Made by a program: the position numbers and the translations under genes
Shown: one piece after another, positions 1 through 64,000 of the stretch
Layout: the number at the start of each line of letters is the position of its first letter
Position numbering within the stretch: the first letter of the stretch is position 1
The notes under the pieces: model-generated
What the model was told of the DNA's origin: nothing
The model's input: the letters and a program-made list of their open reading frames with translations, nothing else
Database searches by the model: none
Source of the DNA: Candidatus Parcubacteria bacterium
GTDB taxonomy: Bacteria > Patescibacteriota > Minisyncoccia > Phycocordibacterales > Zambryskibacteraceae
DNA length: 64,000 nt
Reading direction: 5' to 3'
NCBI GenBank assembly: GCA_019658995.1
Contig: JAIFWN010000001.1
Coordinates: forward strand, 20,852 to 84,851

Positions 1-1
1 T

Positions 2-1264
2 GTATCCTCGGCGGCCGAAGTCCTTGCTTTATCTGGGACTAGTAATGGTGTAGGCCTAAGCTTCTACGATGATATCGGTGGCGGTAGCGTTAGAAACTGG
101 GCGATTATCAATGATAAAGTCGGTGCAGGTAGACTGGACTTCGCAGTCTCTGCTGCTTCGGGAGGGTCTCCGTACGCGGCCAATACCACAAAGCTGTATC
201 TGGATAAGACAGGAGAGGTGGGAATTACAGGCTTCCTGACTATTGGTATTGGTAGCACTGGGAATATTTTTACCTCCGATTTGGCCGGTCACATAGGTAT
301 TGGTACTACTACTCCGCAATGGCTCCTTCAGCTCGCCACCTCGACTGCACCCCAGCTAACCCTTTCTGATCCATCCTCACTCACAAATAATCACTGGTCG
401 CTCCGGAACGCGGCGGGCAGGTTCTATCTGGCGACTTCATCGCCAACGACTTTCGCTACCTCCACAGTTGCTTCCTTCTCTATTGATCAAAACGGCAAGG
501 TTTTCCTTAACTCAGGACTCGGTACCGGTGCGGGCGGGAACTATCTGTGTATTGATACAACTACCTACGAAGTGCTGAGGGGTAATGGCGTATCGTGCAC
601 AGCTTCGTCACAAAGGTTCAAGGAAAATATACAAGATCTCGGATACGGTCTCAACGAAATCTTAGCCCTCCGCCCAGTCTCTTATACATATAAGCCGGGA
701 ACGAATATGGGAGAGGGGACTAAGCTCGGTTTTATTGCCGAAGAAGTTCAGACCATACTCCCTGAAGTGGTTACTCTCGACAATCAAGGACAAGTCTTCG
801 GTCTCGATTACCCAGTATTCACTTCTGTACTCACCAAGGCCATACAAGAGTTGAACCAGAAGGTCATTGCAGTCGAGCTTAACCTCGCTAGCGCCTCGAC
901 CTCTCTGGCTATCTCAACTTCAACTCCCGGCTTTGCAGCCTCTGTCCTTGAAGCCTTGGGAGCGACTGTCCAGGATGCGGTGCTCTATATAAAGCATCTG
1001 GTAGTTGATACTCTCACCGCCAAGGACGGCGTGGTTATATATGATCGCGTGACCGGCCAGCCTGTCTGTACCGTTTCGGAAAACGGAGTGCTGAAATCTT
1101 ACCCGGGTGATTGCTCGGTATTGCCACCAGTGCCGATACCGGCATATACCCCTCCTCCGCCCGATCCATCGGCTTCTACTACACCTCCGGACGATTCGAG
1201 CGCGACAACCACTCCGCCCGCAACTCCGCCTGATGAACCGACTGCAACATCTACGGAGCCATGA
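2..1264 (+). CDS. C-terminal part of a tail-fibre-like repeat surface protein; 5' end lies upstream of the window. Contains a GIGTTTP repeat, a C-terminal peptidase S74 intramolecular chaperone domain, and a Pro/Thr-rich tail.
   Basis: The frame is open from nt 2 with no upstream stop. Translation shows HIGIGTTTPQWLL repeats and NYLCIDTTTYEVLRGNGVSCTASSQRFKENIQDLGYGLNEILALRPVSYTYKP...GFIAEEVQTILPEVVTLDNQGQVFGLDYPVFTSVLTKAIQELNQKV. This matches the endosialidase/tail-spike C-terminal intramolecular chaperone (Peptidase_S74) consensus. It is a paralog of the 1912-7788 product. Confidence 0.75.
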   Translation, partial: VSSAAEVLALSGTSNGVGLSFYDDIGGGSVRNWAIINDKVGAGRLDFAVSAASGGSPYAANTTKLYLDKTGEVGITGFLTIGIGSTGNIFTSDLAGHIGIGTTTPQWLLQLATSTAPQLTLSDPSSLTNNHWSLRNAAGRFYLATSSPTTFATSTVASFSIDQNGKVFLNSGLGTGAGGNYLCIDTTTYEVLRGNGVSCTASSQRFKENIQDLGYGLNEILALRPVSYTYKPGTNMGEGTKLGFIAEEVQTILPEVVTLDNQGQVFGLDYPVFTSVLTKAIQELNQKVIAVELNLASASTSLAISTSTPGFAASVLEALGATVQDAVLYIKHLVVDTLTAKDGVVIYDRVTGQPVCTVSENGVLKSYPGDCSVLPPVPIPAYTPPPPDPSASTTPPDDSSATTTPPATPPDEPTATSTEP

Positions 1265-1683
1265 TTTCAAAAAAAGTTATTTTGGCAATTGCTATATTTG
1301 CCGGAGTTCTATTTCTCAGAATGTTTGCGCTGGAAGGATTCTTGGTAAGAGGGGATTCAATGTCGCCGACGATTCTATCCGGGGACTATGTATTCATAAG
1401 CAAGCTGGCGTATAAATTCGGTAATCCGGAGCGCGGAGATATTATAGTGGCCATCACGCGTGACGGACAAAGACTTGTAAAGAGGATCGTGGGCCTTCCT
1501 GGCGAAGTAGTCAAGATTGGGGATTTTAAGACAAATGTCGATCCGGAGGAATATTTTGCCGTTGGAGATAATATTGGCAATAGCATAGACTCCCGCGAGC
1601 TAGGAGCGGTAGATACCTGGAGAGTGAAGGGCAGGGTATTCGGAGCCCTAAGGCTCTCTAAATTTGAATATCTAAGTTTCTAG
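1261..1683 (+). CDS. Short type I signal peptidase (LepB/SipS family, 140 aa) embedded between the two giant surface-protein genes.
   Basis: An N-terminal TM helix is followed by the SPase I boxes: GDSMSPT (catalytic Ser), KRIVGLPGE (catalytic Lys) and GDNIGNSIDSR. It overlaps the upstream stop by 4 nt (ATGA). Confidence 0.8.
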   Translation: MISKKVILAIAIFAGVLFLRMFALEGFLVRGDSMSPTILSGDYVFISKLAYKFGNPERGDIIVAITRDGQRLVKRIVGLPGEVVKIGDFKTNVDPEEYFAVGDNIGNSIDSRELGAVDTWRVKGRVFGALRLSKFEYLSF

Positions 1684-1869
1684 CCATTTTTCTAGTGTAG
1701 GTTTATTAAGGTTTAAGAGGGTCTTACCACTTACTTCAACCAGGCTAATTTGTATTGACTCCAAATATGAGCGTTAAACTCTAATAATGAAATTAATTTA
1801 AATTGAGTTCTCCACAGAAAATCAATAGCAGAGCTTCCATCTGAAATATATAATAAATACAACGTTTTT

Positions 1870-1898
1870 CTTTATCCGATATACCATATCGGGTAAAG
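1870..1898. promoter_or_regulatory. 13-bp near-perfect palindrome (ctttatccgatat-acc-atatcgggtaaag) in the leader 14 nt upstream of the giant gene start. It could be an operator or a 5'UTR hairpin.
   Basis: Read directly from the sequence: the arms are 1870-1882 and 1886-1898 with one mismatch. Confidence 0.35.
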
Positions 1899-1911
1899 AA
1901 ACCCGAAGAAC

Positions 1912-4900
1912 TTGGACAACAAAGAAGCACAAAATGTGCCGCAGGGTGATGGGTGGCTTTCGATGTCGGAGGCGGCTCTTCATACACCCTACAGTTCTGA
2001 GTATCTCTCACTCCTTGCCCGTAAAGGTAAAATCTCCGCAAAGAAGATAGACAACACTTGGTACACCACCAGAGATATTCTTGATTCGTATATGAAGAAG
2101 CAGATGCTTCTTGCTCAGGTGCAAAACGGCGATATCTCTCCCGATCACATATCGGCGCCGAAAATAATTCCAACGCAGGAATCTGTTCCTCTCAAAACTG
2201 TGCGCTCATACGCTGATGATAGTCGCGATTACGACAGCGAGATCGAGAAGCAGAACCACATAAAGTCCATCGAGAATGCGCTAGAAAGAGTCGTAGACAA
2301 AAAATTCGGAAGAGTGGAGAAGTACGAAAGCCTGGTATCGAAAAATTTTTCAGCATTTCGTGATGCATTCGGCAGCAAAGCTATTGTTGTTTCGACTCTC
2401 GTAATTATCGTTTTGTTCACGATCATCCCGATACCCTTCGCCTTCAGCTTTTTTGAAAAGGGTCTGGACTTCGTCAAAGAGCTTGCAAGCGATGCCAATA
2501 CCATAATGGGCTACCGTCCCGGCACCCATAAGAACGAAATACTCCTCCTCGACAAAGACGGAAACATTAGCATCTTTGGCCATATAGAATCACATGTGTC
2601 AAACGGTACTGCTCCGATAGTGGTGGACTCTAAGACCCAGGTGGACAACCTGAATGCGGAATATCTGAACGACATGCATGCGGCCGACTTCACCCTGGCC
2701 TTCGTAACGCAAAACGGCAATGTTACCTCTGAAGATGTAAAGCTAGATGGTACCGTCGAAGTTGGTAAGACACTTGTAGTTAGCGGCGCAACGAAACTCT
2801 TGTCAGCGCTTGAAGTCGGCGGCGGACTCAGGGTGTTCGGCGATGCGGAAATCGGCAAAGCTTTAAGAGTTGTAGGCCCTGCCAGCTTCGAGTCTCTGGT
2901 GACTGTAAAAAATAACCTGGCCGTACAGAGAAACGTTTCCATAAGAGGCGGCCTTGAGATCGGCTCCGGCATTGAGGCAAAATCTGCCGCTTTCAGCAGT
3001 GTCGGCGTATCCGGAACCGTATCGGCCGCTCTCGGTAAGTTTGTCTCCGCAATCATAGACGATATATCGGCGGGAGCGCTGACGGTCTCCTCGACTACGG
3101 CCACGAGTGCCGTAGTTACTAACCTGAACTCCGTCAACCTCACCGGAGCAAGTTCGAGTCTTGCATACTTGACCTTTGATCTGGCTACGGGGACGTCGGC
3201 TACGACGACGAATCTGTTCTCTACCTATCTCACGGCAAGCGGAGCTACCACTACCACTCTCTTTGTAAATAAATTCGATATCCAGCAGGTTACTAATGGC
3301 AGGACAGTTATAGATGCCCGGCGTGTTACAGACTCCGCGCCGTCAGGAGATTTTATTACCTATACCAACGCTGCCGGCAACACGGCCCTCTTCAGGGTAG
3401 ACAACTCAGGTAATATTTTTGCCGGCGGTATTACCAACTCCGGAGCTCTGACTATTACCTCTGCTGTCACTCCGCAGTTTAGGATTCAGTATGATCCGAC
3501 GAACGAAAATACCACTTCCGTTTCTTCAGCCGGAGTTACGACCTTCGGCTTCAACGGCACAACTCCCCGCGCCATATGGATGCCGCAGGCAAACGCAACC
3601 GGAACATTCCAGTTTCAAGATTCATCCGCCAATACTATTTTGGATATTGATACGACAAATCAGAGGGTGGGTATTGGTACGACATCTCCAGCCACCGCTC
3701 TTGATCTGGTTGGCATCGAGGGCATTACCAACGGATATTTGAATGTCTTGCCGGTAAATACGAGCACCTTCAATGCCTTTGCCCTGAAGGGGCGGAATCT
3801 ATCAGCCGGTTCGTCTGTCTCGGTGCCTTACTTCGTGCCTACCGGTACGAATACAAATCAGAAGCTGGCTCTGGACCTCTTGGTCCAAGGGACACCGACG
3901 GATACTGTTGAGCGAGGCGTAGCCTGGATTGATATCACAGATGCCAATGAGACGAACCTGAACTTGGGAAACTACGAAGCCTTAAGCATAGGCAAGTTCA
4001 TAAACGGCCGCGGCAATATCTCCATGGTCGCTGGCGGAACAGGCGTGGTCAGGGACTTGGTATTGCAGGCTGGCGGAGGCAGGGTCGGCATCGGCACGAC
4101 CACTCCTCCAGCGCTACTCTCCGTAAATGATCCGGCCGGAATTGACTCACTTTATATTGGCTCATCGACACCCAAGCTTATAGTCAAACATACTGGTCTC
4201 GTCGGTATTGGCACAGCGGCTCCAAACAAGAAGCTAGATGTGAAGGGCGACATAGCTATCACATCAAGTACTTCGCCGGCAGTGGGTTTGGAGAGATCGC
4301 GCATAAGCGTGTATGACAATGCCATCGAACGCGGCTATATATCCAACTATGTACCAGTTGGCGTGGGCGGGACGAACTTCTCCTCATGGCGCTTCACTGT
4401 GGCCAATAACAGCACACTCTCTGAAGCGATGACTATTGACTATACAGGCAACATCGGTATCGGGACGACCACGCCAATTTCGCTCCTGCATCTGAGCGCT
4501 TCGGTTGTCAACAGCGGACTAGGCACTCTGAGATTATCTCGCCCAGACGCTACCAAAGAGAACTTCATTCGCTTCGATACCAATAATAGTAATTCGCAGT
4601 GGCTTATAGGAATAGACGACAGTACTGGCCAGTCAAGCAATTTCGAGATTATTCCTAATCTAGGAAATTCTGTGTTTGACATAACCACTTTGGGCAACGT
4701 CGGCATCGGGACGACTACGCCGACGTACCGACTGGATGTCTTAAGCGGGACTGGTAATACTGGTACGGGTGGCCATGATGCGAACATTAATGCCCTAGCT
4801 GTGACTGGACCTGATCTGGTGCAGACTTCAGCAGGCGGAAACATCTTTGTAACAACCAATTCTGACTTTGCCATAGACAGAGGAGGATCGATCGGCTTTG

Positions 4901-7788
4901 GCGGCAGATATATAACCGGTTCGTCGAATGATCTGAGCTTCGCAAGCATTAAGGGAGCGAAGGAAAATTCTACCAGTGCGAACCAAAACGGCTATCTGGC
5001 TTTCGCTACCCGCAACAACAACACCGCTACCGCCGCAGAGAGGATGCGCATCGACTCCTCCGGCAACGTCGGCATAGGCACCACAAGCCCTCTTCACTTA
5101 TTGGATGTCAACAATTCTCAAACTACCAACACTGCGGCTGACAATGCTCTGGTGGTTATTCGTTCGGCCAATAGAAGCGCCACCTTACAACTTGACGCAA
5201 AAGCTGGAACGGCATTTGGCGGAATTTCTTTTGCCGATACTGGAGTAGAAAAAGGCAGAATCCAGCTCTCCAACAGCAATTACAGTATGAACTTCCTGAC
5301 CAATGGAACTGAATGGATGACGATCACTTCTACAGGCAACGTCGGTATCGGGGCGACCAATCCGACGAGCGGCAAGCTGCATATGCAGACAACTAGCGCA
5401 GACGATACTCTATATATAGAGACAGTCACCTCCGGAAACCCGATACTATCACTCTCGGCGGCCGGAGTTGGAGGGACACAGCTGTATCAAGATAGAACCT
5501 CAAACTCCTTCCGCATTAAGGCCGAAGGCGGTGCGGATCGTTTAACCATAACTTCTGCCGGAAATGTCGGCATCGGGACGACGACGCCGGGTAGCTTAGG
5601 TTCCGGCGGTACCAGGACTGATCTCCAAATCCATAATGCAGGTACTGATACTACATCCTTCGGCAACCTGATGCTCTCTTCTGGTGCGACTGGCGCCGAC
5701 TCCATCATGGGAGCAATCCAGTTTGGTAGTGCGGGTATCACTGGGTCAGTTGCCCAGAGGACGGCCTTTATTGCCTCTAACAAAGAGTTTGCTAGTGCGA
5801 GCGACCCGGGTGGAAATTTGCGTTTCGCCACTACACTTACAGGTTCGGGCTCTGCTCCGACCGAGAGGATGCGTATAACCAGCTCTGGCAATGTCGGAGT
5901 GGGTACCACGTCTCCGGCTCAACTATTGTCCGTAGGTGGATCGCTTTTCATAGGAGCTTCAGCGGCAGGTGGTACGAGCGGTGGGCTCGGAGTTGGTGTA
6001 GTCAATACGAGTGCGGGAAGTATCGTGACAACAGGTACCGTCTCGGTTGGCAATACCATAAATCTTGGCGGAACCACCGCTCCGAGCGGACTCTTATCAT
6101 GGTCTGGAGCGTCTCCGCTATTGCGCGCTGCGGTTGGCGGGAGTATCAACCTCCAATCAGATAACAACTCCAAGCAGTGGAACTTCGCGGCGGATGGCAG
6201 TACTACGTTTCCTACCGGTGCAGTTTCCGGTATCACCACACTCAGCACCACAGGTTCGATATCGGCAGTAGCTGGTGGCGGAGTCAACATAACGGTTGAC
6301 AGCGACGCTGCCGGAAGCGGATTCAAGCTCAATCGCCTTGGTGCTGAACGCTGGAGCATCAGAAATATCGAAGCAAGTAATTTCCTGGGCTTCTTTGATC
6401 ACCGCGGAACACCGGATTATCGCATGGTGATCAAGGATATTACGGGTTTCGTAGGCATCGGTACTACTACGCCCAACGCCTTACTCAACATTGTTGGAAG
6501 CTCTTCAACTACGAGTCCGCAATTTAGTATCAACTCAAACGGCCTCATCGGCGACAGTGCAGCTTTGATGGTGAATCAGCGCGCCAAGTTCGGCTATGAC
6601 GGTCTACGAAGTGCGGTTTTCATTGATGATGTTGCTACTAATAAACATATTGTCTTCGACACCAACGGATCAGAAAAAATGCGCATTACCCGCACGGGAG
6701 AAGTCGGTATTGGTACAAGTACTCCGCAGGCTGCGCTCGAGGTCAATGGTTCTGTCAGACTAGCAACAGGGATCCTAATACAGAGGACAGCGGGTAGTCC
6801 GGCAAGTTACGCCATTATGAATATTCGAGGCGCGGCCGAGGCCTCGAACTTTGGCAATGCTCTTGGCAACGGGGCGGTGGAAATTTCCGAATTCACCACT
6901 GCAGGCATTATCCTTGGTACGAATAGTGCTAAGCCATTAGCCTTTGGCACGGCCAATACTGAGAGGATGAGGATCGAATCTGGCGGCACTATCAAACTGA
7001 GTTCCGCTCTCGGCACTGGTACCGGGGGCAACTACTTATGTATCGATACCACCACCTTTGAAGTTCTCCGCGGTAACGGTGCGGCATGTACTGCTTCGTC
7101 ACTCCGGTTCAAGGAAAATATAAATGACCTGAACTATGGCCTAGACGAGGTGCTCGCACTACGCCCAGTCTCTTATAATTACAAACCCGAAACCAATATG
7201 GGTTCGGGGGTCAAGCTGGGCTTCATCGCCGAAGAAATGAAGCTCGTGATACCGGAAGTGGTAACGGTTGATAATAACGGCCAGACATTCGGTCTCGATT
7301 ATCCGGTACTGACGTCCGTCCTTACAAAGGCTATTCAGGAACTGAATACTAAAGTGGTGGAGCTCGCTGCAGCGCTCAGTGATCTCGGCGCTACCATCGT
7401 GGATGGAGTCACGCACTTTGCTCGCCTGGCTGTAGAAAATCTATCCGTTGATGCACTCACGTTAGGAAAGCCTGAGAAGCCGGCCGGCATCACCATATAC
7501 GACGAGGCTAATGGAGCACCATTCTGCATAAAGGTGGTCAGCGGTCAGACTGTAACTGTACCTGGTGAGTGTGGCTCTGCTGCGCTCGTAGCAGGCGGCG
7601 GTCCGACCGTCACGATCTTTACACCGGTCGAAATTATCGAACCTACGCCCGGGCTTGAAGCTTCAACCACATTGCCTGTAATCGAGCCAGCGGCGACCTC
7701 CACGCCCGAAACTGCTTCGAGCACTCCGCCGGCTGATCCGGAGCCAGTGCCCCTGACGAGCGCCTCTACGACATCCGATACTATATAA
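1912..7788 (+). CDS. Giant (1958 aa) tail-fibre-like surface protein. It has an N-terminal excisionase-type HTH-like segment, one TM anchor, about 11 GxVGIGTTxP repeats, a C-terminal peptidase S74 intramolecular chaperone domain, and a Pro/Thr/Ser-rich tail.
   Basis: The ORF is 5877 nt. The N-terminus LSMSEAALHTPYSSEYLSLLARKGKISAKKIDNTWYTTRDILDSY resembles an HTH_17/excisionase fold. A TM helix (AIVVSTLVIIVLFTIIPIPFAFSFF) follows. The repeats read MRI(D/T)SSGNVGIGTT(S/T)P..LL(D/S)V. The C-terminus NYLCIDTTTFEVLRGNGAACTASSLRFKENINDLNYGLDEVLALRPVSYNYKP...GFIAEEMKLVIPEVVTVDNNGQTFGLDYPVLTSVLTKAIQELNTKV is the S74 CIMCD. Confidence 0.8.
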   Translation: MDNKEAQNVPQGDGWLSMSEAALHTPYSSEYLSLLARKGKISAKKIDNTWYTTRDILDSYMKKQMLLAQVQNGDISPDHISAPKIIPTQESVPLKTVRSYADDSRDYDSEIEKQNHIKSIENALERVVDKKFGRVEKYESLVSKNFSAFRDAFGSKAIVVSTLVIIVLFTIIPIPFAFSFFEKGLDFVKELASDANTIMGYRPGTHKNEILLLDKDGNISIFGHIESHVSNGTAPIVVDSKTQVDNLNAEYLNDMHAADFTLAFVTQNGNVTSEDVKLDGTVEVGKTLVVSGATKLLSALEVGGGLRVFGDAEIGKALRVVGPASFESLVTVKNNLAVQRNVSIRGGLEIGSGIEAKSAAFSSVGVSGTVSAALGKFVSAIIDDISAGALTVSSTTATSAVVTNLNSVNLTGASSSLAYLTFDLATGTSATTTNLFSTYLTASGATTTTLFVNKFDIQQVTNGRTVIDARRVTDSAPSGDFITYTNAAGNTALFRVDNSGNIFAGGITNSGALTITSAVTPQFRIQYDPTNENTTSVSSAGVTTFGFNGTTPRAIWMPQANATGTFQFQDSSANTILDIDTTNQRVGIGTTSPATALDLVGIEGITNGYLNVLPVNTSTFNAFALKGRNLSAGSSVSVPYFVPTGTNTNQKLALDLLVQGTPTDTVERGVAWIDITDANETNLNLGNYEALSIGKFINGRGNISMVAGGTGVVRDLVLQAGGGRVGIGTTTPPALLSVNDPAGIDSLYIGSSTPKLIVKHTGLVGIGTAAPNKKLDVKGDIAITSSTSPAVGLERSRISVYDNAIERGYISNYVPVGVGGTNFSSWRFTVANNSTLSEAMTIDYTGNIGIGTTTPISLLHLSASVVNSGLGTLRLSRPDATKENFIRFDTNNSNSQWLIGIDDSTGQSSNFEIIPNLGNSVFDITTLGNVGIGTTTPTYRLDVLSGTGNTGTGGHDANINALAVTGPDLVQTSAGGNIFVTTNSDFAIDRGGSIGFGGRYITGSSNDLSFASIKGAKENSTSANQNGYLAFATRNNNTATAAERMRIDSSGNVGIGTTSPLHLLDVNNSQTTNTAADNALVVIRSANRSATLQLDAKAGTAFGGISFADTGVEKGRIQLSNSNYSMNFLTNGTEWMTITSTGNVGIGATNPTSGKLHMQTTSADDTLYIETVTSGNPILSLSAAGVGGTQLYQDRTSNSFRIKAEGGADRLTITSAGNVGIGTTTPGSLGSGGTRTDLQIHNAGTDTTSFGNLMLSSGATGADSIMGAIQFGSAGITGSVAQRTAFIASNKEFASASDPGGNLRFATTLTGSGSAPTERMRITSSGNVGVGTTSPAQLLSVGGSLFIGASAAGGTSGGLGVGVVNTSAGSIVTTGTVSVGNTINLGGTTAPSGLLSWSGASPLLRAAVGGSINLQSDNNSKQWNFAADGSTTFPTGAVSGITTLSTTGSISAVAGGGVNITVDSDAAGSGFKLNRLGAERWSIRNIEASNFLGFFDHRGTPDYRMVIKDITGFVGIGTTTPNALLNIVGSSSTTSPQFSINSNGLIGDSAALMVNQRAKFGYDGLRSAVFIDDVATNKHIVFDTNGSEKMRITRTGEVGIGTSTPQAALEVNGSVRLATGILIQRTAGSPASYAIMNIRGAAEASNFGNALGNGAVEISEFTTAGIILGTNSAKPLAFGTANTERMRIESGGTIKLSSALGTGTGGNYLCIDTTTFEVLRGNGAACTASSLRFKENINDLNYGLDEVLALRPVSYNYKPETNMGSGVKLGFIAEEMKLVIPEVVTVDNNGQTFGLDYPVLTSVLTKAIQELNTKVVELAAALSDLGATIVDGVTHFARLAVENLSVDALTLGKPEKPAGITIYDEANGAPFCIKVVSGQTVTVPGECGSAALVAGGGPTVTIFTPVEIIEPTPGLEASTTLPVIEPAATSTPETASSTPPADPEPVPLTSASTTSDTI

Positions 7789-7797
7789 TAGAGCGCA

Positions 7798-8262
7798 ATG
7801 GAAAGAGACAGCATTAAAGAGTTTTTCCAAAAGAAGGCCGAGGAAGAACGCAGTAACAGCCTTATGCCGGTTTTAGAACACCGTAAGGAGGAGATTAAGA
7901 GGTCTGAGGTGGAGAAAGACCGTAGCCAAAATCTCAAGCAGGCTTCTGTAATATGGCTCGGAGCCATAGCAGCATGTACGCTCATAGTTTACGGAGGTTC
8001 GATGATCTTCGACAGGTATAAGATGATTACCGATAACAGTCCGGCAAGTATAGTGGCCCAGGTGGGGAGAGTGGTGGATCTGCCGAAGGATGAAATGCCA
8101 ACTATCGCCACAATAACTACTATGGAAAATCTTCGCGACCAGCCTTTCTTCAAGGATGCCATGGTAGGGGACAAGGTTATTGTCTTCAATAATTCCAGAA
8201 AGGCCATACTCTACCGGCCCGGAACGAAGAAGGTCATAGGAGTCGCAACCCTTTCGGAATAA
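7798..8262 (+). CDS. Hypothetical membrane-anchored protein (154 aa): charged N-terminus, one TM helix, then an extracytoplasmic domain.
   Basis: The ORF lies directly downstream of the giant gene. The TM helix is ASVIWLGAIAACTLIVYGG. I recognise no family. Confidence 0.4.
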   Translation: MERDSIKEFFQKKAEEERSNSLMPVLEHRKEEIKRSEVEKDRSQNLKQASVIWLGAIAACTLIVYGGSMIFDRYKMITDNSPASIVAQVGRVVDLPKDEMPTIATITTMENLRDQPFFKDAMVGDKVIVFNNSRKAILYRPGTKKVIGVATLSE

Positions 8263-8281
8263 CGTATTTGGTGGTATAATA

Positions 8282-8579
8282 ATGGGGATGCCGGATAACC
8301 GCTCCGACGCAAGTCGGGGAGGAAAGTCCGAACATTCGGTTGTCTGTGTCCGCAATTGCGCATAGACAACAAGGGTAGCAGGTAACGCCTGCCGAGAGTA
8401 ATCTTAGAGGTGAGAACAGAAACGATCCGGTTAAGTCCGGCTGAAACGGCAAAATCCTTACCTGAATGCAAGGCCGTGCTCTGGAAGCAATTTCAGAGAG
8501 TGCCGCTAGAGGGCGTACGCGAGTACGCTCCCAGATAAATGGTTATCGATCACAAAATTCGGCTTATAGGCATCCATAA
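8282..8579 (+). ncRNA. rnpB: RNase P RNA (bacterial type A-like).
   Basis: There is no ORF here. The conserved P4 strands are present: GGGAGGAAAGUCCG near the 5' end and ACAAAAUUCGGCUUAUAGG near the 3' end (CR-I/CR-V). The P1 helix pairs ggatgcc (8286-8292) with ggcatcc (8569-8575). An intrinsic terminator follows. Confidence 0.85.
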
Positions 8580-8610
8580 AGCTCCTCTCACGAGGAGCTT
8601 TATGTTTGTG
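8578..8610 (+). terminator. Rho-independent terminator after rnpB.
   Basis: The hairpin is agctcctc-tcac-gaggagct (8580-8599), followed by the T-rich stretch ttatgtttgtg. Confidence 0.6.
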
Positions 8611-8624
8611 ATAAAATATCGAAC

Positions 8625-10946
8625 ATGCAATACACAGAAAAAATCGGTTTCTGGAGCGTACTATTATTGATATTTCTTCTGCCAATCTTCTTTCTCCCTA
8701 CCGGGCTCGTGCCGCTCGGCATCGCCAAGGTGTCGCTTATCACGCTTGCGGCGGTAGTCTCATTCGGTTCCATCCTCGTCAATATGTTTCGACATAAGAG
8801 CATAGCCCTGCCGAAGAGCTATCTGCTCTGGATGATTCTTATACTTCCGGCCGTATACATTTTCTCCGCTCTCTTCTCTGGCACGCCATCTCTCTCACTC
8901 TTCGGTTATGCGCTCGAGCCGGGCACGGCCGCTTCCATGGCCGCCTTCTCGGCGCTTTTATTTGTCTCGGCGATTTATTTCCGCGACAGGCTACATCTCA
9001 TCAGGGCGCTTTCAGCATTTTTCCTTTCTCTCTTCATACTCGCGATATTTGTAGCTATAAAAATAATTACGGGAGGCAACTCGATGACGTTCGGTGTGTT
9101 CTCGGGCAGTATGGGCAACCCTCTCGGCGCATGGACAGACCTCGGTATAGTCTTCGGACTCTTTGCCATTCTCTCGACTATCGCTCTCGAAATGCTTCCG
9201 GTTGCCGGCATGGTCAGGGCCTTATTGTGGATTGCCTTTGTCCTATCGACAGCACTTCTCGTAGTTATTAATTTTTCCACGGCGTGGGTGCTGGTTCTCG
9301 GGTCGTCAGTGGTGTTGATTGTCTACCTTATGACCGTAGAACGATCGGGAAATAGCAAAGGAAAAGGTTCCGGGGTGCTCCTGGCGGGAATTCTTGCCGC
9401 ACTGGCGGTCTTATTCATATGGAACCCGTCGATTGGAGCGAAGGATCTGGTTTCCAGGGTTGCCGAAGTCACTAATGTATCCAATGTCGACGTGCGTCCG
9501 AGCCTCAGCGCCACATTGGATGTGACTAAGAAGGTTATAAAAGGTCATCCGGTATTGGGCTCCGGGCCGAATACTTTCGACAAGGACTGGCTCCTATATA
9601 GGACTCCGGCTACGAATTCGACTCAATTCTGGAACGCGGCTTTCCCGTTCGGGTTCGGGTTTCTTCCCACAGCTGCCGCTGCCACCGGACTTCTAGGATC
9701 GGCGGCCTGGATAATCTTCTTCATCCTGCTTCTGATGCTCGGACTCAAGGCTCTGTCGAGAAGTCCCGAAAACAAATCGGACCGCTTCATGATCGTGTCC
9801 ACTCTTCTCGTATCTCTTTTCCTGTGGGTCGGAGCTTTCATGTATGTTCCATCCATAACAGTTCTTGCTATGACATTCATCTTTACCGGACTCTTCGTCG
9901 CTGCGGTGCAGGCATCCGGAGTGGTGGAAGAGCGCGAAGTCTTGTTCAGCAGGAATAAGATAACTCATTTTACCTCCGTACTGGCATCACTCCTTCTGGT
10001 AGTCGCCACGGCCGCCTTCGCTCTTGGAACTTATAAGAAGGTCGCCGCCGCAATTCACTTCGAGCGAGCCCTTATATATTCGCAAACGGCTGGGAAATCG
10101 CTCGACGACGTGGAAAGCGAACTCGGCAAAGCCATTACAACGTCCCCATCCGATCCGTACTGGGGAGCGGTTTCGCAAGTCGAGCTTACCCGCGCCAACA
10201 ATGCCTTAAACGATACTGCCGGCACCGATTCCAAAAGGCAGCAGACCTTCCAGAATTCACTTTCGGCATCGATCGCCGCACTCCAGAATGCCATCGCCCT
10301 GAACCCGAGTTACGCCAATTGGATTGCTCTTGGCAATGTTTACGAATCTCTGGTTCCCGCGCCCCTCTCTGTCCAGGGTGCCTACGATAGCGCCCTTGCC
10401 TCATACAAATCCGCCTCGGCCCTGAATCCAGAAAGCCCCGAAATACCGCTTCTTCTGGCGAGACTGGAACTCGACAATAAAGATGTGAAGGCTGCCCGCG
10501 AGCATATAGCAGAGGCTCTGGAGAGGAAGCAGGATTACGCTGATGCTTACTTCCTGCTGTCTCAGCTTGAAGTGAGAGAGAATAATCTCAATTCGGCCAT
10601 AAAGTCTGCGGAGACCGGTGCCGTACTCTCGCCAGGTAATGCCGGGGTACTGTTCGAACTTGGGCTTCTTAAGTATGCCAACAGGGATTATCGCGGAGCG
10701 GCAGATGCTCTGAAGAGGGCTCTTGCCATAGTGCCGGACTATGCCAATGCCAAGTATTATCTAGGTCTCTCGCTCGACAAGCTCGGACAGAAGGCAGAAG
10801 CTCTGAAGGAATTCGAGGATTTGGCCAAGACGAATGCCGACAATACCCTGGTAATTCAGATTCTTGCCAACCTCAGGGCCGGCAGGAGCGCTCTGACCGA
10901 AACTCCCGCAGTCACCGGCAAGACCGCGCCAATAAGCGGGCAATAG
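8625..10946 (+). CDS. Polytopic membrane protein with an O-antigen-ligase/Wzy-like N-terminal region and C-terminal TPR repeats.
   Basis: About 10 or more predicted TM helices span the N-terminal 450 aa. The C-terminal 300 aa carry TPR-like repeats (YANWIALGNVYESL, AYFLLSQLEV, AGVLFELGLLKYANRDYRGAADALKRALAIVPDYANAKYYLGLSLDKLGQKAEALKEFEDL). Confidence 0.5.
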   Translation: MQYTEKIGFWSVLLLIFLLPIFFLPTGLVPLGIAKVSLITLAAVVSFGSILVNMFRHKSIALPKSYLLWMILILPAVYIFSALFSGTPSLSLFGYALEPGTAASMAAFSALLFVSAIYFRDRLHLIRALSAFFLSLFILAIFVAIKIITGGNSMTFGVFSGSMGNPLGAWTDLGIVFGLFAILSTIALEMLPVAGMVRALLWIAFVLSTALLVVINFSTAWVLVLGSSVVLIVYLMTVERSGNSKGKGSGVLLAGILAALAVLFIWNPSIGAKDLVSRVAEVTNVSNVDVRPSLSATLDVTKKVIKGHPVLGSGPNTFDKDWLLYRTPATNSTQFWNAAFPFGFGFLPTAAAATGLLGSAAWIIFFILLLMLGLKALSRSPENKSDRFMIVSTLLVSLFLWVGAFMYVPSITVLAMTFIFTGLFVAAVQASGVVEEREVLFSRNKITHFTSVLASLLLVVATAAFALGTYKKVAAAIHFERALIYSQTAGKSLDDVESELGKAITTSPSDPYWGAVSQVELTRANNALNDTAGTDSKRQQTFQNSLSASIAALQNAIALNPSYANWIALGNVYESLVPAPLSVQGAYDSALASYKSASALNPESPEIPLLLARLELDNKDVKAAREHIAEALERKQDYADAYFLLSQLEVRENNLNSAIKSAETGAVLSPGNAGVLFELGLLKYANRDYRGAADALKRALAIVPDYANAKYYLGLSLDKLGQKAEALKEFEDLAKTNADNTLVIQILANLRAGRSALTETPAVTGKTAPISGQ

Positions 10947-10960
10947 AAGGACAACAATAA

Positions 10961-12637
10961 ATGGTTCGTAAAATATTCGGGTTTTTCTACAAGGAGACCG
11001 ACAAGCTCCATCAGGCGGCATTCCTTCTTGCTTTCTTTTCCATACTCTCTCAGGTGCTGGCGTTTCTCCGGGACAGGGCGCTTGCCCATGTCTTTGGGGC
11101 GGGAAGCGATCTCGACATTTATTACGCGGCATTCAGGATACCGGATTTTCTTTTTGTCACGGTTGCTTCAGTTGTCTCGCTCTCTGTCATCGTCCCGTTC
11201 ATTATCGAAAGAGAGAAGCAGGGCAGAGAATCAGTAAAGAGTTTCGTTGACGATATCTTCTCGTTCTTCTCGCTCCTGATCATCGGAATTTCTGCAGTAG
11301 CTTTTTTCCTCATACCGAAGCTTAGTCCGATATTGTTCAAGGGATTCTCAGGCGAAGCTCTTGCGGATGTCGTGCTTCTGTCTAGAATATTTCTTCTCTC
11401 GCCGATACTTCTCGGCATCTCGAACCTCTTCGGCTCGCTTACTCAGGCCTATAACCGCTTCCTTATATACGCCTTTGCACCGGTTCTCTATAATGCGGGC
11501 ATAATTTTCGGCATAACCTTCCTTGCTCCGCGTTTCGGCATATCCGGCGTGGCCTGGGGCGTGGTGGTAGGTTCGCTCCTTCACGTCTCGATCCAGATCC
11601 CCTTTGTGATCAGGATCGGGCTTATGCCAAGGTGGAAACTTTTCTTCGATTGGAGGTCGATAAAGAGGGTAGTGGGGCTCTCTTTTCCGAGAACGCTCAC
11701 GCTTTCGACCAACCATCTGTCCACTATCTTCCTTGTGTCGCTGGCCTCTCTCATGACAGCGGGCTCCATCTCCATTCTCTCCTTCTCGCAAAATATCTCT
11801 TCGGTACCTCTGTCTATCATCGGAGTCTCATACTCGCTCGCCGCCTTCCCGACCCTGACCCGCTACTTCTCGGACAAGAATATAAAAGCTTTCGCGGAGC
11901 AGATGGCTCTGACGGTACGTCATATAATCTTCTGGTCTCTGCCTGTCATGGCCCTCTTCATTGTATTGCGCGCCCAGATCGTCAGAGTACTTCTCGGTAC
12001 CGGCCGCTTTGACTGGAACGACACTAGGCTGACGGCCGCCGCCCTGGCTCTCTTTGCCGTATCAGCCCTAGCTCAGAGCCTGCTGCTCTTATTTATACGC
12101 GCTTTCTACTCGGCAGGTCATACCAGGAAGCCTCTTCTGATTAATATTATCTCGACCTTGGTTCTCATAGCTTCCGCCTATGCTGCCGTCAAGCTCTATT
12201 ATTCATACCCGTCTTTCGGATACTTCATAAATGCTCTTCTGAAAGTTGATGATGTCCCGGGTACGGTGGTCCTGATGCTTCCTCTCGGATACTCGGTAGG
12301 AACCATACTGAACGCCGTCATACACTGGATTGGCTTCGAAAAGGATTTCGGCAGATTCCCGAGGGAGACGTATCACACTTTGTTCGTGTCGTTTGCAGCT
12401 GCGGTCTTCACCGGTATCGGAGCTTATGTAGGACTGCATATCTTTGTCTCAATGTTCGACATCCGGACACTGTGGGGTGTGCTGTTCCAGGGCTTATTTG
12501 CCGGAGTATTCGGCGCCCTGACCGGACTTCTGACGCTCTGGCTTCTGCGATCAGGAGAACTCTATGAGTTTACCCATGCTATGAAGATGAAATTCCGCGG
12601 AGTCGAACCCGTTGCCGAGAATCCCGAAATCGTGTAG
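10961..12637 (+). CDS. murJ: Lipid II flippase MurJ (MviN family).
   Basis: The N-terminus LSQVLAFLRDRALAHVFGAGSDLDIYYAAFRIPDFLF and about 14 TM helices match MurJ architecture. Confidence 0.8.
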   Translation: MVRKIFGFFYKETDKLHQAAFLLAFFSILSQVLAFLRDRALAHVFGAGSDLDIYYAAFRIPDFLFVTVASVVSLSVIVPFIIEREKQGRESVKSFVDDIFSFFSLLIIGISAVAFFLIPKLSPILFKGFSGEALADVVLLSRIFLLSPILLGISNLFGSLTQAYNRFLIYAFAPVLYNAGIIFGITFLAPRFGISGVAWGVVVGSLLHVSIQIPFVIRIGLMPRWKLFFDWRSIKRVVGLSFPRTLTLSTNHLSTIFLVSLASLMTAGSISILSFSQNISSVPLSIIGVSYSLAAFPTLTRYFSDKNIKAFAEQMALTVRHIIFWSLPVMALFIVLRAQIVRVLLGTGRFDWNDTRLTAAALALFAVSALAQSLLLLFIRAFYSAGHTRKPLLINIISTLVLIASAYAAVKLYYSYPSFGYFINALLKVDDVPGTVVLMLPLGYSVGTILNAVIHWIGFEKDFGRFPRETYHTLFVSFAAAVFTGIGAYVGLHIFVSMFDIRTLWGVLFQGLFAGVFGALTGLLTLWLLRSGELYEFTHAMKMKFRGVEPVAENPEIV

Positions 12638-12648
12638 GTTTAGCATCC

Positions 12649-14472
12649 ATGCAAAATATTCGCAACTTCTCCATTATTGCGCACATCGATCACGGCAAGA
12701 GCACTCTGGCTGACAGACTCCTGGAGATAACAGGCACCATCGAGAAGAGGAAGATGAAGGAGCAGGTTCTGGACTCGATGGAACTAGAACGCGAACGCGG
12801 TATTACCATCAAGATGCAGCCAGTACGTATGAAGTTCGGAGAGTATGTTTTGAACCTCATAGATACTCCTGGACACATCGACTTCTCCTACGAAGTCTCG
12901 CGGGCACTGAAGGCTGTCGAAGGCTCGATACTTCTAGTCGATGCTACGCAGGGTGTACAGGCCCAGACCCTTACCACCCTGGGCATGGCGCGCGAACAAG
13001 GACTTGTGATTATCCCGGTTATTTCCAAAATCGATTCTCCGCTCGCGATGATCCCCGAGGTCAGACAGGAAATCATGACTCTTCTTGGTGTGGATGAGAG
13101 CGAAATCCTGATGGTTTCAGGCAAGACCGGAGAGGGGGTGAAGGAATTGTTGAATGAAATTATAAAGAGAGTTCCTCCGCCAAGTTCGTTCTCCGAAAAG
13201 TCCTCGGGTCGCTTCGCTCAACCAGACTTTTCTCGCTCCGAACTTGGCTCCGCACTTTTCCGATCTCTAGTCTTCGATTTCAAATATTCTAATCATCGAG
13301 GGGTGATAGTCTTTGTGCGTGCCATCTCCGGCAGGGTCAAGAAGGGTGATCAACTGGTGTTCAAGGTGGCCGGTAAGGAGTTCCAGGCGCTTGAGGTTGG
13401 TTACTTTGCCCCAGAGGAGACTCCGACAGAGAGCTTTGCCGAGGGCGAAATAGGATACATCGTCACCGGCATCAAAGAGCCCGGTATTGTCTCTGTCGGA
13501 GATACGGTCGCTTCCATCTCGGACAATAGTGATCCGCTTCCCGGGTACCAAAAGGCTCGCCCCGTCGTATGGGCTTCTATATATCCGGAGAGTCAGGACG
13601 ATTTCACTCTTCTCAAACAGGCTCTGGAGAAGCTCCGTCTCTCTGACTCAGCCTTCTCCTTCGAGGAGGAGTCGTCGGGAGTGCTCGGCCGCGGTTTCCG
13701 GTGCGGATTCTTGGGCATGCTTCACCTCGAAATTATTTCAGAGCGACTGCGCCGAGAGTTTGACTTGCCGCTCATTATTACCCTGCCATCCATCACTTAT
13801 GTTGTTACTTATAAAAATGGTAAATCAGAGACTATCTATACTCCGTCTTTTTTCCCCGAGGATTATCTCATCGAGAGCGTGCGGGAGCCTTGGGTCAAGG
13901 CAAAGATCATAACTCCTCCGAAGTTTCTTGGCGATATAATGAAGCTCCTGTACGAGCATGAGGCCGAGGTGGGTGAGACCGAGACTCTGGCCGACCGCAC
14001 GTCGCTCTCGCTCCTCATGCCGCTTCGCGAGCTTATGCGGGGCTTCTTCGACAAGCTGAAGAGTGTCACTTCTGGCTTTGCCTCCATATCATATGATTTG
14101 TCTGGTGAGAGAGAGGCCGATGTGACAAGACTCGATATATTGGTGGCCGACGAGCCGGTGCCGGCTTTTGCCAAAGTTATCTCCAGACGGCAGGTTGAGA
14201 GCGAGGCCGAGATGGCAGTGGATAAACTCTCAAAACTTTTGCCGCGTCAGATGTTTACACTAAAAATTCAAGGCAAGGCCCTCGGCAGAATTATTTCATC
14301 ACGTACCCTGAGCGGTATGAAGAAAGACGTGACCCAGCACATGTACGGCGGCGACATCACTCGCAAGATGAAATTAAGAGAGAAGCAGAAGAAAGGCAAA
14401 AAGAAGATGAAGGAGCGCGGCTCCGTGAACATCCCCCAGGACGTTTTCCTCAAAATGATCCGCCAAGAGTAG
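12649..14472 (+). CDS. lepA: Elongation factor 4 (LepA).
   Basis: [23 protein letters not shown]...DSMELERERGITIK...NLIDTPGHIDFSYEVSRAL matches LepA; the product is 607 aa. Confidence 0.95.
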   Translation: MQNIRNFSIIAHIDHGKSTLADRLLEITGTIEKRKMKEQVLDSMELERERGITIKMQPVRMKFGEYVLNLIDTPGHIDFSYEVSRALKAVEGSILLVDATQGVQAQTLTTLGMAREQGLVIIPVISKIDSPLAMIPEVRQEIMTLLGVDESEILMVSGKTGEGVKELLNEIIKRVPPPSSFSEKSSGRFAQPDFSRSELGSALFRSLVFDFKYSNHRGVIVFVRAISGRVKKGDQLVFKVAGKEFQALEVGYFAPEETPTESFAEGEIGYIVTGIKEPGIVSVGDTVASISDNSDPLPGYQKARPVVWASIYPESQDDFTLLKQALEKLRLSDSAFSFEEESSGVLGRGFRCGFLGMLHLEIISERLRREFDLPLIITLPSITYVVTYKNGKSETIYTPSFFPEDYLIESVREPWVKAKIITPPKFLGDIMKLLYEHEAEVGETETLADRTSLSLLMPLRELMRGFFDKLKSVTSGFASISYDLSGEREADVTRLDILVADEPVPAFAKVISRRQVESEAEMAVDKLSKLLPRQMFTLKIQGKALGRIISSRTLSGMKKDVTQHMYGGDITRKMKLREKQKKGKKKMKERGSVNIPQDVFLKMIRQE

Positions 14473-14512
14473 TGCCTAAAAAATCGGCAGATAGAGAAGC
14501 ACCATTGAGATA

Positions 14513-14989
14513 ATGATGAGGACGCAAAGCACGATCCAGGCGGCGTTGATCTTCTTCTTGTGGCGCTTATCGAACAGCATTGGAGATCATGTTAGCATAA
14601 ATGGCACCATGAGAGAACTCGAACAGAGACAGAAACTGAGGCGGCGGCTCTATTCACTCCCCGCACTTGCCATACTTCTTGCTATTACCGCCGGTTTGGT
14701 CCGCGGAGCCTATACTTTGATATTGAAGGAGCGGGAGAGCGCCAGCGATGCCAGGCTTCTTGCGGCTAAAGTAGGGATTTTGACCGAGCGGGAAGAAGTG
14801 CTCTCGGCTGAGATAGAAAAGCTAGAGACCCCGGCCGGCGTGGAAGAGGAGATAAAGTCCAAATTCAACGTCGCCAAAGAGGGGGAGAGGGTGGCGGTGA
14901 TAGTCGACCGGCCGGAGAGCTCTACCACAACGGAACCACAAAAAGAATCTTGGTTCAAGCGCTTATGGGCTGATATAATCGGCAGATGA
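14513..14989 (+). CDS. ftsB: FtsB/DivIC-like septum formation initiator. The true start is probably the internal Met near 14609.
   Basis: A single TM helix is followed by a coiled coil and then EEIKSKFNVAKEGERVAVIVD, which is typical of the FtsB C-terminus. Confidence 0.5.
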   Translation: MMRTQSTIQAALIFFLWRLSNSIGDHVSINGTMRELEQRQKLRRRLYSLPALAILLAITAGLVRGAYTLILKERESASDARLLAAKVGILTEREEVLSAEIEKLETPAGVEEEIKSKFNVAKEGERVAVIVDRPESSTTTEPQKESWFKRLWADIIGR

Positions 14990-15228
14990 AAAAAGTAGAA
15001 ATATATTCAACGCCCAGCTGCCACTTCTGCGGCATGGCCAAGGAGTTTTTTGCGGCCAACAATGTCCCGTTCACCAATTACGATGTCGCATCTGATACCG
15101 CAAAGCGGGCCGAGATGGTACAGCTCTCCGGCCAGATGGGTGTGCCGGTTATTGTCATAGACAACAAAGACCTTATCGTCGGTTTTGACCAGAAGCATAT
15201 ATCGCAACTGCTCGATATCAAGGCATAA
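14986..15228 (+). CDS. Glutaredoxin-like protein (NrdH/GrxC-like, 80 aa).
   Basis: The CxxC motif STPSCHFCG is followed by a GVPVIVID-type fold signature. Confidence 0.8.
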   Translation: MKKVEIYSTPSCHFCGMAKEFFAANNVPFTNYDVASDTAKRAEMVQLSGQMGVPVIVIDNKDLIVGFDQKHISQLLDIKA

Positions 15229-15232
15229 GCTA

Positions 15233-15304
15233 TGCCCTCACTAGGAATCGAACCTAGACCGCATGCTTCGGAAGCATGAATTCTATCCATTAAACTATGA
15301 GGAC
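15233..15304 (-). tRNA. tRNA-Arg (anticodon CCG).
   Basis: I folded it by hand: acceptor GUCCUCA/UGAGGGC, anticodon stem CAUGC/GCAUG with loop UUCCGAA, T arm CUAGG-UUCGAUU-CCUAG, discriminator A. CCA is not encoded. Confidence 0.85.
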
Positions 15305-15379
15305 TGGTGCTCTCAGCCAGAATCGAACTGACATCTTATCCTTAGGACGGATCTGCTCTATCCATTGAGCTATGAGAGC
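15305..15379 (-). tRNA. tRNA-Arg (anticodon CCU), with CCA encoded.
   Basis: Acceptor GCUCUCA/UGAGAGC-A-CCA, anticodon loop GUCCUAA, T arm GUCAG-UUCGAUU-CUGGC. It abuts the next tRNA with no spacer. Confidence 0.85.
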
Positions 15380-15560
15380 CTGTCTGCGCGGGCAGGCTTA
15401 GAGACAATATATCACACCGCTTTATTATCCACAGCTTTCCCCAGCTTTTCCCCAATCTAGTCCACTTTCCGAATTTGACACAGTTTGCACAGATGCTTTT
15501 ATTGATAGCAGACCTTTCACGCAGTTCGCTGCAAGATGTACCTTTCACAGGAGTAGGGAA

Positions 15561-15857
15561 ATGTTGTCGCTGCATGCCGCACGTGCACTCGTTACGTTCG
15601 GCGATGAGAGCATCGAGAATGATGAAGACTTGATGCTCGCGTTGCAATATGCGAAACAGGCGGGTGACGGTGTAGTGGTGGCTTTCAATGACAGCACCGA
15701 TTTCTACGTCGATCCGACCGATACCATCGAGAGTGCGCGAGCCCGTCATTTCCAAACACGACAGGGTGAACGCCGTCTGAATTGGAACAACTACGATGGA
15801 ATCAATCGTCGCAGGGGTTTCGATCGTCGAGGTATCAAGTTTCTCAAAACCGCGTAA
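15561..15857 (+). CDS. Hypothetical protein (98 aa); GC-richer; sandwiched between tRNA genes.
   Basis: ORF only. It has an acidic N-terminal half and an Arg-rich C-terminus (NRRRGFDRRGIKFLK). I recognise no family. Confidence 0.35.
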   Translation: MLSLHAARALVTFGDESIENDEDLMLALQYAKQAGDGVVVAFNDSTDFYVDPTDTIESARARHFQTRQGERRLNWNNYDGINRRRGFDRRGIKFLKTA

Positions 15858-15950
15858 CGGGCCCTCCTCCCTCCCAGAGCAATTCCCAGAAAAACAAAAG
15901 CCGCTATGCTACCAATCCTACCCAGGTAAGCAAAGCGGCTTTGTCGTTTA

Positions 15951-16026
15951 TGGTGCCGAGGACCAGGTTCGAACTGGTGACCCTTCCCTCTTCAGGGGAA
16001 TGCTCTACCAACTGAGCTACCTCGGC
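15951..16026 (-). tRNA. tRNA-Phe (anticodon GAA), with CCA encoded.
   Basis: Acceptor GCCGAGG/CCUCGGC, anticodon stem UUCCC/GGGAA with loop CUGAAGA, T arm ACCAG-UUCGAAC-CUGGU. Confidence 0.9.
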
Positions 16027-16027
16027 A

Positions 16028-16261
16028 TTATTTAAATGTGTTCAGGACACCCTGAGCCTGTCTGAAGGAGTCGGAGATCGAGCCGAACTGCGGCTCGAGA
16101 TAGAAGTAGGCAATAACGAACGGCACAATAAGAATAATAATTTTTATGATTCCCCAGAGCACGGCCCAGCGGGCAGTGCTGCGCATGGAACGCAAGAGTT
16201 TGTTGTTCTCCTCAGAGATCTTGAGCGTACGCTCCAAGAGCACTTTATCCTCGGGATTCAT
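16028..16261 (-). CDS. Small hypothetical membrane protein (77 aa).
   Basis: ORF with one TM helix (AVLWGIIKIIILIVPFVIAYFYL). It lies immediately upstream of tRNA-Phe on the same strand. Confidence 0.35.
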   Translation of the reverse strand: MNPEDKVLLERTLKISEENNKLLRSMRSTARWAVLWGIIKIIILIVPFVIAYFYLEPQFGSISDSFRQAQGVLNTFK

Positions 16262-16299
16262 GGGGTGATTTTAACAGAAAACTGGCTAATTTCAACGTA

Positions 16300-16746
16300 T
16301 CAGGATCCCTTTACCTTGAGCTTGGTCTGTCTGTTTTTATCGAGCTTGGGGAGGCGCAGAATCAGGAGTCCGTATTTTTCCACAGCCTCAGCCTCGTCGA
16401 CGTCAACTTCAGCCGGTAAGACTATCGTGCGGGAGAACGAACCCCAGAAGAGTTCGCGATGGAAGTAGTCTTCCTTGCCGACGGTCCTGTCCTCCTCGCG
16501 CTTGCCGCTTATGGTAACGCTGTCGCGGCTTATGGCGACATCGAGATCTTCGGGCTTTACCCCGGCGACCATGGTCTTCAGGACGATCTCGGAAGGGGTT
16601 TCGTATACGTCTACGGTGAGCTGAGCCACTTCCTCATCTTCGAGAATGCTCTGACGCAGAGATGTGTCGGATCTCTCTATCGATATATTTTCCTCATCGA
16701 GCTTGACCGCACCGGTAAGGCGTTCGAAAAAAGATCTTTTTGCCAT
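16300..16746 (-). CDS. Small heat-shock protein (Hsp20/alpha-crystallin family).
   Basis: The start is taken at MAKRSFFERL. The alpha-crystallin domain signature is (I/V)x(I/V)...GLLILRLPK, and the product is about 148 aa. Confidence 0.7.
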   Translation of the reverse strand: MAKRSFFERLTGAVKLDEENISIERSDTSLRQSILEDEEVAQLTVDVYETPSEIVLKTMVAGVKPEDLDVAISRDSVTISGKREEDRTVGKEDYFHRELFWGSFSRTIVLPAEVDVDEAEAVEKYGLLILRLPKLDKNRQTKLKVKGS

Positions 16747-16760
16747 ATGATTATTATATC

Positions 16761-17456
16761 TTAACCTCTTCGGGGCGCAATCGACTTGGCCTTTTCGAAA
16801 CACAGAAGCAGTATTGCCACTCCGAGCCATACGGCCGAGAAGATGCGCAATGTTCCCGATCCGTTTTCCGCCACCAGATAGAGGTTGAAAGCAGTATGTA
16901 TGGCAACAGCTGCAGCAAGGCCCACAAGGCCATAGAGTATCTTCCTGCCTTTGGATTTGTAGAAGGAGAGAGCCAGAGCAAAGCCGATGGCGCCGGATGC
17001 CAATATATGAAGGAGGCTCGCTCCCAGGAAGCGCAGTCCGCCCGTAGAGAGTGCTACGGAGACATTTTGTTCCAAAAGGGGATTCCAGATGAAGAGAGCA
17101 TTCTCAAGAGCTACGAATCCGAGTGCGGCGGTGATCATATATATGAGTGGATCGGCCGGTTCGTCATCATCTTTGGTACGGAGAGCGGCAACATAGGCCG
17201 CTATAAATTTGAAGGTCTCCTCGATAGCTGCCCAGAGCAGAAATGGTGTTAACCCCAAACCGGGAAACCGGTGTGCTACCCACTTCTGAAGCGGCAGGAC
17301 CAAGAGAACGGCCAGCATTCCGAATAGGAAGGATTCAGCCAATCTGCCTCTGGGCTCCGGACGCTTGCTGTCCTCTCTGAGCCAGAAGAAGAGCCATACC
17401 AGAGCCGGCAGTATCCCTCCCAAGAGCGCATATATAATAGTGCTGGTGTTACTCAT
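16761..17456 (-). CDS. PrsW-family intramembrane protease.
   Basis: A polytopic membrane protein carrying AAIEETFKF (the EExxK motif) and other PrsW/CPBP-like features. Confidence 0.55.
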   Translation of the reverse strand: MSNTSTIIYALLGGILPALVWLFFWLREDSKRPEPRGRLAESFLFGMLAVLLVLPLQKWVAHRFPGLGLTPFLLWAAIEETFKFIAAYVAALRTKDDDEPADPLIYMITAALGFVALENALFIWNPLLEQNVSVALSTGGLRFLGASLLHILASGAIGFALALSFYKSKGRKILYGLVGLAAAVAIHTAFNLYLVAENGSGTLRIFSAVWLGVAILLLCFEKAKSIAPRRG

Positions 17457-19527
17457 GAGGCCATGACTCGACCATTAGAATGCTTTTACCGTCATGCATT
17501 TCCTGCCAGATCTCTTCGGTGATGAATGGCATAAATGGATGCAAGAGTTTGAGCGATTGCTCAAGTATATAGTATAGAGTAGATCCGTAATCGTTCTTAC
17601 CCTTGCTCTCCTCGATTATCTCATCGGCGAATCGGTGCCAGACGTAGTGGTAGACCTTCTCGGCCGCGATATAGAATCTGAAGTTGTCCATGTCGTTCGT
17701 GATATCCCTGGACAGCGCTTCGAGCTCCTCTTTGAGGTCGGTCTTAATCTCGCCAGCGGGCTCTTTGTCGAGCACGTAACGAGCGATGTTCCAGACCTTG
17801 TTGGCAAAATTTTTATAAGCCTTGATCTTATCGGGTGAGAGTGAAAGGGATGTGCCCGGGGTATTGCCGACGACCAAGGCGATTCTCAGGGCATCGGTGC
17901 CAAATTGCTCCGTAAGTACCATGGGATCGATAACATTACCTTTGGATTTGCTCATCTTCTGACCTTTGGCGTCCAGGACCAGGCCGTGGAGATATACGGT
18001 GCTGAAAGGGATCTTGTCGGTAGCGTAGAGTCCGAGCATTATCATTCTGGCTACCCAGAAGAAGATAATCTCACCGGCAGTTTCCATTATATCCGTAGGG
18101 TAGAAAGTTTCGAAATCCTTGTCACCGAGAGACTGGAGCGTAGCATATGGCCACTGCCCGGAAGAGAACCAGGTGTCAAATGTGTCAGGATCTTTATGCA
18201 CGCCCGATCCGCAATCTGGACACTTTGTTACCGTATCATCAAGATCAACCGTGCCGTGGCCGTGGTCATCGCAGATCTTGGCCGGTATGGGTATGCCCCA
18301 GACTATCTGGCGCGAGATGTTCCAGTCATTGATGTTCTCGAGCCAGTGGACGGTAATCTTCCTGTAGTGCTCGGGTATATAGGTGATGCTTCCGGCGTCT
18401 ATTTCCTTAAGAGCTCTCTCTGCCAGAGGCTTCATACGGACGAACCACTGGGCTTTTATCTGCGGCTCGATGACAGTACCGCATTTGTAGCAGGTTTTTA
18501 CAACATGTTTGTAAGCAGAGTCGATCTTCTCCACCAGGCCCTTGGACTGAAGTTTTTCTACAATCTTAGGCCGCGCTTCCTGTATCTTCATACCTGCAAA
18601 TTCTTCGGCTATGGGCAGGAGCTTGCCGTCCTCGCCTATTATCTGCTCTTTCTCGAGTCTGTGCCGTTCGGCGATCTCGAAGTCGGCCTGGTCGTGCCAT
18701 GGGGTGATGGTCATCACTCCGGTACCGAACTCCATGTCTATGGCCTCATCCTTGATGATCGTTGCCGTAATAGGCCCGTTGATCCATTCCAGGTCAATTT
18801 TTTGCCCATGTTCATACTCTTTGTATCTATCATCGGACGGATGCATGACAATGTATTTATCCCCGAACTTGGTCTCCGGCCGAGCGGTCGCGATAGTGAA
18901 TGGTCCATACTTGAGGTAGTAAAGCTTATCTGTCCTATCCTCGTCCTTGATTTCCAAGTCGGAAAAAGAGGTGCGGTGCTTGGGACACCAATTGACGATT
19001 CTGGCGCCCCTATACAAGAGTTCGTCCCTGGACAGGTCCTCAAATGTCCTGTAGACGATTTTGACGATATCCGGATCCAGAGTGAACTTCTCCCTAGACC
19101 AGTCGCAGGAAGCGCCCATCTTCTTTATCTGGGATCTGATATTCTTGGAATTTTCCAGGGTGAACTCAAGTATTTCTTTATACAGATCATCCCGGCTCAG
19201 GTCGAAACGCGAGCGACCCTCCTTCTCGAGCTTCTTTTCGAAAACCACCTGAGTCTCGAAGCCCGCGTGGTCGAGGCCGGGAAGCCACAAGGCTTTCTTT
19301 CCCCGCATGCGGTTGTAGCGGGTCATAATATCCTCGATAGTCATTACCAGAGCGTGGCCTGCGTGAAGCAATCCGTTGGCATTTGTCGGGGGCATAATTA
19401 TGCTGAACTTCTCCTTTCTCTCTCCTGGCAGGTTGTCCGGATTGAAATATCCGCTATCTTCCCAAATGCGATATATCTTTGACTCCGTGTCAATCGGATT
19501 ATACGGTTTAAGAAATTTATCTTTCAT
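17449..19527 (-). CDS. valS: Valyl-tRNA synthetase, short form (692 aa) lacking the C-terminal coiled-coil extension.
   Basis: PPTNANGLLHAGHAL (HIGH), LWLPGLDHAGFETQ and KMSKSKGNVIDP (KMSKS) are present, followed by a GTDALRIAL-type anticodon-binding region. Confidence 0.85.
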   Translation of the reverse strand: MKDKFLKPYNPIDTESKIYRIWEDSGYFNPDNLPGERKEKFSIIMPPTNANGLLHAGHALVMTIEDIMTRYNRMRGKKALWLPGLDHAGFETQVVFEKKLEKEGRSRFDLSRDDLYKEILEFTLENSKNIRSQIKKMGASCDWSREKFTLDPDIVKIVYRTFEDLSRDELLYRGARIVNWCPKHRTSFSDLEIKDEDRTDKLYYLKYGPFTIATARPETKFGDKYIVMHPSDDRYKEYEHGQKIDLEWINGPITATIIKDEAIDMEFGTGVMTITPWHDQADFEIAERHRLEKEQIIGEDGKLLPIAEEFAGMKIQEARPKIVEKLQSKGLVEKIDSAYKHVVKTCYKCGTVIEPQIKAQWFVRMKPLAERALKEIDAGSITYIPEHYRKITVHWLENINDWNISRQIVWGIPIPAKICDDHGHGTVDLDDTVTKCPDCGSGVHKDPDTFDTWFSSGQWPYATLQSLGDKDFETFYPTDIMETAGEIIFFWVARMIMLGLYATDKIPFSTVYLHGLVLDAKGQKMSKSKGNVIDPMVLTEQFGTDALRIALVVGNTPGTSLSLSPDKIKAYKNFANKVWNIARYVLDKEPAGEIKTDLKEELEALSRDITNDMDNFRFYIAAEKVYHYVWHRFADEIIEESKGKNDYGSTLYYILEQSLKLLHPFMPFITEEIWQEMHDGKSILMVESWPHE

Positions 19528-19560
19528 GCGTCTTACATACTAGCACGATAGGTGCGCCGT

Positions 19561-19664
19561 TCTTGTAAAGGACATAAATAACCTAAGAGACATAATGGAC
19601 ATAATTGAACAAGAATATGTCCTTTATGATATTTCTTGACTATTATGTTTCAAGAACGTAGGGT
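19561..19664 (+). promoter_or_regulatory. Divergent regulatory region between valS and the repeat-protein gene.
   Basis: Read directly. A 10-bp perfect inverted repeat, taaaggacat (19566-19575) and atgtccttta (19617-19626), is present. GACATAA occurs three times (19571, 19589, 19598). A TTGACT (19636-41), 17-nt spacer, TAGGGT (19659-64) promoter-like motif precedes the 19686 gene. Confidence 0.4.
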
Positions 19665-19685
19665 GGCAACACCCGCAATTCCGAA

Positions 19686-21935
19686 ATGAAAGCAATACGT
19701 ACGAATATTCCTAAAAGAATGACGACCATCCTCATGGCGATTGTTGTTATTTGTACCAGTATACCTTTTTCCGCTTTTGCCGCGCTTTCCGTGGATCTCA
19801 AGGCAAATGGCCAAGATTCGCTTACTCTTGCAAACTCAACTTCTTCTTTTGATATAACCCTTAACCAGACCGACGCAGTAAGCTGTCAAATTACCGGGCC
19901 TGGCGGTTTGTCTTCGGGCTTTGCCATAGGCTCGACGATGACTATTGCGCCCGGGAGTCCATCCTATCCAGCAGCCGGAGGAAGCAGTACTTTCACTATC
20001 GGATGTCTGGATGCCGGAGGCGCGTCATTAACCGACAGTGTGACTGTGAATGCACCGGCCGCTCCCGCCGCGGCCCCAACTATAGACTTGAAGGCTAATG
20101 GATCTGACGGTCCGGTTACTGTTACCTCAGGAAGCGCTTATACATACACCTGGACATCATCTAATGCCACAGCTTGCCAGACTTCTTCTCCTGTTACTTC
20201 CGGTGTTACTCTGGCGGGAAGCGGTACCGTCAATCCCGGTGATCCTTTCTATCCGGCAGTAGGTTCTCCGGTAACCATCACTATTACCTGCACCAATGGC
20301 TCGCAGAATGCCACTGACTCTGTGGTAATCAACCTTAGTCCCGGCGGCGGAGGCGGCGGATCAACCCCGACTATAGATGTGAAGGCCAACGGTCAGGACG
20401 GCACCGTCACCGTCACAAGCGGTTCGAGCTACACCTATACCTGGGTCTCTGGCAATGCCACAGCCTGCCAGATGAGCTCTCCGGTAACTTCCGGCGTATC
20501 TTTGTCAGGTAGCGGCGTTGTAAACCCGGGAGACCCGTTTTATCCAAGTATCGGAAACCCGGTAACCATCACCATTACCTGTACTGACGGAACCCAAAAT
20601 GCCACCGACTCGGTGATAGTTCAGCTTACACCGGGCGGAGGAGGCGGCGGTTCGCCGACTGTGGATGTAAAGGCTAATGGATCGGATGGTCCGGTAGTGC
20701 TCCAAGTAGGCCAGACGTATGTTTATACCTGGGTCTCTGGCAATGCCACAGCCTGCCAGATGAGCTCTCCGGTAACTTCCGGAGTAGCCTTAAGCGGTAC
20801 GAGCGTCACCATAGACTCTTCCAATACGGCATTTTATCCGACCCTAAGTGCGCCGGTAACCATCACTATTACCTGCACCAACGGCTCGCAGAATGCCACC
20901 GACTCTGTGGTAATACAGCTTGTAAACAATGGAGGCGGAGGTGGTGGGGGTGGTGGGGGAGGAAGCAGCAGTTCGAGCGGCAGGGGATCGGTTCTTCCTG
21001 GTGCCATCAGCGCTGAGTGTCCGTGGATTCATGACTACATGAGGATCGATTTCAATAATGACCCTATAGAAGTGGCCAAACTTCAGGCTTTTCTCAAGGT
21101 CTTCATGGGTTATGACTATGTGACGGTTAACGGCGTCTTCGATCAGGCAACCTGGACGGCTGTTGGCGCCTTCCAGATGGCTTACCGTGACGAGATTCTT
21201 ACGCCATGGGGCCATACAGCACCCACACACTATGTCTACATTTTGACCTTGAAGAAGGTCAACGAGATCTTCTGCCAGCAGATAATTCCACTGACACCCG
21301 ACCAGCAAAATGAAATCGTTGCCTTCAGGAACTTGATCAATATAGGTCCTGCAAGAAGCTCAGGTCAGAGCGGCTTTTATAGTAAGGAGGGCTTCATATC
21401 CAAAGAAGGCTACATTTCAGGTGATGGAAGCGGCCTGGGAACAGCCTCGTCTACCACTACGGTGATACCGCAGACCTCGACGACCACCGTACCGGTCGAA
21501 GTACCCATAACCGGTAATAAAGGACAAATATCCACAGGCTTAGCAGCAGCACTGTTTACCTTCCCGGATAATCTAAAGGACAATATGCTATGCCTGTTCG
21601 AGTTCGCGCTAATACTAATTGTCTTATATATACTGGGAAGTGTCCTTAAAGATGTCCTTTATAGCGACTTGCCCGAGAATGCCGTCAAGCGCTTCCTTGC
21701 CAAGTGGATAACCATATCTCTCGGCCTTCTCTTAACACTCATCGGTGCATATCTTCTTAAGGAGTTCTGCCTCCTGCTGCCAACTCTGATTGCACTTGTG
21801 GCATCACTTCTCTGGATGTCTTTCTATCCTAAGCACGATTCCATGAGGAGCACTACCAAGTCCTGGACAACCTGGAACAAGGGCCCTGCGGGCGCTACGG
21901 TAGTTGATAAAAAGGAGGAGAGGAAAGCCGCCTAG
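19686..21935 (+). CDS. Secreted tandem-repeat protein (749 aa) with an N-terminal signal peptide, four ~97-aa Ig-like repeats, a poly-Gly/Ser linker, a globular domain, and C-terminal TM helices.
   Basis: The signal peptide is MTTILMAIVVICTSIPFSAFA. The repeats read (I/V)D(L/V)KANG(S/Q)DG.V.V.SG..Y.YTW.S.NATACQ.SSPVTSGV.L.G...PVTITITCT(N/D)G(S/T)QNATDSV, each ending in G5-11. C-terminal TM helices follow. Confidence 0.6.
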   Translation: MKAIRTNIPKRMTTILMAIVVICTSIPFSAFAALSVDLKANGQDSLTLANSTSSFDITLNQTDAVSCQITGPGGLSSGFAIGSTMTIAPGSPSYPAAGGSSTFTIGCLDAGGASLTDSVTVNAPAAPAAAPTIDLKANGSDGPVTVTSGSAYTYTWTSSNATACQTSSPVTSGVTLAGSGTVNPGDPFYPAVGSPVTITITCTNGSQNATDSVVINLSPGGGGGGSTPTIDVKANGQDGTVTVTSGSSYTYTWVSGNATACQMSSPVTSGVSLSGSGVVNPGDPFYPSIGNPVTITITCTDGTQNATDSVIVQLTPGGGGGGSPTVDVKANGSDGPVVLQVGQTYVYTWVSGNATACQMSSPVTSGVALSGTSVTIDSSNTAFYPTLSAPVTITITCTNGSQNATDSVVIQLVNNGGGGGGGGGGGSSSSSGRGSVLPGAISAECPWIHDYMRIDFNNDPIEVAKLQAFLKVFMGYDYVTVNGVFDQATWTAVGAFQMAYRDEILTPWGHTAPTHYVYILTLKKVNEIFCQQIIPLTPDQQNEIVAFRNLINIGPARSSGQSGFYSKEGFISKEGYISGDGSGLGTASSTTTVIPQTSTTTVPVEVPITGNKGQISTGLAAALFTFPDNLKDNMLCLFEFALILIVLYILGSVLKDVLYSDLPENAVKRFLAKWITISLGLLLTLIGAYLLKEFCLLLPTLIALVASLLWMSFYPKHDSMRSTTKSWTTWNKGPAGATVVDKKEERKAA
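20083..20950 (+). repeat. Three near-identical ~290-bp tandem DNA repeats within the 19686-21935 gene, plus one degenerate upstream copy starting near 19790.
   Basis: The units begin at about 20083, 20374 and 20662 and are nearly identical at the protein level. The G-rich linker ggaggcggaggtggtgggggtggtggggga lies at 20929-20960. Confidence 0.7.
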
Positions 21936-22963
21936 AGATCGAGATTGCCTCTGGCTACTATCTCGTCCGGGGACTCGGCGCGGTTCGTAAGCAATCTCAC
22001 ATATGCGGCAATGCCGATCATGATGGCGTTATCAGTCGTAAGGCTCTGTATAGGCAGACGAAAATCCAGGGAGAGCTCGTCTGCGAGAGCTTGAAGATTC
22101 TTTCTCAGGAGTTTGTTGGCCGCTACGCCCCCTCCGACAATGAGAGTCTTGGCACCGTGTAGGTTCGCGGCTGCTCTGGTCTTCTCCACAAGGGGTTCGA
22201 TGGCCGCATCCTCGAAGGCTTCTGCCAAGGACTCTTTGGTTTTCAAATCAAGTTCGCCGAGCTTTCTTGTAGTATAGAGTACCGAAGTCTTGAGGCCGGA
22301 GTACGAGAAGTTCAAATCTCCGGATTTAATCATGGGCCTTGGAAAATGGAATGCCGGAACACCCCCTCTGTTTCTGGAGATTTCCGCAAGTTCCGAAATC
22401 TTCGGGCCGCCGGGGTAGGGAAGACCGAGGAGGCGGGCAGTCTTATCGAAGGCTTCGCCCACAGCATCGTCGCGGGTGCGGCCTATGATCTTATATTTGT
22501 CGAAGTCCTCTACATGTACGAGCTCGGTATGGCCTCCTGATACGAGGAGAGCTATGGCGGGGAACTCGATTGGTTTACTTTGTTCAAACATGTATGAAAA
22601 CAGGTGACCTTCCATATGGTTTACCGGTATCACTCTCTTGCCCCATTTTTTCCCAAGTTCTTTGGCAAACTCGATGCCGGTCCAGAGTGCCGGTTCGAGG
22701 CCGGGACCTGAGGTGACTGCAATGTAATCCACATCCGAATTGTCAGCTTCCTGCATGGTTTTGGGAAGTAAAATAGGCAGATTCTTGATATGTTCGCGCT
22801 TGGCGAGCATCGGATAGACTCCGCCGTACTCCTTATGTATATGTATCTGAGACATTAAAGAGTTTCCGAGCACCTTGAACTCAGGCACTGGCAGTGTGCC
22901 ACTACACTCGAGCACGGCCACAGCCGTCTCATCACAGGATGTTTCTATAGCTAGTATTCTCAA
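21932..22963 (-). CDS. tsaD: tRNA N6-adenosine threonylcarbamoyltransferase TsaD (Kae1/Gcp), with a TTG start.
   Basis: (M)RILAIETSCDETAVAV... matches the Gcp-like family over its full length. The first codon is TTG. Confidence 0.9.
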   Translation of the reverse strand: MRILAIETSCDETAVAVLECSGTLPVPEFKVLGNSLMSQIHIHKEYGGVYPMLAKREHIKNLPILLPKTMQEADNSDVDYIAVTSGPGLEPALWTGIEFAKELGKKWGKRVIPVNHMEGHLFSYMFEQSKPIEFPAIALLVSGGHTELVHVEDFDKYKIIGRTRDDAVGEAFDKTARLLGLPYPGGPKISELAEISRNRGGVPAFHFPRPMIKSGDLNFSYSGLKTSVLYTTRKLGELDLKTKESLAEAFEDAAIEPLVEKTRAAANLHGAKTLIVGGGVAANKLLRKNLQALADELSLDFRLPIQSLTTDNAIMIGIAAYVRLLTNRAESPDEIVARGNLDL

Positions 22964-22964
22964 G

Positions 22965-23037
22965 TGCGCGATAGAGGACTCGAACCTCTGACCCTCCCCA
23001 CGTCAAGGGGATGCTCTACCAACTGAGCTAACCGCGC
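22965..23037 (-). tRNA. tRNA-Val (anticodon GAC).
   Basis: Acceptor GCGCGGU/AUCGCGC, anticodon stem UCCCC/GGGGA with loop UUGACGU, T arm CAGAG-GUUCGAGU-CCUCU. Confidence 0.85.
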
Positions 23038-23062
23038 AATGCCCCGCCGAAGCGGAGACCCA

Positions 23063-23134
23063 TGACCCTACAGGGAGTCGAACCCTGCTTCCAAGCTTGA
23101 AAAGCTTGTGTCCTAACCGATAGACGATAGGGCC
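23063..23134 (-). tRNA. tRNA-Glu (anticodon UUC).
   Basis: Acceptor GGCCCUA/UAGGGUC, anticodon stem CAAGC/GCUUG with loop UUUUCAA, T arm GCAGG-GUUCGACU-CCCUG. Confidence 0.85.
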
Positions 23135-23188
23135 AGAAACAAGCGTTATATTAACATTTTTCGGTCAAAATGGTATAGTTTTGGCCTT

Positions 23189-23275
23189 GGAAGAGTGGCT
23201 GAGTGGTTTAAGGCACTGGTTTCGAAAACCAGCGTAGGGGAAACCTTACCGTGAGTTCAAATCTCACCTCTTCCG
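23189..23275 (+). tRNA. tRNA-Ser (anticodon CGA), with a long variable arm.
   Basis: Acceptor GGAAGAG/CUCUUCC-G, anticodon stem CUGGU/ACCAG with loop UUCGAAA, variable arm GUAGGGGAAACCUUACC, T arm GUGAG-UUCAAAU-CUCAC. Confidence 0.85.
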
Positions 23276-23423
23276 CTGTCTGTAACGCTTTGGTTGAGTA
23301 AGTAGAGTTCGCGCCGAACGTCATATTTGCAGGGGCTTGTACAGCTCTTTACACATGTTGTCTGAAGTGGTAATATCCCGCTCAGACTGAAGTTCATAAA
23401 CAACCATAACAGCGAGGATTCCG

Positions 23424-24374
23424 ATGCGAATTCGTTTGGCAGTGGCAGTACTCGCCGCCCTCGCCTCGGTCTCCGAGGCGCAGGGTTTTGCAGAAGGAGC
23501 TCCATTGGTCTTTTCCGGCCCGATAACCAAAGCGAGATTCGCCAAGGCTATCCAGGACTGCGACAAGGCGGTCCTTCGTCCATCTTGCTCCGCCGTCATT
23601 CAGAAGTTCGAGGAGGTCCAGAAGATCCAATTCACCGAAGGGTCGAACAAGCAGGTCCAGCTTGCAGACTATGTAAGAAGTCTGAGCGACCGGCCATGTC
23701 CGACCGGGGCGAAGTTCAAGACAACTGAGTGGGTTCCTGGATCAGGTGGCCAGCCGGGCAGCCTGATCATCGGTTACGGCGACTGGGGTTGCACCGGATC
23801 CAGGGAAATCTTCCTCTGGGATGGTGACAAACCTGTCTTCTCGCTTGCCGATGGGCACATGATTCTCGATTACAGGGCGCCGCAAGTTGCGCGCGTGGCG
23901 CAATCAGGGAGAGGTCTTGCCCGGGCTGCGGCTGATACGGACACTACGAGAAGGGTCAGGCCGTCTGAAGCGAGTTCTGTTATCATAAAGGATCGCCAGG
24001 AAGCTCCGCCGAGGATTACACAAAGTCCGCCCGGTTTAAACTGCTGGGATCTGAACGGTAACGGCATGGCCGATCTCCTGAGCGAGGACACCGACGGCAA
24101 CGGAGTAATCAATGTCTCCGACTGCCGCGGAAAAGATGGTCAGCCGGGCCTTCCGGGACCGTCGGGTCGAGTCGTAAAAAAGGGCTTTCCGATCTGGCGC
24201 ACTTTGGGGGGAATCGTACTGGGTGTTGCCGGGGGTGCTCTGGTTTGTCATAACAACCCGGGTTACGCCGGCATCTGTCCGGAGAAGCGCGAACCCGGCA
24301 ACATCGACATCGGCATCGATATCGACAATCATAACGGTGTGACCACTGCGGGTTTCAGGTGGCGGGTGCCTTAG
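23424..24374 (+). CDS. Secreted hypothetical protein (316 aa), GC-rich, with dockerin/EF-hand-like Ca-binding repeats and a short collagen-like Gly-x-y run.
   Basis: The signal peptide is MRIRLAVAVLAALASVSEAQG. The Ca-binding-like repeats are DLNGNGMADLLSEDTDGNGVINVSD. The Gly-x-y run is GKDGQPGLPGPSG. GC content is visibly higher than in neighbouring housekeeping genes. Confidence 0.45.
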   Translation: MRIRLAVAVLAALASVSEAQGFAEGAPLVFSGPITKARFAKAIQDCDKAVLRPSCSAVIQKFEEVQKIQFTEGSNKQVQLADYVRSLSDRPCPTGAKFKTTEWVPGSGGQPGSLIIGYGDWGCTGSREIFLWDGDKPVFSLADGHMILDYRAPQVARVAQSGRGLARAAADTDTTRRVRPSEASSVIIKDRQEAPPRITQSPPGLNCWDLNGNGMADLLSEDTDGNGVINVSDCRGKDGQPGLPGPSGRVVKKGFPIWRTLGGIVLGVAGGALVCHNNPGYAGICPEKREPGNIDIGIDIDNHNGVTTAGFRWRVP

Positions 24375-24386
24375 CACTCGCCATTT

Positions 24387-25310
24387 TTATTTGCCGGTGT
24401 GTACGTATAGATAAATATCTTCGAGGGCACGCACAGCATCGCCGGCGGCAATATTGTTCTGATGATAGAGGACATCGGTAACATCACCTGCGGCCCATAT
24501 GCCGGGCACTTCTGTGCGCTGGGTGTGCGGATCAATGATGATCTGTTTGTTGTCGTTAAGCGGTATGGTGTTCTCGACGAAGCTGGTGGCCGGTATGAGT
24601 CCTATCTCGACGAAGACTCCCGCCGCCGGAAGCTCGTGGTCGGTACCGGTAGCAGTGTCTGTATATATAATGGAGCTCGCGAATTTATCACCCCTGACCT
24701 CTCGGATCTCGGCATTGAGTACACCTTTCATATTGCGGTGCGCCAGAACCTTATCTACGGTCATCTCGTCGGCTTTGAAAGTGCTTCCGCGGTGAAGGAG
24801 TGTGACCGACTTGGCATACGCCAGAAGCTGGGCGGCCGTCTCGAATCCAGCATTGCCTCCGCCCACAACTGCCACATCCTGACCGCTGAATAGAGGACCA
24901 TCGCAGGAGGCGCAGTAAGTGATACCTTTGTTTTCAAATTCTTTGGCACCGGGCACTTCAAGCTTTCTTCTGGATGAGCCGCTAGTTATGAGTACGGTCT
25001 TGGAGTTATAGACTTCATCTCCGGCAGTAACGGCGAATCCGCCCTCACCCCTCGCGATCTTAGTAGCTCTTATACCTGTCTTAATATCTACTGAACCGTC
25101 TGCATAAGCTCGCAGGTGCGCTTCAAGAGCTTTGGCCAGATCCGGGCCTGAGATATTCACCGTGCCGATCCAGTTTTCGATACCCATGGAGTCTATGGAT
25201 TGTCCGCCGAAAGATTCCGTAACGAGCAAGGTTTTGAGCTTTTTTCTGGCCGCGTACACTCCTGCCGCCACTCCTGCCGGGCCTCCGCCGATGATGATCA
25301 GATCGTACAT
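24387..25310 (-). CDS. trxB: Thioredoxin-disulfide reductase.
   Basis: MYDLIIIGGGPAGVAAGVYAARK (FAD Rossmann), the CASCDG redox motif and GGGNAGFETA (NADPH site) are present. The ORF extends to 25346, but the Rossmann-proximal Met at 25310 is preferred as the start. Confidence 0.85.
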   Translation of the reverse strand: MYDLIIIGGGPAGVAAGVYAARKKLKTLLVTESFGGQSIDSMGIENWIGTVNISGPDLAKALEAHLRAYADGSVDIKTGIRATKIARGEGGFAVTAGDEVYNSKTVLITSGSSRRKLEVPGAKEFENKGITYCASCDGPLFSGQDVAVVGGGNAGFETAAQLLAYAKSVTLLHRGSTFKADEMTVDKVLAHRNMKGVLNAEIREVRGDKFASSIIYTDTATGTDHELPAAGVFVEIGLIPATSFVENTIPLNDNKQIIIDPHTQRTEVPGIWAAGDVTDVLYHQNNIAAGDAVRALEDIYLYVHTGK

Positions 25311-25376
25311 GTTGGATAACAATATCAGAAACCTCTGTAAAAACAAAAAAGCCCCGAGAGGCTTTTTTGTTTTTGA

Positions 25377-26552
25377 TTATTTCAGTTTCGATCTCCTGAG
25401 GAAGGATGGCACCGCGCCCCAGTCATCTTCGTCATCCACGGCAACCGGTTCGGGTTTCTTGACGATCACAGGAGCTTCTTCAGCAGGCTTCTCTACTTTG
25501 GGAGAAGAGGTGAAGCTGCCGAAGATCTTATTCTTATTCTTTTCTTCCTCCGAATCTCTGTTGAATAGGGAAGAGGAGACAACTCTTTTCTGCTGGTTTT
25601 CGGGGAAGCTTGAAGCGATGACGGTAATCTTAACCTCGCCCTTTTTAAGCTTGTCGTCGTGGACGGTACCGAAGATGATCTTGGCATTCGGATCTACTGA
25701 TTCTGTAATGATCTTGGCGGCATCCTGGATCTCAAACATAGTGAGGTCGTCGTGACCGGCGATAGAGAAGAGCACGCCCTTGGCTCCGTTGATGGATATC
25801 TCAAGGAGAGGCGAGGAGATGGCTGCGCGAGCCGCATCTTCTGCACGCTTGTCGCCCTGGCCCGTGCCTATGCCCATGAGCGCTGCTCCCGCATCCTGCA
25901 TGACCGCTCGTATATCGGCGAAGTCGATGTTGATAATGCCCGGCATGGTGATGAGGTCTGAGATGCCCTCGACAGCCTCCTTAAGTATGTTGTCACAGAT
26001 GGCAAAGGCGTTCTTGGCGGTTGTCTCCTTGTCGATAGTAGCGAGGAGCCGGTCGTTGGGGATGATAATGATGGCGTCGACAGCACTCTTCAGCTCTTCG
26101 ATGGCGGCTTCGGCGATTTTCATGCGCTGGACGCCTTCAAAATAGAATGGTTTAGTCACAACTGCCACTGTCAGGATTCCGTTTTCCTTGGCTGTCCGGC
26201 AGATTACTGGAGCGGCTCCGGAGCCGGTGCCGCCGCCCATACCGCATGCCACGAAGAGCATGTCGGAACCTTTGATAGCTTCCTGAATTTCTTCCTTTGT
26301 TTCTTCGACAGCCCGCTTTCCGAGTGCCGGATCCATTCCCGCTCCGAGGCCGCGGGTAAGGTTCTTGCCTATGTGGACCTTCTTTTTTGCCAGCGATTTA
26401 TGGAGATCCTGAGCATCGGTATTGACCGCGATGAAGTCAACGCCGCGGACCTTGGAGTTGATCATGTTGTTCACGGCATTGCCGCCGGAGCCTCCGACAC
26501 CTACGACCTTGATGCGTGCGAACGATTCTATATCAGGTTTGACTTGTGGCAT
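25377..26552 (-). CDS. ftsZ: Cell division protein FtsZ.
   Basis: [17 protein letters not shown]...[12 protein letters not shown] (tubulin signature) and the T7 loop are present. Confidence 0.95.
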
Positions 26553-26660
26553 AAGTATGTTTTATTCAGAAAGTGTCCTCCGTAATTTGAGGTGTGCACA
26601 TAGTACACGAGCTCGTTTAAAAAAGAAACAGTTGACACAAGGTTTAAACGGGTTTTCTTT

Positions 26661-26698
26661 TCCCCATAGAAAAAGGCCGGACAAAGTATGTCCGACCT
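26661..26698 (-). terminator. Rho-independent terminator (minus strand) for the 26697-27140 gene; it overlaps the stop codon.
   Basis: The stem aggccggaca/tgtccgacct (26674-26698) has a loop aagta. It is followed on the minus strand by uuuucu. Confidence 0.55.
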
Positions 26699-27140
26699 AG
26701 GCCGTAATATCCTTATTGTTAGCCAGGTTTTTCGATTTTGCGGCTATGTCGAGAGCTCTTGACCTGTGCCCGGCGGACTGTTCTTTTCTGCTTTTGTCCG
26801 CTGAAATCTTCTTGATGATGTCTATTTTCTTCCGCATCACGCGCCGGAGAGTGAACTGCCAGGCCTGATTTTTCTCAAAGAAGATAACCTCACCATCGCC
26901 GATATCCGTGCTGTAGCGGAAGTGGACTACCAGCTCCGGCTTGATCGCTCTGTGGTAGAAGATCTTGACGTCTTTGGAACGAGTGCCGCTCTCTTCTGAT
27001 TCGATACGGAAGGAGAGCCCTCCGAAATTGCTGATTTCTCTGACTCTCATCTCACGGAGAAGCTCTTCGGTGAACGGGATAACTCTTTTCAGGAAGTCAT
27101 CTCGGCCTTCGAGCTTGCGTCTCTGTTTCGGGTAACTCAC
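26697..27140 (-). CDS. Hypothetical protein (147 aa) between ftsA and ftsZ, with weak PilZ-like motifs.
   Basis: QRRKLEGR ... EISNFGGLSF loosely resembles the PilZ RxxxR and (D/N)xSxxG motifs. I cannot confirm a family. Confidence 0.35.
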   Translation of the reverse strand: MSYPKQRRKLEGRDDFLKRVIPFTEELLREMRVREISNFGGLSFRIESEESGTRSKDVKIFYHRAIKPELVVHFRYSTDIGDGEVIFFEKNQAWQFTLRRVMRKKIDIIKKISADKSRKEQSAGHRSRALDIAAKSKNLANNKDITA

Positions 27141-27197
27141 ACAGCCTCACTTGGCAGGTTCCGGTCTAGTCTTAGCAGGACATTCGGCGGGTGTCAA

Positions 27198-28400
27198 TTA
27201 CGGCAAAAACTTTCCGATCCAGTGAGAGAGCTGGCGCAGGCCGCGGCGGCTGCCTTCGGCAATAGATTCAAGACCTTTCTGACCCACCGAGCCCTGCTCG
27301 TTTTCGGCATTGAAGCCGACCACAGCCAAACCGTATGCCACCGACCAGGCCAGGTCTTTGTTTGACCTAAGTTCGGAATTACCGAAGTGAATCTCTCCAA
27401 CACGAGCGGGGAGCTTCAGGGCGTACTCGGCGAATTCTCTGATGCCGTAAACTCCCGCGCCTCCGCCGGTAAGTACCGCACCTGCCGGCAGGAGCTGATG
27501 ACGGCCAATCTTTTTCAGATGTGCTTCGACCAGTTCGAATATCTCAGATAGACGGGATGAGATGATGTCGTCCATCTTTTTCTTAGGATAATCAGTGCGG
27601 GTGTAGGCACCGAGCTTTATATTTTCGGCTTCCTCTAGAGTGGTCTTGAGACCCAGAGCAATGTCGTTAGTGAGATCTGTTCCTCCCATTTCGAAGACTT
27701 CAAGAGATATAGGATTGCTGTTTTCAAAAACGACCATGGAAGTGGTCTCGGCCCCGATATTCAAGAGCAGGCAACCGGCCATCTTCTGCTTCTTGCTTAG
27801 CGTGACGAATGATGAGGCAATTGGAGCGGCCACTACATCTATGACTTCCACCCCGGCGCCTTCCACCGATCGTATGAGGTCCTCGAGATGATGCTCGAGA
27901 CAGGTTATGAAAAGAATTTTTACCTCGAGCTTGCCGGCCCGCATGCCCTCTACGCGCCCGAGCGCTTGCCGGCCGTCGAGGAGTGTTACCAGGGGAATGG
28001 TGTTTATAACTTTGCGATTTAAGGAAAGTGATTGCGGAATAGACGCCTCGGCCGCATCGTGGGCCTTCTCGATATCCAGATTGGTAACTTCAAGATCTGC
28101 TCGCGAGATAGCCACGGTGCCCGTTGAGACGGCACTGCCGAGTCCTACGCCGCCGACAGAGACGAAGGCTCTCTTAACCGTAATGCCGCTGGCTTTCTCG
28201 GCCTTATCTAGGGCTATTCTTACGCTCTTGCTAACCTCTCCGGTGTCTATGATGAATCCCTTGCGGAGCCCTCTGGTCTCTGAGGTGCCGGTTCCCAGAA
28301 CCTTAGGTATGTGTCTGTCACCATCAAGAACTTCTTCGGCGATAACTGCCTTTACCTGGTGAGTGCCTATGTCGATGCCGACTGAGAGATTTTTTGCCAT
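27198..28400 (-). CDS. ftsA: Cell division protein FtsA.
   Basis: LSVGIDIGTHQVKAVIAEE... shows an actin-like ATPase fold with SHS2 insert-like features, and it lies adjacent to ftsZ. Confidence 0.9.
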   Translation of the reverse strand: MAKNLSVGIDIGTHQVKAVIAEEVLDGDRHIPKVLGTGTSETRGLRKGFIIDTGEVSKSVRIALDKAEKASGITVKRAFVSVGGVGLGSAVSTGTVAISRADLEVTNLDIEKAHDAAEASIPQSLSLNRKVINTIPLVTLLDGRQALGRVEGMRAGKLEVKILFITCLEHHLEDLIRSVEGAGVEVIDVVAAPIASSFVTLSKKQKMAGCLLLNIGAETTSMVVFENSNPISLEVFEMGGTDLTNDIALGLKTTLEEAENIKLGAYTRTDYPKKKMDDIISSRLSEIFELVEAHLKKIGRHQLLPAGAVLTGGGAGVYGIREFAEYALKLPARVGEIHFGNSELRSNKDLAWSVAYGLAVVGFNAENEQGSVGQKGLESIAEGSRRGLRQLSHWIGKFLP

Positions 28401-28740
28401 TAAATAGTTTATAGAACCTTTGTTCCTCGCTCTCCATTTTAGCGCCGTGTCGCATTCCTTTCAAATGAAGAAGTGCGTGGATGTATAGTTCCAGAACCGA
28501 AAATCCGCCCAATCCCTCTTTGTTTATGAAAACTTCTCCGCTCCCTTTGCCGAGCGGGAAGGCGAGGACATTGGTCGGCTTGTCCTTGCCGCGGTATGTG
28601 CGGTTGAGCCTTCTCGATAGCGCATTGTTGCAAAAGACCAGGGAGAGCTCGTAATCCTTACCAAGGATTGCCTCTTTAATCGCTACTTCCCGGCTAATCT
28701 TACGATTAGCGCCGCTTTTTGCCGAACTTCTGGAGTTCAT
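28324..28740 (-). CDS. ybeY: rRNA maturation endoribonuclease YbeY (short form).
   Basis: LNRTYRGKDKPTNVLAFP and HALLHLKGMRHG (the HxxxHxxGxxH zinc motif) are present. Its 3' end overlaps ftsA by 77 nt and its 5' end overlaps rpsU by 35 nt. Confidence 0.6.
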   Translation of the reverse strand: MNSRSSAKSGANRKISREVAIKEAILGKDYELSLVFCNNALSRRLNRTYRGKDKPTNVLAFPLGKGSGEVFINKEGLGGFSVLELYIHALLHLKGMRHGAKMESEEQRFYKLFNGKKSLSRHRHRHSPGKGSYRRRSS

Positions 28741-28960
28741 TCAGTTTGCCCTGCTTCAGGAGCTCGTTTATGTGCTCTTTTTTCTTAAGGTATGCGAGGG
28801 TCTTGGCGCGTTTGACGTTCTCGCTCTTGATGCGCTCGGAGTAGCGCTTCTCGCGCACTTTCATGAGTATGCCGGCGCTCTGTACGCGCTTCTGGAAACG
28901 CCTAAGAACCGAGAGGTTGTTCTCGCTTGCGCCTTTGGTTACTTCGATATTGACTGCCAT
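28706..28960 (-). CDS. rpsU: 30S ribosomal protein S21.
   Basis: MAVNIEVTKGASENNLSVLRRFQKRVQSAGILMKVREKRYSERIKSENVKRAK matches S21. The start is taken at the second Met. Confidence 0.85.
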   Translation of the reverse strand: MAVNIEVTKGASENNLSVLRRFQKRVQSAGILMKVREKRYSERIKSENVKRAKTLAYLKKKEHINELLKQGKLNELQKFGKKRR

Positions 28961-29023
28961 ATAGGTCTGAAACTCTAACACAATGGTCTCAATCGCGCAA
29001 TAGAGCCATATATTAAAAAGCGG

Positions 29024-29317
29024 CTAGTTGTATCTAGCCGCAAGAGCGAGACGAAACCGCTGCATACTTTGAGGACTTAGCCGGATCACAACTAAGGGTA
29101 TTTCATCCGGATCCGAATCCGGCAGACCCATGGTTCTGATCTCACGTACCAGGAGCTCGGCCCAGAACTGATCGATGCGGTTGGCAATGCGCAACCCCAT
29201 GATACAGGCCATTGCCAGGTTTTCGGTGCGGATGAGACGACTCACGTATCCGTCTGGCAAGGTGATAATGATGCCCTGGGGATGCTGTTCGATGACGGGC
29301 TCGTCATTCATGTCCAT
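29024..29317 (-). CDS. Hypothetical protein (97 aa).
   Basis: ORF only. Confidence 0.3.
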   Translation of the reverse strand: MDMNDEPVIEQHPQGIIITLPDGYVSRLIRTENLAMACIMGLRIANRIDQFWAELLVREIRTMGLPDSDPDEIPLVVIRLSPQSMQRFRLALAARYN

Positions 29318-29349
29318 ATCTGCCTCCGTCGCGGTCTAAGACCAATATA

Positions 29350-30468
29350 TCAGAAAGGTAAGTGCTTGAGAAAGCTCGGCAAATTGGAGATCGGCACGGT
29401 GTCTTGAGCTCGGCTCTCGACGTTTCTTATGGTCACCGTATTTTCGAGAGCCTCCTTCTGTCCGACTATCAGGAGATAGGGCGGGCGGAGCCGGTCTGCG
29501 GTCTCCATCTGGGCCATGAGCTTGTCCTTGCCCAGGAAGTGGTAAATGGGTATGCGGCTGGAGCGCAGGAGTTCTATGAGAGGCAAGGCGCGTATGCGGG
29601 CCTCTCGTCCGAGATGCACGAGCTGGAATTTGGGTTTCGGCGCTTCTTTGTAGACCTGTCTCTCTTTGGGTTTCTTTTCTCCAAATATGGTAGCGCCTAT
29701 GAGAGCAAGTTCTTTCTTGAATCCGAAGCGCCGGCTGAGCCGCGAATATCGGTAACCGGCGGCAAGGAGGTGTTCGGTATCATCGCGGACGGCAAAAAGA
29801 GCTTCGGAGCAGAAATTTTTGTGCCCTACGAGTTCCGGAGCGAAACGATAATCGACTCCGAGAGCCTCCAGATATTCTATAACTTCCTTGAACTGGGCGC
29901 GGCTGGCCGAGGATAACGAAGAGACGGAAGGGGGCATCTCTTTCCTCAGTTTTTCGGCTTCTTCTCCTTCAGCTTTAGCTATGGCGAAAATGTCTTCCTT
30001 GAAAAGTTTCTTCAGCTCTGCCGATATCGAGTGCCCGACCTTGCGGACGAAGTTACTGAGTTCGCGTTCGTAGGCCTGGATAGACTCCTTGTCACCGATC
30101 GAGTTTATCTCGACCACGAGGCCCTTATAGCCTTCTTCTGAAAGTATCGAAAGGGAAGTGCGTATGAGCTTAGCTTCGGCCACACCCACCGGGTAACCGA
30201 CAAGCTCCAGGGAGTAGTTGTGTCCGCGGCGCCAGGAGAGAGCCAGGGGGTGGGGGAGTTCGGCAAGTTTCCTCTCTATGTAGTGCCGGATGAAGGCCGC
30301 TTTCTCCGGGGCGTTGCATAAGAATCGGCCGGAAGTCTTCTCGACCTTCTCCTCGCAATCTTCCGTCATTCGCAAATCCTCGTTGCTCACCGCCGGAGCC
30401 TCTATCGGCGTGAAGCCGAAGTGGGCCGCGATATAGAGAGGCTTGTCGAACTCAATTTTTTTCATCTT
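29350..30468 (-). CDS. hisS: Histidyl-tRNA synthetase-like class II aaRS with a divergent catalytic core and a HGPT-type anticodon-binding domain.
   Basis: VVEINSIGDKESIQAYERELSNFV is similar to HisRS LELNSIGSLEARANYRDAL. AAGYRYSRLSRRFG matches motif-3 GGRYD. The C-terminal LLIVGQKEALENTVTIRNVESRAQDTV is the anticodon-binding domain. The start is taken at MKKIEFDK, and it overlaps the lepB 3' end. Confidence 0.6.
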   Translation of the reverse strand, partial: KMKKIEFDKPLYIAAHFGFTPIEAPAVSNEDLRMTEDCEEKVEKTSGRFLCNAPEKAAFIRHYIERKLAELPHPLALSWRRGHNYSLELVGYPVGVAEAKLIRTSLSILSEEGYKGLVVEINSIGDKESIQAYERELSNFVRKVGHSISAELKKLFKEDIFAIAKAEGEEAEKLRKEMPPSVSSLSSASRAQFKEVIEYLEALGVDYRFAPELVGHKNFCSEALFAVRDDTEHLLAAGYRYSRLSRRFGFKKELALIGATIFGEKKPKERQVYKEAPKPKFQLVHLGREARIRALPLIELLRSSRIPIYHFLGKDKLMAQMETADRLRPPYLLIVGQKEALENTVTIRNVESRAQDTVPISNLPSFLKHLPF

Positions 30469-31111
30469 GGTTTCCGGGAAGTATGGCGAATGGCCAGAGG
30501 CGGATAATGGGTCGGCCGATGATGTTTGCTTCCGGTACTGAACCCCACATGCGCGAGTCGGCGCTTCCGGCGCGGTTGTCACCCATCACGAAGTACTCGC
30601 CGCTCTCGAGAGTATAGACTCCGCTATCGTCCTTGGTGAGCTTCACGTAGGGCTCGTCGAGGACGAAACCCTCAGGATACTCCTGATTGACGACAGTAAC
30701 TCTGCCGCGGTCTATTCTTACGGTTTCGCCTGGCAAGCCAATAACACGCTTGATGAAGTATTTGGAAGGATCTTTGGGGTACCTGAATATGAGGACAGAG
30801 CCTCTTTCGGGTGTCTTGAAGTGGTAAGTGAGCTCGTCTACGACGAGATACTCGCTATTGTGGAAGGTCGGATCCATCGACGCTCCTTCTACGACGAATG
30901 GCTGTGCCACGTAACGGCGGAAAGGTATGACTATGAGCGCCGCTATGATCGCAAATTTGACCCACTCCCTCCAAGTACCCGTGTCTCTCTCATTATCTTT
31001 GGCAGGAGCGGTGTCGAGTTCCATAATTTTCGGACATTGTATTATACTTCTCACATGTACACAATTGTCGGACTCGGAAATCCGGGTGATGAGTATGCGG
31101 AGACTAGACAC
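30452..31111 (-). CDS. lepB: Signal peptidase I (housekeeping copy, 219 aa).
   Basis: GASMDPT (Ser box), KRVIGLPGE (Lys box) and GDNRAGSADSR are present. Confidence 0.9.
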   Translation of the reverse strand: MSSLRILITRISESDNCVHVRSIIQCPKIMELDTAPAKDNERDTGTWREWVKFAIIAALIVIPFRRYVAQPFVVEGASMDPTFHNSEYLVVDELTYHFKTPERGSVLIFRYPKDPSKYFIKRVIGLPGETVRIDRGRVTVVNQEYPEGFVLDEPYVKLTKDDSGVYTLESGEYFVMGDNRAGSADSRMWGSVPEANIIGRPIIRLWPFAILPGNQDEKN

Positions 31112-31543
31112 AACACCGGAAAAATGGCGGTTGAAGCGTTAGGGAAGCATGGAGTGGGGGCTAAACTGATTCTTCAGGATACTTTTATGAATAAATCAGG
31201 GTTTGCAGTGGCTAAAGTCGTGAAGAGCAAAAAAGCGGCCGAGAAGCTGATTGTAATCTATGATGATCTCGATCTCCCGGTAGGGGTTATGAGGATATCA
31301 TGGAACCGCGGGAGCGGCGGACACAAGGGCCTGGAGTCGGTCATAAGAGCGGTAAAGACCAAGGAGTTCATCCGTATACGTATAGGAATAGGGAAGAAGG
31401 AGCCGGTGGAGAAGCACATCCTCGGCAAGTTCACGCCCAAAGAAAAAGGCGAGATTAAAAAAGTTTTCAAAAAAGTCACCGAAGCGGTTGAGGCTATTAT
31501 CGAGCACGGTCTGCCCCGGGCGATGAGCGAGTTTAATAAATAA
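31055..31543 (+). CDS. pth: Peptidyl-tRNA hydrolase.
   Basis: MYTIVGLGNPGDEYAETRHNTG is the canonical Pth N-terminus. The upstream in-frame ORF extension is antisense to lepB and is rejected. Confidence 0.9.
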   Translation: MYTIVGLGNPGDEYAETRHNTGKMAVEALGKHGVGAKLILQDTFMNKSGFAVAKVVKSKKAAEKLIVIYDDLDLPVGVMRISWNRGSGGHKGLESVIRAVKTKEFIRIRIGIGKKEPVEKHILGKFTPKEKGEIKKVFKKVTEAVEAIIEHGLPRAMSEFNK

Positions 31544-31556
31544 AAAGCCGCGATGA

Positions 31557-32036
31557 TTAGTCGCAGCAGGAGTTCGTGGTGAGTTTCCTGTAGAAATCCA
31601 CTCCGACCTTTGCAAGAGCGTCGAAATAAGGTTCCTCGTCCTTGTGGATTTCACACAGCCTTCCGAGAGTCTCTTTGAGGAGCTGTCGGGCGTCACTTGC
31701 GAACCTCATATACTCGCCGTTCTCGCCAGACTCGAGTGTGACAACTCCGAAGAGAGCCAGATCCTTCAGGAACTCGTCCAAGACTATATACAGGCCGTCA
31801 TTCTTGCAATCGAAGGCCGAGCTTGCCGACCGGACAGAGATTGGGATGTCTTTCGCTTCTTCGACACTCCTTTTCTCCCAATGCTCGATCGCTTTTCCGA
31901 CTCTACCCATTGAGCGATGGAGCATTGGAATTTCGAGTTTGTGGAGTCCGCCTTTCTCCACGGCCATGAGGAGCTTTAGCATCACAACGCGGATGCTGGT
32001 CTCCTCGGGGCCGATGCTGTAGATCATGCCTCGCAT
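31557..32036 (-). CDS. Hypothetical protein (159 aa).
   Basis: ORF only. Confidence 0.3.
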   Translation of the reverse strand: MRGMIYSIGPEETSIRVVMLKLLMAVEKGGLHKLEIPMLHRSMGRVGKAIEHWEKRSVEEAKDIPISVRSASSAFDCKNDGLYIVLDEFLKDLALFGVVTLESGENGEYMRFASDARQLLKETLGRLCEIHKDEEPYFDALAKVGVDFYRKLTTNSCCD

Positions 32037-32127
32037 AGCCCCTCCGGAGCCAAGTGATACTTCTATCTATATATAGACACATCCGAACTTAAATTGCAAA
32101 GTGAGCGTAAATAAAAGCCGCTACAAC

Positions 32128-32610
32128 CTAGGTCGTAGCGGGAGCTTCAGACTGTCTCTTCTTCCTCTTGTATTCCTCGACTCTCTCGAGCATCCGGCCC
32201 CAATCTCTGTCGAGCCGGTACATCTCGGCCGTTGTCTCCATGACAATGTTTGCCTTCTCGATCACGTCCTGGTCGAGATGGTCTCTGATCTCCTTTTCCG
32301 CAAAGCGTCGAAATCCGTGTTCAAAGTGGTGCCGGCCATCATTGACCGTCTTGCAATACATGACCCCGGCTATCACCGCTCTCGACAGGGTTCCGCGGAT
32401 CGCATGCTCGCGGTCCGAGGCAAAGAAGTGATACTCTCGAAGACTGACACCTTCGACCTCGAGGAGCCTGAAGTGGAGCTGCATCGCATCCACGAAGCGC
32501 CCGGTCTCGACTGAGTTCTGGCCTTCATTAGCCATGAGGTGGAGAAGGACTATCCAGACGAAAGCATCCTGGACGTAGTCCTCGGGCTCGTTACCGCGAA
32601 GTAAAGACAT
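32128..32610 (-). CDS. Hypothetical protein (160 aa).
   Basis: ORF only. Confidence 0.3.
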   Translation of the reverse strand: MSLLRGNEPEDYVQDAFVWIVLLHLMANEGQNSVETGRFVDAMQLHFRLLEVEGVSLREYHFFASDREHAIRGTLSRAVIAGVMYCKTVNDGRHHFEHGFRRFAEKEIRDHLDQDVIEKANIVMETTAEMYRLDRDWGRMLERVEEYKRKKRQSEAPATT

Positions 32611-32653
32611 GTCTCACTCCGTAAGCTGGGGTTTTGTCTGCTGCTACTCTACA

Positions 32654-33799
32654 CTATTTCTTTTCTACGTACGAGAGTGCCATCTTCTGTTCCTTGGGAT
32701 CGAAGAGGGTGATCTTGAAGGGGTAAGTTTTGCCCATCTCGAGCGTAGAGCGGAGCTTGTCCTCAGTGCCGAATTCCGAGACGTGTACCAGACCGGCTAC
32801 GCCTTCCTCAATGGAGGCCAGAGCGCCATGCTTGTTGTATTTGATGATCACGCCTTCGACGACGTCATCTTTCTTGTATTTCTCTGCCGCTTCCTTCCAC
32901 GGATTCTCCTTCAGTGCTTTTATCGAGAGAGAGATCTTGTCATCTTTGATTTCGATGATCTTCACTCGGACCTTTTCCCCGATCTTAAACATGGTCTTAG
33001 GATTTTCCACCAGACCCCAGTCTATCTCGGAGATGTGCACGAGACCCTCGAGACCTTCTTCAAGTTTGACGAAGATGCCGAAGTCCACGAGTCCCGTCAC
33101 TTCTCCCTGGAGTTCGTCGCCCAAGGAATACTTCTCAATCATGTTCTCCTTGTTCTTGGTTTCCGGGGACTTCTCGGAGAAGATCAGTTTGCCTTCTTTG
33201 GGTGTTGCGCCGATGATGGTGACGGAAAGTTTCTCTCCGACGAGTTTGCGGAGTTCATCCAGGATCTTATCTTTGTCGCCGTCTGAGACCCTCGGATAAT
33301 GCTCTGGCTTGAGCTGGGAAGCCGGAAGGAAGCCGGGGATACCCTGCCAGTTCAATATCAATCCGCCCTTGTTGGCATCGGTTACCGGGAGGTCGTATAT
33401 GCGCTTCTCTCGGATTGCCTCTTCGGCCTCGCTCCAGATGAGAGCTTGGCGTGCTTCTTTGAGCGATATTTCGATATATCCATCCTTGCCGCCCATGCCG
33501 ACAACCTTTCCGGCCACGGTATCGCCGACGTTGACCTTCTTGATGATGTCGCGCGCGTTCATAAACTCGCGTCCGAAGATGATGCCCGTGCCGAATGGCG
33601 GCAGGTCTATGTATATCGCACCCTTATCTATGGAGATAACCGGGCCCTCTATCACATCGTCGATCTTGGGCGGGTTAGGAGATTTCTCCACTAGAGAATG
33701 CATCACGGTGTTTTCCGCTTTTGTATCGATTTCAATATTTCTAACGTCCTCCGCCTTCGGAGTTTCCTCTTTCTTTTTTCTAGTACCAAATAAAGCCAA
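32654..33799 (-). CDS. rpsA: 30S ribosomal protein S1, short form with four S1 domains.
   Basis: S1-domain repeats are present (GDTVAGKVVGM.., GEVTGLVDFGIFVKL.., GVIIKYNKHGALASI.. with VHISE/VHVSE). Confidence 0.85.
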   Translation of the reverse strand: MALFGTRKKKEETPKAEDVRNIEIDTKAENTVMHSLVEKSPNPPKIDDVIEGPVISIDKGAIYIDLPPFGTGIIFGREFMNARDIIKKVNVGDTVAGKVVGMGGKDGYIEISLKEARQALIWSEAEEAIREKRIYDLPVTDANKGGLILNWQGIPGFLPASQLKPEHYPRVSDGDKDKILDELRKLVGEKLSVTIIGATPKEGKLIFSEKSPETKNKENMIEKYSLGDELQGEVTGLVDFGIFVKLEEGLEGLVHISEIDWGLVENPKTMFKIGEKVRVKIIEIKDDKISLSIKALKENPWKEAAEKYKKDDVVEGVIIKYNKHGALASIEEGVAGLVHVSEFGTEDKLRSTLEMGKTYPFKITLFDPKEQKMALSYVEKK

Positions 33800-33894
33800 A
33801 TTTTTGAGCCGTTACCGCTCCTCGCGCTCTATCTGTGGTTGCCGGAGCGAGAGGTGTTACGGAAAACGGGGATAATAAGAACTCAAGTAAATTA

Positions 33895-33936
33895 ACATAA
33901 AATGAGAAGCCCCGCAACACTCGTGTGTTGCGGGGC
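33895..33936 (-). terminator. Strong rho-independent terminator on the minus strand.
   Basis: A 12-bp perfect stem, gccccgcaacac/gtgttgcggggc (33909-33936), has a 4-nt loop. It is followed on the minus strand by cuucucauuuua. Confidence 0.7.
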
Positions 33937-34160
33937 TTGTGTCCCCACCAAGATGATAGACGTACTCAGGGTGGATGCATACTTCCGTACCTCTTGGTTA
34001 GCCGTGGCCTTCCTGTGCCCGTGGGCGTTGGTCACCGAGGTACTACCTCTCGTCCGCTGTTGGATGCGCGTTAGGATTGACGTTGGGAAGACGAAAGCGC
34101 TCCCTATATGCGAGTCCGGCGCGCCGCGAGGAGACGAGGTAATGCGGGAACTTTATCTGT
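33937..34160 (-). ncRNA. Candidate GC-rich small RNA (about 250 nt) on the minus strand, bounded by a promoter-like motif and the strong terminator above.
   Basis: On the minus strand, TTGACT (plus 34188-34193), a 17-nt spacer and TAAGCT (plus 34165-34170) precede it. There is no minus-strand ORF of 60 aa or more. The region is about 60% GC and structured. No match to an SRP, tmRNA or 6S core was recognised by eye. Confidence 0.25.
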
Positions 34161-34224
34161 ATATAGCTTATCATAGTCTAGTCTATAAGTCAAGCACAGC
34201 TGTGGATATGAAAAAAGCCCCGAA

Positions 34225-34710
34225 TTACTTCGAGACTCTGGCAAAAGACTTTGGCATTACGTTATAAATCGTACATGTCCTTTTGAAGGAGCTCTCACGG
34301 ACGGCAAGTTTGTACTCGTCGTCGGGAGGAAGATGGAAATCCGCCTTACTCGATCCCAATCTTACTGGCAGATAAGAGAAGGAGAAGAGAGTACAAATTT
34401 CCGTCCGGCCCGGCGTATTCAAGGGGAAGCCGCTGGTGTCCACTGCCCACCATGATCCTTCGTGGATTACCCAGTAGAGCTCGATAGCCGTGTCGCCAGC
34501 CACTACGCTTGGCTTATCCAGGTGGAATCTGAGACGCGTGCCGAGAGGCAAAACTGTGCCTTCCGGAACGGTGATGATCTTCTCTGCCGGGCGGCGAGTC
34601 TTACCCCAGGTGTAGCTCTTGCTAGTGAGTGGAAGTTGAACTGTGCCGCACCCGGCTGCGACCCATAGGCTCATCATAGTAATGAAGAGGGTAAGGCACC
34701 TTATCCGCAT
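34225..34710 (-). CDS. Putative lipoprotein (161 aa), GC-rich.
   Basis: The signal peptide ends in the lipobox VAAGC (MRIRCLTLFITMMSLWVAAGCGT). Confidence 0.5.
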   Translation of the reverse strand: MRIRCLTLFITMMSLWVAAGCGTVQLPLTSKSYTWGKTRRPAEKIITVPEGTVLPLGTRLRFHLDKPSVVAGDTAIELYWVIHEGSWWAVDTSGFPLNTPGRTEICTLFSFSYLPVRLGSSKADFHLPPDDEYKLAVRESSFKRTCTIYNVMPKSFARVSK

Positions 34711-35063
34711 TTTCTCACCTCCTTGGCGAGGGTGACAATGTAAGAGCGATGCAGAAATGTGAACTCGTACTTCTTGTCTACCTCGATGTCCATACCTTCA
34801 AGTATGCGCAGTACATGAGGTGCCGTGCGTCCGTCTTTGTACTCGTACCGGGTGAGGGTAGTGTCTGCGAACCGGCTCGTCCGCGTTACTATGCCGCACT
34901 CGGTGATAGTCGAGTCGGCTGGGGCAACCTCCGCACCGAAAAGATTTTCGGGCGCACTTGAACTCCACGCGCAGCGAGCCAGAGACAATGCTACGCAGAC
35001 TACGAATCCGAGTTTCCACGGACTCTCATACCACGGACGTGAGTCACCGCGTTCGAGCGGCAT
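34701..35063 (-). CDS. Small secreted or lipoprotein-like hypothetical protein (120 aa), GC-rich.
   Basis: It has a hydrophobic N-terminus (GFVVCVALSLARCAWSSSA). Confidence 0.4.
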   Translation of the reverse strand: MPLERGDSRPWYESPWKLGFVVCVALSLARCAWSSSAPENLFGAEVAPADSTITECGIVTRTSRFADTTLTRYEYKDGRTAPHVLRILEGMDIEVDKKYEFTFLHRSYIVTLAKEVRKCG

Positions 35064-35110
35064 ACTTCCTCCATGTTTAGAACAGCTCTGCTTTAAGTAT
35101 GTTCTTCCCT

Positions 35111-35153
35111 ATTTAAAATACAAATGGCCCGGTCACGTGTTGCGTGCCGGGCC
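35111..35153 (-). terminator. Terminator-like hairpin downstream of the 35184-35570 gene (minus strand).
   Basis: The hairpin ggcccgg-t-cacg...cgtg-ccgggcc (35126-35153) is followed on the minus strand by AT-rich auuuguauuuuaaau. Confidence 0.5.
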
Positions 35154-35183
35154 AGACGAACAATCGTTCGCATGCTGGTGCTT

Positions 35184-35570
35184 CTACTCCTTCTTGATTT
35201 TCCAGAAATGATTCGGATCTGGTACGAAGACGAGAGCAACGCTCGCGCGAAGCCTGACTTTCACGATCCAGCCGCCCGGAACCCTTGACCTATAAGTCTG
35301 CTCGTCCGGGCGGACGCCGATGGGATAGTAGTCTTCCTGAATCTGTTCCCAAATCGGTGTATCCGTGATGGTCGTGTCTGGGCGGATCAACTTTACGGTG
35401 TCCACCCTGGTTCGGATATGTGAACCCGGACCGCGCGGGATGCGATGACCCTGAGCTTCGAGTATTCCGGCTGAGCCGAGCACGAGCCCGATGAGGACGC
35501 ACAACGTGACCAATCTGCGCAATGGATCTCCTTGAAGTAGGGAACAGAGCAACTGCTTTAATAGTAGCAT
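35184..35570 (-). CDS. Secreted hypothetical protein (128 aa), GC-rich.
   Basis: It has an N-terminal hydrophobic segment and no recognisable family. Confidence 0.4.
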   Translation of the reverse strand: MLLLKQLLCSLLQGDPLRRLVTLCVLIGLVLGSAGILEAQGHRIPRGPGSHIRTRVDTVKLIRPDTTITDTPIWEQIQEDYYPIGVRPDEQTYRSRVPGGWIVKVRLRASVALVFVPDPNHFWKIKKE

Positions 35571-35627
35571 AGATGGTACTTTTTGTCAAGTTAATCTAAC
35601 TTTACCTCAATCAGAAAATGCTGGTAT

Positions 35628-36197
35628 TTGGGCTCAAAATATGCTAAAATAGGGTATATGGTAATTACCAAAGAGGGCCCTAACTCCTTCAAAATCTCCC
35701 AGGGCGATCTTGTCATAGCCGTCAATCCGGAGAGCAAGCTGACATCGACCATTACCCTTTTCAACACGGGTCGCGGAGTTGATGGTGATCGAGCCGGATT
35801 CGTCATCAATGGCCCCGGAGAGTATGAGGTCAGAGACGTTTCTGTAAAAGGTTTTCTCTCCGAGGGCGCCGATAAGAAAATCAACACTATATATATAGTG
35901 AACATTGAGGGTATGAACCTCTGCATACTGGGGAGTCTCACGAGCGCCGAGCTTCCGGCTGAGACTATAGAGTCACTTGAGGATATCGATATACTCTTCA
36001 CTCCGGTAAATGCATACAAGCTGGCTGTCTCACTCGAGCCGAAACTTATAATACCGATGAACTACACCCCCGAAGACCTTAAGAAGTTTTTGAAGGATGC
36101 CGGCGAGGACAGTGTCAATCCGGAGGAGAAACTGGTGGTCAAGAAGAAGGATCTAGATGGCAAGGAAGGAGATATAGTAGTATTGAAAGAGTCATGA
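35628..36197 (+). CDS. Hypothetical protein (189 aa), possibly a degenerate MBL-fold (UPF0173-like) protein lacking the HxHxDH motif.
   Basis: MVITKEGPNSFKISQGDLVIAVNP...IDILFTPVNAYKLAVSLEPKLIIPMNY fits an MBL-fold pattern without the metal-binding His residues. Confidence 0.3.
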   Translation: MGSKYAKIGYMVITKEGPNSFKISQGDLVIAVNPESKLTSTITLFNTGRGVDGDRAGFVINGPGEYEVRDVSVKGFLSEGADKKINTIYIVNIEGMNLCILGSLTSAELPAETIESLEDIDILFTPVNAYKLAVSLEPKLIIPMNYTPEDLKKFLKDAGEDSVNPEEKLVVKKKDLDGKEGDIVVLKES

Positions 36198-36466
36198 AAT
36201 CATACCTGATGTCACTTAGGGGTAAATCTCCGGCGCACAAGAAGCGCTTCTCCTTCCTTGTGGCGGGCGGCACCACTCTCATAATCTTCGTCCTCTGGGC
36301 AACGGTCAAATTCGGCGGCGGGAATAACATCGTAGCCGAGACTACCGGTCCTGTTAACCTTGCCGCCGTATCAGAGTCGGGTATCACTCCGTTTGAAAAT
36401 ATTCTCTCCGGCATCAGACAGAGCTGGAACTCCTTTATAAACATCGGCAGGAATGGCGGACAATAA
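36194..36466 (+). CDS. Small hypothetical membrane protein (90 aa).
   Basis: It has one TM helix ([20 protein letters not shown]). It overlaps neighbours by 4 nt and 14 nt. Confidence 0.35.
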
Positions 36467-38888
36467 TCAGCACAACAAAGTCGTCTCGCGCTCGATAGTA
36501 AGCGAGATGAAGGAGTCGTTCATCGACTACGCCATGTCGGTCATCACCGACCGGGCTCTTCCAGATGTGCGTGACGGCCTGAAGCCCGTGCATAGGCGCA
36601 TTCTCTATGCCATGAACCAGATAGGTCTGACTGCCACGGCCAAGACCAGAAAGAGTGCGACGGTAGTCGGAGAAGTGCTCGGCTCTTACCATCCTCACGG
36701 TGATGCCTCCGTGTACGACGCCATGGTCAAGCTCGCACAAGACTTCGCTACGCGCTATCCATTGGTAATAGGGCAGGGTAACTTCGGTTCCATAGACGGC
36801 GACGGAGCCGCCGCATACCGTTACACCGAGGCCAAGATGAGCCGCATCGCCGGGGAACTCCTGGCAAATATAGAGAAGGACACGGTCGACTTCCGTCCCA
36901 ATTACGACGGTACCAAAAGGGAGCCCGTAGTGCTTCCGAGTGCCGCACCCAACCTGCTTCTGAACGGCACTCTCGGTATCGCCGTCGGCATGGCTACAAA
37001 TATCCCGCCGCATAACCTCAATGAGGTGATAGACGCGGCAATACTTCTTATAAATGATCCCGAGGCCACCACCGAAGACCTCCTGGAGTTCGTCAAAGGA
37101 CCGGACTTCCCGACAGGAGGAGTTGTTTTCAATCAGAAAGATATCGCCCACGCCTATGCTACCGGACGCGGCGGCATACTTACCCGCGGCGTGGCGGAAA
37201 TAGTAGACGACGGCAAGATGAATCAGATCGTTATCAGCCAGATTCCATACAGGGTCAATAAGCAAGTCCTGGTGGAAAAGATCGCCGATCTGGTGAGGGA
37301 AAAGAAAGTGGACGGAATCAAGGGTCTTCGGGATGAATCGACCAAAGACATTCGCGTCGTCATCGACCTGAAGCAGGGCAGCCAGCCGCAGAAGGTGCTC
37401 AATGCTCTCTACAAGCACACACAGCTCGAGGAGACCTTCCATGTAAACCTGGTGGCGCTTGTCGACGGCGTGCCGCAGACCATGTCTCTTAAGAGCATGC
37501 TCGTTGAGTTTATAAAGCACAGAGAGCAGGTAGTGCGCAGGCGTACCGTATACGACCTCGCCCAGGCCGAAGCCCGCGAACACATCCTTCTCGGTCTCAA
37601 GAAAGCACTTGATCACATCGACCAGATCGTGAAGCTGATTCGCGCATCCAAAACCGTCGAGGATGCTCGAACCGGGCTGATGAAGGAGTTCAGGTTCTCC
37701 GAGCTCCAGGCAAACGCCATTCTCGAGATGCGTTTGCAGAAGCTCGCGGGACTTGAACGCAAGAAGGTTGAGGACGAACTTAAGGAGGTACAGGCTCTTA
37801 TTGAATACCTTAAGGACCTCCTGGCCTCGCAGAAGAAGATCCGCAATCTGATCAAGGAGGAATTAAACGAAATCCAGAAGAAATACGGCGATGAGCGCCG
37901 CACTAAGGTGGTCAAGGGCGGGGTCAAGATCATATCCGCCGAGGATCTCATACCGGATGAGGAGCAGGCCCTGGTCCTTACCTCCGGCGGATATATCAAG
38001 CGCACTAATCCGGGCGAGTACAAGCGCCAGAAGAGGGGGGGCGTCGGTGTCATCGACCTGGATACAAAAGAAGAGGACTTCGTAACCATTTTCCTCACCG
38101 CATCCACCCACTCGGACCTTCTCTTCTTCACCGACAAGGGCAAGGCCTATCAGGTCAAGATGTACGACATTCCGGAGGGCAAGCGCGCCACGCGGGGCAA
38201 GAGCATCATGAACTTCATATCTCTGAGCGACGATGAGAAGGTCACCTCGATCCTTGCCATGCCCAAAGAACTCAAAAATATCGAGGGTTCTCTCACTCTC
38301 ATAACCAAGCAGGGCACGGGGAAGCGCGTATCGGCAAAGAGTTTCCATGATGTGCGGGCATCGGGCATCATCGCCATACGCTTGGATGCCGGAGACAAGC
38401 TCATATCCGTAACGCATTCGGAAAAGGGCGATGATATTTCCATAGTGACGAGGGAAGGTATGTCCATACGCTTCAAGGAAGGCGATATCCGCGAGATGGG
38501 CAGGGCGGCCGGCGGAGTGCGTGCTATCAAGCTGGATAAAAACGATGAAGTAGTGGCCGCGCATGTCATAAAACCGAAGTGGCAGAACTCCTGTCTCCTG
38601 GTCATAAGCGCCAATGGCTACGGCAAGCGTACCGATCTCTCCGAGTACAAGGTACAGGGCAGAGGCGGCAGCGGGATCCTGACCTCTAAGGTTACGCCAA
38701 AGACAGGCAAGGTTATGGCGTCGCAGATCGTGACGGAAGAGGAGTCGGAAGTGGTGGCAATTTCAAAAAAGTCTCAGGTAGTGCGGGTGGATATTAAAGA
38801 AATTCCGGTTCTCGGCCGCTCGACCCAGGGTGTGCGTATCATGAAGCTCCGCGAAGGCGACTCTCTGGCTTCGCTTATCTGTTTATAA
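36453..38888 (+). CDS. gyrA: DNA gyrase subunit A.
   Basis: [34 protein letters not shown] (with the active-site Tyr region), the QRDR-like segment and C-terminal beta-pinwheel repeats are present. Confidence 0.95.
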
Positions 38889-38889
38889 A

Positions 38890-38918
38890 ATAAAAAGCCC
38901 GAGCATTTCTGCTCGGGG
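38890..38918. terminator. Hairpin terminator shared by gyrA (plus) and the 38940-39392 gene (minus).
   Basis: The stem cccgagca/tgctcggg (38898-38917) has a loop tttc. An A-tract lies upstream on the plus strand, which is a U-tract on the minus strand. Confidence 0.55.
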
Positions 38919-38939
38919 TGATGCCGGATTCGGAGTCCG

Positions 38940-39392
38940 TTACTTGCGGGAGAGCTTGACGGTCTGAGACGCGCTGTCGACGACTGCCGCTCCGCTCGCT
39001 TTGTAGCATTTGAAGATGGCGACCTTCTCCTCGCCGGCCTTCGGATACCAGGGGTGACCCTCGGATATCGCAACCGACTTGTAGGCCGCGCCGTCCTTGA
39101 AGTTGATGCCGATCTCGCGGCCAGTTGGTGTCTGAACCAGGCATGCCGACGCCCAGTCGGGCTTCGGCAACGAGACGACGTATGGCTTGCCCTCGTGCAA
39201 ATCGAGCAGCTTGTCGCCGGCCGGGTCGGCACGGAAGGATGCGAGAGGGCTTGTCTGGCCAACAACTTCGGCTGTGACATTCATCGCGAGCTTTGCCTGC
39301 TGTCCCTGGGCCGGGATGGCGAAGAGCGAGAGAATGCCGAGCGAGCCAGTGAAGCAGAGAAGTGCGAAATTACGCTGACGCTTGGAAAGCAT
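38940..39392 (-). CDS. Secreted hypothetical protein (150 aa), GC-rich.
   Basis: The signal peptide is MLSKRQRNFALLCFTGSLGILSLFAIPAQG. Confidence 0.4.
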   Translation of the reverse strand: MLSKRQRNFALLCFTGSLGILSLFAIPAQGQQAKLAMNVTAEVVGQTSPLASFRADPAGDKLLDLHEGKPYVVSLPKPDWASACLVQTPTGREIGINFKDGAAYKSVAISEGHPWYPKAGEEKVAIFKCYKASGAAVVDSASQTVKLSRK

Positions 39393-39517
39393 TTCAGTTC
39401 TCCTGTGTCGAATGGTACATGCCGCAGATGAAGACGTATGAGCTTCAGCCTGCTTACTCTTGGTATTATATCACTAACTGATATTTTGTCAAATCAGATA
39501 AGAATAGCCTGTAGCTC

Positions 39518-40078
39518 TTGTATAATGAATGCATAATGTTCAGCGATCCTGAGAAAAATGTTTTGGAATTCGGTTTCATTCCCGGTCAGAAGGTGGTCGA
39601 TCTGGGGAGCGGAGCGGGACACTATGCCGCCGCGCTGTCGCGCCTCCTCGGTCCATCAGGAAGGGTCTACGCCGTGGATATCGATAAAGATATGTTGGTT
39701 AAGATTAAGAACGATTCGGCCAGAGAGGGCAGGGACAACATTGAGGTTATCTGGGGCGATATTGAGAAGGTGAGCGGTACTAAGCTCCGAGACAATGTGG
39801 CCGATGGGGCCGTCTTCTCCAATATCCTCTTCCAGCTCGATGACAAGGCCGGCGCGGTTGCCGAGGCTAAGAGAGTCATTAAGCCCGGCGGAAGAATTTG
39901 TGTCGTAGAGTGGGCCGATCTCTCGTTTCTCAAGAACACTCTGAGCTCGCAAAAGAAGGAACCGGTCACGGAGCCGGCATCCAGGGAACTTTTCGCATCA
40001 GCGGGGGTAACCTTCGAAAGATCTTTCGATGCGGGGGAGAGCCACTATGGCGCAATCTTCCGTAAGCCTCTACAATAA
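39518..40078 (+). CDS. Class I SAM-dependent methyltransferase.
   Basis: Motif I VVDLGSGAGHYA and motif post-I VYAVDID are present. The alternative start at 39536 (MFSDPE) would leave a TATAAT at 39521-39526 as the -10 element. Confidence 0.7.
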   Translation: MYNECIMFSDPEKNVLEFGFIPGQKVVDLGSGAGHYAAALSRLLGPSGRVYAVDIDKDMLVKIKNDSAREGRDNIEVIWGDIEKVSGTKLRDNVADGAVFSNILFQLDDKAGAVAEAKRVIKPGGRICVVEWADLSFLKNTLSSQKKEPVTEPASRELFASAGVTFERSFDAGESHYGAIFRKPLQ

Positions 40079-40083
40079 TACTA

Positions 40084-41367
40084 ATGAGTAAGTTCCAGAT
40101 AGGTCTTCTTGTGGTATTCGGGGTTTTCATACTCCTCGCGGTCATTCTCTTCTCCACTAATCGCGGCTCCTCTGTAGACGGCGCCAAGCTTTCAGTATGG
40201 GGTACTCTCTCCGAATACGACTTTAACAATATGATCACGAATTCGGGCCTGGGCAGGAGTGATACTCTGTCCTTCTCTTATACCGAGAAGCCGGAAGGCA
40301 AGCTCTCCGCCGACTTCACCGAGGCTCTGGCCGAAGGAAACGGGCCGGATCTCATAATTTTACCGCTCGAAAACCTTCTCAAGGATAAAAACAAGCTGAT
40401 GCTCATCCCCAATGCAAGCGTCAAACCATCGGATTTCGTATCCACTTTCATAAAGGAGGGCGAGCTCTTCGAGACAGCCGAGGGTACGTACGCCCTGCCG
40501 ATGTATATTGACCCGATGGTTCTATATTGGAACCGGGATCTTTTTGCCAAAGCTTCACTGGCTACACCGCCCGTGTATTGGGATCAGATCTATGATTATA
40601 TTTCCAAACTGACGGTCCGCGACAATGCCGGTAATATCACCCAATCCGCTATCGCTCTCGGCGAGGCTAAAAATATTCCCCATGCCAAGGAGGTTCTCTC
40701 GCTTCTCATGCTTCAGGCCGGCACTCCCATAGTTATAGACTCGGGTATCGGACTCCGCGCCGGCCTCATCGACAGCTTCGGACAGTCTGTGATACCGGCC
40801 CAGGCCGCTCTGGACTTCTACACCCAGTTCGCCAATCCGCAGAAGTCCTTCTATGGCTGGAACCGCTCTCTCGTCACAGCCGATACTCACTTTGCCTCTG
40901 GCAAGAGCGCCATGTACCTCGGCTTCGCCAGTGAGCGGCCGGTGCTCAAGGCCAAGAACCCGACGGCCGACATCGCTGTTGCTCCGGTGCCGCAGTCGCG
41001 CGTAAGCAGCAAGGTCATAACATTCGGACGTATTTATGGTGTAGCTATAGCAAGGAGTGCCAGGGACGGCGCGGCAGCTCTCTCGGGTGTCCTGGCTCTC
41101 GCTAGCAAGGAGAGCGCGGCTGCCCTCTCTGGCGCGACACCGCTTGTACCCGCCCGCCGCGACCTTCTTTCTCAAAAACCGGTTGACCCATTCGGTTCGG
41201 TCTTCTACGGGGCGGCTCTCCAAGCCCGCGGCTGGCTCGATCCGGATTCTGATAAGAGCCAGAAGATTTTTACCGACATGATCGAGTCGGTTACCTCCGG
41301 CCGCCAGAGAGTGGAAGAAGCGGTTAGGACAGCCCAGTCGGCGCTCGATGCCTTACTTTCAAAATAA
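40084..41367 (+). CDS. Membrane-anchored extracellular solute-binding-protein-like protein (427 aa).
   Basis: An N-terminal TM anchor is followed by a periplasmic-binding-protein-like alpha/beta pattern. The family assignment is tentative. Confidence 0.4.
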   Translation: MSKFQIGLLVVFGVFILLAVILFSTNRGSSVDGAKLSVWGTLSEYDFNNMITNSGLGRSDTLSFSYTEKPEGKLSADFTEALAEGNGPDLIILPLENLLKDKNKLMLIPNASVKPSDFVSTFIKEGELFETAEGTYALPMYIDPMVLYWNRDLFAKASLATPPVYWDQIYDYISKLTVRDNAGNITQSAIALGEAKNIPHAKEVLSLLMLQAGTPIVIDSGIGLRAGLIDSFGQSVIPAQAALDFYTQFANPQKSFYGWNRSLVTADTHFASGKSAMYLGFASERPVLKAKNPTADIAVAPVPQSRVSSKVITFGRIYGVAIARSARDGAAALSGVLALASKESAAALSGATPLVPARRDLLSQKPVDPFGSVFYGAALQARGWLDPDSDKSQKIFTDMIESVTSGRQRVEEAVRTAQSALDALLSK

Positions 41368-41372
41368 TATGA

Positions 41373-41454
41373 ATCCCGTTAGAAGCTCGCACAGAACATG
41401 AAAAGTAGATATTCTTTTACTATGATTTTTATAAGAAATAGCTTCTAACGGGAT
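41373..41454. repeat. 15-bp perfect inverted repeat flanking a 52-bp AT-rich spacer. The right arm contains the start codon of the first pilin-like gene.
   Basis: The left arm atcccgttagaagct is at 41373-41387 and the right arm agcttctaacgggat at 41440-41454. The ATG at 41453 lies inside the right arm. Confidence 0.6.
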
Positions 41455-41785
41455 GAATCAACTAGCCGCAATCTGGCAGCCTCTCATTGTCTGTGATGGC
41501 ACACGTGCGGATCCGTGCACTTTCGCAAGTCTCATTAAGCTTACCCAGGTCATCATAAATGACCTCATAGTCATATCGACCGTCCTTGCCACTATCGCTT
41601 TCATCATCATCGGCTTCACTCTTCTTACTTCAGGTGGTGACACTGGCGCATGGAAAAAGGCTAGGGAAAGGTTCTTCAGTGTGGTCGTAGGCTATGTGTG
41701 GATACTGGCGGCATGGCTCATAGTCTATACTATAACCAGCGTGCTTCTGAACAGCGGCTACTCGATCCTGGGATCGCCAAAATAA
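41453..41785 (+). CDS. TrbC/VirB2-like small two-helix membrane protein, paralog 1 of 6.
   Basis: LIKLTQVIINDLIVISTVLATIAFIIIGFTLLTSGGDTGAWKKARERFFSVVVGYVWILAAWLIVY shows two hydrophobic helices separated by a short Gly/charged loop. Confidence 0.5.
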   Translation: MNQLAAIWQPLIVCDGTRADPCTFASLIKLTQVIINDLIVISTVLATIAFIIIGFTLLTSGGDTGAWKKARERFFSVVVGYVWILAAWLIVYTITSVLLNSGYSILGSPK

Positions 41786-42219
41786 TGAAAAAATATACAA
41801 AATACATTCTGGTCATGTCTGTCATCTCCGTGGTTTTCGCCGCTAATGTCTATGCAGTGAACCCGCCTAATCAGGATGATGGGGGAGGAAGGGCGGGAGA
41901 TGACGGCGGCGGCAGGACCGCCGTAAATCTGAAGATCGAGAACCCATTCAAGTGCTCCGGCAGTGAGTCTCAGTGCGGCAGTCTCATCAATCTTTTCAAA
42001 ACAATCGTGGAGAAGGTACTGCTTCCCATTGGCGGTGTAGCGGCTGTAGTCTCCTTTATCTGGTCGGGCTTCCTCTTCGTTACGGCGCAGGGTGAACCTG
42101 CCAAAATTCAGACTGCCAAAAACGCTCTTCTCTACACTGCCATAGGCACGGCGGTGCTCCTGGGAGCTGTGGCTATAGCCACTATTATCGACAACACCAT
42201 AAGTGCTCTCCAAACCTGA
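41785..42219 (+). CDS. TrbC/VirB2-like protein, paralog 2, with a signal peptide.
   Basis: The signal peptide is MKKYTKYILVMSVISVVFAANVYA. The core is LINLFKTIVEKVLLPIGGVAAVVSFIWSGFLFVTAQGEPAKIQTAKNALLYTAIGTAVLLGAVAIATII. TAATG stop/start overlap. Confidence 0.5.
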   Translation: MKKYTKYILVMSVISVVFAANVYAVNPPNQDDGGGRAGDDGGGRTAVNLKIENPFKCSGSESQCGSLINLFKTIVEKVLLPIGGVAAVVSFIWSGFLFVTAQGEPAKIQTAKNALLYTAIGTAVLLGAVAIATIIDNTISALQT

Positions 42220-42509
42220 TGCCGCGTACTTTCGCAGAACTCATAGAAGTGTTTCTCCGTCTGATCGGTCTCCTTTTGCCTCTTCTTATCGCCCTGGCAT
42301 TTCTTGTATTCGTCTGGGGTATCGCCAAGTTCATCGCCAGGTCCGAAGATTCCAAGAGCCATGAGGAAGGCAAGAGCCTCATAAAGTGGGGATTGGTAGG
42401 TCTCTTCGTAATGTTATCATTTATGGGGATCATCCGGTTATTCTACGAGGATATCGGATTCAGCAGGTTCGGATTGCCGCTTCTGCCGCCTTATCACATC
42501 GCAAAATAA
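42219..42509 (+). CDS. TrbC/VirB2-like protein, paralog 3.
   Basis: LIEVFLRLIGLLLPLLIALAFLVFVWGIAKFIARSEDSKSHEEGKSLIKWGLVGLFVMLSFMGIIRLF. TGATG overlap. Confidence 0.5.
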   Translation: MPRTFAELIEVFLRLIGLLLPLLIALAFLVFVWGIAKFIARSEDSKSHEEGKSLIKWGLVGLFVMLSFMGIIRLFYEDIGFSRFGLPLLPPYHIAK

Positions 42510-42862
42510 TGAAAAAAATAACAAAGTTAAATATAATCACAGGCACGCTGCTCTCTCTTCCATTGGCCGCCTGGGCACAACAAAGTCAGGTTTTAAACCT
42601 AATAGAGTACATAATGGATATCGTTGAAAATCTCATTATTCTGGCTGCGGCTCTCGCTCTTCTTGCCTTCATGTGGGGTCTTACCAGGTTTATTTTCAAG
42701 GTCGGGGGTGATGAGAAGGCTATCGAACAAGGTAAGAATCTAATGAAGTGGGGCCTCATAGCCCTCTTCGTGATGATGTCGGTCTGGGGGATCATCAGAT
42801 TCTTCCAGGATGAGTTTGAGCTGGATAACTCTGCACTCGATATCAATTTCCCCATAAGGTAG
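42509..42862 (+). CDS. TrbC/VirB2-like protein, paralog 4, with a signal peptide.
   Basis: The signal peptide is MKKITKLNIITGTLLSLPLAAWA. The core is LNLIEYIMDIVENLIILAAALALLAFMWGLTRFIFKVGGDEKAIEQGKNLMKWGLIALFVMMSVWGIIRFF. TAATG overlap. Confidence 0.5.
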   Translation: MKKITKLNIITGTLLSLPLAAWAQQSQVLNLIEYIMDIVENLIILAAALALLAFMWGLTRFIFKVGGDEKAIEQGKNLMKWGLIALFVMMSVWGIIRFFQDEFELDNSALDINFPIR

Positions 42863-42889
42863 CTCTTAGGAGCCTCGTGGATAGCTGTG

Positions 42890-42917
42890 TTGTAAACTCT
42901 CTATGGTAGAGTATCAT
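42890..42917 (+). promoter_or_regulatory. Promoter-like TTGTAA, 16-nt spacer, TATCAT upstream of pilin-like paralog 5.
   Basis: The -35 element is at 42890-42895 and the -10 at 42912-42917. Confidence 0.35.
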
Positions 42918-42965
42918 TGAGACATACCAACAGGTATATTAAAAATAACAAGTTATAGAGACTTA

Positions 42966-43325
42966 ATGAAAAAGCTTATTTACGCTTCGATCGCGCTTAC
43001 TCCGGCTCTGAGCTTCGCCCAGACCAGCGGTACGCCGACCCTGGGCAACCTCCAGGTACTCCTCAACTCCATCCAGAACCTCGTCAAGCTGGCCCTTCCG
43101 ATAGTTATCGGCCTCGCTCTTCTCGGATTCTTCTGGGGCTTGATGAAGTTCATCTTCTCCGCGGGCAACGAGGAGTCCAAAGCCGACGGCAAGAAGATCA
43201 TGATCTACGGAGTTATCGCTCTCTTCGTGATGGTTTCGGTGTGGGGTCTCGTCAACTTCATAGGCGGTTCTCTCGGAGTCGGCCAGGGAGGCACGGCACC
43301 GGTCCCGACGGTCAACGGTCTCTAA
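42966..43325 (+). CDS. TrbC/VirB2-like protein, paralog 5, with a signal peptide.
   Basis: The signal peptide is MKKLIYASIALTPALSFA. The core LQVLLNSIQNLVKLALPIVIGLALLGFFWGLMKFIFSAGNEESKADGKKIMIYGVIALFVMVSVWGLVNF is closest in layout to Agrobacterium VirB2 (L..L...VPII...ILL..GIAYAGRFI..D...RWSIGVIIAGSAV). Confidence 0.55.
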   Translation: MKKLIYASIALTPALSFAQTSGTPTLGNLQVLLNSIQNLVKLALPIVIGLALLGFFWGLMKFIFSAGNEESKADGKKIMIYGVIALFVMVSVWGLVNFIGGSLGVGQGGTAPVPTVNGL

Positions 43326-43336
43326 GATAGACAGGG

Positions 43337-43603
43337 ATGGATATCTCCTCCTTCCTCGACAAGGTTAATGCTCTTATCATTAACCCGATCATTGTTCTTC
43401 TCTTCGCCATTGCTTTCCTCGTCTTCTTCTTCGGCATCTTCCAGTTTGTAGGCTCGGCGGGGGAGAGCGGCGAGAGAGACAAGGGCAAGAAGAAGATTAT
43501 GTACGGTCTTATAGGAATGTTCATCATGTTCAGTGCCTACGGGCTTATCCGCCTGGTGCTCGGCACGTTCGGTATAAACGCACCATCTTACATCAACCGT
43601 TAA
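43337..43603 (+). CDS. TrbC/VirB2-like protein, paralog 6.
   Basis: LDKVNALIINPIIVLLFAIAFLVFFFGIFQFVGSAGESGERDKGKKKIMYGLIGMFIMFSAYGLIRLV. Confidence 0.5.
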   Translation: MDISSFLDKVNALIINPIIVLLFAIAFLVFFFGIFQFVGSAGESGERDKGKKKIMYGLIGMFIMFSAYGLIRLVLGTFGINAPSYINR

Positions 43604-44535
43604 GTCTTGGATAAAAAAGAGCCGATAGCGACTGTGGTAGTCGCTATCGGCTTTTGTGTTGGGCGAGCACTGCATTTTCTGCCCGTGCTTTCCTGGTGTA
43701 CATAGATCGCGGCGGATGCGCCCAGAGCTCTGAAGCGAACTCCTCCACTGACGTCCACGATTTTTTCGGGAGGATCTCCAGGCCAGAACTCGACCCAGCC
43801 GTCTTTCTTGGTCCAGACCGCATAAGCGGAGTGAGAATTGGCAGGTCTCTTCCAGCCGAGGTACGGATTTCCGAGTGTATTGGGCAAGAAGATCCGTGAC
43901 GGCTCACTCCCGACCATGATGACGAATGCCGTATCACAAGACGGAAGGATGAGAGCCGAGTCGAGCATCTTGGCATAAGTCGCCAGTGCGATCGCTCTTA
44001 CTCGCTTCTCCTCAGCTTCTTCCCTGTCGCTTCGCTTCCCGTTCCAGACCAGGAAGAGGACAGTCGCCGCGACGACTATGCCCCAGCCGAGTGTCATGAG
44101 CAGAACATCGACAGATCTCGATGGTTTTGCAGCACCAGTCCCAGGTCTGCGTTTCTTCCAGAGCTTATAACCGCCTTGGACCAGAACTAAGCCGGCGACG
44201 ATCCCGAGAGCCCACTTCCCGATCGTCAGCCAGGGCAGAGTCATGAGCCAGGCCCAGACACTTGATGATGGACCGCTAGCTTTAGCGGCCAGGAACACCA
44301 CCAGCGTAATCGTGATAATACCCTGGATTGCCAATTTCGCGTCCGGGATAATTGCCGAATTGCGTGTCGATCTCTTGAAAGACCGAAGTGCGACGCGAGT
44401 TCGGGTTTTCAATCTCAGGCCGCGATTTGTTAAGGTCATGTGCCGAGAAATCCGGTTACGTCTGGCTTTCCAGAGAATCTGGGTCTCTCGCCAGCTCTTG
44501 TCCAATCTGGCACGAAGTCTATTGAGCATCCTCAT
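43600..44535 (-). CDS. Hypothetical membrane protein (311 aa) with a basic N-terminus, three TM helices and a C-terminal extracytoplasmic domain; GC-rich.
   Basis: ORF with TM helices (IITITLVVFLAA, WALGIVAGLVLV, LGWGIVVAATVLFLV). A strong promoter lies upstream. Confidence 0.45.
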   Translation of the reverse strand: MRMLNRLRARLDKSWRETQILWKARRNRISRHMTLTNRGLRLKTRTRVALRSFKRSTRNSAIIPDAKLAIQGIITITLVVFLAAKASGPSSSVWAWLMTLPWLTIGKWALGIVAGLVLVQGGYKLWKKRRPGTGAAKPSRSVDVLLMTLGWGIVVAATVLFLVWNGKRSDREEAEEKRVRAIALATYAKMLDSALILPSCDTAFVIMVGSEPSRIFLPNTLGNPYLGWKRPANSHSAYAVWTKKDGWVEFWPGDPPEKIVDVSGGVRFRALGASAAIYVHQESTGRKCSARPTQKPIATTTVAIGSFLSKT

Positions 44536-44570
44536 TCTCCTTTGCTATTTGGCGAACTTGATCTCTCATC

Positions 44571-44598
44571 ATTATATATTGAAAATCTGTAAAGTCAA
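44571..44598 (-). promoter_or_regulatory. Near-consensus sigma70-type promoter TTGACT, 16-nt spacer, TATAAT (minus strand) for the 43600-44535 gene.
   Basis: On the minus strand the -35 element is at plus 44593-44598 (agtcaa) and the -10 at plus 44571-44576 (attata). Confidence 0.55.
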
Positions 44599-44600
44599 GT

Positions 44601-44632
44601 ATAAAAAAGCCAGTCCGATGTTTTGGACTGGC
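44601..44632 (-). terminator. Rho-independent terminator (minus strand) for the 44646-45815 gene.
   Basis: The stem gccagtcc/ggactggc (44609-44632) has an 8-nt loop. It is followed on the minus strand by uuuuuuau. Confidence 0.7.
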
Positions 44633-44645
44633 TGAGTGAGTTGTA

Positions 44646-45815
44646 TTACTTGCTGCCGACAAGAACTGCTGGAGTGGCTCCGCCTCGTACAGAAGTTGTA
44701 ACTACCTTGTTGTTTTCGTAAGCCTCGGCCTCACGTGCACGTGCTGCGAATTCGCCGGCGTTAGCTATGGGTATAATAACCTTCTGCACATGGTCAGCCT
44801 GACCCTCGTTCACGCGCAATTGAGCATTACGCTCGCCTGTAGCCACGACGACAGCTCGCCTTGCTTGCTTGATGGCGACACGGACTTCGAGGTCCGCAGC
44901 AAGGATTTTGGCTTCTTGCTCGCGCTTGGTTTTCTCCTGGAGCTGGAGAAGCTCACGCTGCTTGGCATCCATGTCGATGGCGTAGAGTATGTACCTCTCA
45001 GCCTGGATGCCTATGACATCTAGAGCTCGCTCCTTGAGCTTCTTGAGTACATCCGTGCGGAGCTGTTCTTTCCGCTCCTTCAGTTTGCCATGCACCTCTT
45101 CGGTGGGAACATCTTCGAAGAGGTAATACTCAGGCTGGTGACTCCCTGTCTCATCGGTGACTACCTCGTCGACGAGAGAGGTGAGAGTCGCGTTTGAGTC
45201 AGCGACCTTAAGTCTCGCGCGGACAGGGAATTTCTCCTGGTACACAACCTTGCCATATACATCAATGGTGTATGTACCCGCTGTCTCAGCCCCACGAGTA
45301 GCAACGTCATTCTCGCGAGAGTAGTAGACGAAGGTCGTATCATAGCTCAGGGGCTCCTCTTTATACCTGGGCATTTCGTATTCTTCGCCCCTCTCCCGCT
45401 TCTCTTCGGCTTCGCGAAGTTTAGCCTCGTCAATCTTGAGGCGGACTTCACTGATCTTGTTGATCCGAATTTCCATGAATGGGCCAAGCCAGGTCGCGCC
45501 GTAGAGATAGTACATGAGTCCGCGTCGGTGAGTCTCACGTCCGGGAACGACTTCCCAGTTCATAAGGTCATGACCGGCTCGCTTGATCTTGTGGCCAGGT
45601 ACCCCGCATACGATATCAAGAATTTCACTCCCCGAAGCGGGTGTCGCTTTCTGAGGATCGGCCACCGCTCGCTTGCGATTGCTTTTCCGCTGAAGAAAGC
45701 CATTTGTGCCAGCCGGCACGAAGCACCAGATAGTGCCTCGGCTCGCCAGCGTTCTCACGACGAATCCAACGATGAAGTAAGAAGCTATGAGCCAAATCCA
45801 GAAAAACATTTGCAC
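44646..45815 (-). CDS. Membrane-anchored protein (389 aa) with an SPFH/band-7-like or coiled-coil C-terminal region.
   Basis: An N-terminal TM helix (FFWIWLIASYFIVGFVV) is followed by a region with an Ala/Glu/Arg/Lys-rich coiled-coil tail resembling HflC/K-type proteins. This is tentative. Confidence 0.35.
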   Translation of the reverse strand: MQMFFWIWLIASYFIVGFVVRTLASRGTIWCFVPAGTNGFLQRKSNRKRAVADPQKATPASGSEILDIVCGVPGHKIKRAGHDLMNWEVVPGRETHRRGLMYYLYGATWLGPFMEIRINKISEVRLKIDEAKLREAEEKRERGEEYEMPRYKEEPLSYDTTFVYYSRENDVATRGAETAGTYTIDVYGKVVYQEKFPVRARLKVADSNATLTSLVDEVVTDETGSHQPEYYLFEDVPTEEVHGKLKERKEQLRTDVLKKLKERALDVIGIQAERYILYAIDMDAKQRELLQLQEKTKREQEAKILAADLEVRVAIKQARRAVVVATGERNAQLRVNEGQADHVQKVIIPIANAGEFAARAREAEAYENNKVVTTSVRGGATPAVLVGSK

Positions 45816-45899
45816 CTCCGCGGCTGGGTTGCTTGTAGTGGTTCAAGGTTCTAGCACTCTAGACGCATTTTATAATAGAAAACTTACAAAGTCAATATG

Positions 45900-45980
45900 T
45901 GGGCGGGAGAGGACTTGAACCTCCACTCCTTGCGGAACCAGTTCCTAAAACTGGCGTGTCTACCATTTCACCACCCGCCC
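45900..45980 (-). tRNA. tRNA-Leu (anticodon UAG), with a long variable arm.
   Basis: Acceptor GGGCGGG/CCCGCCC-A, anticodon stem CCAGU/ACUGG with loop UUUAGGA, T arm GGAGG-UUCAAGU-CCUCU. Confidence 0.85.
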
Positions 45981-46011
45981 TTTATTTAAATTTTATCAAA
46001 ATAGAGAGCAC

Positions 46012-46413
46012 TCATCGAGTGCTCTCTTCATGGATGATTCGCAGTCCTCTTACTGAGCAGCTGATATGGATGGTTGTTAATGTGGCAGGCGCAACCCACC
46101 AGTACCACTTTTCCTGCTTTCGCCAGCGATATGCCACGCGCATCACTGCGCCGTAGCCTATGGCGGCTGCAAGATACACCGGAAGGGTCCTGCCCTCCGT
46201 CCCAAATAGGGGTCGGGCCAACGGGTTCCTCTCACCGCAGTCGTACTTTCTGATGCAATAAGCACTCTGCTCGATATCGAGCGCCGCCATACCGGCTAGC
46301 GCCGCAGTTGCTACTACGAAGGGAGTGAGAGACTTCTGTTCTACAGGTTTCTCCTGCGCGATCACCGTGCCGAATGAGAAAAGTGAAAACGCGATAGCCA
46401 GAACGACTCGCAT
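46012..46413 (-). CDS. Secreted hypothetical protein (133 aa), GC-rich.
   Basis: The signal peptide is MRVVLAIAFSLFSFGTVIAQ. Confidence 0.4.
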   Translation of the reverse strand: MRVVLAIAFSLFSFGTVIAQEKPVEQKSLTPFVVATAALAGMAALDIEQSAYCIRKYDCGERNPLARPLFGTEGRTLPVYLAAAIGYGAVMRVAYRWRKQEKWYWWVAPATLTTIHISCSVRGLRIIHEESTR

Positions 46414-46477
46414 GGAGCCCCCGAGGCTGGGTTGTCTATCTCAACAATATCACAGACTAATCAATTAGTCAAACTAG

Positions 46478-46550
46478 TGCACCCTGAAGGGATCGAACCT
46501 TCGACCTTATCCTTAAGAGGGATCTGCTCTACCAGCTGAGCTAAGGGTGC
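46478..46550 (-). tRNA. tRNA-Lys (anticodon CUU).
   Basis: Acceptor GCACCCU/AGGGUGC-A, anticodon loop CUCUUAA, T arm GAAGG-UUCGAUC-CCUUC. Confidence 0.85.
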
Positions 46551-46592
46551 AGTGAGGAAAACTATATCTAAAATTCCACGTCTTTTCAATTG

Positions 46593-46663
46593 TGCGAGAT
46601 GCGAGAATCGAACTCGCGCCCGATGCTTGGGAAGCACCAGTTCTGCCACTAAACTAATCTCGC
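46593..46663 (-). tRNA. tRNA-Gly (anticodon CCC).
   Basis: Acceptor GCGAGAU/AUCUCGC-A, anticodon stem GGUGC/GCAUC with loop UUCCCAA, T arm GCGAG-UUCGAUU-CUCGC. Confidence 0.85.
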
Positions 46664-46683
46664 TCGGTTTCAGAATATCATAA

Positions 46684-46707
46684 AGAAAAAAGCGGACAGG
46701 GTCCGCT
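46684..46707 (-). terminator. Terminator hairpin overlapping the stop codon of the 46706-47185 gene.
   Basis: The stem agcggac/gtccgct (46691-46707) has a loop agg. It is followed on the minus strand by uuuuuucuuu. Confidence 0.55.
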
Positions 46708-47185
46708 AGGTGAGTCTGGCGAGCTTACGGTTAAGAACTTCGGCTGCAAGTTCGATCTCGACTTTCTCCATATCACGAATCTGGGGCAGAAGAATACTTT
46801 CGAGATAATGTATTCCACTCGGATTGATTCTCAGAAGCCTCGGCGTATGCCTGCCACGAAAACAGATCAATCCTCCGTAGGTAAGCATCTCGATCGAGTC
46901 ATTGAGAAGACGCGAAAATCCTAGATTGCTCCAGTCACGGAAAGCGGACAGAATTTCGAACTCAGGGTTCCTGCAGATTTCGCGGAATACGGATTGCAGG
47001 TCGTTTCTGTCGGCCATCAGGCTACTCGTTTCTCCTGCTGCCGCGTAGAGCACCGCGAGGACGACGTCCATCGCCAAGAGTTGTCTTGGCTGCAAGCGAA
47101 CCGTTGACATGAGGTCTCCGAGCTTGTCTGCCGAAAGAATACACCAAGTTTGTAAAATCCGCACGGGAGTGATTGAATAGTTCAA
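46706..47185 (-). CDS. Hypothetical protein (159 aa).
   Basis: ORF only. Confidence 0.3.
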   Translation of the reverse strand: MNYSITPVRILQTWCILSADKLGDLMSTVRLQPRQLLAMDVVLAVLYAAAGETSSLMADRNDLQSVFREICRNPEFEILSAFRDWSNLGFSRLLNDSIEMLTYGGLICFRGRHTPRLLRINPSGIHYLESILLPQIRDMEKVEIELAAEVLNRKLARLT

Positions 47186-47781
47186 GAATGAGCCATGGGG
47201 GAAACGTGCCGTTCATTACCATCACCGGTCAGCCGGGTTCGGGCAAGACTTTCCTCGAGACAAGGATTCTCGAGGCGAGGCCGGATATAAGGATGTTTGA
47301 AGGCAGGAGTTATACCACCAGGTTTCCGAGACCGGGCGATCTTCCCGGCGAGTATGAGCATGTCACAAGGAAAGAGTTCCGGAAAATGCGCGCTAATGCA
47401 GAATTCGCCTGGGTTTTTCCCCACGGTGACTACCATGTTGCCACGAGGAAACGCGATCTTACGGAGGCGATGCGGAGCGGCAAGGTCTGGATGATGACTC
47501 TGGTGCCGGAAGCCGTGGCCAGGCTCACGGCTTTTGTCGGAAAGGAATCTCTAGTGTCTTTCTATCTCGAGGCCCCGGAAGAGCAGATGATCTCGAGGAT
47601 CAGGGAGAGGGGAGATGACATGGAGAAGGCTCTCAAACGCTTCGAGGATACGAGGAGTTGGAAGCGGCAGATGCACGTGCTCGGTCTGGAATTTTTTCCA
47701 ATCGACACATCCGACGAAGATCCTCCGGCTAAGACCGCTCTGAGTGCGGTCTTAAGAGTGCTTTCACTCCATGGTATCTGA
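47173..47781 (+). CDS. Guanylate-kinase-family P-loop kinase.
   Basis: The P-loop ITGQPGSGKT is present, followed by SYTTRFPRPGDLPGEYEHVTRKEF (the GK signature TTRxPRxGExxGxxYxFV). Confidence 0.55.
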   Translation: MNSSRMSHGGNVPFITITGQPGSGKTFLETRILEARPDIRMFEGRSYTTRFPRPGDLPGEYEHVTRKEFRKMRANAEFAWVFPHGDYHVATRKRDLTEAMRSGKVWMMTLVPEAVARLTAFVGKESLVSFYLEAPEEQMISRIRERGDDMEKALKRFEDTRSWKRQMHVLGLEFFPIDTSDEDPPAKTALSAVLRVLSLHGI

Positions 47782-47805
47782 AGCGCGAAGGCGCTTCTTT
47801 TTTAT
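47782..47805 (+). terminator. Rho-independent terminator after the kinase gene.
   Basis: The hairpin agcgc-gaag-gcgct is followed by ucuuuuuuau. Confidence 0.65.
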
Positions 47806-47823
47806 GATAATGTAGAACTTATC

Positions 47824-47898
47824 GGCCTAGTCGCCAAGTAGTAAGGCAACTCTCTGCAAAAGAGTTACACGCGGGTGCGATTCCCGCCTAGGCCTCCA
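47824..47898 (+). tRNA. tRNA-Cys (anticodon GCA), U73 discriminator, with CCA encoded.
   Basis: The acceptor GGCCUAG/CUAGGCC is a perfect pair. The anticodon stem ACUCU/AGAGU has loop CUGCAAA. The T arm is GCGGG-UGCGAUU-CCCGC. The D stem has 3 bp. The T loop is unusual, with G at position 55. Confidence 0.7.
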
Positions 47899-47921
47899 TC
47901 GGAGACCACTGTTTCCGAGAC

Positions 47922-48004
47922 GCCCAGGTGGTGGAATGGTATACACGAGGGACTTAAAATCCCTTGGTCGCAAGACCTTGTGAGTTCGAGTCTCACTCTG
48001 GGCA
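47922..48004 (+). tRNA. tRNA-Leu (anticodon UAA), with a long variable arm.
   Basis: Acceptor GCCCAGG/UCUGGGC-A, anticodon stem AGGGA/UCCCU with loop CUUAAAA, T arm GUGAG-UUCGAGU-CUCAC. Confidence 0.85.
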
Positions 48005-48005
48005 C

Positions 48006-48332
48006 CTAAATATTTTTTCCTATCTCATCCAGTCTCTGGCGGTTTCTCTCGCCGTAATCGATCTTGAAGCGAAGGTGGGGAGGAAAGCCGATGCGGGATT
48101 CCTTGATGACTTTTTGCTTGAACTCGGGGGCCTTGCGATCCAAAAATTTCAGTGCGGTATCCTCTTCCGATTCAGGCAGAGTGGTAAAGAAGATGACGGC
48201 ATCCTTGCCGCTGGGGTTGAGTTCTACTCGGGTGACGGTGATGAGAGAGGATTTGCCCCCTTCGTCACGGATAAATTCCGCAGCCAGACGGTGAAGAATC
48301 TCTTCTACCTTGTCGTGTTTGATTGCTCTCAT
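48006..48332 (-). CDS. rbfA: Ribosome-binding factor A.
   Basis: RLAAEFIRDEGGKSSLITVTRVELNPSGKDAVIFFT shows a KH-like fold signature. It is adjacent to infB. Confidence 0.8.
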   Translation of the reverse strand: MRAIKHDKVEEILHRLAAEFIRDEGGKSSLITVTRVELNPSGKDAVIFFTTLPESEEDTALKFLDRKAPEFKQKVIKESRIGFPPHLRFKIDYGERNRQRLDEIGKNI

Positions 48333-49825
48333 TTCGTTACCAGTACTATTCGTTCGAGATAATCTCCAGGTGTGATCTCGGCCTTTGACTCGATCATTGC
48401 GCCGAACTCAGCGCCTTCAGAGACGCTGTCTGTGGCTATCTTGGCCTGCTGGAGCTCCTTGACCTTGCCGCGGCCTATCTCCTCCTCACGCCTCAGAATT
48501 TTGAGCATTGAACCCTTTTCAATCAGGCCGTTTTCGACCCTGGCGCCGACGACCTGCTTGTCTTTGGTCTTGCTGAAAATTTTCAGGACTTTGGCGCGAC
48601 CCATGATCTCTTCAACTTCGACCTTCGGTTCGCGTTCCGTAAGCAGTTCTTCAACTCTTTCCTTAAGCTTGTAAATAATGTCAAAGAGTTCTATCGTCAC
48701 ACCTTCTGTGCGCTCGGCAAGCGCAGCCGCCTGGGGGTCTACTTTGGTATTGAAGCCCATGATAATTGTGCCCGGGGTGGTCATGGAAGTCTTTACGTCG
48801 CCCTCGGAAATGGTGCCGACGGCTGCGGTTACGATTTTTATTGAAATGCGCTCGCGTGCAATCTTGCCGAGTTCATACTGGATAGCTTCAAGACTTCCGG
48901 CCGCATCGGCTTTGATAATGAGAGGAAGGGCGGTACTGCCGTCTTCGATGTTGGCTGACTGCATCTCCTGTTTGGGGATGTGGGCCAGTACTCTCTCCGA
49001 ATCTGCGTATAGTTGCGCGGCCTTCTTGTCTTCGAAAATCTCGAATACCGCACCGACCAGTGGCAAGTTGTCCCATCCGACGATCTGAATAGGGGAGGAG
49101 AAGGAGAGTTCCGGTACCTGCTCGCCGTCGGCATTGAGGATAAACCTTAGCGGTGCCACAGTGCCGATGGAAGCGGCGACTTGTCCGATCTTGACTGTGC
49201 CGTCTTTAATGACGCCGACGGCAGTGACGCCCTTCTTCGGATCCAGTCTGCTCTCTATTATTACTCCTGTACCCCATCTGTCGCTGTCGCCGGTGCAGTG
49301 CTCCATCTCCGAGAGTAGTATGAGCATATCGAGAAACTCTTTGACGCCTTCCCCGGTCTTAGCCGAGAGCGCTACGAAGGGTACATCGCCGCCGTAACCC
49401 TCTAGATACACATCGTTCTCGGCAAGAGACTGCTTAACCATTTCGATATTCGCAGAGGGTTTGTCGATTTTGGTTATAGCTACGAGCATAGGAATCTTCT
49501 CTTCTCGGATGCGCTTAAGAGCCTCGAGAGTCTGCGGCTTCACTCCGTCCTCGGCAGAAACTACAAGAACGGCGATGTCGGCCGCACGGGCGCCGCGAGC
49601 GCGGATAGATTTGAAGGCTTCGTGTCCGGGAGTATCGAGAAAGGTGATGCGGCTTCCCGTCTCATCGTCTCTGATGTGTACGATCTCATAAGCGGCCACG
49701 TGCTGGGTGATGCCCCCAGCCTCTTTGTCGACGGTATTTGATTTGCGGATGTAATCAAGAAGCGTCGACTTGCCGTGGTCTATGTGTCCCATTATTGCCA
49801 CAACTGGAGGTCTCGGAGATTTCAT
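48329..49825 (-). CDS. infB: Translation initiation factor IF-2, short form (498 aa) starting at the G domain.
   Basis: [22 protein letters not shown]...[16 protein letters not shown]...NKIDK are present, and the C-terminal beta-barrel domains are intact. Confidence 0.9.
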
Positions 49826-49860
49826 AGTGTGGCTACTTTATCACAAATGTGGTCTTATAT

Positions 49861-49892
49861 CTAATAATAAAAATGCCGACTATGCAGTCGGC
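49861..49892 (-). terminator. Terminator overlapping the stop codon of the 49880-50380 gene.
   Basis: The stem gccgact/agtcggc (49875-49892) has a loop atgc. It is followed on the minus strand by auuuuuauuauuag. Confidence 0.55.
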
Positions 49893-50380
49893 TGAGGGGT
49901 GCCTATATGCCCCCATCTTACACTCTGTGATAGCTCACAAAAACGCAGGAGTACTTTGGCAGCGGCGAGTGCCTGAGGCGAACCGACACCGAATGGACTC
50001 TCGTCCGTATCGAGAACAATGACCGTGGGATCGAGCCCCCTGTCCATCTGACATTTGGGCAAATACACGGCGGCACGAGCGATTTGGCCATCCTCGACTC
50101 CGATCTTGCCGGCTTCGATCTCAAGGATATCATTCTTGTCGACATCAAGGACATAGAAGCGATAGTTGTCATCGGGGTGTCCGTACATCCTTTCCCGTGT
50201 CTCGTGTACAAGATGGACAGAAAATTGCATAAACTCCTTCATATGCCCTTTCCAGAGTCTCTTGCCGCGGTATTCTGTATCTGTGAATTCTTCGAAGATC
50301 GCAGGAAGAACTTCGTTAGCATCCATGATTTTCTCCGGTTGTTCTATAAAGACTTTACGTTCTGTATTTTGCCCTGTCAA
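49880..50380 (-). CDS. Hypothetical protein (166 aa).
   Basis: ORF only; it sits upstream of infB. Confidence 0.3.
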   Translation of the reverse strand: MTGQNTERKVFIEQPEKIMDANEVLPAIFEEFTDTEYRGKRLWKGHMKEFMQFSVHLVHETRERMYGHPDDNYRFYVLDVDKNDILEIEAGKIGVEDGQIARAAVYLPKCQMDRGLDPTVIVLDTDESPFGVGSPQALAAAKVLLRFCELSQSVRWGHIGTPQPTA

Positions 50381-50391
50381 TCTGCTAGATT

Positions 50392-51408
50392 GTGGTTATG
50401 AACTGGTTCAAGAGGAGGATTTTTTTCGATTATGCCGGAGGGAAAGATAATCCGTCCGGTATCCATGAAGAGGGAAGACTGGCGCATAAAAAGCTTGAGG
50501 AGACCCGCCTCCGGATCGCGCGAATTTTGAAGTGCCAGGCGCGCGATATTATCTTCACCTCGGGCGGAACGGAGTCTGACAACCTGGCGGTGCTCGGAGT
50601 TTTCGAAGAGGCTAAGGAGAAGTTCGAAAAGCCGCATATAATCATCGGTACCCATGAGCATCCAGCAGTTTATGAGTCGGCAAAAGAGGCACAAAGACAG
50701 GGAGCCGAGCTCACCATCACCGATGAGCCGATGAAGCACCTGAAGGAGAATACAGTACTCGTGTCTATTATATATGCCAATAACGAAACAGGAGCAATAA
50801 ACCCGGTACCCAAAATTGCCAGACTCGTCAGGGACTATAGGAAGAAGCACGGAAGCCGGTACCCCCTAATGCACACAGATGCCACATCCGCGTACGAATA
50901 CCTGGAGGTAGACATCAATAAAGTACCCGCCGATCTCATCAGTATAGAAAATGTGTTAACAGTAAGGCCGCCTGCGACGATACGTCCTAGAAATTTGGGC
51001 GGAGGACAGGAGAGGAGACTCCGCGCCGGAACGCAGAACCTAAAAGTTATCGAAGATTTTGCCAGGAATCTCGAAGTATCGGTGAAAAATCGCGAAAAAG
51101 AATCCGAGAGATTAACGGAGATCAAAAATTTCTTCATCGATGAGATCCGCAGAAGTTTTCCCAAGGCTGTCATCAATACTCCCCGGATCAGTCTGCCGCA
51201 TATCGTGAGTGTGAGTTTCCCGGGTCAATTGCATGAGTTTCTGGCCATAAAGCTCGACTTTCACGGCATCGCTGTCTCGACCGGGAGCGCCTGCGACTCA
51301 TCCAAAGATGAAGAAAGCAAAGAAGCCTTGCGATTTTCTTTCGGTAAGGAAACTTCCAAAATAGAAATCAAAGAAACGATTAGCGTTCTTAAGAAAATAA
51401 TGTTATAA
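50392..51408 (+). CDS. Cysteine desulfurase (NifS/IscS)-like class V aminotransferase lacking the PLP-binding lysine.
   Basis: FTSGGTESDN, GGGQERRLRAGTQN and STGSACDS (the active-site Cys region) are present. The position aligning to IscS SFSGHKIYGP reads DLISIENVLTV, with no Lys. Confidence 0.6.
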   Translation: MVMNWFKRRIFFDYAGGKDNPSGIHEEGRLAHKKLEETRLRIARILKCQARDIIFTSGGTESDNLAVLGVFEEAKEKFEKPHIIIGTHEHPAVYESAKEAQRQGAELTITDEPMKHLKENTVLVSIIYANNETGAINPVPKIARLVRDYRKKHGSRYPLMHTDATSAYEYLEVDINKVPADLISIENVLTVRPPATIRPRNLGGGQERRLRAGTQNLKVIEDFARNLEVSVKNREKESERLTEIKNFFIDEIRRSFPKAVINTPRISLPHIVSVSFPGQLHEFLAIKLDFHGIAVSTGSACDSSKDEESKEALRFSFGKETSKIEIKETISVLKKIML

Positions 51409-51415
51409 TTGCGCC

Positions 51416-52213
51416 ATGACGACGATGGAAGATCTCACAAAGACCCAAATCGTTCTCCTGACTTTGCTCGTGAGCTTCATCACGTCTATAGCAACTGGCA
51501 TTATTACCTCGACGCTTCTTGCACAAGCCCCGGCAAACGTAACTCAGACCATCGATCGTGTGGTAGAGCGCACTATTGAAAAAGTCGCCCCCACTCCGAC
51601 CGGTGCCGGCACGACGGTCAGGGAAGTTACGGTAATTAAAGAGGGCGATGCCATAGTCTCATCGATAGATCAGAACGCCAAGGCCGTGGTTCGCATAAGA
51701 AATTCTTCGGTATCCGGAGATGCGGGTTCGGAATTCTATGCCATGGGCGTAGTCGTGAACAGGCAGGGGCTTATACTTTCCGACAAACGCGGCATTGTGC
51801 CGAATGCGTCATACATAGCGGTTTTCTCGGACGGCAGCACTCTCCCGGTAACGGCCTATGCCTCAAGCGAAACTGGCAGCCTGGCCCTCTTCAAACTGAA
51901 TACCGATGATGTGCACCTGCGCGCTCTCTCGCTCATAACTCTTTCAAAAACTGATCCCAAGCTCGGACAGACTGTCATTGCCATAGAAGGGGTAGAGAAA
52001 AACGCGGTAGCTGTCGGCCGTGTACTCTCGATAGATACCAATGCCGGCGCTGTAGATACTGATATACCGGCCAGGGCGGAAACAGCCGGCGGGCCACTCC
52101 TTAATCTCTCAGGCGAACTCATAGGTATGAAAACATCGAATTCGGATTTGACCCTTCCTCCCGGCAGTTATACAGTGGCTTCGGCACTGACAAAGTTCGT
52201 AGCCGCCCACTAG
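51416..52213 (+). CDS. Membrane-anchored trypsin-fold (HtrA/S1C-like) protein lacking the catalytic Ser and a PDZ domain; a probable pseudo-protease.
   Basis: An N-terminal TM helix is present. ETAGGPLLNLSGELIGM aligns to the HtrA GNSGGPLVNxxGEVIGI, with Ser replaced by Ala. No His/Asp triad context is recognisable. Confidence 0.5.
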   Translation: MTTMEDLTKTQIVLLTLLVSFITSIATGIITSTLLAQAPANVTQTIDRVVERTIEKVAPTPTGAGTTVREVTVIKEGDAIVSSIDQNAKAVVRIRNSSVSGDAGSEFYAMGVVVNRQGLILSDKRGIVPNASYIAVFSDGSTLPVTAYASSETGSLALFKLNTDDVHLRALSLITLSKTDPKLGQTVIAIEGVEKNAVAVGRVLSIDTNAGAVDTDIPARAETAGGPLLNLSGELIGMKTSNSDLTLPPGSYTVASALTKFVAAH

Positions 52214-52240
52214 AAATTTCCGGAACCTAACAGAACAGCC

Positions 52241-54916
52241 ATGCTTCCATTCCAACATTTCACAACCAAAGCCAAAGAAGCCATACGCCGAGCGCATGAG
52301 CTTGCCATAGAGCGCGGACAGAACCATGTAAACCCCATGCATCTCCTCGCAGCTTTAATACTGCAGGAAGAGAGCATGGTCATTTCCATACTGGACAAGA
52401 TGGATGTTGATACCATTCTTCTGACCGACTCGGTCCTTGAGTCCATAGAAAATCCGGAAGTGTCCCAGACTCTCTCTCCTTCATATCAGATATATCTCAC
52501 TCCCGAACTTGCGCACATTATCGAGTCATCTTCGAAGATAGCCCAGGGACTCGGGGACGAATTCGTCTCGACCGAACATCTTTTCCTCTCTGTTCTTGAA
52601 GTGCAGGGAGAGGCGCGCGATCTCTTAACCAAGTTTAAAATCGACCGTCAGACTGTCACCAAGCTCATCGAGGAGCTCAAGCACGCCGGCCCAGCCGAAC
52701 CCAAGCAGGAGAAAAAATTCAAATCCCTTTCCAAATACACCCGCTCGCTCACCAAACTTGCCAAACAAAACAAACTCGATCCGGTCATAGGGCGCGACCA
52801 GGAAATTTCCCGTATCATCCAGATACTCTCCCGCCGCACCAAAAACAATCCCATACTCATCGGTGAAGCCGGGGTGGGTAAAACCGCCATTGCCGAAGGT
52901 CTGGCTATCAGGATGTCTTCGGGAAACGTTCCCGAATCTCTGCGCGATAAGGAGCTGGTATCGCTCGACCTCGGACTTCTGATTGCCGGTACCAAATACC
53001 GCGGCGAATTCGAAGAACGTCTGAAAAATATAATCAAGGAGATAGAGAAGTCAGACGGAAAGATCATCCTCTTTATTGACGAGATACATACGATAGTGGG
53101 TGCCGGAGCCGCCGAAGGCTCAATGGATGCGTCGAATATGCTGAAGCCCCCGCTTGCCCGCGGTGAGCTGCGTGCCATAGGCGCTACCACGCTCCGCGAA
53201 TATCAGAAGCATATCGAGAAGGATCCCGCACTGACCCGTCGTTTCCAGCCCGTATACGTAAACGAGCCTTCGGTCGAGGATGCCATGACGATTCTCCGCG
53301 GTCTCAAGGAGCGCTACGAGCTCTACCACGGCGTACACATAACGGATGATTCCATTAAGGCGGCGGTCAATCTCTCTTCGCGCTACATTACAGACCGATT
53401 CCTGCCCGATAAAGCTGTCGACCTCATAGATGAAGCCGCATCTTTTCTGAAGATTTCGCTCGAGAATATGCCGCCGATTCTCCAGGAGACTCACTCCAAA
53501 GTAGTGAAGCTGGAGATAGAGCGGGAAGCCCTGAAGAAGGAAGCCAAGAACCCCAAAGTTTCTACCCGTCTCAAAGCTATTGAGAAGGAAATCGCCGATC
53601 TCAAAGAGAAAACAGCCGAGATTGAGCTTAAGTGGAAAAATGAGAAGGAAGTAGTGGGCGAGATCAAGGAGATTAAGAAAGCTCTGGAAACGACCAGACT
53701 CGAGGCCGAGGCTGCAGAAGCCAGGGCCGATCTCTCGCGCGCAGCCGAACTGCGCTATGGGCGCATTCCCGCTCTGGAACGCGATCTCGATACCAAATCC
53801 AAACGCCTAAAGAAGCTTCAGAGTTCCAGAAGGATTTTGAAAGAGGAGATCACTGAGCAAGATATTGCTGATGTGGTCAGCCGATGGACCAACATCCCTG
53901 TCTCGAGAATGCTTGAGGAAGAGGCTGAAAAGCTCAGCCGGATGGAAGAGTATCTGAAGAAAAGAATCGTGGGCCAGGATGAAGCGGTCAAGAAAATCGC
54001 CGATACGGTCAAGAGAAGTCGTGCCGGTATCTCAGACCCGCAGAGGCCCATAGGCTCTTTTATGTTCCTTGGTCCTACCGGGGTGGGCAAGACCGAGCTT
54101 ACCAAAGCTCTGGCCGAATTTATGTTCGACGATGAGAAGGCACTGATACGCGTGGACATGAGCGAGTTCATGGAGAAGCACTCGGTTTCAAAACTGATCG
54201 GAGCTCCTCCCGGCTACGTCGGCTTCGAAGAGGGAGGAAGCTTTACGGAAATGGTTCGTCATCGGCCGTATTCCGTCATACTCTTTGATGAGATAGAGAA
54301 GGCGCATCCCGAAGTATTTAACATTTTGCTTCAAGTTCTCGACAACGGCCGGTTGACCGACGCCAAGGGCAGGGTAGTGAACTTCAAGAATGCCATAATT
54401 ATTTTGACATCTAACGTCGGTGCCCAGTATATAGACAAGATGCAGGCAATAGGATTCTCCAGGGGCAGTGACAAGGACAACTACGATGGACTGAAAGACA
54501 AGGTTCTCGATGCCTTGAAAGACCAGTTCAGGCCGGAGTTTCTGAATCGCCTGGACGAGATAGTGGTCTTCAACATCCTTACCAAGGATGTGGTTAAGGA
54601 AATAGTGAGCATTCAGGTCGAGGCTATCAAAAAACGCCTTGCCGAGAAAGAGATAGAGCTCGTGGTCAACGACGCTGTCTTCGAGGAGCTTGCCAAGGAG
54701 GGCTACAATCCCCAGTACGGCGCAAGGCCTCTGAAGCGTCTGATACAGACAAAAATCCTCAACCCGGTAGCTACCATGATGATAGGCAATAAGATACTAA
54801 GCGGCGGCACGGTTATCGTCGATAAAAAGAATGACGAGTACACCTTCGAGGTCAAAAGAGGCCGAAGGAGCGGCAATATAAGTACGGTCGCTGAAAGGCA
54901 AAAGACCACCCGCTAG
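52241..54916 (+). CDS. clpB: Chaperone ClpB (two AAA+ modules plus a middle coiled-coil domain).
   Basis: The Clp N-domain is followed by Walker A GEAGVGKTAIAEGLA, a long middle domain, a second Walker A LGPTGVGKTELTKALA, and the sensor-2 region. Confidence 0.95.
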   Translation: MLPFQHFTTKAKEAIRRAHELAIERGQNHVNPMHLLAALILQEESMVISILDKMDVDTILLTDSVLESIENPEVSQTLSPSYQIYLTPELAHIIESSSKIAQGLGDEFVSTEHLFLSVLEVQGEARDLLTKFKIDRQTVTKLIEELKHAGPAEPKQEKKFKSLSKYTRSLTKLAKQNKLDPVIGRDQEISRIIQILSRRTKNNPILIGEAGVGKTAIAEGLAIRMSSGNVPESLRDKELVSLDLGLLIAGTKYRGEFEERLKNIIKEIEKSDGKIILFIDEIHTIVGAGAAEGSMDASNMLKPPLARGELRAIGATTLREYQKHIEKDPALTRRFQPVYVNEPSVEDAMTILRGLKERYELYHGVHITDDSIKAAVNLSSRYITDRFLPDKAVDLIDEAASFLKISLENMPPILQETHSKVVKLEIEREALKKEAKNPKVSTRLKAIEKEIADLKEKTAEIELKWKNEKEVVGEIKEIKKALETTRLEAEAAEARADLSRAAELRYGRIPALERDLDTKSKRLKKLQSSRRILKEEITEQDIADVVSRWTNIPVSRMLEEEAEKLSRMEEYLKKRIVGQDEAVKKIADTVKRSRAGISDPQRPIGSFMFLGPTGVGKTELTKALAEFMFDDEKALIRVDMSEFMEKHSVSKLIGAPPGYVGFEEGGSFTEMVRHRPYSVILFDEIEKAHPEVFNILLQVLDNGRLTDAKGRVVNFKNAIIILTSNVGAQYIDKMQAIGFSRGSDKDNYDGLKDKVLDALKDQFRPEFLNRLDEIVVFNILTKDVVKEIVSIQVEAIKKRLAEKEIELVVNDAVFEELAKEGYNPQYGARPLKRLIQTKILNPVATMMIGNKILSGGTVIVDKKNDEYTFEVKRGRRSGNISTVAERQKTTR

Positions 54917-54951
54917 CAAGCAGGCCGAAAAACTGCTAAATTCATAGGTAC

Positions 54952-55034
54952 GCGTCGGTGGTAGAGTGGTCAATTACAACAGACTGTAAATCTGTCGGCT
55001 TCGGCCTACGCAGGTTCGAATCCTGCCCGGCGCA
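54952..55034 (+). tRNA. tRNA-Tyr (anticodon GUA), with a long variable arm.
   Basis: Acceptor GCGUCGG/CCGGCGC-A, anticodon stem ACAGA/UCUGU with loop CUGUAAA, variable arm CGGCUUCGGCCUAC, T arm GCAGG-UUCGAAU-CCUGC. Confidence 0.85.
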
Positions 55035-55041
55035 CACAAAA

Positions 55042-55344
55042 ATGGAACACATCCCAAGCAACTACGAATTCAGCGATTTCGTTAAGGAATGTAAGAATAG
55101 ATACAACAAGATTTATACAGCTGTGAGCATAGATCAGAGTATTGATATCGAGGAAGATTTGGCCAAGTTCATACAGAGACTGAAGGAGAAGTACGGAGCG
55201 GAGGAGGTACAAAAATACGGTCTCTACCATGCTCTATACAGCAGCCCTTTGTCCAAAATGGAAATCATCGCTGATGACCTACCAGGAGAAGACTCCATAG
55301 CCGGATTCATCGGGGAGCTTGAAAATAAATATAAGAAAGGTTAG
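55042..55344 (+). CDS. Hypothetical protein (about 100 aa).
   Basis: The start is taken at MEHIPSNYEF. The longer ORF from 54958 overlaps tRNA-Tyr and is rejected. Confidence 0.35.
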   Translation: MEHIPSNYEFSDFVKECKNRYNKIYTAVSIDQSIDIEEDLAKFIQRLKEKYGAEEVQKYGLYHALYSSPLSKMEIIADDLPGEDSIAGFIGELENKYKKG

Positions 55345-55355
55345 TCTATAGCCCT

Positions 55356-55529
55356 ATGTCACAGGTTCATCTGATAAAGCTGGTCTCAGTAGGGGACGAA
55401 AAGGGTGTGGGCAAAGGCCACACTTATTACTCGCGCAAAAATAAGAAATCGGTCGAGCGCAAACTGGAGTTGAAGAAGTATAACCCGATAGCTAAAAAGC
55501 ATACCGTCTACAAGGAGAAGAAGGCCTAG
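55356..55529 (+). CDS. rpmG: 50S ribosomal protein L33 (57 aa); absent from the ORF track because it is under 60 aa.
   Basis: It translates to MSQVHLIKLVSVGDEKGVGKGHTYYSRKNKKSVERKLELKKYNPIAKKHTVYKEKKA. This matches the L33 consensus (..YyttKNKr..peKLelkKYdP..rkHvl.kE.K). Confidence 0.85.
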   Translation: MSQVHLIKLVSVGDEKGVGKGHTYYSRKNKKSVERKLELKKYNPIAKKHTVYKEKKA

Positions 55530-55576
55530 TTCGTGCTAATATAGCCCTCTAAGGGGCTTGCCCCGAGCTTGTCGAG

Positions 55577-55647
55577 GGGCGATTAGTTTAGTGGTAGAAC
55601 AGCGGTCTCCAAAACCGCTGGCGGGGGTTCGATTCCCTCATCGCCCG
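55577..55647 (+). tRNA. tRNA-Trp (anticodon CCA).
   Basis: Acceptor GGGCGAU/AUCGCCC-G, anticodon stem GCGGU/ACCGC with loop CUCCAAA, T arm GGGGG-UUCGAUU-CCCUC. Confidence 0.85.
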
Positions 55648-55648
55648 C

Positions 55649-56260
55649 ATGTCATATTTGTTTCTTAATATCCCGCATCTGCTCGCCACGCACGGCTACT
55701 GGGGCGTCTTCATTATCGTTTTTCTGGAGAGCGGCATCTTCTTCCCGCTGCCGGGAGATAGCCTGCTTTTCACCGCCGGACTTTTAGCCTCGGGAGCCGG
55801 GCTTAACCTGTATTTGCTAATCCCGATCATATTTGTCGCCACTTTCCTCGGCGGCATAGCCGGGTATTTCATCGGTGTTTACCTCGAGCGACTGCACAAG
55901 TACGCTTTCTTCAGGAAAATCTTGAAAGAAGAACATCTTGATAAAGCTCACGAATTCTTCGACAAACACGGACGAATGGCGATTGTTCTGTCCAGGTTTG
56001 TGCCCCTCGTGCGCACCTTCGTACCTATAGTCGCGGGTATTGCTCGTATGAATTTCGGCAGATTCATACGCTACAGCCTGCTGTCATCACTGCTATGGTC
56101 CATTATTGTAACCCTTCTAGGATATTTTCTCGGCCGAGAATTCCCCGAACTCCACAATTATCTCTCGTACCTTGTTATACTCATCGTTTTGGCTTCGGTC
56201 GTGCCGATAGCAATCGAGTGGTGGCGCGAAAGGCGCCGGAAGCGGAGTCGAACCACCTGA
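55649..56260 (+). CDS. DedA/SNARE-associated family membrane protein.
   Basis: FLESGIFFPLPGDSLLFTAGLLA is the DedA signature, and the protein is polytopic. Confidence 0.8.
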   Translation: MSYLFLNIPHLLATHGYWGVFIIVFLESGIFFPLPGDSLLFTAGLLASGAGLNLYLLIPIIFVATFLGGIAGYFIGVYLERLHKYAFFRKILKEEHLDKAHEFFDKHGRMAIVLSRFVPLVRTFVPIVAGIARMNFGRFIRYSLLSSLLWSIIVTLLGYFLGREFPELHNYLSYLVILIVLASVVPIAIEWWRERRRKRSRTT

Positions 56261-57044
56261 TCTTCTTGTTCTTCCTAAACCAGGTCATCTGGCGCTTGGA
56301 ATACTGCCGAATAGCAATCTCAAGCCTCTCAATAAATTCTTTCTTAGTAAACTTGCCCTGTAGATATTCCGAAGTGAAACGGTATTCGAGCCCCAGTTCA
56401 TAAGCACGCTTCCTGTTTAGTTTTTTAGTCTCGCGCAATATGCCGGGAATTCTTTTTAGCAATCTCTCATGGATGCGCTTATCCAAATCTTTAGGTTTGA
56501 GGCCGATCCATATAAAATCATAATCGCTCCGGATTTTGACTCTGGGGATTTTTCCCAGAGTCCTGATAATTTCTATCGCTCGGATCAGTCGGACTCTATT
56601 ATTCGGATCTTTAATCTTGTGTTTGCCAAGCATTCTTTGCAACTCTTTCAGAGATCTTTTCTCCAGTTTCTTGCGGAGAATCGAATTCGGCTGCACCTCC
56701 GGCAGATCCATAGTCAGAGCGTCTATATAAAAACCGGTACCGCCGATGATTATAGGCAATTTATTTCTACCAAGAATGAACCTGATTGCATTAAGCGCCA
56801 TCGGCTTCCACTCTGCGGCAGTGAAGCGCTCTTTGGGGTCAGCCACATCCATGAGGTAGTGGGGAATACCCCTCATCTCGCCTTTGGTGATCTTACCTGT
56901 GCCAATATCCAAGCCTTTGTAGACCTGGCGCGAGTCAGCCGATATGATCTCGCCATTGAGCTTCTTGGCTAGTCGCACAGCCAAAGCACTCTTGCCCGAG
57001 GCAGTAGGCCCCACTATTACCAAGACTTTCTGCTTCCTAATCAC
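56181..57044 (-). CDS. miaA: tRNA dimethylallyltransferase MiaA.
   Basis: VLVIVGPTASGKSALAVRLAKKLNGEIISADSRQVYKGLDIGTGKIT is present. The start is taken at GTG 57044, because the longer ORF runs into tRNA-Leu. The 3' end overlaps the convergent DedA gene by 80 nt. Confidence 0.85.
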   Translation of the reverse strand: MIRKQKVLVIVGPTASGKSALAVRLAKKLNGEIISADSRQVYKGLDIGTGKITKGEMRGIPHYLMDVADPKERFTAAEWKPMALNAIRFILGRNKLPIIIGGTGFYIDALTMDLPEVQPNSILRKKLEKRSLKELQRMLGKHKIKDPNNRVRLIRAIEIIRTLGKIPRVKIRSDYDFIWIGLKPKDLDKRIHERLLKRIPGILRETKKLNRKRAYELGLEYRFTSEYLQGKFTKKEFIERLEIAIRQYSKRQMTWFRKNKKIRWFDSASGAFRATTRLLSARPKPKR

Positions 57045-57046
57045 TG

Positions 57047-57127
57047 TGCCGGGAGAGAGACTCGAACTCTCACCCCTTACGAGACACGATTTTGAGTCGT
57101 GCGCGTCTACCATTCCGCCATCCCGGC
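57047..57127 (-). tRNA. tRNA-Leu (anticodon CAA), with a long variable arm.
   Basis: Acceptor GCCGGGA/UCCCGGC-A, anticodon stem CACGA/UCGUG with loop CUCAAAA, T arm GAGAG-UUCGAGU-CUCUC. Confidence 0.85.
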
Positions 57128-57169
57128 CTATACCTACAATCTACGATAAATTGGTGTTAAAATCTATCC

Positions 57170-58129
57170 ATGTCAGAGATCTACAATGACGCTATCTTTT
57201 GGATTGAGGTCAACAAAATCCACCCCAACCCGTACCAGCCGCGCCGCGAGTTCGATCAGATGGCCCTCAAGAGTCTTGCCGACTCCATAAGGCAATACGG
57301 TGTACTCCAAGCCCTCGTGGTAACTCGCAAAGAAGTCGAGAAGCCCGATGGTGGTCTCGCTACCGAGTACGAGCTGATAGCCGGAGAGCGTCGTTTGCGT
57401 GCGGCTAAGCTCGCCGGCCTCACCCAGGTGCCCGCGCAGGTGCGGAATGGCGAGGAGACGGATCTCATGAAGCTCGAGCTCGCCATTATTGAGAATATCC
57501 AGCGCGAGGATCTGAATGCCGTTGACCGGGCCCGCGCTTTCGACCGACTGGTCAAGGAATTCGGCTTCAAGCATGCTGATATCGGTAAAAAGGTGGGGAA
57601 GAGCCGCGAGTACGTATCAAACACTCTGCGCATTCTCATGCTTCCGGAGCCGATTCTGCAAGCTCTGGCGGAAGGGAAGATCAACGAAGGCCATACCCGC
57701 CCGCTTATGATGCTTACAGACAGGCCACAGGAGCAGGAAACCCTGTTCAAAGAAATTGTTTTCAAAAAGATGAATGTTCGCGAGGCAGAGAGCATCGCCC
57801 GCAAAATCGCTTTTGAGAGAGCCAGGAAGCTTATGGATCCTGATCTCGTCGATCTTGAAGATAAGTTCAAGGAAACTCTGGGTACCCGCGTCAGAATAGA
57901 GAAAAAGGATGAGGGCGGCAAGATCACCATAGACTTCTTCTCCAAAGACGACCTGGTAGCACTTTTGCAAAAGCTTTCGCTGCAAGAGACGGCACCTCGG
58001 AATATAGTAAGCACTGAGAAGCCGGCTGAGCCGACCGAGGAAGAGAAAATTATAATGGCCGAGGGAGCCAAAGAAGCCATGGAAGCTCCTGAAGAAGATC
58101 TCTACTCCGTCAAAAACTTTTCAATATAA
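57170..58129 (+). CDS. parB: ParB/Spo0J-family partition protein; orphan, with no adjacent parA.
   Basis: NPYQPRREFDQMALKSLADSIRQYGVLQALVV and LIAGERRLRAAKLAG (the ParB box) are present, plus a C-terminal dimerisation region. GC-richer than the core genes. Confidence 0.85.
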   Translation: MSEIYNDAIFWIEVNKIHPNPYQPRREFDQMALKSLADSIRQYGVLQALVVTRKEVEKPDGGLATEYELIAGERRLRAAKLAGLTQVPAQVRNGEETDLMKLELAIIENIQREDLNAVDRARAFDRLVKEFGFKHADIGKKVGKSREYVSNTLRILMLPEPILQALAEGKINEGHTRPLMMLTDRPQEQETLFKEIVFKKMNVREAESIARKIAFERARKLMDPDLVDLEDKFKETLGTRVRIEKKDEGGKITIDFFSKDDLVALLQKLSLQETAPRNIVSTEKPAEPTEEEKIIMAEGAKEAMEAPEEDLYSVKNFSI

Positions 58130-58156
58130 AGAAAAGAGCACCCCTGTTGGGAATGC

Positions 58157-58744
58157 TCAGAATTTCCGATGGGAGATCAGATACATGCGTGCCAGATCTC
58201 TTTCTTGCGGATGATACTGGTAAGCCGTAGTGAGGATGAGGCGCGAATTCGCGTTCTTCACCAAAGTCCATGAGACCCTGGGACCGTAACCGATCGAATT
58301 TTTCGCCGGGCGGAAGGTATTCTCCGTCTCCGCGCCGAGAGCGAGCGGTCCGCTGACTACCGCCTCCACGACTGACATATGATAGAGAGCTCGCTGAGAG
58401 AGGAACGGTGACACTTCGGTGAAGAAGGATGTCCTGCCGAGGCTGAACGAGTTGCGTACATCGAGGAGCCAGTTGTTCTTCCTGCCCCACTGACGCCAGA
58501 TCATCGTCTCGAGCGAGCTTCCACCGCGGCGGTAGCCAAGACCACCGAAGATGTTCATGTTGCCGGGCGGACCAGCGCGTCGCACATTACCGATGAGCCA
58601 TGAGGCTGCGAACCAATGCTGATCGAGCTTCATCGTCGGATGGATGATCAGTCTCGACATCTGATCCGGATCGCTCTGCTGCGATGAGAGCGGGGAAGCC
58701 AGCGCTACGAGCGCGGCCATGAGCAAGGCTGTTTGCCGAAGCAT
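58157..58744 (-). CDS. Secreted hypothetical protein (195 aa) with a beta-strand-like C-terminus ending in Phe, which is an OMP-like signature; GC-rich.
   Basis: The signal peptide is MLRQTALLMAALVALASPLSSQQ. The C-terminus ...RLILTTAYQYHPQERDLARMYLISHRKF shows alternating hydrophobicity and a terminal F. Confidence 0.4.
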   Translation of the reverse strand: MLRQTALLMAALVALASPLSSQQSDPDQMSRLIIHPTMKLDQHWFAASWLIGNVRRAGPPGNMNIFGGLGYRRGGSSLETMIWRQWGRKNNWLLDVRNSFSLGRTSFFTEVSPFLSQRALYHMSVVEAVVSGPLALGAETENTFRPAKNSIGYGPRVSWTLVKNANSRLILTTAYQYHPQERDLARMYLISHRKF

Positions 58745-58796
58745 GTTGTCTCCAAAGAAGGGGTGCCTCAGGCCACCCTAGCACGAAGCTTAGATG

Positions 58797-58825
58797 TTGA
58801 CAAATCCCAGATTTATGTGTATGAT
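58797..58825 (+). promoter_or_regulatory. Near-consensus promoter TTGACA, 17-nt spacer, TATGAT, with the RBS AGGGAGG 8 nt before the 58883 ATG.
   Basis: The -35 element is at 58797-58802 and the -10 at 58820-58825. The SD sequence is at 58868-58874. Confidence 0.6.
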
Positions 58826-58882
58826 GCAAGAGCTAGGTGAAAAACAGTAGCCTAGAGATCTTTAACTAGGGAGGAACAGCCC

Positions 58883-59464
58883 ATGTCGGGAACAGCCTTG
58901 CCTGGTTGGTACGTCAATTTCCAAACCGCGGTTCTTCAACAGCTCCCGCGGCCGGGCGTACTCAGCCAACACGATGCAGAGAAGTGGATTAGCACACAAG
59001 CAAAGTTGAAACGCGAATTAACGGAGACCCTTCTGTCCGATGTACTGCTCCAGCAAGTACCGGTAGATACAACTCTATCGTGGAAAGACATGCTAGAGTC
59101 GGCTGGGCGCCATTTGTATCTAGAGGGTAGTCCCGAGATGATCGAGGCAATGCCACGCGGTCGGGCGAAAAAGATCGAGGCGTACTTCTTCAGGCTCGGC
59201 TATGAGATGGATATCCATGAGGTGAAGTATAAGTACAAAGTGCACGGTCTCAGGCCTCTGGACCCATATTCGCTGGCGGCGATCAATGCCCACGACCAGG
59301 ACTTTGCCGACGAGTGCAACAATGCGACCTACTGGGAAGTAGAAGCGCAAGATGGTTGGCGTAGTCTAGCTTTCCACGGGGGTCCCAAAGACCGCATGGC
59401 CACTCTCGTCTCTCGCCAGAGAAGGTGGGAGGGAAGCTGGTGGTTCGCTGGAATTCCACTATAG
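58883..59464 (+). CDS. Hypothetical protein (193 aa), paralog A of a tandem pair.
   Basis: It shares MPRG...(F/Y)RL..EM...DPY.LAA...TYW...G(W/N)W with the 59662 gene. I recognise no family. Confidence 0.45.
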   Translation: MSGTALPGWYVNFQTAVLQQLPRPGVLSQHDAEKWISTQAKLKRELTETLLSDVLLQQVPVDTTLSWKDMLESAGRHLYLEGSPEMIEAMPRGRAKKIEAYFFRLGYEMDIHEVKYKYKVHGLRPLDPYSLAAINAHDQDFADECNNATYWEVEAQDGWRSLAFHGGPKDRMATLVSRQRRWEGSWWFAGIPL

Positions 59465-59480
59465 TAGTAACAAATTAAAT

Positions 59481-59519
59481 AGGCTCCTCGAGATTTCGGG
59501 AAGCCTGTTTTTTTATTTC
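59481..59519 (+). terminator. Rho-independent terminator after paralog A.
   Basis: The hairpin aggctcctcg-agattt-cgggaagcct is followed by guuuuuuuauuuc. Confidence 0.6.
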
Positions 59520-59540
59520 TTCCATCAAAAATTTTTCTAT

Positions 59541-59569
59541 TTGACAGTAATTATAATAAGTTGTAGGGT
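59541..59569 (+). promoter_or_regulatory. Promoter-like TTGACA, 17-nt spacer, TAGGGT upstream of paralog B. The same -10 hexamer occurs at 19659.
   Basis: The -35 element is at 59541-59546 and the -10 at 59564-59569. Confidence 0.4.
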
Positions 59570-59661
59570 CAAGATGTAGTTCTTTGAGTGCTGTTGCGAA
59601 GCCGGATGGCTAGCTTAATCCCAACAGGGACAGCACGTGACAGATCCCAGAGGAGAGTCAC

Positions 59662-60234
59662 ATGCCAGTAGCAAACGATTTTGGTGTAGTCACCATGGGT
59701 AGGTTAGCGAGGAGGCTCGCTGAAGCCGGTTGGGAACCCGAAGACCTGGAGTCACTCACGCCCGAGATGGCTCGTCGATTTCTGGATGTCCATCATGAGC
59801 TCGCAGAAGTGCGACCCATGGATCGGATTGTCTGTCGCGTCCGTGTGGACCGCAGCCGGACTCCCCGTCAGGCCCTCTCGTATTACAAAGGAAATGCCAT
59901 AATCACATCGGCTGTGGACTCGATGCCTAGGGGCGAGGGCGAAGAAGTGGATGTAATCTTCTACCGCCTCTCAAGCGAAATGTCCGACGAGTACATTGAG
60001 GAAGCGTACGGGCATGAACACAAGACCGATCCGTACGCCGTTCTCGCAGTTCACCAGCTCAAACCCGACTTCTTCCACGCTCATCCTGGCGGTACGTACT
60101 GGAAAGATGTCGCAGGTAATTGGTGTCATCTCATGATCACTGGGCGTAGGTCATCACAGTATCTTTATGCAGAACAAGGAAATGCTGGTATCGGATGGGC
60201 CTCGGATGTGTGGTTGGGGTTCGTTCGCAAATGA
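59662..60234 (+). CDS. Hypothetical protein (190 aa), paralog B of a tandem pair.
   Basis: MPRGEGEEVDVIFYRLSSEMSDEYIEEAYGHEHKTDPYAVLAVHQLKPDFFHAHPGGTYWKDVAGNW aligns with paralog A. Confidence 0.45.
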   Translation: MPVANDFGVVTMGRLARRLAEAGWEPEDLESLTPEMARRFLDVHHELAEVRPMDRIVCRVRVDRSRTPRQALSYYKGNAIITSAVDSMPRGEGEEVDVIFYRLSSEMSDEYIEEAYGHEHKTDPYAVLAVHQLKPDFFHAHPGGTYWKDVAGNWCHLMITGRRSSQYLYAEQGNAGIGWASDVWLGFVRK

Positions 60235-60246
60235 TGATTGGCCCCT

Positions 60247-60285
60247 GAGCCTCGCGCATGCGCGAGGCTCATTTCTTTTTATTTC
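60247..60285 (+). terminator. Palindromic hairpin terminator after paralog B. Its T-tract overlaps the topA 3' end.
   Basis: The hairpin gagcctcgcg-catg-cgcgaggctc is followed by auuucuuuuuauuuc. Confidence 0.6.
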
Positions 60286-62432
60286 TTCTTTCTTGCGAAA
60301 CCGCGCTGTTTCTTGGGCTCTTTCAAAATTTCTAAAGCTCTATCAAGGTTTATGGTATAGACATCATCGGTTTTGAGAGAGCGAAAGTCTTTCTGATGGA
60401 CTATGTAAGGTCCGAAGCGGCCGACGTTCGCTGTGATCTCTTCTCCGGTTTCCGGATGTTTCCCGAGTTTTCTCGGCAAAGATAAATATACTAGAGCATC
60501 TTGTAGACTGACTTCCTCCAGATTTTTATTTTTCGGTACGCTCGATTTACGCGCTTTGATTTTCTTCTTCTTGTCATCCTCGCCGACCTGCACATAAGGT
60601 CCGAAGCGGCCAGTTTTGAGGAATACATTTAGTCCGGACTCGGGATCTACGCCTATCGGGACATCGGCCTTAATCTCTTCGCCCTTTATAGTGAGAGCTC
60701 CCGTGCAGTCAGGGAAGCGCGAGCAGGAGAGGAAGCGTCCGCCCCGCCCTAATTTGATGATCATATCCGAGCCGCAGACAGGGCACTTGAACTCTTTGGG
60801 AGCGGCACCTAGGTCGGTGGCTTTGGCCATCTTCTCCTTGCTCTTCACATCGGCATGGAATGGGCCGTAGAAGTCAGTCAGAGTCTTAACATACGTGCGT
60901 TTGCCGAGGGCTATCTCATCAAGCTCATCCTCCATCTCAGCGGTGAAGTCGTCGCTGATATATTTGTCGAAGTTCTCCTCAAGGAAACCGGAGACTACCT
61001 CGCCGACGTCTGTCGGCACCAAGGCCTTTTGCTGCTTCTCCACATAACCTCGGTCAACGACAGTTTTGATGATCGAGGCGTAAGTGGAAGGTCGTCCGAT
61101 GCCGCGCTTCTCGAGCTCTTTAATCAGTCCGGCTTCGGAGTATCGCGGCGGTGGTTCAGTCTGCTTCTCCTCAGCTAAGATATTTTCCAGATCGAGCTTT
61201 TCTCCAATTTTAAACGATGGGAGTATCACATCCTCACCCTGGGCTGCCGGATCGGCCTTAGTCCAGCCATCGAAGAGGATGCGCGAGCCATTCAGTGCAA
61301 AGTCTGGGATTTTATTGTCTTCAATATTGGCCGTAACCTTGGTACGCATAATGAGCGCGTCCTTCATTTGCGTAGCGAGCGTTCGGCTCCAGATCAGTTT
61401 GTAGAGCTTCTTCTGTTCGTCTGTCGCTCCGGCAGTGACAATGTTCATATGCGTCGGGCGGATGGCTTCGTGCGCCTCCTGGGCGTTCTTCGACTTCTTC
61501 ACAAAGGCGTGCGACTCGTAGTAGCTTGCTCCGAACTTCTCCTTCACCGTTCTCTCGATATCCGCGCGGGCTTGAGCCCCGAGATTGAAAGAGTCTGTAC
61601 GCATATAAGTAATGTGCCCGGCTTCGTAGAGGCGCTGGGCTACCATCATAGTGCGGGAAGGGGCAAAGCCCAGGCGCGAGCTTGCTGCCTGCTGAAGAGT
61701 CGAGGTGATGAAAGGGGGTTTGGGTGCGCGCTTAACCTCCGTCTCTTTGATATCCGTCACCTTCCAGCTGCCGGTCTTGCCCAACTCTAAAATTCTGTCC
61801 ACCTCTTTCCTGTCTCTCGGTTCTACTGAGCAGTCGAAGGCGAGCTTATTTAAAATAGCTATGATTTTCCAGAAGGTCTCCGGCTTGAAAGCGCGTATCT
61901 CCCGCTCGCGCTCTACTAGTATGCGAAGCGCTGGCGATTGCACACGGCCGGCCGAGAGGCCATAGCGCACTTTCTTCCATATCAGTCCCGAAAGATCGTA
62001 GCCGACGAGACGGTCCAAGACTCTGCGAGCCTCCTGAGCCTCCTTGAGATTTTCATCGATCTCCCTAGGGTTATTGATAGCTTCTTCTACAGCTTCTTTG
62101 GTAATTTCATGAAAGACGCTTCTTTTCGGTTTCTTCAAGCCTATGGCCTCGGATATGTGCCAGGCAATGGCCTCGCCCTCGCGGTCGGGGTCGGTGGCGA
62201 GGATCACTTCGTCAGCTTTTTTAGCGAGATTCTTAATATCGGCAATGATATGTTCCTTGCCCTTAACTACTTCGTAGTGCGGTATGAAGCCGCCCGGCAC
62301 ATCGATGGCCTTTTTATTGCTCTTCGGGAGATCGCGAACGTGGCCGACAGAGGCGACCACGCGGAAATCCTTACCGAGATATTTTTCTATAGTCTTCGCC
62401 TTCGACGGAGACTCAACTATTACCAAACGCAT
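60279..62432 (-). CDS. topA: DNA topoisomerase I.
   Basis: The Toprim N-terminus MRLVIVESPSKAKTIEKYLG is present. The catalytic Tyr region YMRTDS is present. C-terminal Zn ribbons (CPVCGSDM...CSRFPDC) follow. Confidence 0.95.
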   Translation of the reverse strand: MRLVIVESPSKAKTIEKYLGKDFRVVASVGHVRDLPKSNKKAIDVPGGFIPHYEVVKGKEHIIADIKNLAKKADEVILATDPDREGEAIAWHISEAIGLKKPKRSVFHEITKEAVEEAINNPREIDENLKEAQEARRVLDRLVGYDLSGLIWKKVRYGLSAGRVQSPALRILVEREREIRAFKPETFWKIIAILNKLAFDCSVEPRDRKEVDRILELGKTGSWKVTDIKETEVKRAPKPPFITSTLQQAASSRLGFAPSRTMMVAQRLYEAGHITYMRTDSFNLGAQARADIERTVKEKFGASYYESHAFVKKSKNAQEAHEAIRPTHMNIVTAGATDEQKKLYKLIWSRTLATQMKDALIMRTKVTANIEDNKIPDFALNGSRILFDGWTKADPAAQGEDVILPSFKIGEKLDLENILAEEKQTEPPPRYSEAGLIKELEKRGIGRPSTYASIIKTVVDRGYVEKQQKALVPTDVGEVVSGFLEENFDKYISDDFTAEMEDELDEIALGKRTYVKTLTDFYGPFHADVKSKEKMAKATDLGAAPKEFKCPVCGSDMIIKLGRGGRFLSCSRFPDCTGALTIKGEEIKADVPIGVDPESGLNVFLKTGRFGPYVQVGEDDKKKKIKARKSSVPKNKNLEEVSLQDALVYLSLPRKLGKHPETGEEITANVGRFGPYIVHQKDFRSLKTDDVYTINLDRALEILKEPKKQRGFARKKK

Positions 62433-62471
62433 TTCTCAATTAATACTACGGATGTGATTTATTAGCAAATT

Positions 62472-63344
62472 TCAGAAGGTTTTTCTCACTTCGCCGAGTT
62501 GTTCCACGATAAGCCCTTTGATTTCGAGGAGAGAGAGTACGGCGTTAGCTTTGGAGATGTCCAGTTTGGATTTACGGACCAGTTCATCGCGTTCGTGGGG
62601 CTCGCCCAAAATTTTTATAAAAACTTTTTCTTCGTCTGTCAGATCCTCGGTATTAAATAGCGTGTCATGGCCTTCGCTCTTTAAGCTTAAAAGCTCCAAT
62701 ATATCCGCTGAGTCGCGTATGAGAGCGGCGCCGAGACGTATGAGCATGTGCGGACCCTCGGAAGTCGAAGAGGTGATAGGTCCGGGCACCGCACCAACCT
62801 CTCTATTATATTCGGTGGCCAGGCGGGAAGTGATGAGAGTGCCGGATCTCTTCTCCGCTTCGATAACTATAGTGGCGTGGCACATACCGGCCATAATCCT
62901 GTTTCTTTTGGGGAAGGTCCAGATGCCGGCAGGCATTTCGTCATCGTACTCCGATATTAGGCCGCCGCCCGCATCAACGATTTCCTGGGCCAGCCTTACA
63001 TGCGAACGCGGGTGGAGTACTTTGGTCGAGAGGCCGGAGCCGGGCAGGGCGACAGTTTGAAGACCTGCTTCTATAGCTGCACGGTGCGCCAGAGAGTCTA
63101 TACCGAGAGCCAAGCCGCTGACGATGGTTATCGGGTAGCCAGCCAAGCCGAGTATGAGCGAATGGCATACCTCGCTGCTGTAAGAAGTGTATTTGCGTGA
63201 GCCGACTACGGCCAAGAGTTTATTGCCCTCTGTCGGAGGCGAACCCCAGAGGCGGAGCTTTTTCGGCGGGTCGTTGATCTCCCGCAGTAATGCCGGCCAC
63301 TCGTCTTGTGGGAGCTCTCTTATCATGTGGTAATATTCTATCAA
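62472..63344 (-). CDS. dprA: DNA processing protein DprA (Smf).
   Basis: LLAVVGSRKYTSYS...VSGLALGIDSLAHRAAIEAGLQTVALPGSGL...GGGLISEY...FPKRNRIMAG..IEAEKRSGTLITSRLATEYNREVGAVPG is present. The start is TTG at 63344 or ATG at 63326. Confidence 0.85.
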   Translation of the reverse strand: MIEYYHMIRELPQDEWPALLREINDPPKKLRLWGSPPTEGNKLLAVVGSRKYTSYSSEVCHSLILGLAGYPITIVSGLALGIDSLAHRAAIEAGLQTVALPGSGLSTKVLHPRSHVRLAQEIVDAGGGLISEYDDEMPAGIWTFPKRNRIMAGMCHATIVIEAEKRSGTLITSRLATEYNREVGAVPGPITSSTSEGPHMLIRLGAALIRDSADILELLSLKSEGHDTLFNTEDLTDEEKVFIKILGEPHERDELVRKSKLDISKANAVLSLLEIKGLIVEQLGEVRKTF

Positions 63345-64000
63345 TGCTCGACATCAAATTCATCCGCGAGAACAAGGAACTGGTGGAGATGGCCTCCAAG
63401 AAGAAGCGCCTGGACTTCGATGTAAATAAGCTGATAGAGGCGGATGACAAGCGCAAGACACTCCTAACAAAGGTGGAGGAGAAGCGCGCTGAGCAAAACC
63501 AGGCCAGTCAGGAGATTGTCAGAGCCTCCGGTCCAGAGAGGGCCGATATCCTAGAGAAGATGAAATTTGTGAAGGAAGAACTTTCTAAAAGCGAGGAGGA
63601 GTTAAAGATAGTTATGAAGGACTGGCAGATGCTGATGCTCCAGGTGCCCAACATTCCTGATATTTCCGTACCCGAGGGTGCGAGCGATGCAGACAATAAG
63701 GAAGTGAAGAGGTGGGGCACTATCCCGAAGTTCGACTTCGAACCCAAGAGCCACATCGAGATTATGCAGAACCTCGATATGGCCGACTTCGAGCGCGGCA
63801 CCAAGGTCGCGGGCTTCCGCGGTTACTTCCTCAAGAACGACGGGGCATTGCTCTCCTTTGCCATCTGGCAGTATGCATACAATTTCTTTCTCTCAAGAGG
63901 TTTTACTTCGATGATAGTACCGTCGCTTGTGCGCAAGGAATCTCTTATGGGCACCGGTTTCCTGCCGCAGGGAGAGGAAGATCTGTATAAAACGCAGGAT
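63344..64000 (+). CDS. serS: Seryl-tRNA synthetase, N-terminal part; the 3' end lies beyond the window.
   Basis: MLDIKFIRENKELV is followed by the coiled-coil arm and GFRGYFLKNDGALLSFAIWQYAYNF. There is no stop in the window. Confidence 0.8.
   Translation, partial: MLDIKFIRENKELVEMASKKKRLDFDVNKLIEADDKRKTLLTKVEEKRAEQNQASQEIVRASGPERADILEKMKFVKEELSKSEEELKIVMKDWQMLMLQVPNIPDISVPEGASDADNKEVKRWGTIPKFDFEPKSHIEIMQNLDMADFERGTKVAGFRGYFLKNDGALLSFAIWQYAYNFFLSRGFTSMIVPSLVRKESLMGTGFLPQGEEDLYKTQD

What the first reader, a model, noticed from the sequence alone, without database searches (positions are those of the whole stretch)
57047..60285. tRNA-Leu(CAA)-adjacent GC-rich island: orphan ParB, OMP-like secreted protein, and two tandem paralogs with private promoters and terminators
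Immediately after tRNA-Leu(CAA) and miaA comes a ParB/Spo0J gene without parA. Next is a convergent secreted protein with a beta-barrel-OMP-like C-terminus (...YLISHRKF). Then come two paralogous ~190-aa proteins of unknown function, sharing MPRG..(F/Y)RL..EM...DPY.LAA...TYW...GxW. The first paralog is driven by a near-perfect TTGACA-17-TATGAT promoter with a strong SD, the second by TTGACA-17-TAGGGT. Each is closed by an intrinsic terminator (59481-59519, 60247-60285). ParB-like proteins and tRNA insertion are typical of integrative or plasmid-derived modules. The highly expressed paralog pair is a candidate novel accessory system, for example toxin/immunity-like or host-interaction, that I cannot place in any known family.
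Basis: partly seen in the sequence, partly recalled or inferred. Interest (0 to 1): 0.6.

Follow-up and report, generated by a model that had tools for sequence, protein, structure and literature searches.

The report
Two stranded hypermutation-target genes beside ParB
The two mystery paralogs are divergent members of a large unnamed family of small lectin-fold proteins that candidate-phyla (Patescibacteria) bacteria diversify with diversity-generating retroelements, but here they sit alone, with no retroelement within 64 kb, in a variable slot between the core genes parB and topA.

Summary
Most of the described features are present. The main interpretation, a tRNA-borne ParB island carrying a novel toxin/immunity-like pair, is not supported.

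- **Core backbone:** tRNA-Leu(CAA) and parB belong to a backbone (clpB…miaA–tRNA-Leu–parB–[slot]–topA–dprA) conserved in 54 related Parcubacteria/Paceibacteria genomes.
- **Cargo:** Only 58130-60278 is strain-specific. It lies in a parB–topA slot that varies from about 0 to 2.7 kb among relatives.
- **Family:** An exhaustive profile search places both paralogs in a family with no Pfam model. It has 885 clusters at E≤1e-3, and every named member is Patescibacteria.
- **DGR link:** In two homologous loci the last ~94 nt of the gene is a variable region, followed by a template repeat, Avd and a reverse transcriptase. There, 19/19 and 10/10 mismatches fall on template adenines.
- **This window:** There is no template repeat, Avd or reverse transcriptase in 64 kb. 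The C-terminal regions lack the DGR codon signature, and both proteins are long-branch outliers. They are probably uncoupled, fixed copies, although a remote DGR elsewhere in the genome is not excluded.
- **Secreted 195-aa protein:** It remains an orphan, and the outer-membrane-protein reading is unsupported.

This is a new member of a known kind, of modest interest.

The parts
57046..57127 (-). tRNA-Leu(CAA). A core gene, divergent from parB and co-oriented with miaA. Not an island boundary.
   Evidence: Detected by ARAGORN and Rfam tRNA at 60.1 bits. It holds the same position next to parB in 18 of 18 relatives checked. No repeat of its 3' end exists elsewhere in the window.
57170..58129 (+). 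Chromosomal-type ParB/Spo0J. A core gene of the conserved backbone, with no parA in the window.
   Evidence: Pfam ParB_N, HTH_ParB and ParB_C. TIGR00180 at 158.9 bits against a cutoff of 58.45. Orthologs of 55-84% identity sit in the same synteny in 54 genomes. No ParA Walker A motif in the window.
58130..60278 (.). Strain-specific cargo of 2.15 kb in the variable parB-topA slot.
   Evidence: The parB-topA gap ranges from -1 to 2695 bp across relatives. Its content differs: nothing (L005, L006, L008), an unknown 212-aa gene, or relA/spoT in 25 distant relatives. None of the three window genes has a homolog in these loci.
58157..58744 (-). Orphan 195-aa protein with an N-terminal signal-peptide-like segment. 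Function unknown and outer-membrane-protein status unproven.
   Evidence: No family in Pfam, NCBIfam, PHROGs or PADLOC. No PDB sequence match and no plasmid match. Only two relatives were found, both from Hainich groundwater 0.1-µm metagenomes, at 52% identity and ending ...YLIWHQKL. GC3 is 0.69, z = 2.5.
58136..58158 (-). Terminator hairpin between the convergent parB and 195-aa genes.
   Evidence: Found by the scan. The fold gives -13.2 kcal/mol, z -3.6, followed by a U-tract on the minus strand.
58797..58825 (+). Near-consensus sigma-70-type promoter (TTGACA-17-TATGAT) for paralog 1. A GGGAGG Shine-Dalgarno sequence follows at 58870-58875, 7 nt before the ATG.
   Evidence: The site matches 11 of 12 positions. 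It is one of 3 such sites in 64 kb against 0.6 expected. The Shine-Dalgarno sequence is read from the sequence.
58883..59464 (+). Paralog 1 (193 aa). A divergent member of the Patescibacteria DGR variable-protein family. Its N-terminal module of ~45 aa differs from the family norm, and its C-terminal VR-equivalent lies at about 59369-59461.
   Evidence: A family profile built without the window proteins gives E 4.9e-28, 114 bits, at a library size of 1.8e9. The N-terminal 45 aa match P0002, which supports ATG 58883 as the start. It keeps 8 of 14 VR scaffold positions, with NNY at 6 of 9 and GNY at 0 of 4 signature codons.
59477..59510 (+). Intrinsic terminator of paralog 1.
   Evidence: The hairpin folds at -17.2 kcal/mol, z -3.45, and is followed by U7.
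59541..59569 (+). Possible weak promoter for paralog 2 (TTGACA-17-TAGGGT).
   Evidence: Read from the sequence. The -10 hexamer matches only 3 of 6, and the scan did not report the site.
59662..60234 (+). Paralog 2 (190 aa). A divergent full-length member of the same family: an N-terminal three-helix segment followed by an alpha/beta lectin-like domain. Its degenerate VR-equivalent lies at about 60130-60231.
60246..60271 (+). Intrinsic terminator of paralog 2, lying just before the convergent topA stop codon.
   Evidence: An 11-bp stem with 8 G-C pairs and a U-tract. The fold gives -21.8 kcal/mol, z -5.0.
60279..62432 (-). topA. A core gene that forms the right border of the variable slot.
   Evidence: tblastn finds orthologs of 58-85% identity downstream of parB in the relatives.

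Best explanation
The region is a conserved chromosomal backbone (miaA, tRNA-Leu(CAA), parB, topA, dprA). It has a variable slot between parB and topA, which in this Parcubacteria genome holds three strain-specific genes.

**What the paralogs are.** Two of the three genes are divergent members of a large, unnamed, Patescibacteria-restricted family of ~200-aa proteins. These proteins have no signal peptide. They consist of an N-terminal helical segment and a C-type-lectin-like domain. The last ~31 residues follow the scaffold F-x-R-W-xxx-R-x-V-x-V-x-R-xxxx-W-x-D-x-WWFAG.

**What that C-terminus does in canonical members (shown).** It is the variable region (VR) of a diversity-generating retroelement (DGR). 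A template repeat (TR) is transcribed and then reverse-transcribed with errors at adenines. The cDNA replaces the VR, which randomises a ligand-binding surface.

**The window copies (inferred).** They have their own promoters and terminators. There is no TR, Avd or reverse transcriptase within 64 kb. Their VRs share no DNA similarity with each other and lack the TR-derived codon signature. Both proteins are long-branch outliers. They are therefore most likely former DGR targets, now expressed as fixed-sequence lectin-fold binding proteins whose ligand is unknown.

**The third gene.** It encodes an unrelated orphan protein that appears to be secreted.
For: **Backbone and slot**
- The ParB-seeded genome scan and tblastn show the same gene order in 54 loci.
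- The tRNA sits next to parB in 18 of 18 loci checked.
- The parB-topA gap is -1 to 2695 bp, with differing content.

**Family membership**
- A profile of the two paralogs alone retrieves 885 cluster representatives at E≤1e-3 and 488 at E≤1e-10.
- A family profile without the paralogs scores them at E 4.9e-28 and 2.3e-23.
- Every named member is from Paceibacterota, Yonathbacteria or Patescibacteria, and all are annotated 'hypothetical protein'.
- There is no real Pfam hit in any of 68 members scanned, and no PDB sequence hit.

**DGR link**
- L066: VR 10533-10626 against TR 11007-11100, with 19 of 19 mismatches at TR adenines.
- L069: VR 9832-9926 against TR 10298-10392, with 10 of 10 mismatches at TR adenines. 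Both loci have Avd and a YADD reverse transcriptase adjacent.
- Family-wide, VR columns templated by codons with A at position 1 or 2 have a mean entropy of 2.56 bits. The other columns have 0.56 bits.

**Fold**
- The model has pLDDT 85.7.

**Absence of a DGR here**
- No TR was found by blastn or tblastn.
- No reverse transcriptase or Avd was found by tblastn.
- Signature codons: NNY at 6 of 9 and GNY at 0-1 of 4 sites, against 7-9 of 9 and 2-4 of 4 (3-4 in eight of nine) in canonical members.
- Core-domain identity is 24% between the paralogs and 31-36% (median) to canonical members. Canonical members share 58% with one another.

**Literature**
- CPR DGRs form their own clade, and their targets lack transmembrane or other recognisable domains (PMC8144416).
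Against: - Only 64 kb of the genome is visible. DGRs can act on remote targets, so a TR and reverse transcriptase elsewhere cannot be excluded.
- Six of the nine homolog contexts examined also lack a cassette within 8-10 kb, yet they keep the codon signature.
- The scaffold and codon tests assume the canonical VR register. The wider family contains many members with other VR spacings, so deviation alone does not prove decay.
- No expression data or ligand is known.
Confidence: 0.72

Rival explanations
1. The paralogs, or one of them, are live remote targets of a DGR encoded outside the 64-kb window. Their C-termini are still being rewritten from a cognate template repeat.
For: - The family is a proven DGR target family.
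- Most homologs examined (6 of 9 contexts) also have no cassette within 8-10 kb yet carry the DGR codon signature. This implies remote templating or very recent uncoupling.
- Patescibacteria are enriched in DGRs (PMC8144416).
Against: - There is no TR, Avd or reverse transcriptase in 64 kb.
- The two VR-equivalents share no detectable DNA similarity, so one TR could not serve both.
- NNY and GNY codon signatures are at background level.
- Scaffold residues that adenine mutagenesis cannot change are substituted.
Confidence: 0.22
2. The whole stretch 57047-60285, ParB included, is an integrative or plasmid-derived island inserted at tRNA-Leu(CAA).
For: - A tRNA lies next to an unpaired ParB, and hypothetical genes follow it.
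- In several relatives 3-5 kb of extra genes do sit next to this tRNA, although on its 3' (miaA) side.
Against: - ParB and the tRNA are syntenic core genes in 54 and 18 relatives respectively.
- The ParB-side genes lie 5' of the tRNA.
- There is no integrase domain and no att-like repeat.
- GC content and codon usage are typical except for the 195-aa gene.
Confidence: 0.03
3. The paralog pair is a toxin/immunity, toxin-antitoxin or anti-phage defence module.
For: - Two small adjacent genes of unknown function with strong expression signals.
- DGR-diversified conflict or sensor proteins are known in other bacteria (PMC10907252, abstract only).
Against: - No PADLOC or PHROG hits.
- The two genes are homologs of each other rather than a dissimilar pair. 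Each has its own terminator, so they are not an operon.
- Homologs elsewhere are single genes with no conserved partner.
- The family was not found on viral contigs.
Confidence: 0.04

Closest known systems
Target (variable) proteins of Patescibacteria/CPR diversity-generating retroelements ('DGR clade 2' of Roux et al. 2021, PMC8144416; first surveyed by Paul et al. 2017, which I cite from memory and could not read here)
   Same: - Sequence family membership, at E 1e-23 to 1e-28 against a profile that excludes the window proteins.
- Size of ~200 aa, with no signal peptide, transmembrane segment or recognisable domain.
- A C-terminal lectin-like domain ending in the WWFAG-type VR scaffold.
- Homologs have TR, Avd and reverse transcriptase adjacent, with purely adenine-directed mismatches.
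   Different: - The window copies have no TR, Avd or reverse transcriptase within 64 kb.
- They lack the NNY/GNY codon signature and are substituted at scaffold positions.
- They are long-branch outliers.
- Paralog 1 has swapped its N-terminal module.
Structurally characterised DGR variable proteins: Mtd of Bordetella phage BPP-1, TvpA of Treponema denticola, archaeal AvpA (from my own knowledge)
   Same: - A C-type-lectin-type fold carrying the variable residues at the C-terminus.
- Diversification through AAY codons in the template.
   Different: - No detectable sequence similarity. A profile search of PDB sequences found nothing.
- Mtd is a phage tail-fibre tip and TvpA a lipoprotein, whereas this family appears to be cytoplasmic.
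Chromosomal ParB/Spo0J (TIGR00180)
   Same: Three-domain architecture, scores above the curated cutoffs, and a conserved chromosomal neighbourhood.
   Different: - No parA in the window or next to parB in the relatives.
- No consensus parS within 3 mismatches in the window.

Membership tests
DGR variable (target) protein | Homology to proteins whose C-terminus is a demonstrated VR | tested here: met
   The self-free family profile gives E 4.9e-28 and 2.3e-23. Family members P0179 and P0161 have VR/TR pairs with 19 of 19 and 10 of 10 adenine-specific mismatches.
DGR variable (target) protein | C-type-lectin-type fold hosting the VR | tested here: inconclusive
DGR variable (target) protein | A cognate template repeat that differs from the VR only at adenines | tested here: not met
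   There is no repeat of either 3' end, and no canonical TR, anywhere in the 64-kb window. The rest of the genome could not be searched.
DGR variable (target) protein | DGR reverse transcriptase, usually with Avd, in the same genome | tested here: not met
   tblastn with the L069 reverse transcriptase and Avd finds nothing in the window, with best E values of 1.8 and 0.2. This covers the window only. The whole genome cannot be tested with these tools.
DGR variable (target) protein | TR-derived codon signature in the VR (NNY at Asn-templated sites, GNY at Asp-templated sites) | tested here: not met
   para1 has 6 of 9 and 0 of 4; para2 has 6 of 9 and 1 of 4. Nine canonical members have 7-9 of 9 and 2-4 of 4 (3-4 in eight of them). 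The background NNY fraction is 0.45-0.57. The test assumes the canonical register.
Chromosomal ParB/Spo0J partition protein | ParB_N, HTH and dimerisation domains above the curated cutoffs | tested here: met
Chromosomal ParB/Spo0J partition protein | Conserved chromosomal position in relatives, as opposed to a mobile element | tested here: met
   54 loci share flanking core genes (clpB, miaA, tRNA-Leu, topA, dprA) wherever the contig allows.
Chromosomal ParB/Spo0J partition protein | Partner ParA and parS sites | tested here: not met
   There is no ParA Walker A motif and no parS within 3 mismatches in the window. Both could lie elsewhere in the genome.
tRNA-integrated genomic island | Integrase, and a direct repeat of the tRNA 3' end at the far border | tested here: not met
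   None of the four genes has an integrase domain. The only other match to the tRNA 3' end is the T-arm of another tRNA-Leu at 47982. The repeats found by the repeat finder are short chance matches.
tRNA-integrated genomic island | Absent from close relatives | tested here: inconclusive
   Met for 58130-60278. Not met for ParB and the tRNA.
Outer-membrane beta-barrel protein (for the 195-aa protein) | Match to a known OMP family or fold | tested here: not met
   No Pfam or NCBIfam hit at E≤1. No PDB sequence hit.
Outer-membrane beta-barrel protein (for the 195-aa protein) | Conserved C-terminal aromatic beta-signal | tested here: not met
   The window protein ends ...YLISHRKF, but its only homolog ends ...YLIWHQKL.
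Toxin-antitoxin or anti-phage defence system | Match to known defence or TA protein models, and a conserved two-gene architecture | tested here: not met
   PADLOC gives 0 hits. Homologs occur as single genes.

The most novel reading that the evidence does not exclude
The pair are domesticated former DGR targets. On this reading, lectin-fold binders that were once hypermutated have been frozen, duplicated or recruited side by side, and placed under strong private promoters because they now recognise a fixed intracellular ligand (for example a host- or phage-derived molecule). More broadly, this unnamed family of at least 885 clusters would be a cytoplasmic diversifiable sensor class peculiar to Patescibacteria. 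That would bear on the open question of whether CPR DGR targets really are non-membrane proteins.
Probability: 0.15. Interest if true: 0.55.

Novelty: new member of a known kind. Interest (0 to 1): 0.3.

Why it matters
**What the result does**
- It turns an apparent 'unplaceable novel accessory system' into an identifiable one: two members of the DGR target family of candidate-phyla bacteria.
- It corrects the island model, because ParB and the tRNA are core genes.

**Two points of modest wider value**
- The family is large (885 clusters at 50% identity), restricted to Patescibacteria, and has no Pfam model or solved structure. A family definition with its VR scaffold (F-x-RW-xxx-R-x-V-x-V-x-R-xxxx-W-x-D-x-WWFAG) would improve annotation of thousands of 'hypothetical proteins'.
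- Copies like these, without a cassette and with decayed signatures, offer a natural comparison. They can be set against live targets to ask what happens to a hypervariable binding protein once diversification stops.

Tried and rejected
- **Library scans.** Pfam, NCBIfam, PHROGs and PADLOC scans of the three unknown proteins returned nothing usable.
- **Word-seeded homolog searches.** Each paralog on its own found only itself, plus one N-terminal fragment match. Only the exhaustive profile search opened up the family.
- **First AlphaFold run.** With a 2-sequence alignment it was useless, at pLDDT 41.7.
- **Fold searches.** Foldseek against the PDB gave no significant hit, and the afdb50 library was unavailable.
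- **Exact-sequence lookup.** The lookup of paralog 2 found no contig on record, so the rest of this genome could not be reached.
- **Viral origin.** The viral-contig scan for the family found none, so a phage origin was rejected.
- **RNA elements.** Rfam on 56900-60500 found only the tRNA, so a riboswitch or leader was rejected.
- **Island borders.** att-like repeats and direct repeats flanking the cargo are absent.
- **Recent tandem duplication.** Rejected, because each paralog is closer to other family members than to its neighbour.
- **Scaffold erosion as proof of decay.** I considered using it as proof and downgraded it to suggestive. The wider family has many non-canonical VR spacings.
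- **Literature.** Paul et al. 2017 could not be read.

Full report
**1. What is in the sequence**

The window comes from a Candidatus Parcubacteria genome. NCBI holds paralog 2 as an identical protein and paralog 1 as an otherwise identical protein with a later annotated start, under locus tags KW796_00465 and KW796_00470 on a 121,467-bp contig.

Between 56.1 and 63.4 kb the layout is as follows:
- miaA (-), ending at a probable GTG start near 57043
- tRNA-Leu(CAA), 57046-57127 (-)
- parB, 57170-58129 (+)
- a 195-aa ORF, 58157-58744 (-)
- paralog 1, 58883-59464 (+)
- paralog 2, 59662-60234 (+)
- topA, 60279-62432 (-)
- dprA, 62472-63344 (-)

The two paralogs are real but distant homologs, with 25% identity over 128 aa and E 7e-10.

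The expression signals were checked as follows:
- The promoter TTGACA-17-TATGAT at 58797-58825 matches 11 of 12 positions. It is one of three sites that good in 64 kb, against 0.6 expected from Markov shuffles.
- The proposed second promoter has only TAGGGT as its -10 hexamer, and the scan did not call it.
- All three hairpin-plus-U-tract terminators fold well: -17.2, -21.8 and -13.2 kcal/mol, with z scores from -3.5 to -5.0.

'GC-rich' is an overstatement. The region is 52.9% GC against 51.5% for the window, the 89th percentile. Only the 195-aa gene is unusual, at 57.3% GC with a GC3 z score of 2.5. Codon usage of all three cargo genes lies within the range of the window's core genes.

**2. 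ParB and the tRNA are core genes; only 58130-60278 is accessory**

A scan of one genome per species with the ParB protein returned 54 loci from Parcubacteria, Paceibacteria and Nomurabacteria metagenome-assembled genomes. ParB identity was 55-84%.

- tblastn with the window's proteins shows the same order in these loci wherever the contig reaches: clpB, a 57-aa protein, VTT, miaA, parB, topA, dprA.
- tRNA-Leu(CAA) lies 20-290 bp upstream of parB in all 18 loci checked.
- ParB is therefore the lineage's chromosomal ParB, not island cargo. It has no adjacent parA in any relative, and there is no ParA Walker motif or consensus parS in the window.
- The 3' end of the tRNA faces miaA.
- There is no att-like repeat of the tRNA and no integrase domain.

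The parB-topA interval, by contrast, is a variable slot:
- Its length ranges from -1 to 2695 bp.
- It is empty in L005, L006 and L008 (ParB 77-82% identical).
- It holds an unknown 212-aa gene in four close relatives.
- It holds relA/spoT in 25 more distant relatives.

None of the three window genes has any tblastn, phmmer or profile hit in these 54 loci.

**3. The paralogs belong to a large unnamed family**

- Curated libraries gave nothing.
- Word-seeded searches found only the proteins themselves. The one exception was a 106-aa protein that shares paralog 1's first ~45 residues. That match supports ATG 58883 as the start, with GGGAGG 7 nt upstream.
- An exhaustive HMMER search of 1.84 billion cluster representatives, using a profile of just the two paralogs, found 885 proteins at E≤1e-3 and 488 at E≤1e-10. 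Most are 140-226 aa and match the C-terminal ~140 residues.
- A profile built from 59 family members without the window proteins scores paralog 1 at E 4.9e-28 and paralog 2 at E 2.3e-23, at that library size.
- Every member that carries a name is a 'hypothetical protein' from Paceibacterota, Yonathbacteria or Patescibacteria.
- None of 68 members scanned has a real Pfam domain, and the profile finds nothing among PDB sequences.
- The family was not found on viral contigs.

**4. The family is a DGR target family**

With the deeper alignment, AlphaFold2 gave a confident model of paralog 2 (pLDDT 85.7, pTM 0.72). It shows three N-terminal helices followed by an alpha/beta domain.

The C-type-lectin fold is the classic scaffold of DGR variable proteins, so I looked for DGR parts around homologs.

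| Locus (protein) | Variable region (VR) | Template repeat (TR) | Mismatches at TR adenines | Avd and reverse transcriptase |
|---|---|---|---|---|
| L066 (P0179) | 10533-10626 | 11007-11100 | 19 of 19 | Both adjacent |
| L069 (P0161) | 9832-9926 | 10298-10392 | 10 of 10 | Both adjacent; 352-aa RT with GNLTSQ and YADD motifs |
| L058 (P0208) | about 8519-8615 | 8955-9051 | 7 of 12 | Neither within 8 kb |

Across the family alignment, VR columns templated by codons with A in position 1 or 2 have a mean entropy of 2.56 bits (n=15). The remaining columns have 0.56 bits (n=16). The invariant scaffold that remains is F-RW-R-V-V-R-W-D-WWFAG.

This matches the published description of CPR DGRs. They form a clade of their own, and their targets lack transmembrane or other recognisable domains (PMC8144416).

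**5. Status of the two window copies**

Shown:
- The 64-kb window contains no repeat of either gene's 3' end and no canonical TR.
- It contains no reverse transcriptase or Avd detectable with the L069 proteins.
- The two VR-equivalents have no DNA similarity to each other, so one TR could not serve both.
- In the canonical register, nine homologs with available DNA have NNY at 7-9 of 9 Asn-templated codons. They have GNY at 2-4 of 4 Asp-templated codons, 3-4 in eight of the nine. This includes the six with no cassette nearby. The window copies have 6 of 9 and 0-1 of 4, close to background.
- They keep 8 and 4 of 14 scaffold positions, against 9-14 (median 13) in the 59 aligned members.
- Outside the VR they are long-branch outliers: 24% identity to each other and 31-36% (median) to canonical members, whereas canonical members share 58%. 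This also argues against a recent tandem duplication.

Inferred: they are former DGR targets that are now expressed from their own promoters as fixed-sequence binding proteins.

Caveats:
- The rest of the genome could not be searched.
- DGRs can act on remote targets.
- The wider family includes many members with other VR spacings, so deviation from the canonical scaffold is suggestive rather than decisive.

I put about 0.7 on the overall account and about 0.2 on 'still live, templated from elsewhere'.

**6. The 195-aa protein**

- Its N-terminus looks like a signal peptide.
- It has no hits in any library, in PDB sequences or in plasmids.
- Its only relatives are two short contigs from Hainich groundwater 0.1-µm filtrates, at 52% identity.
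- The terminal Phe that suggested an outer-membrane beta-signal is Leu in the homolog.
- It is best described as an orphan, probably secreted protein. It is compositionally the most foreign gene of the three.

**7. Verdict**

- The island, plasmid and toxin-immunity interpretation is mostly wrong.
- The paralogs are new, divergent and probably DGR-uncoupled members of a known kind of system.
- Interest is modest. The useful by-products are a defined VR scaffold for a large unannotated Patescibacteria family, and a candidate case of domesticated or decaying DGR targets.

Noticed in passing
window 57040-57127 (-); relatives L001, L002, L009, L010, L012, L050: tRNA-Leu(CAA) is followed within about 3 nt by the likely GTG start of miaA, on the same strand. 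From general knowledge, MiaA makes i6A37 on tRNAs that read UNN codons, a class that includes this tRNA. In six relatives 3-5 kb of other genes are inserted between the tRNA and miaA, which makes this a second variable slot.
   Followed up: partly
L011, L014, L017-L021, L023-L032, L034, L039, L043, L045, L048, L049, L052, L054 (parB-topA interval): In 25 more distant relatives the parB-topA slot holds a relA/spoT homolog (HD_4, RelA_SpoT and TGS domains). Four close relatives instead carry an unknown 212-aa gene with no Pfam hit. No relA/spoT lies at this position in the window.
   Followed up: partly
L066 12022-12024 (also L067, L068): The DGR reverse transcriptase next to family member P0179 is interrupted by a single in-frame TGA. 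The interruption appears in three replicate groundwater assemblies, even though the VR/TR pair shows 19 of 19 adenine-specific mismatches. It could be a pseudogene, read-through or recoding.
   Followed up: no
L058 7784-9106: Family member P0208 lies directly downstream of tRNA-Gln. It is followed by a TR-like copy of its VR, rich in AAC codons, with 7 of 12 mismatches at adenines. There is no Avd or reverse transcriptase within 8 kb, so this may be a remnant DGR or a split one.
   Followed up: partly
window 58883-59020; protein P0002: Paralog 1's first ~45 residues (GWYxxFQTAVLQQLPRPG...) are shared with a 106-aa protein whose remainder is unrelated. The other family members have a different N-terminal helical segment. 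This suggests that N-terminal modules have been shuffled onto the lectin-like domain.
   Followed up: no
window 60406-60422 and 60595-60611: An exact 17-nt direct repeat (TAAGGTCCGAAGCGGCC) lies inside the 3' part of topA. It probably reflects repeated C-terminal modules of the protein.
   Followed up: no
window 39492 (-) and 44598 (-): Two other near-perfect sigma-70-type promoters occur in the window: TTGACA-16-TATAAT (12 of 12) and TTGACT-16-TATAAT (11 of 12).
   Followed up: no
window 1912-7788 (+): A very long ORF of 1958 aa with a TTG start lies at the left of the window. It was not examined.
   Followed up: no
L060 2008-2379 and L061 1083-1448: A 23S_rRNA_IVP/bAvd-like gene lies about 6 kb upstream of family member P0206, inside a pilin and prepilin-peptidase cluster. 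No TR or reverse transcriptase was detected nearby.
   Followed up: no
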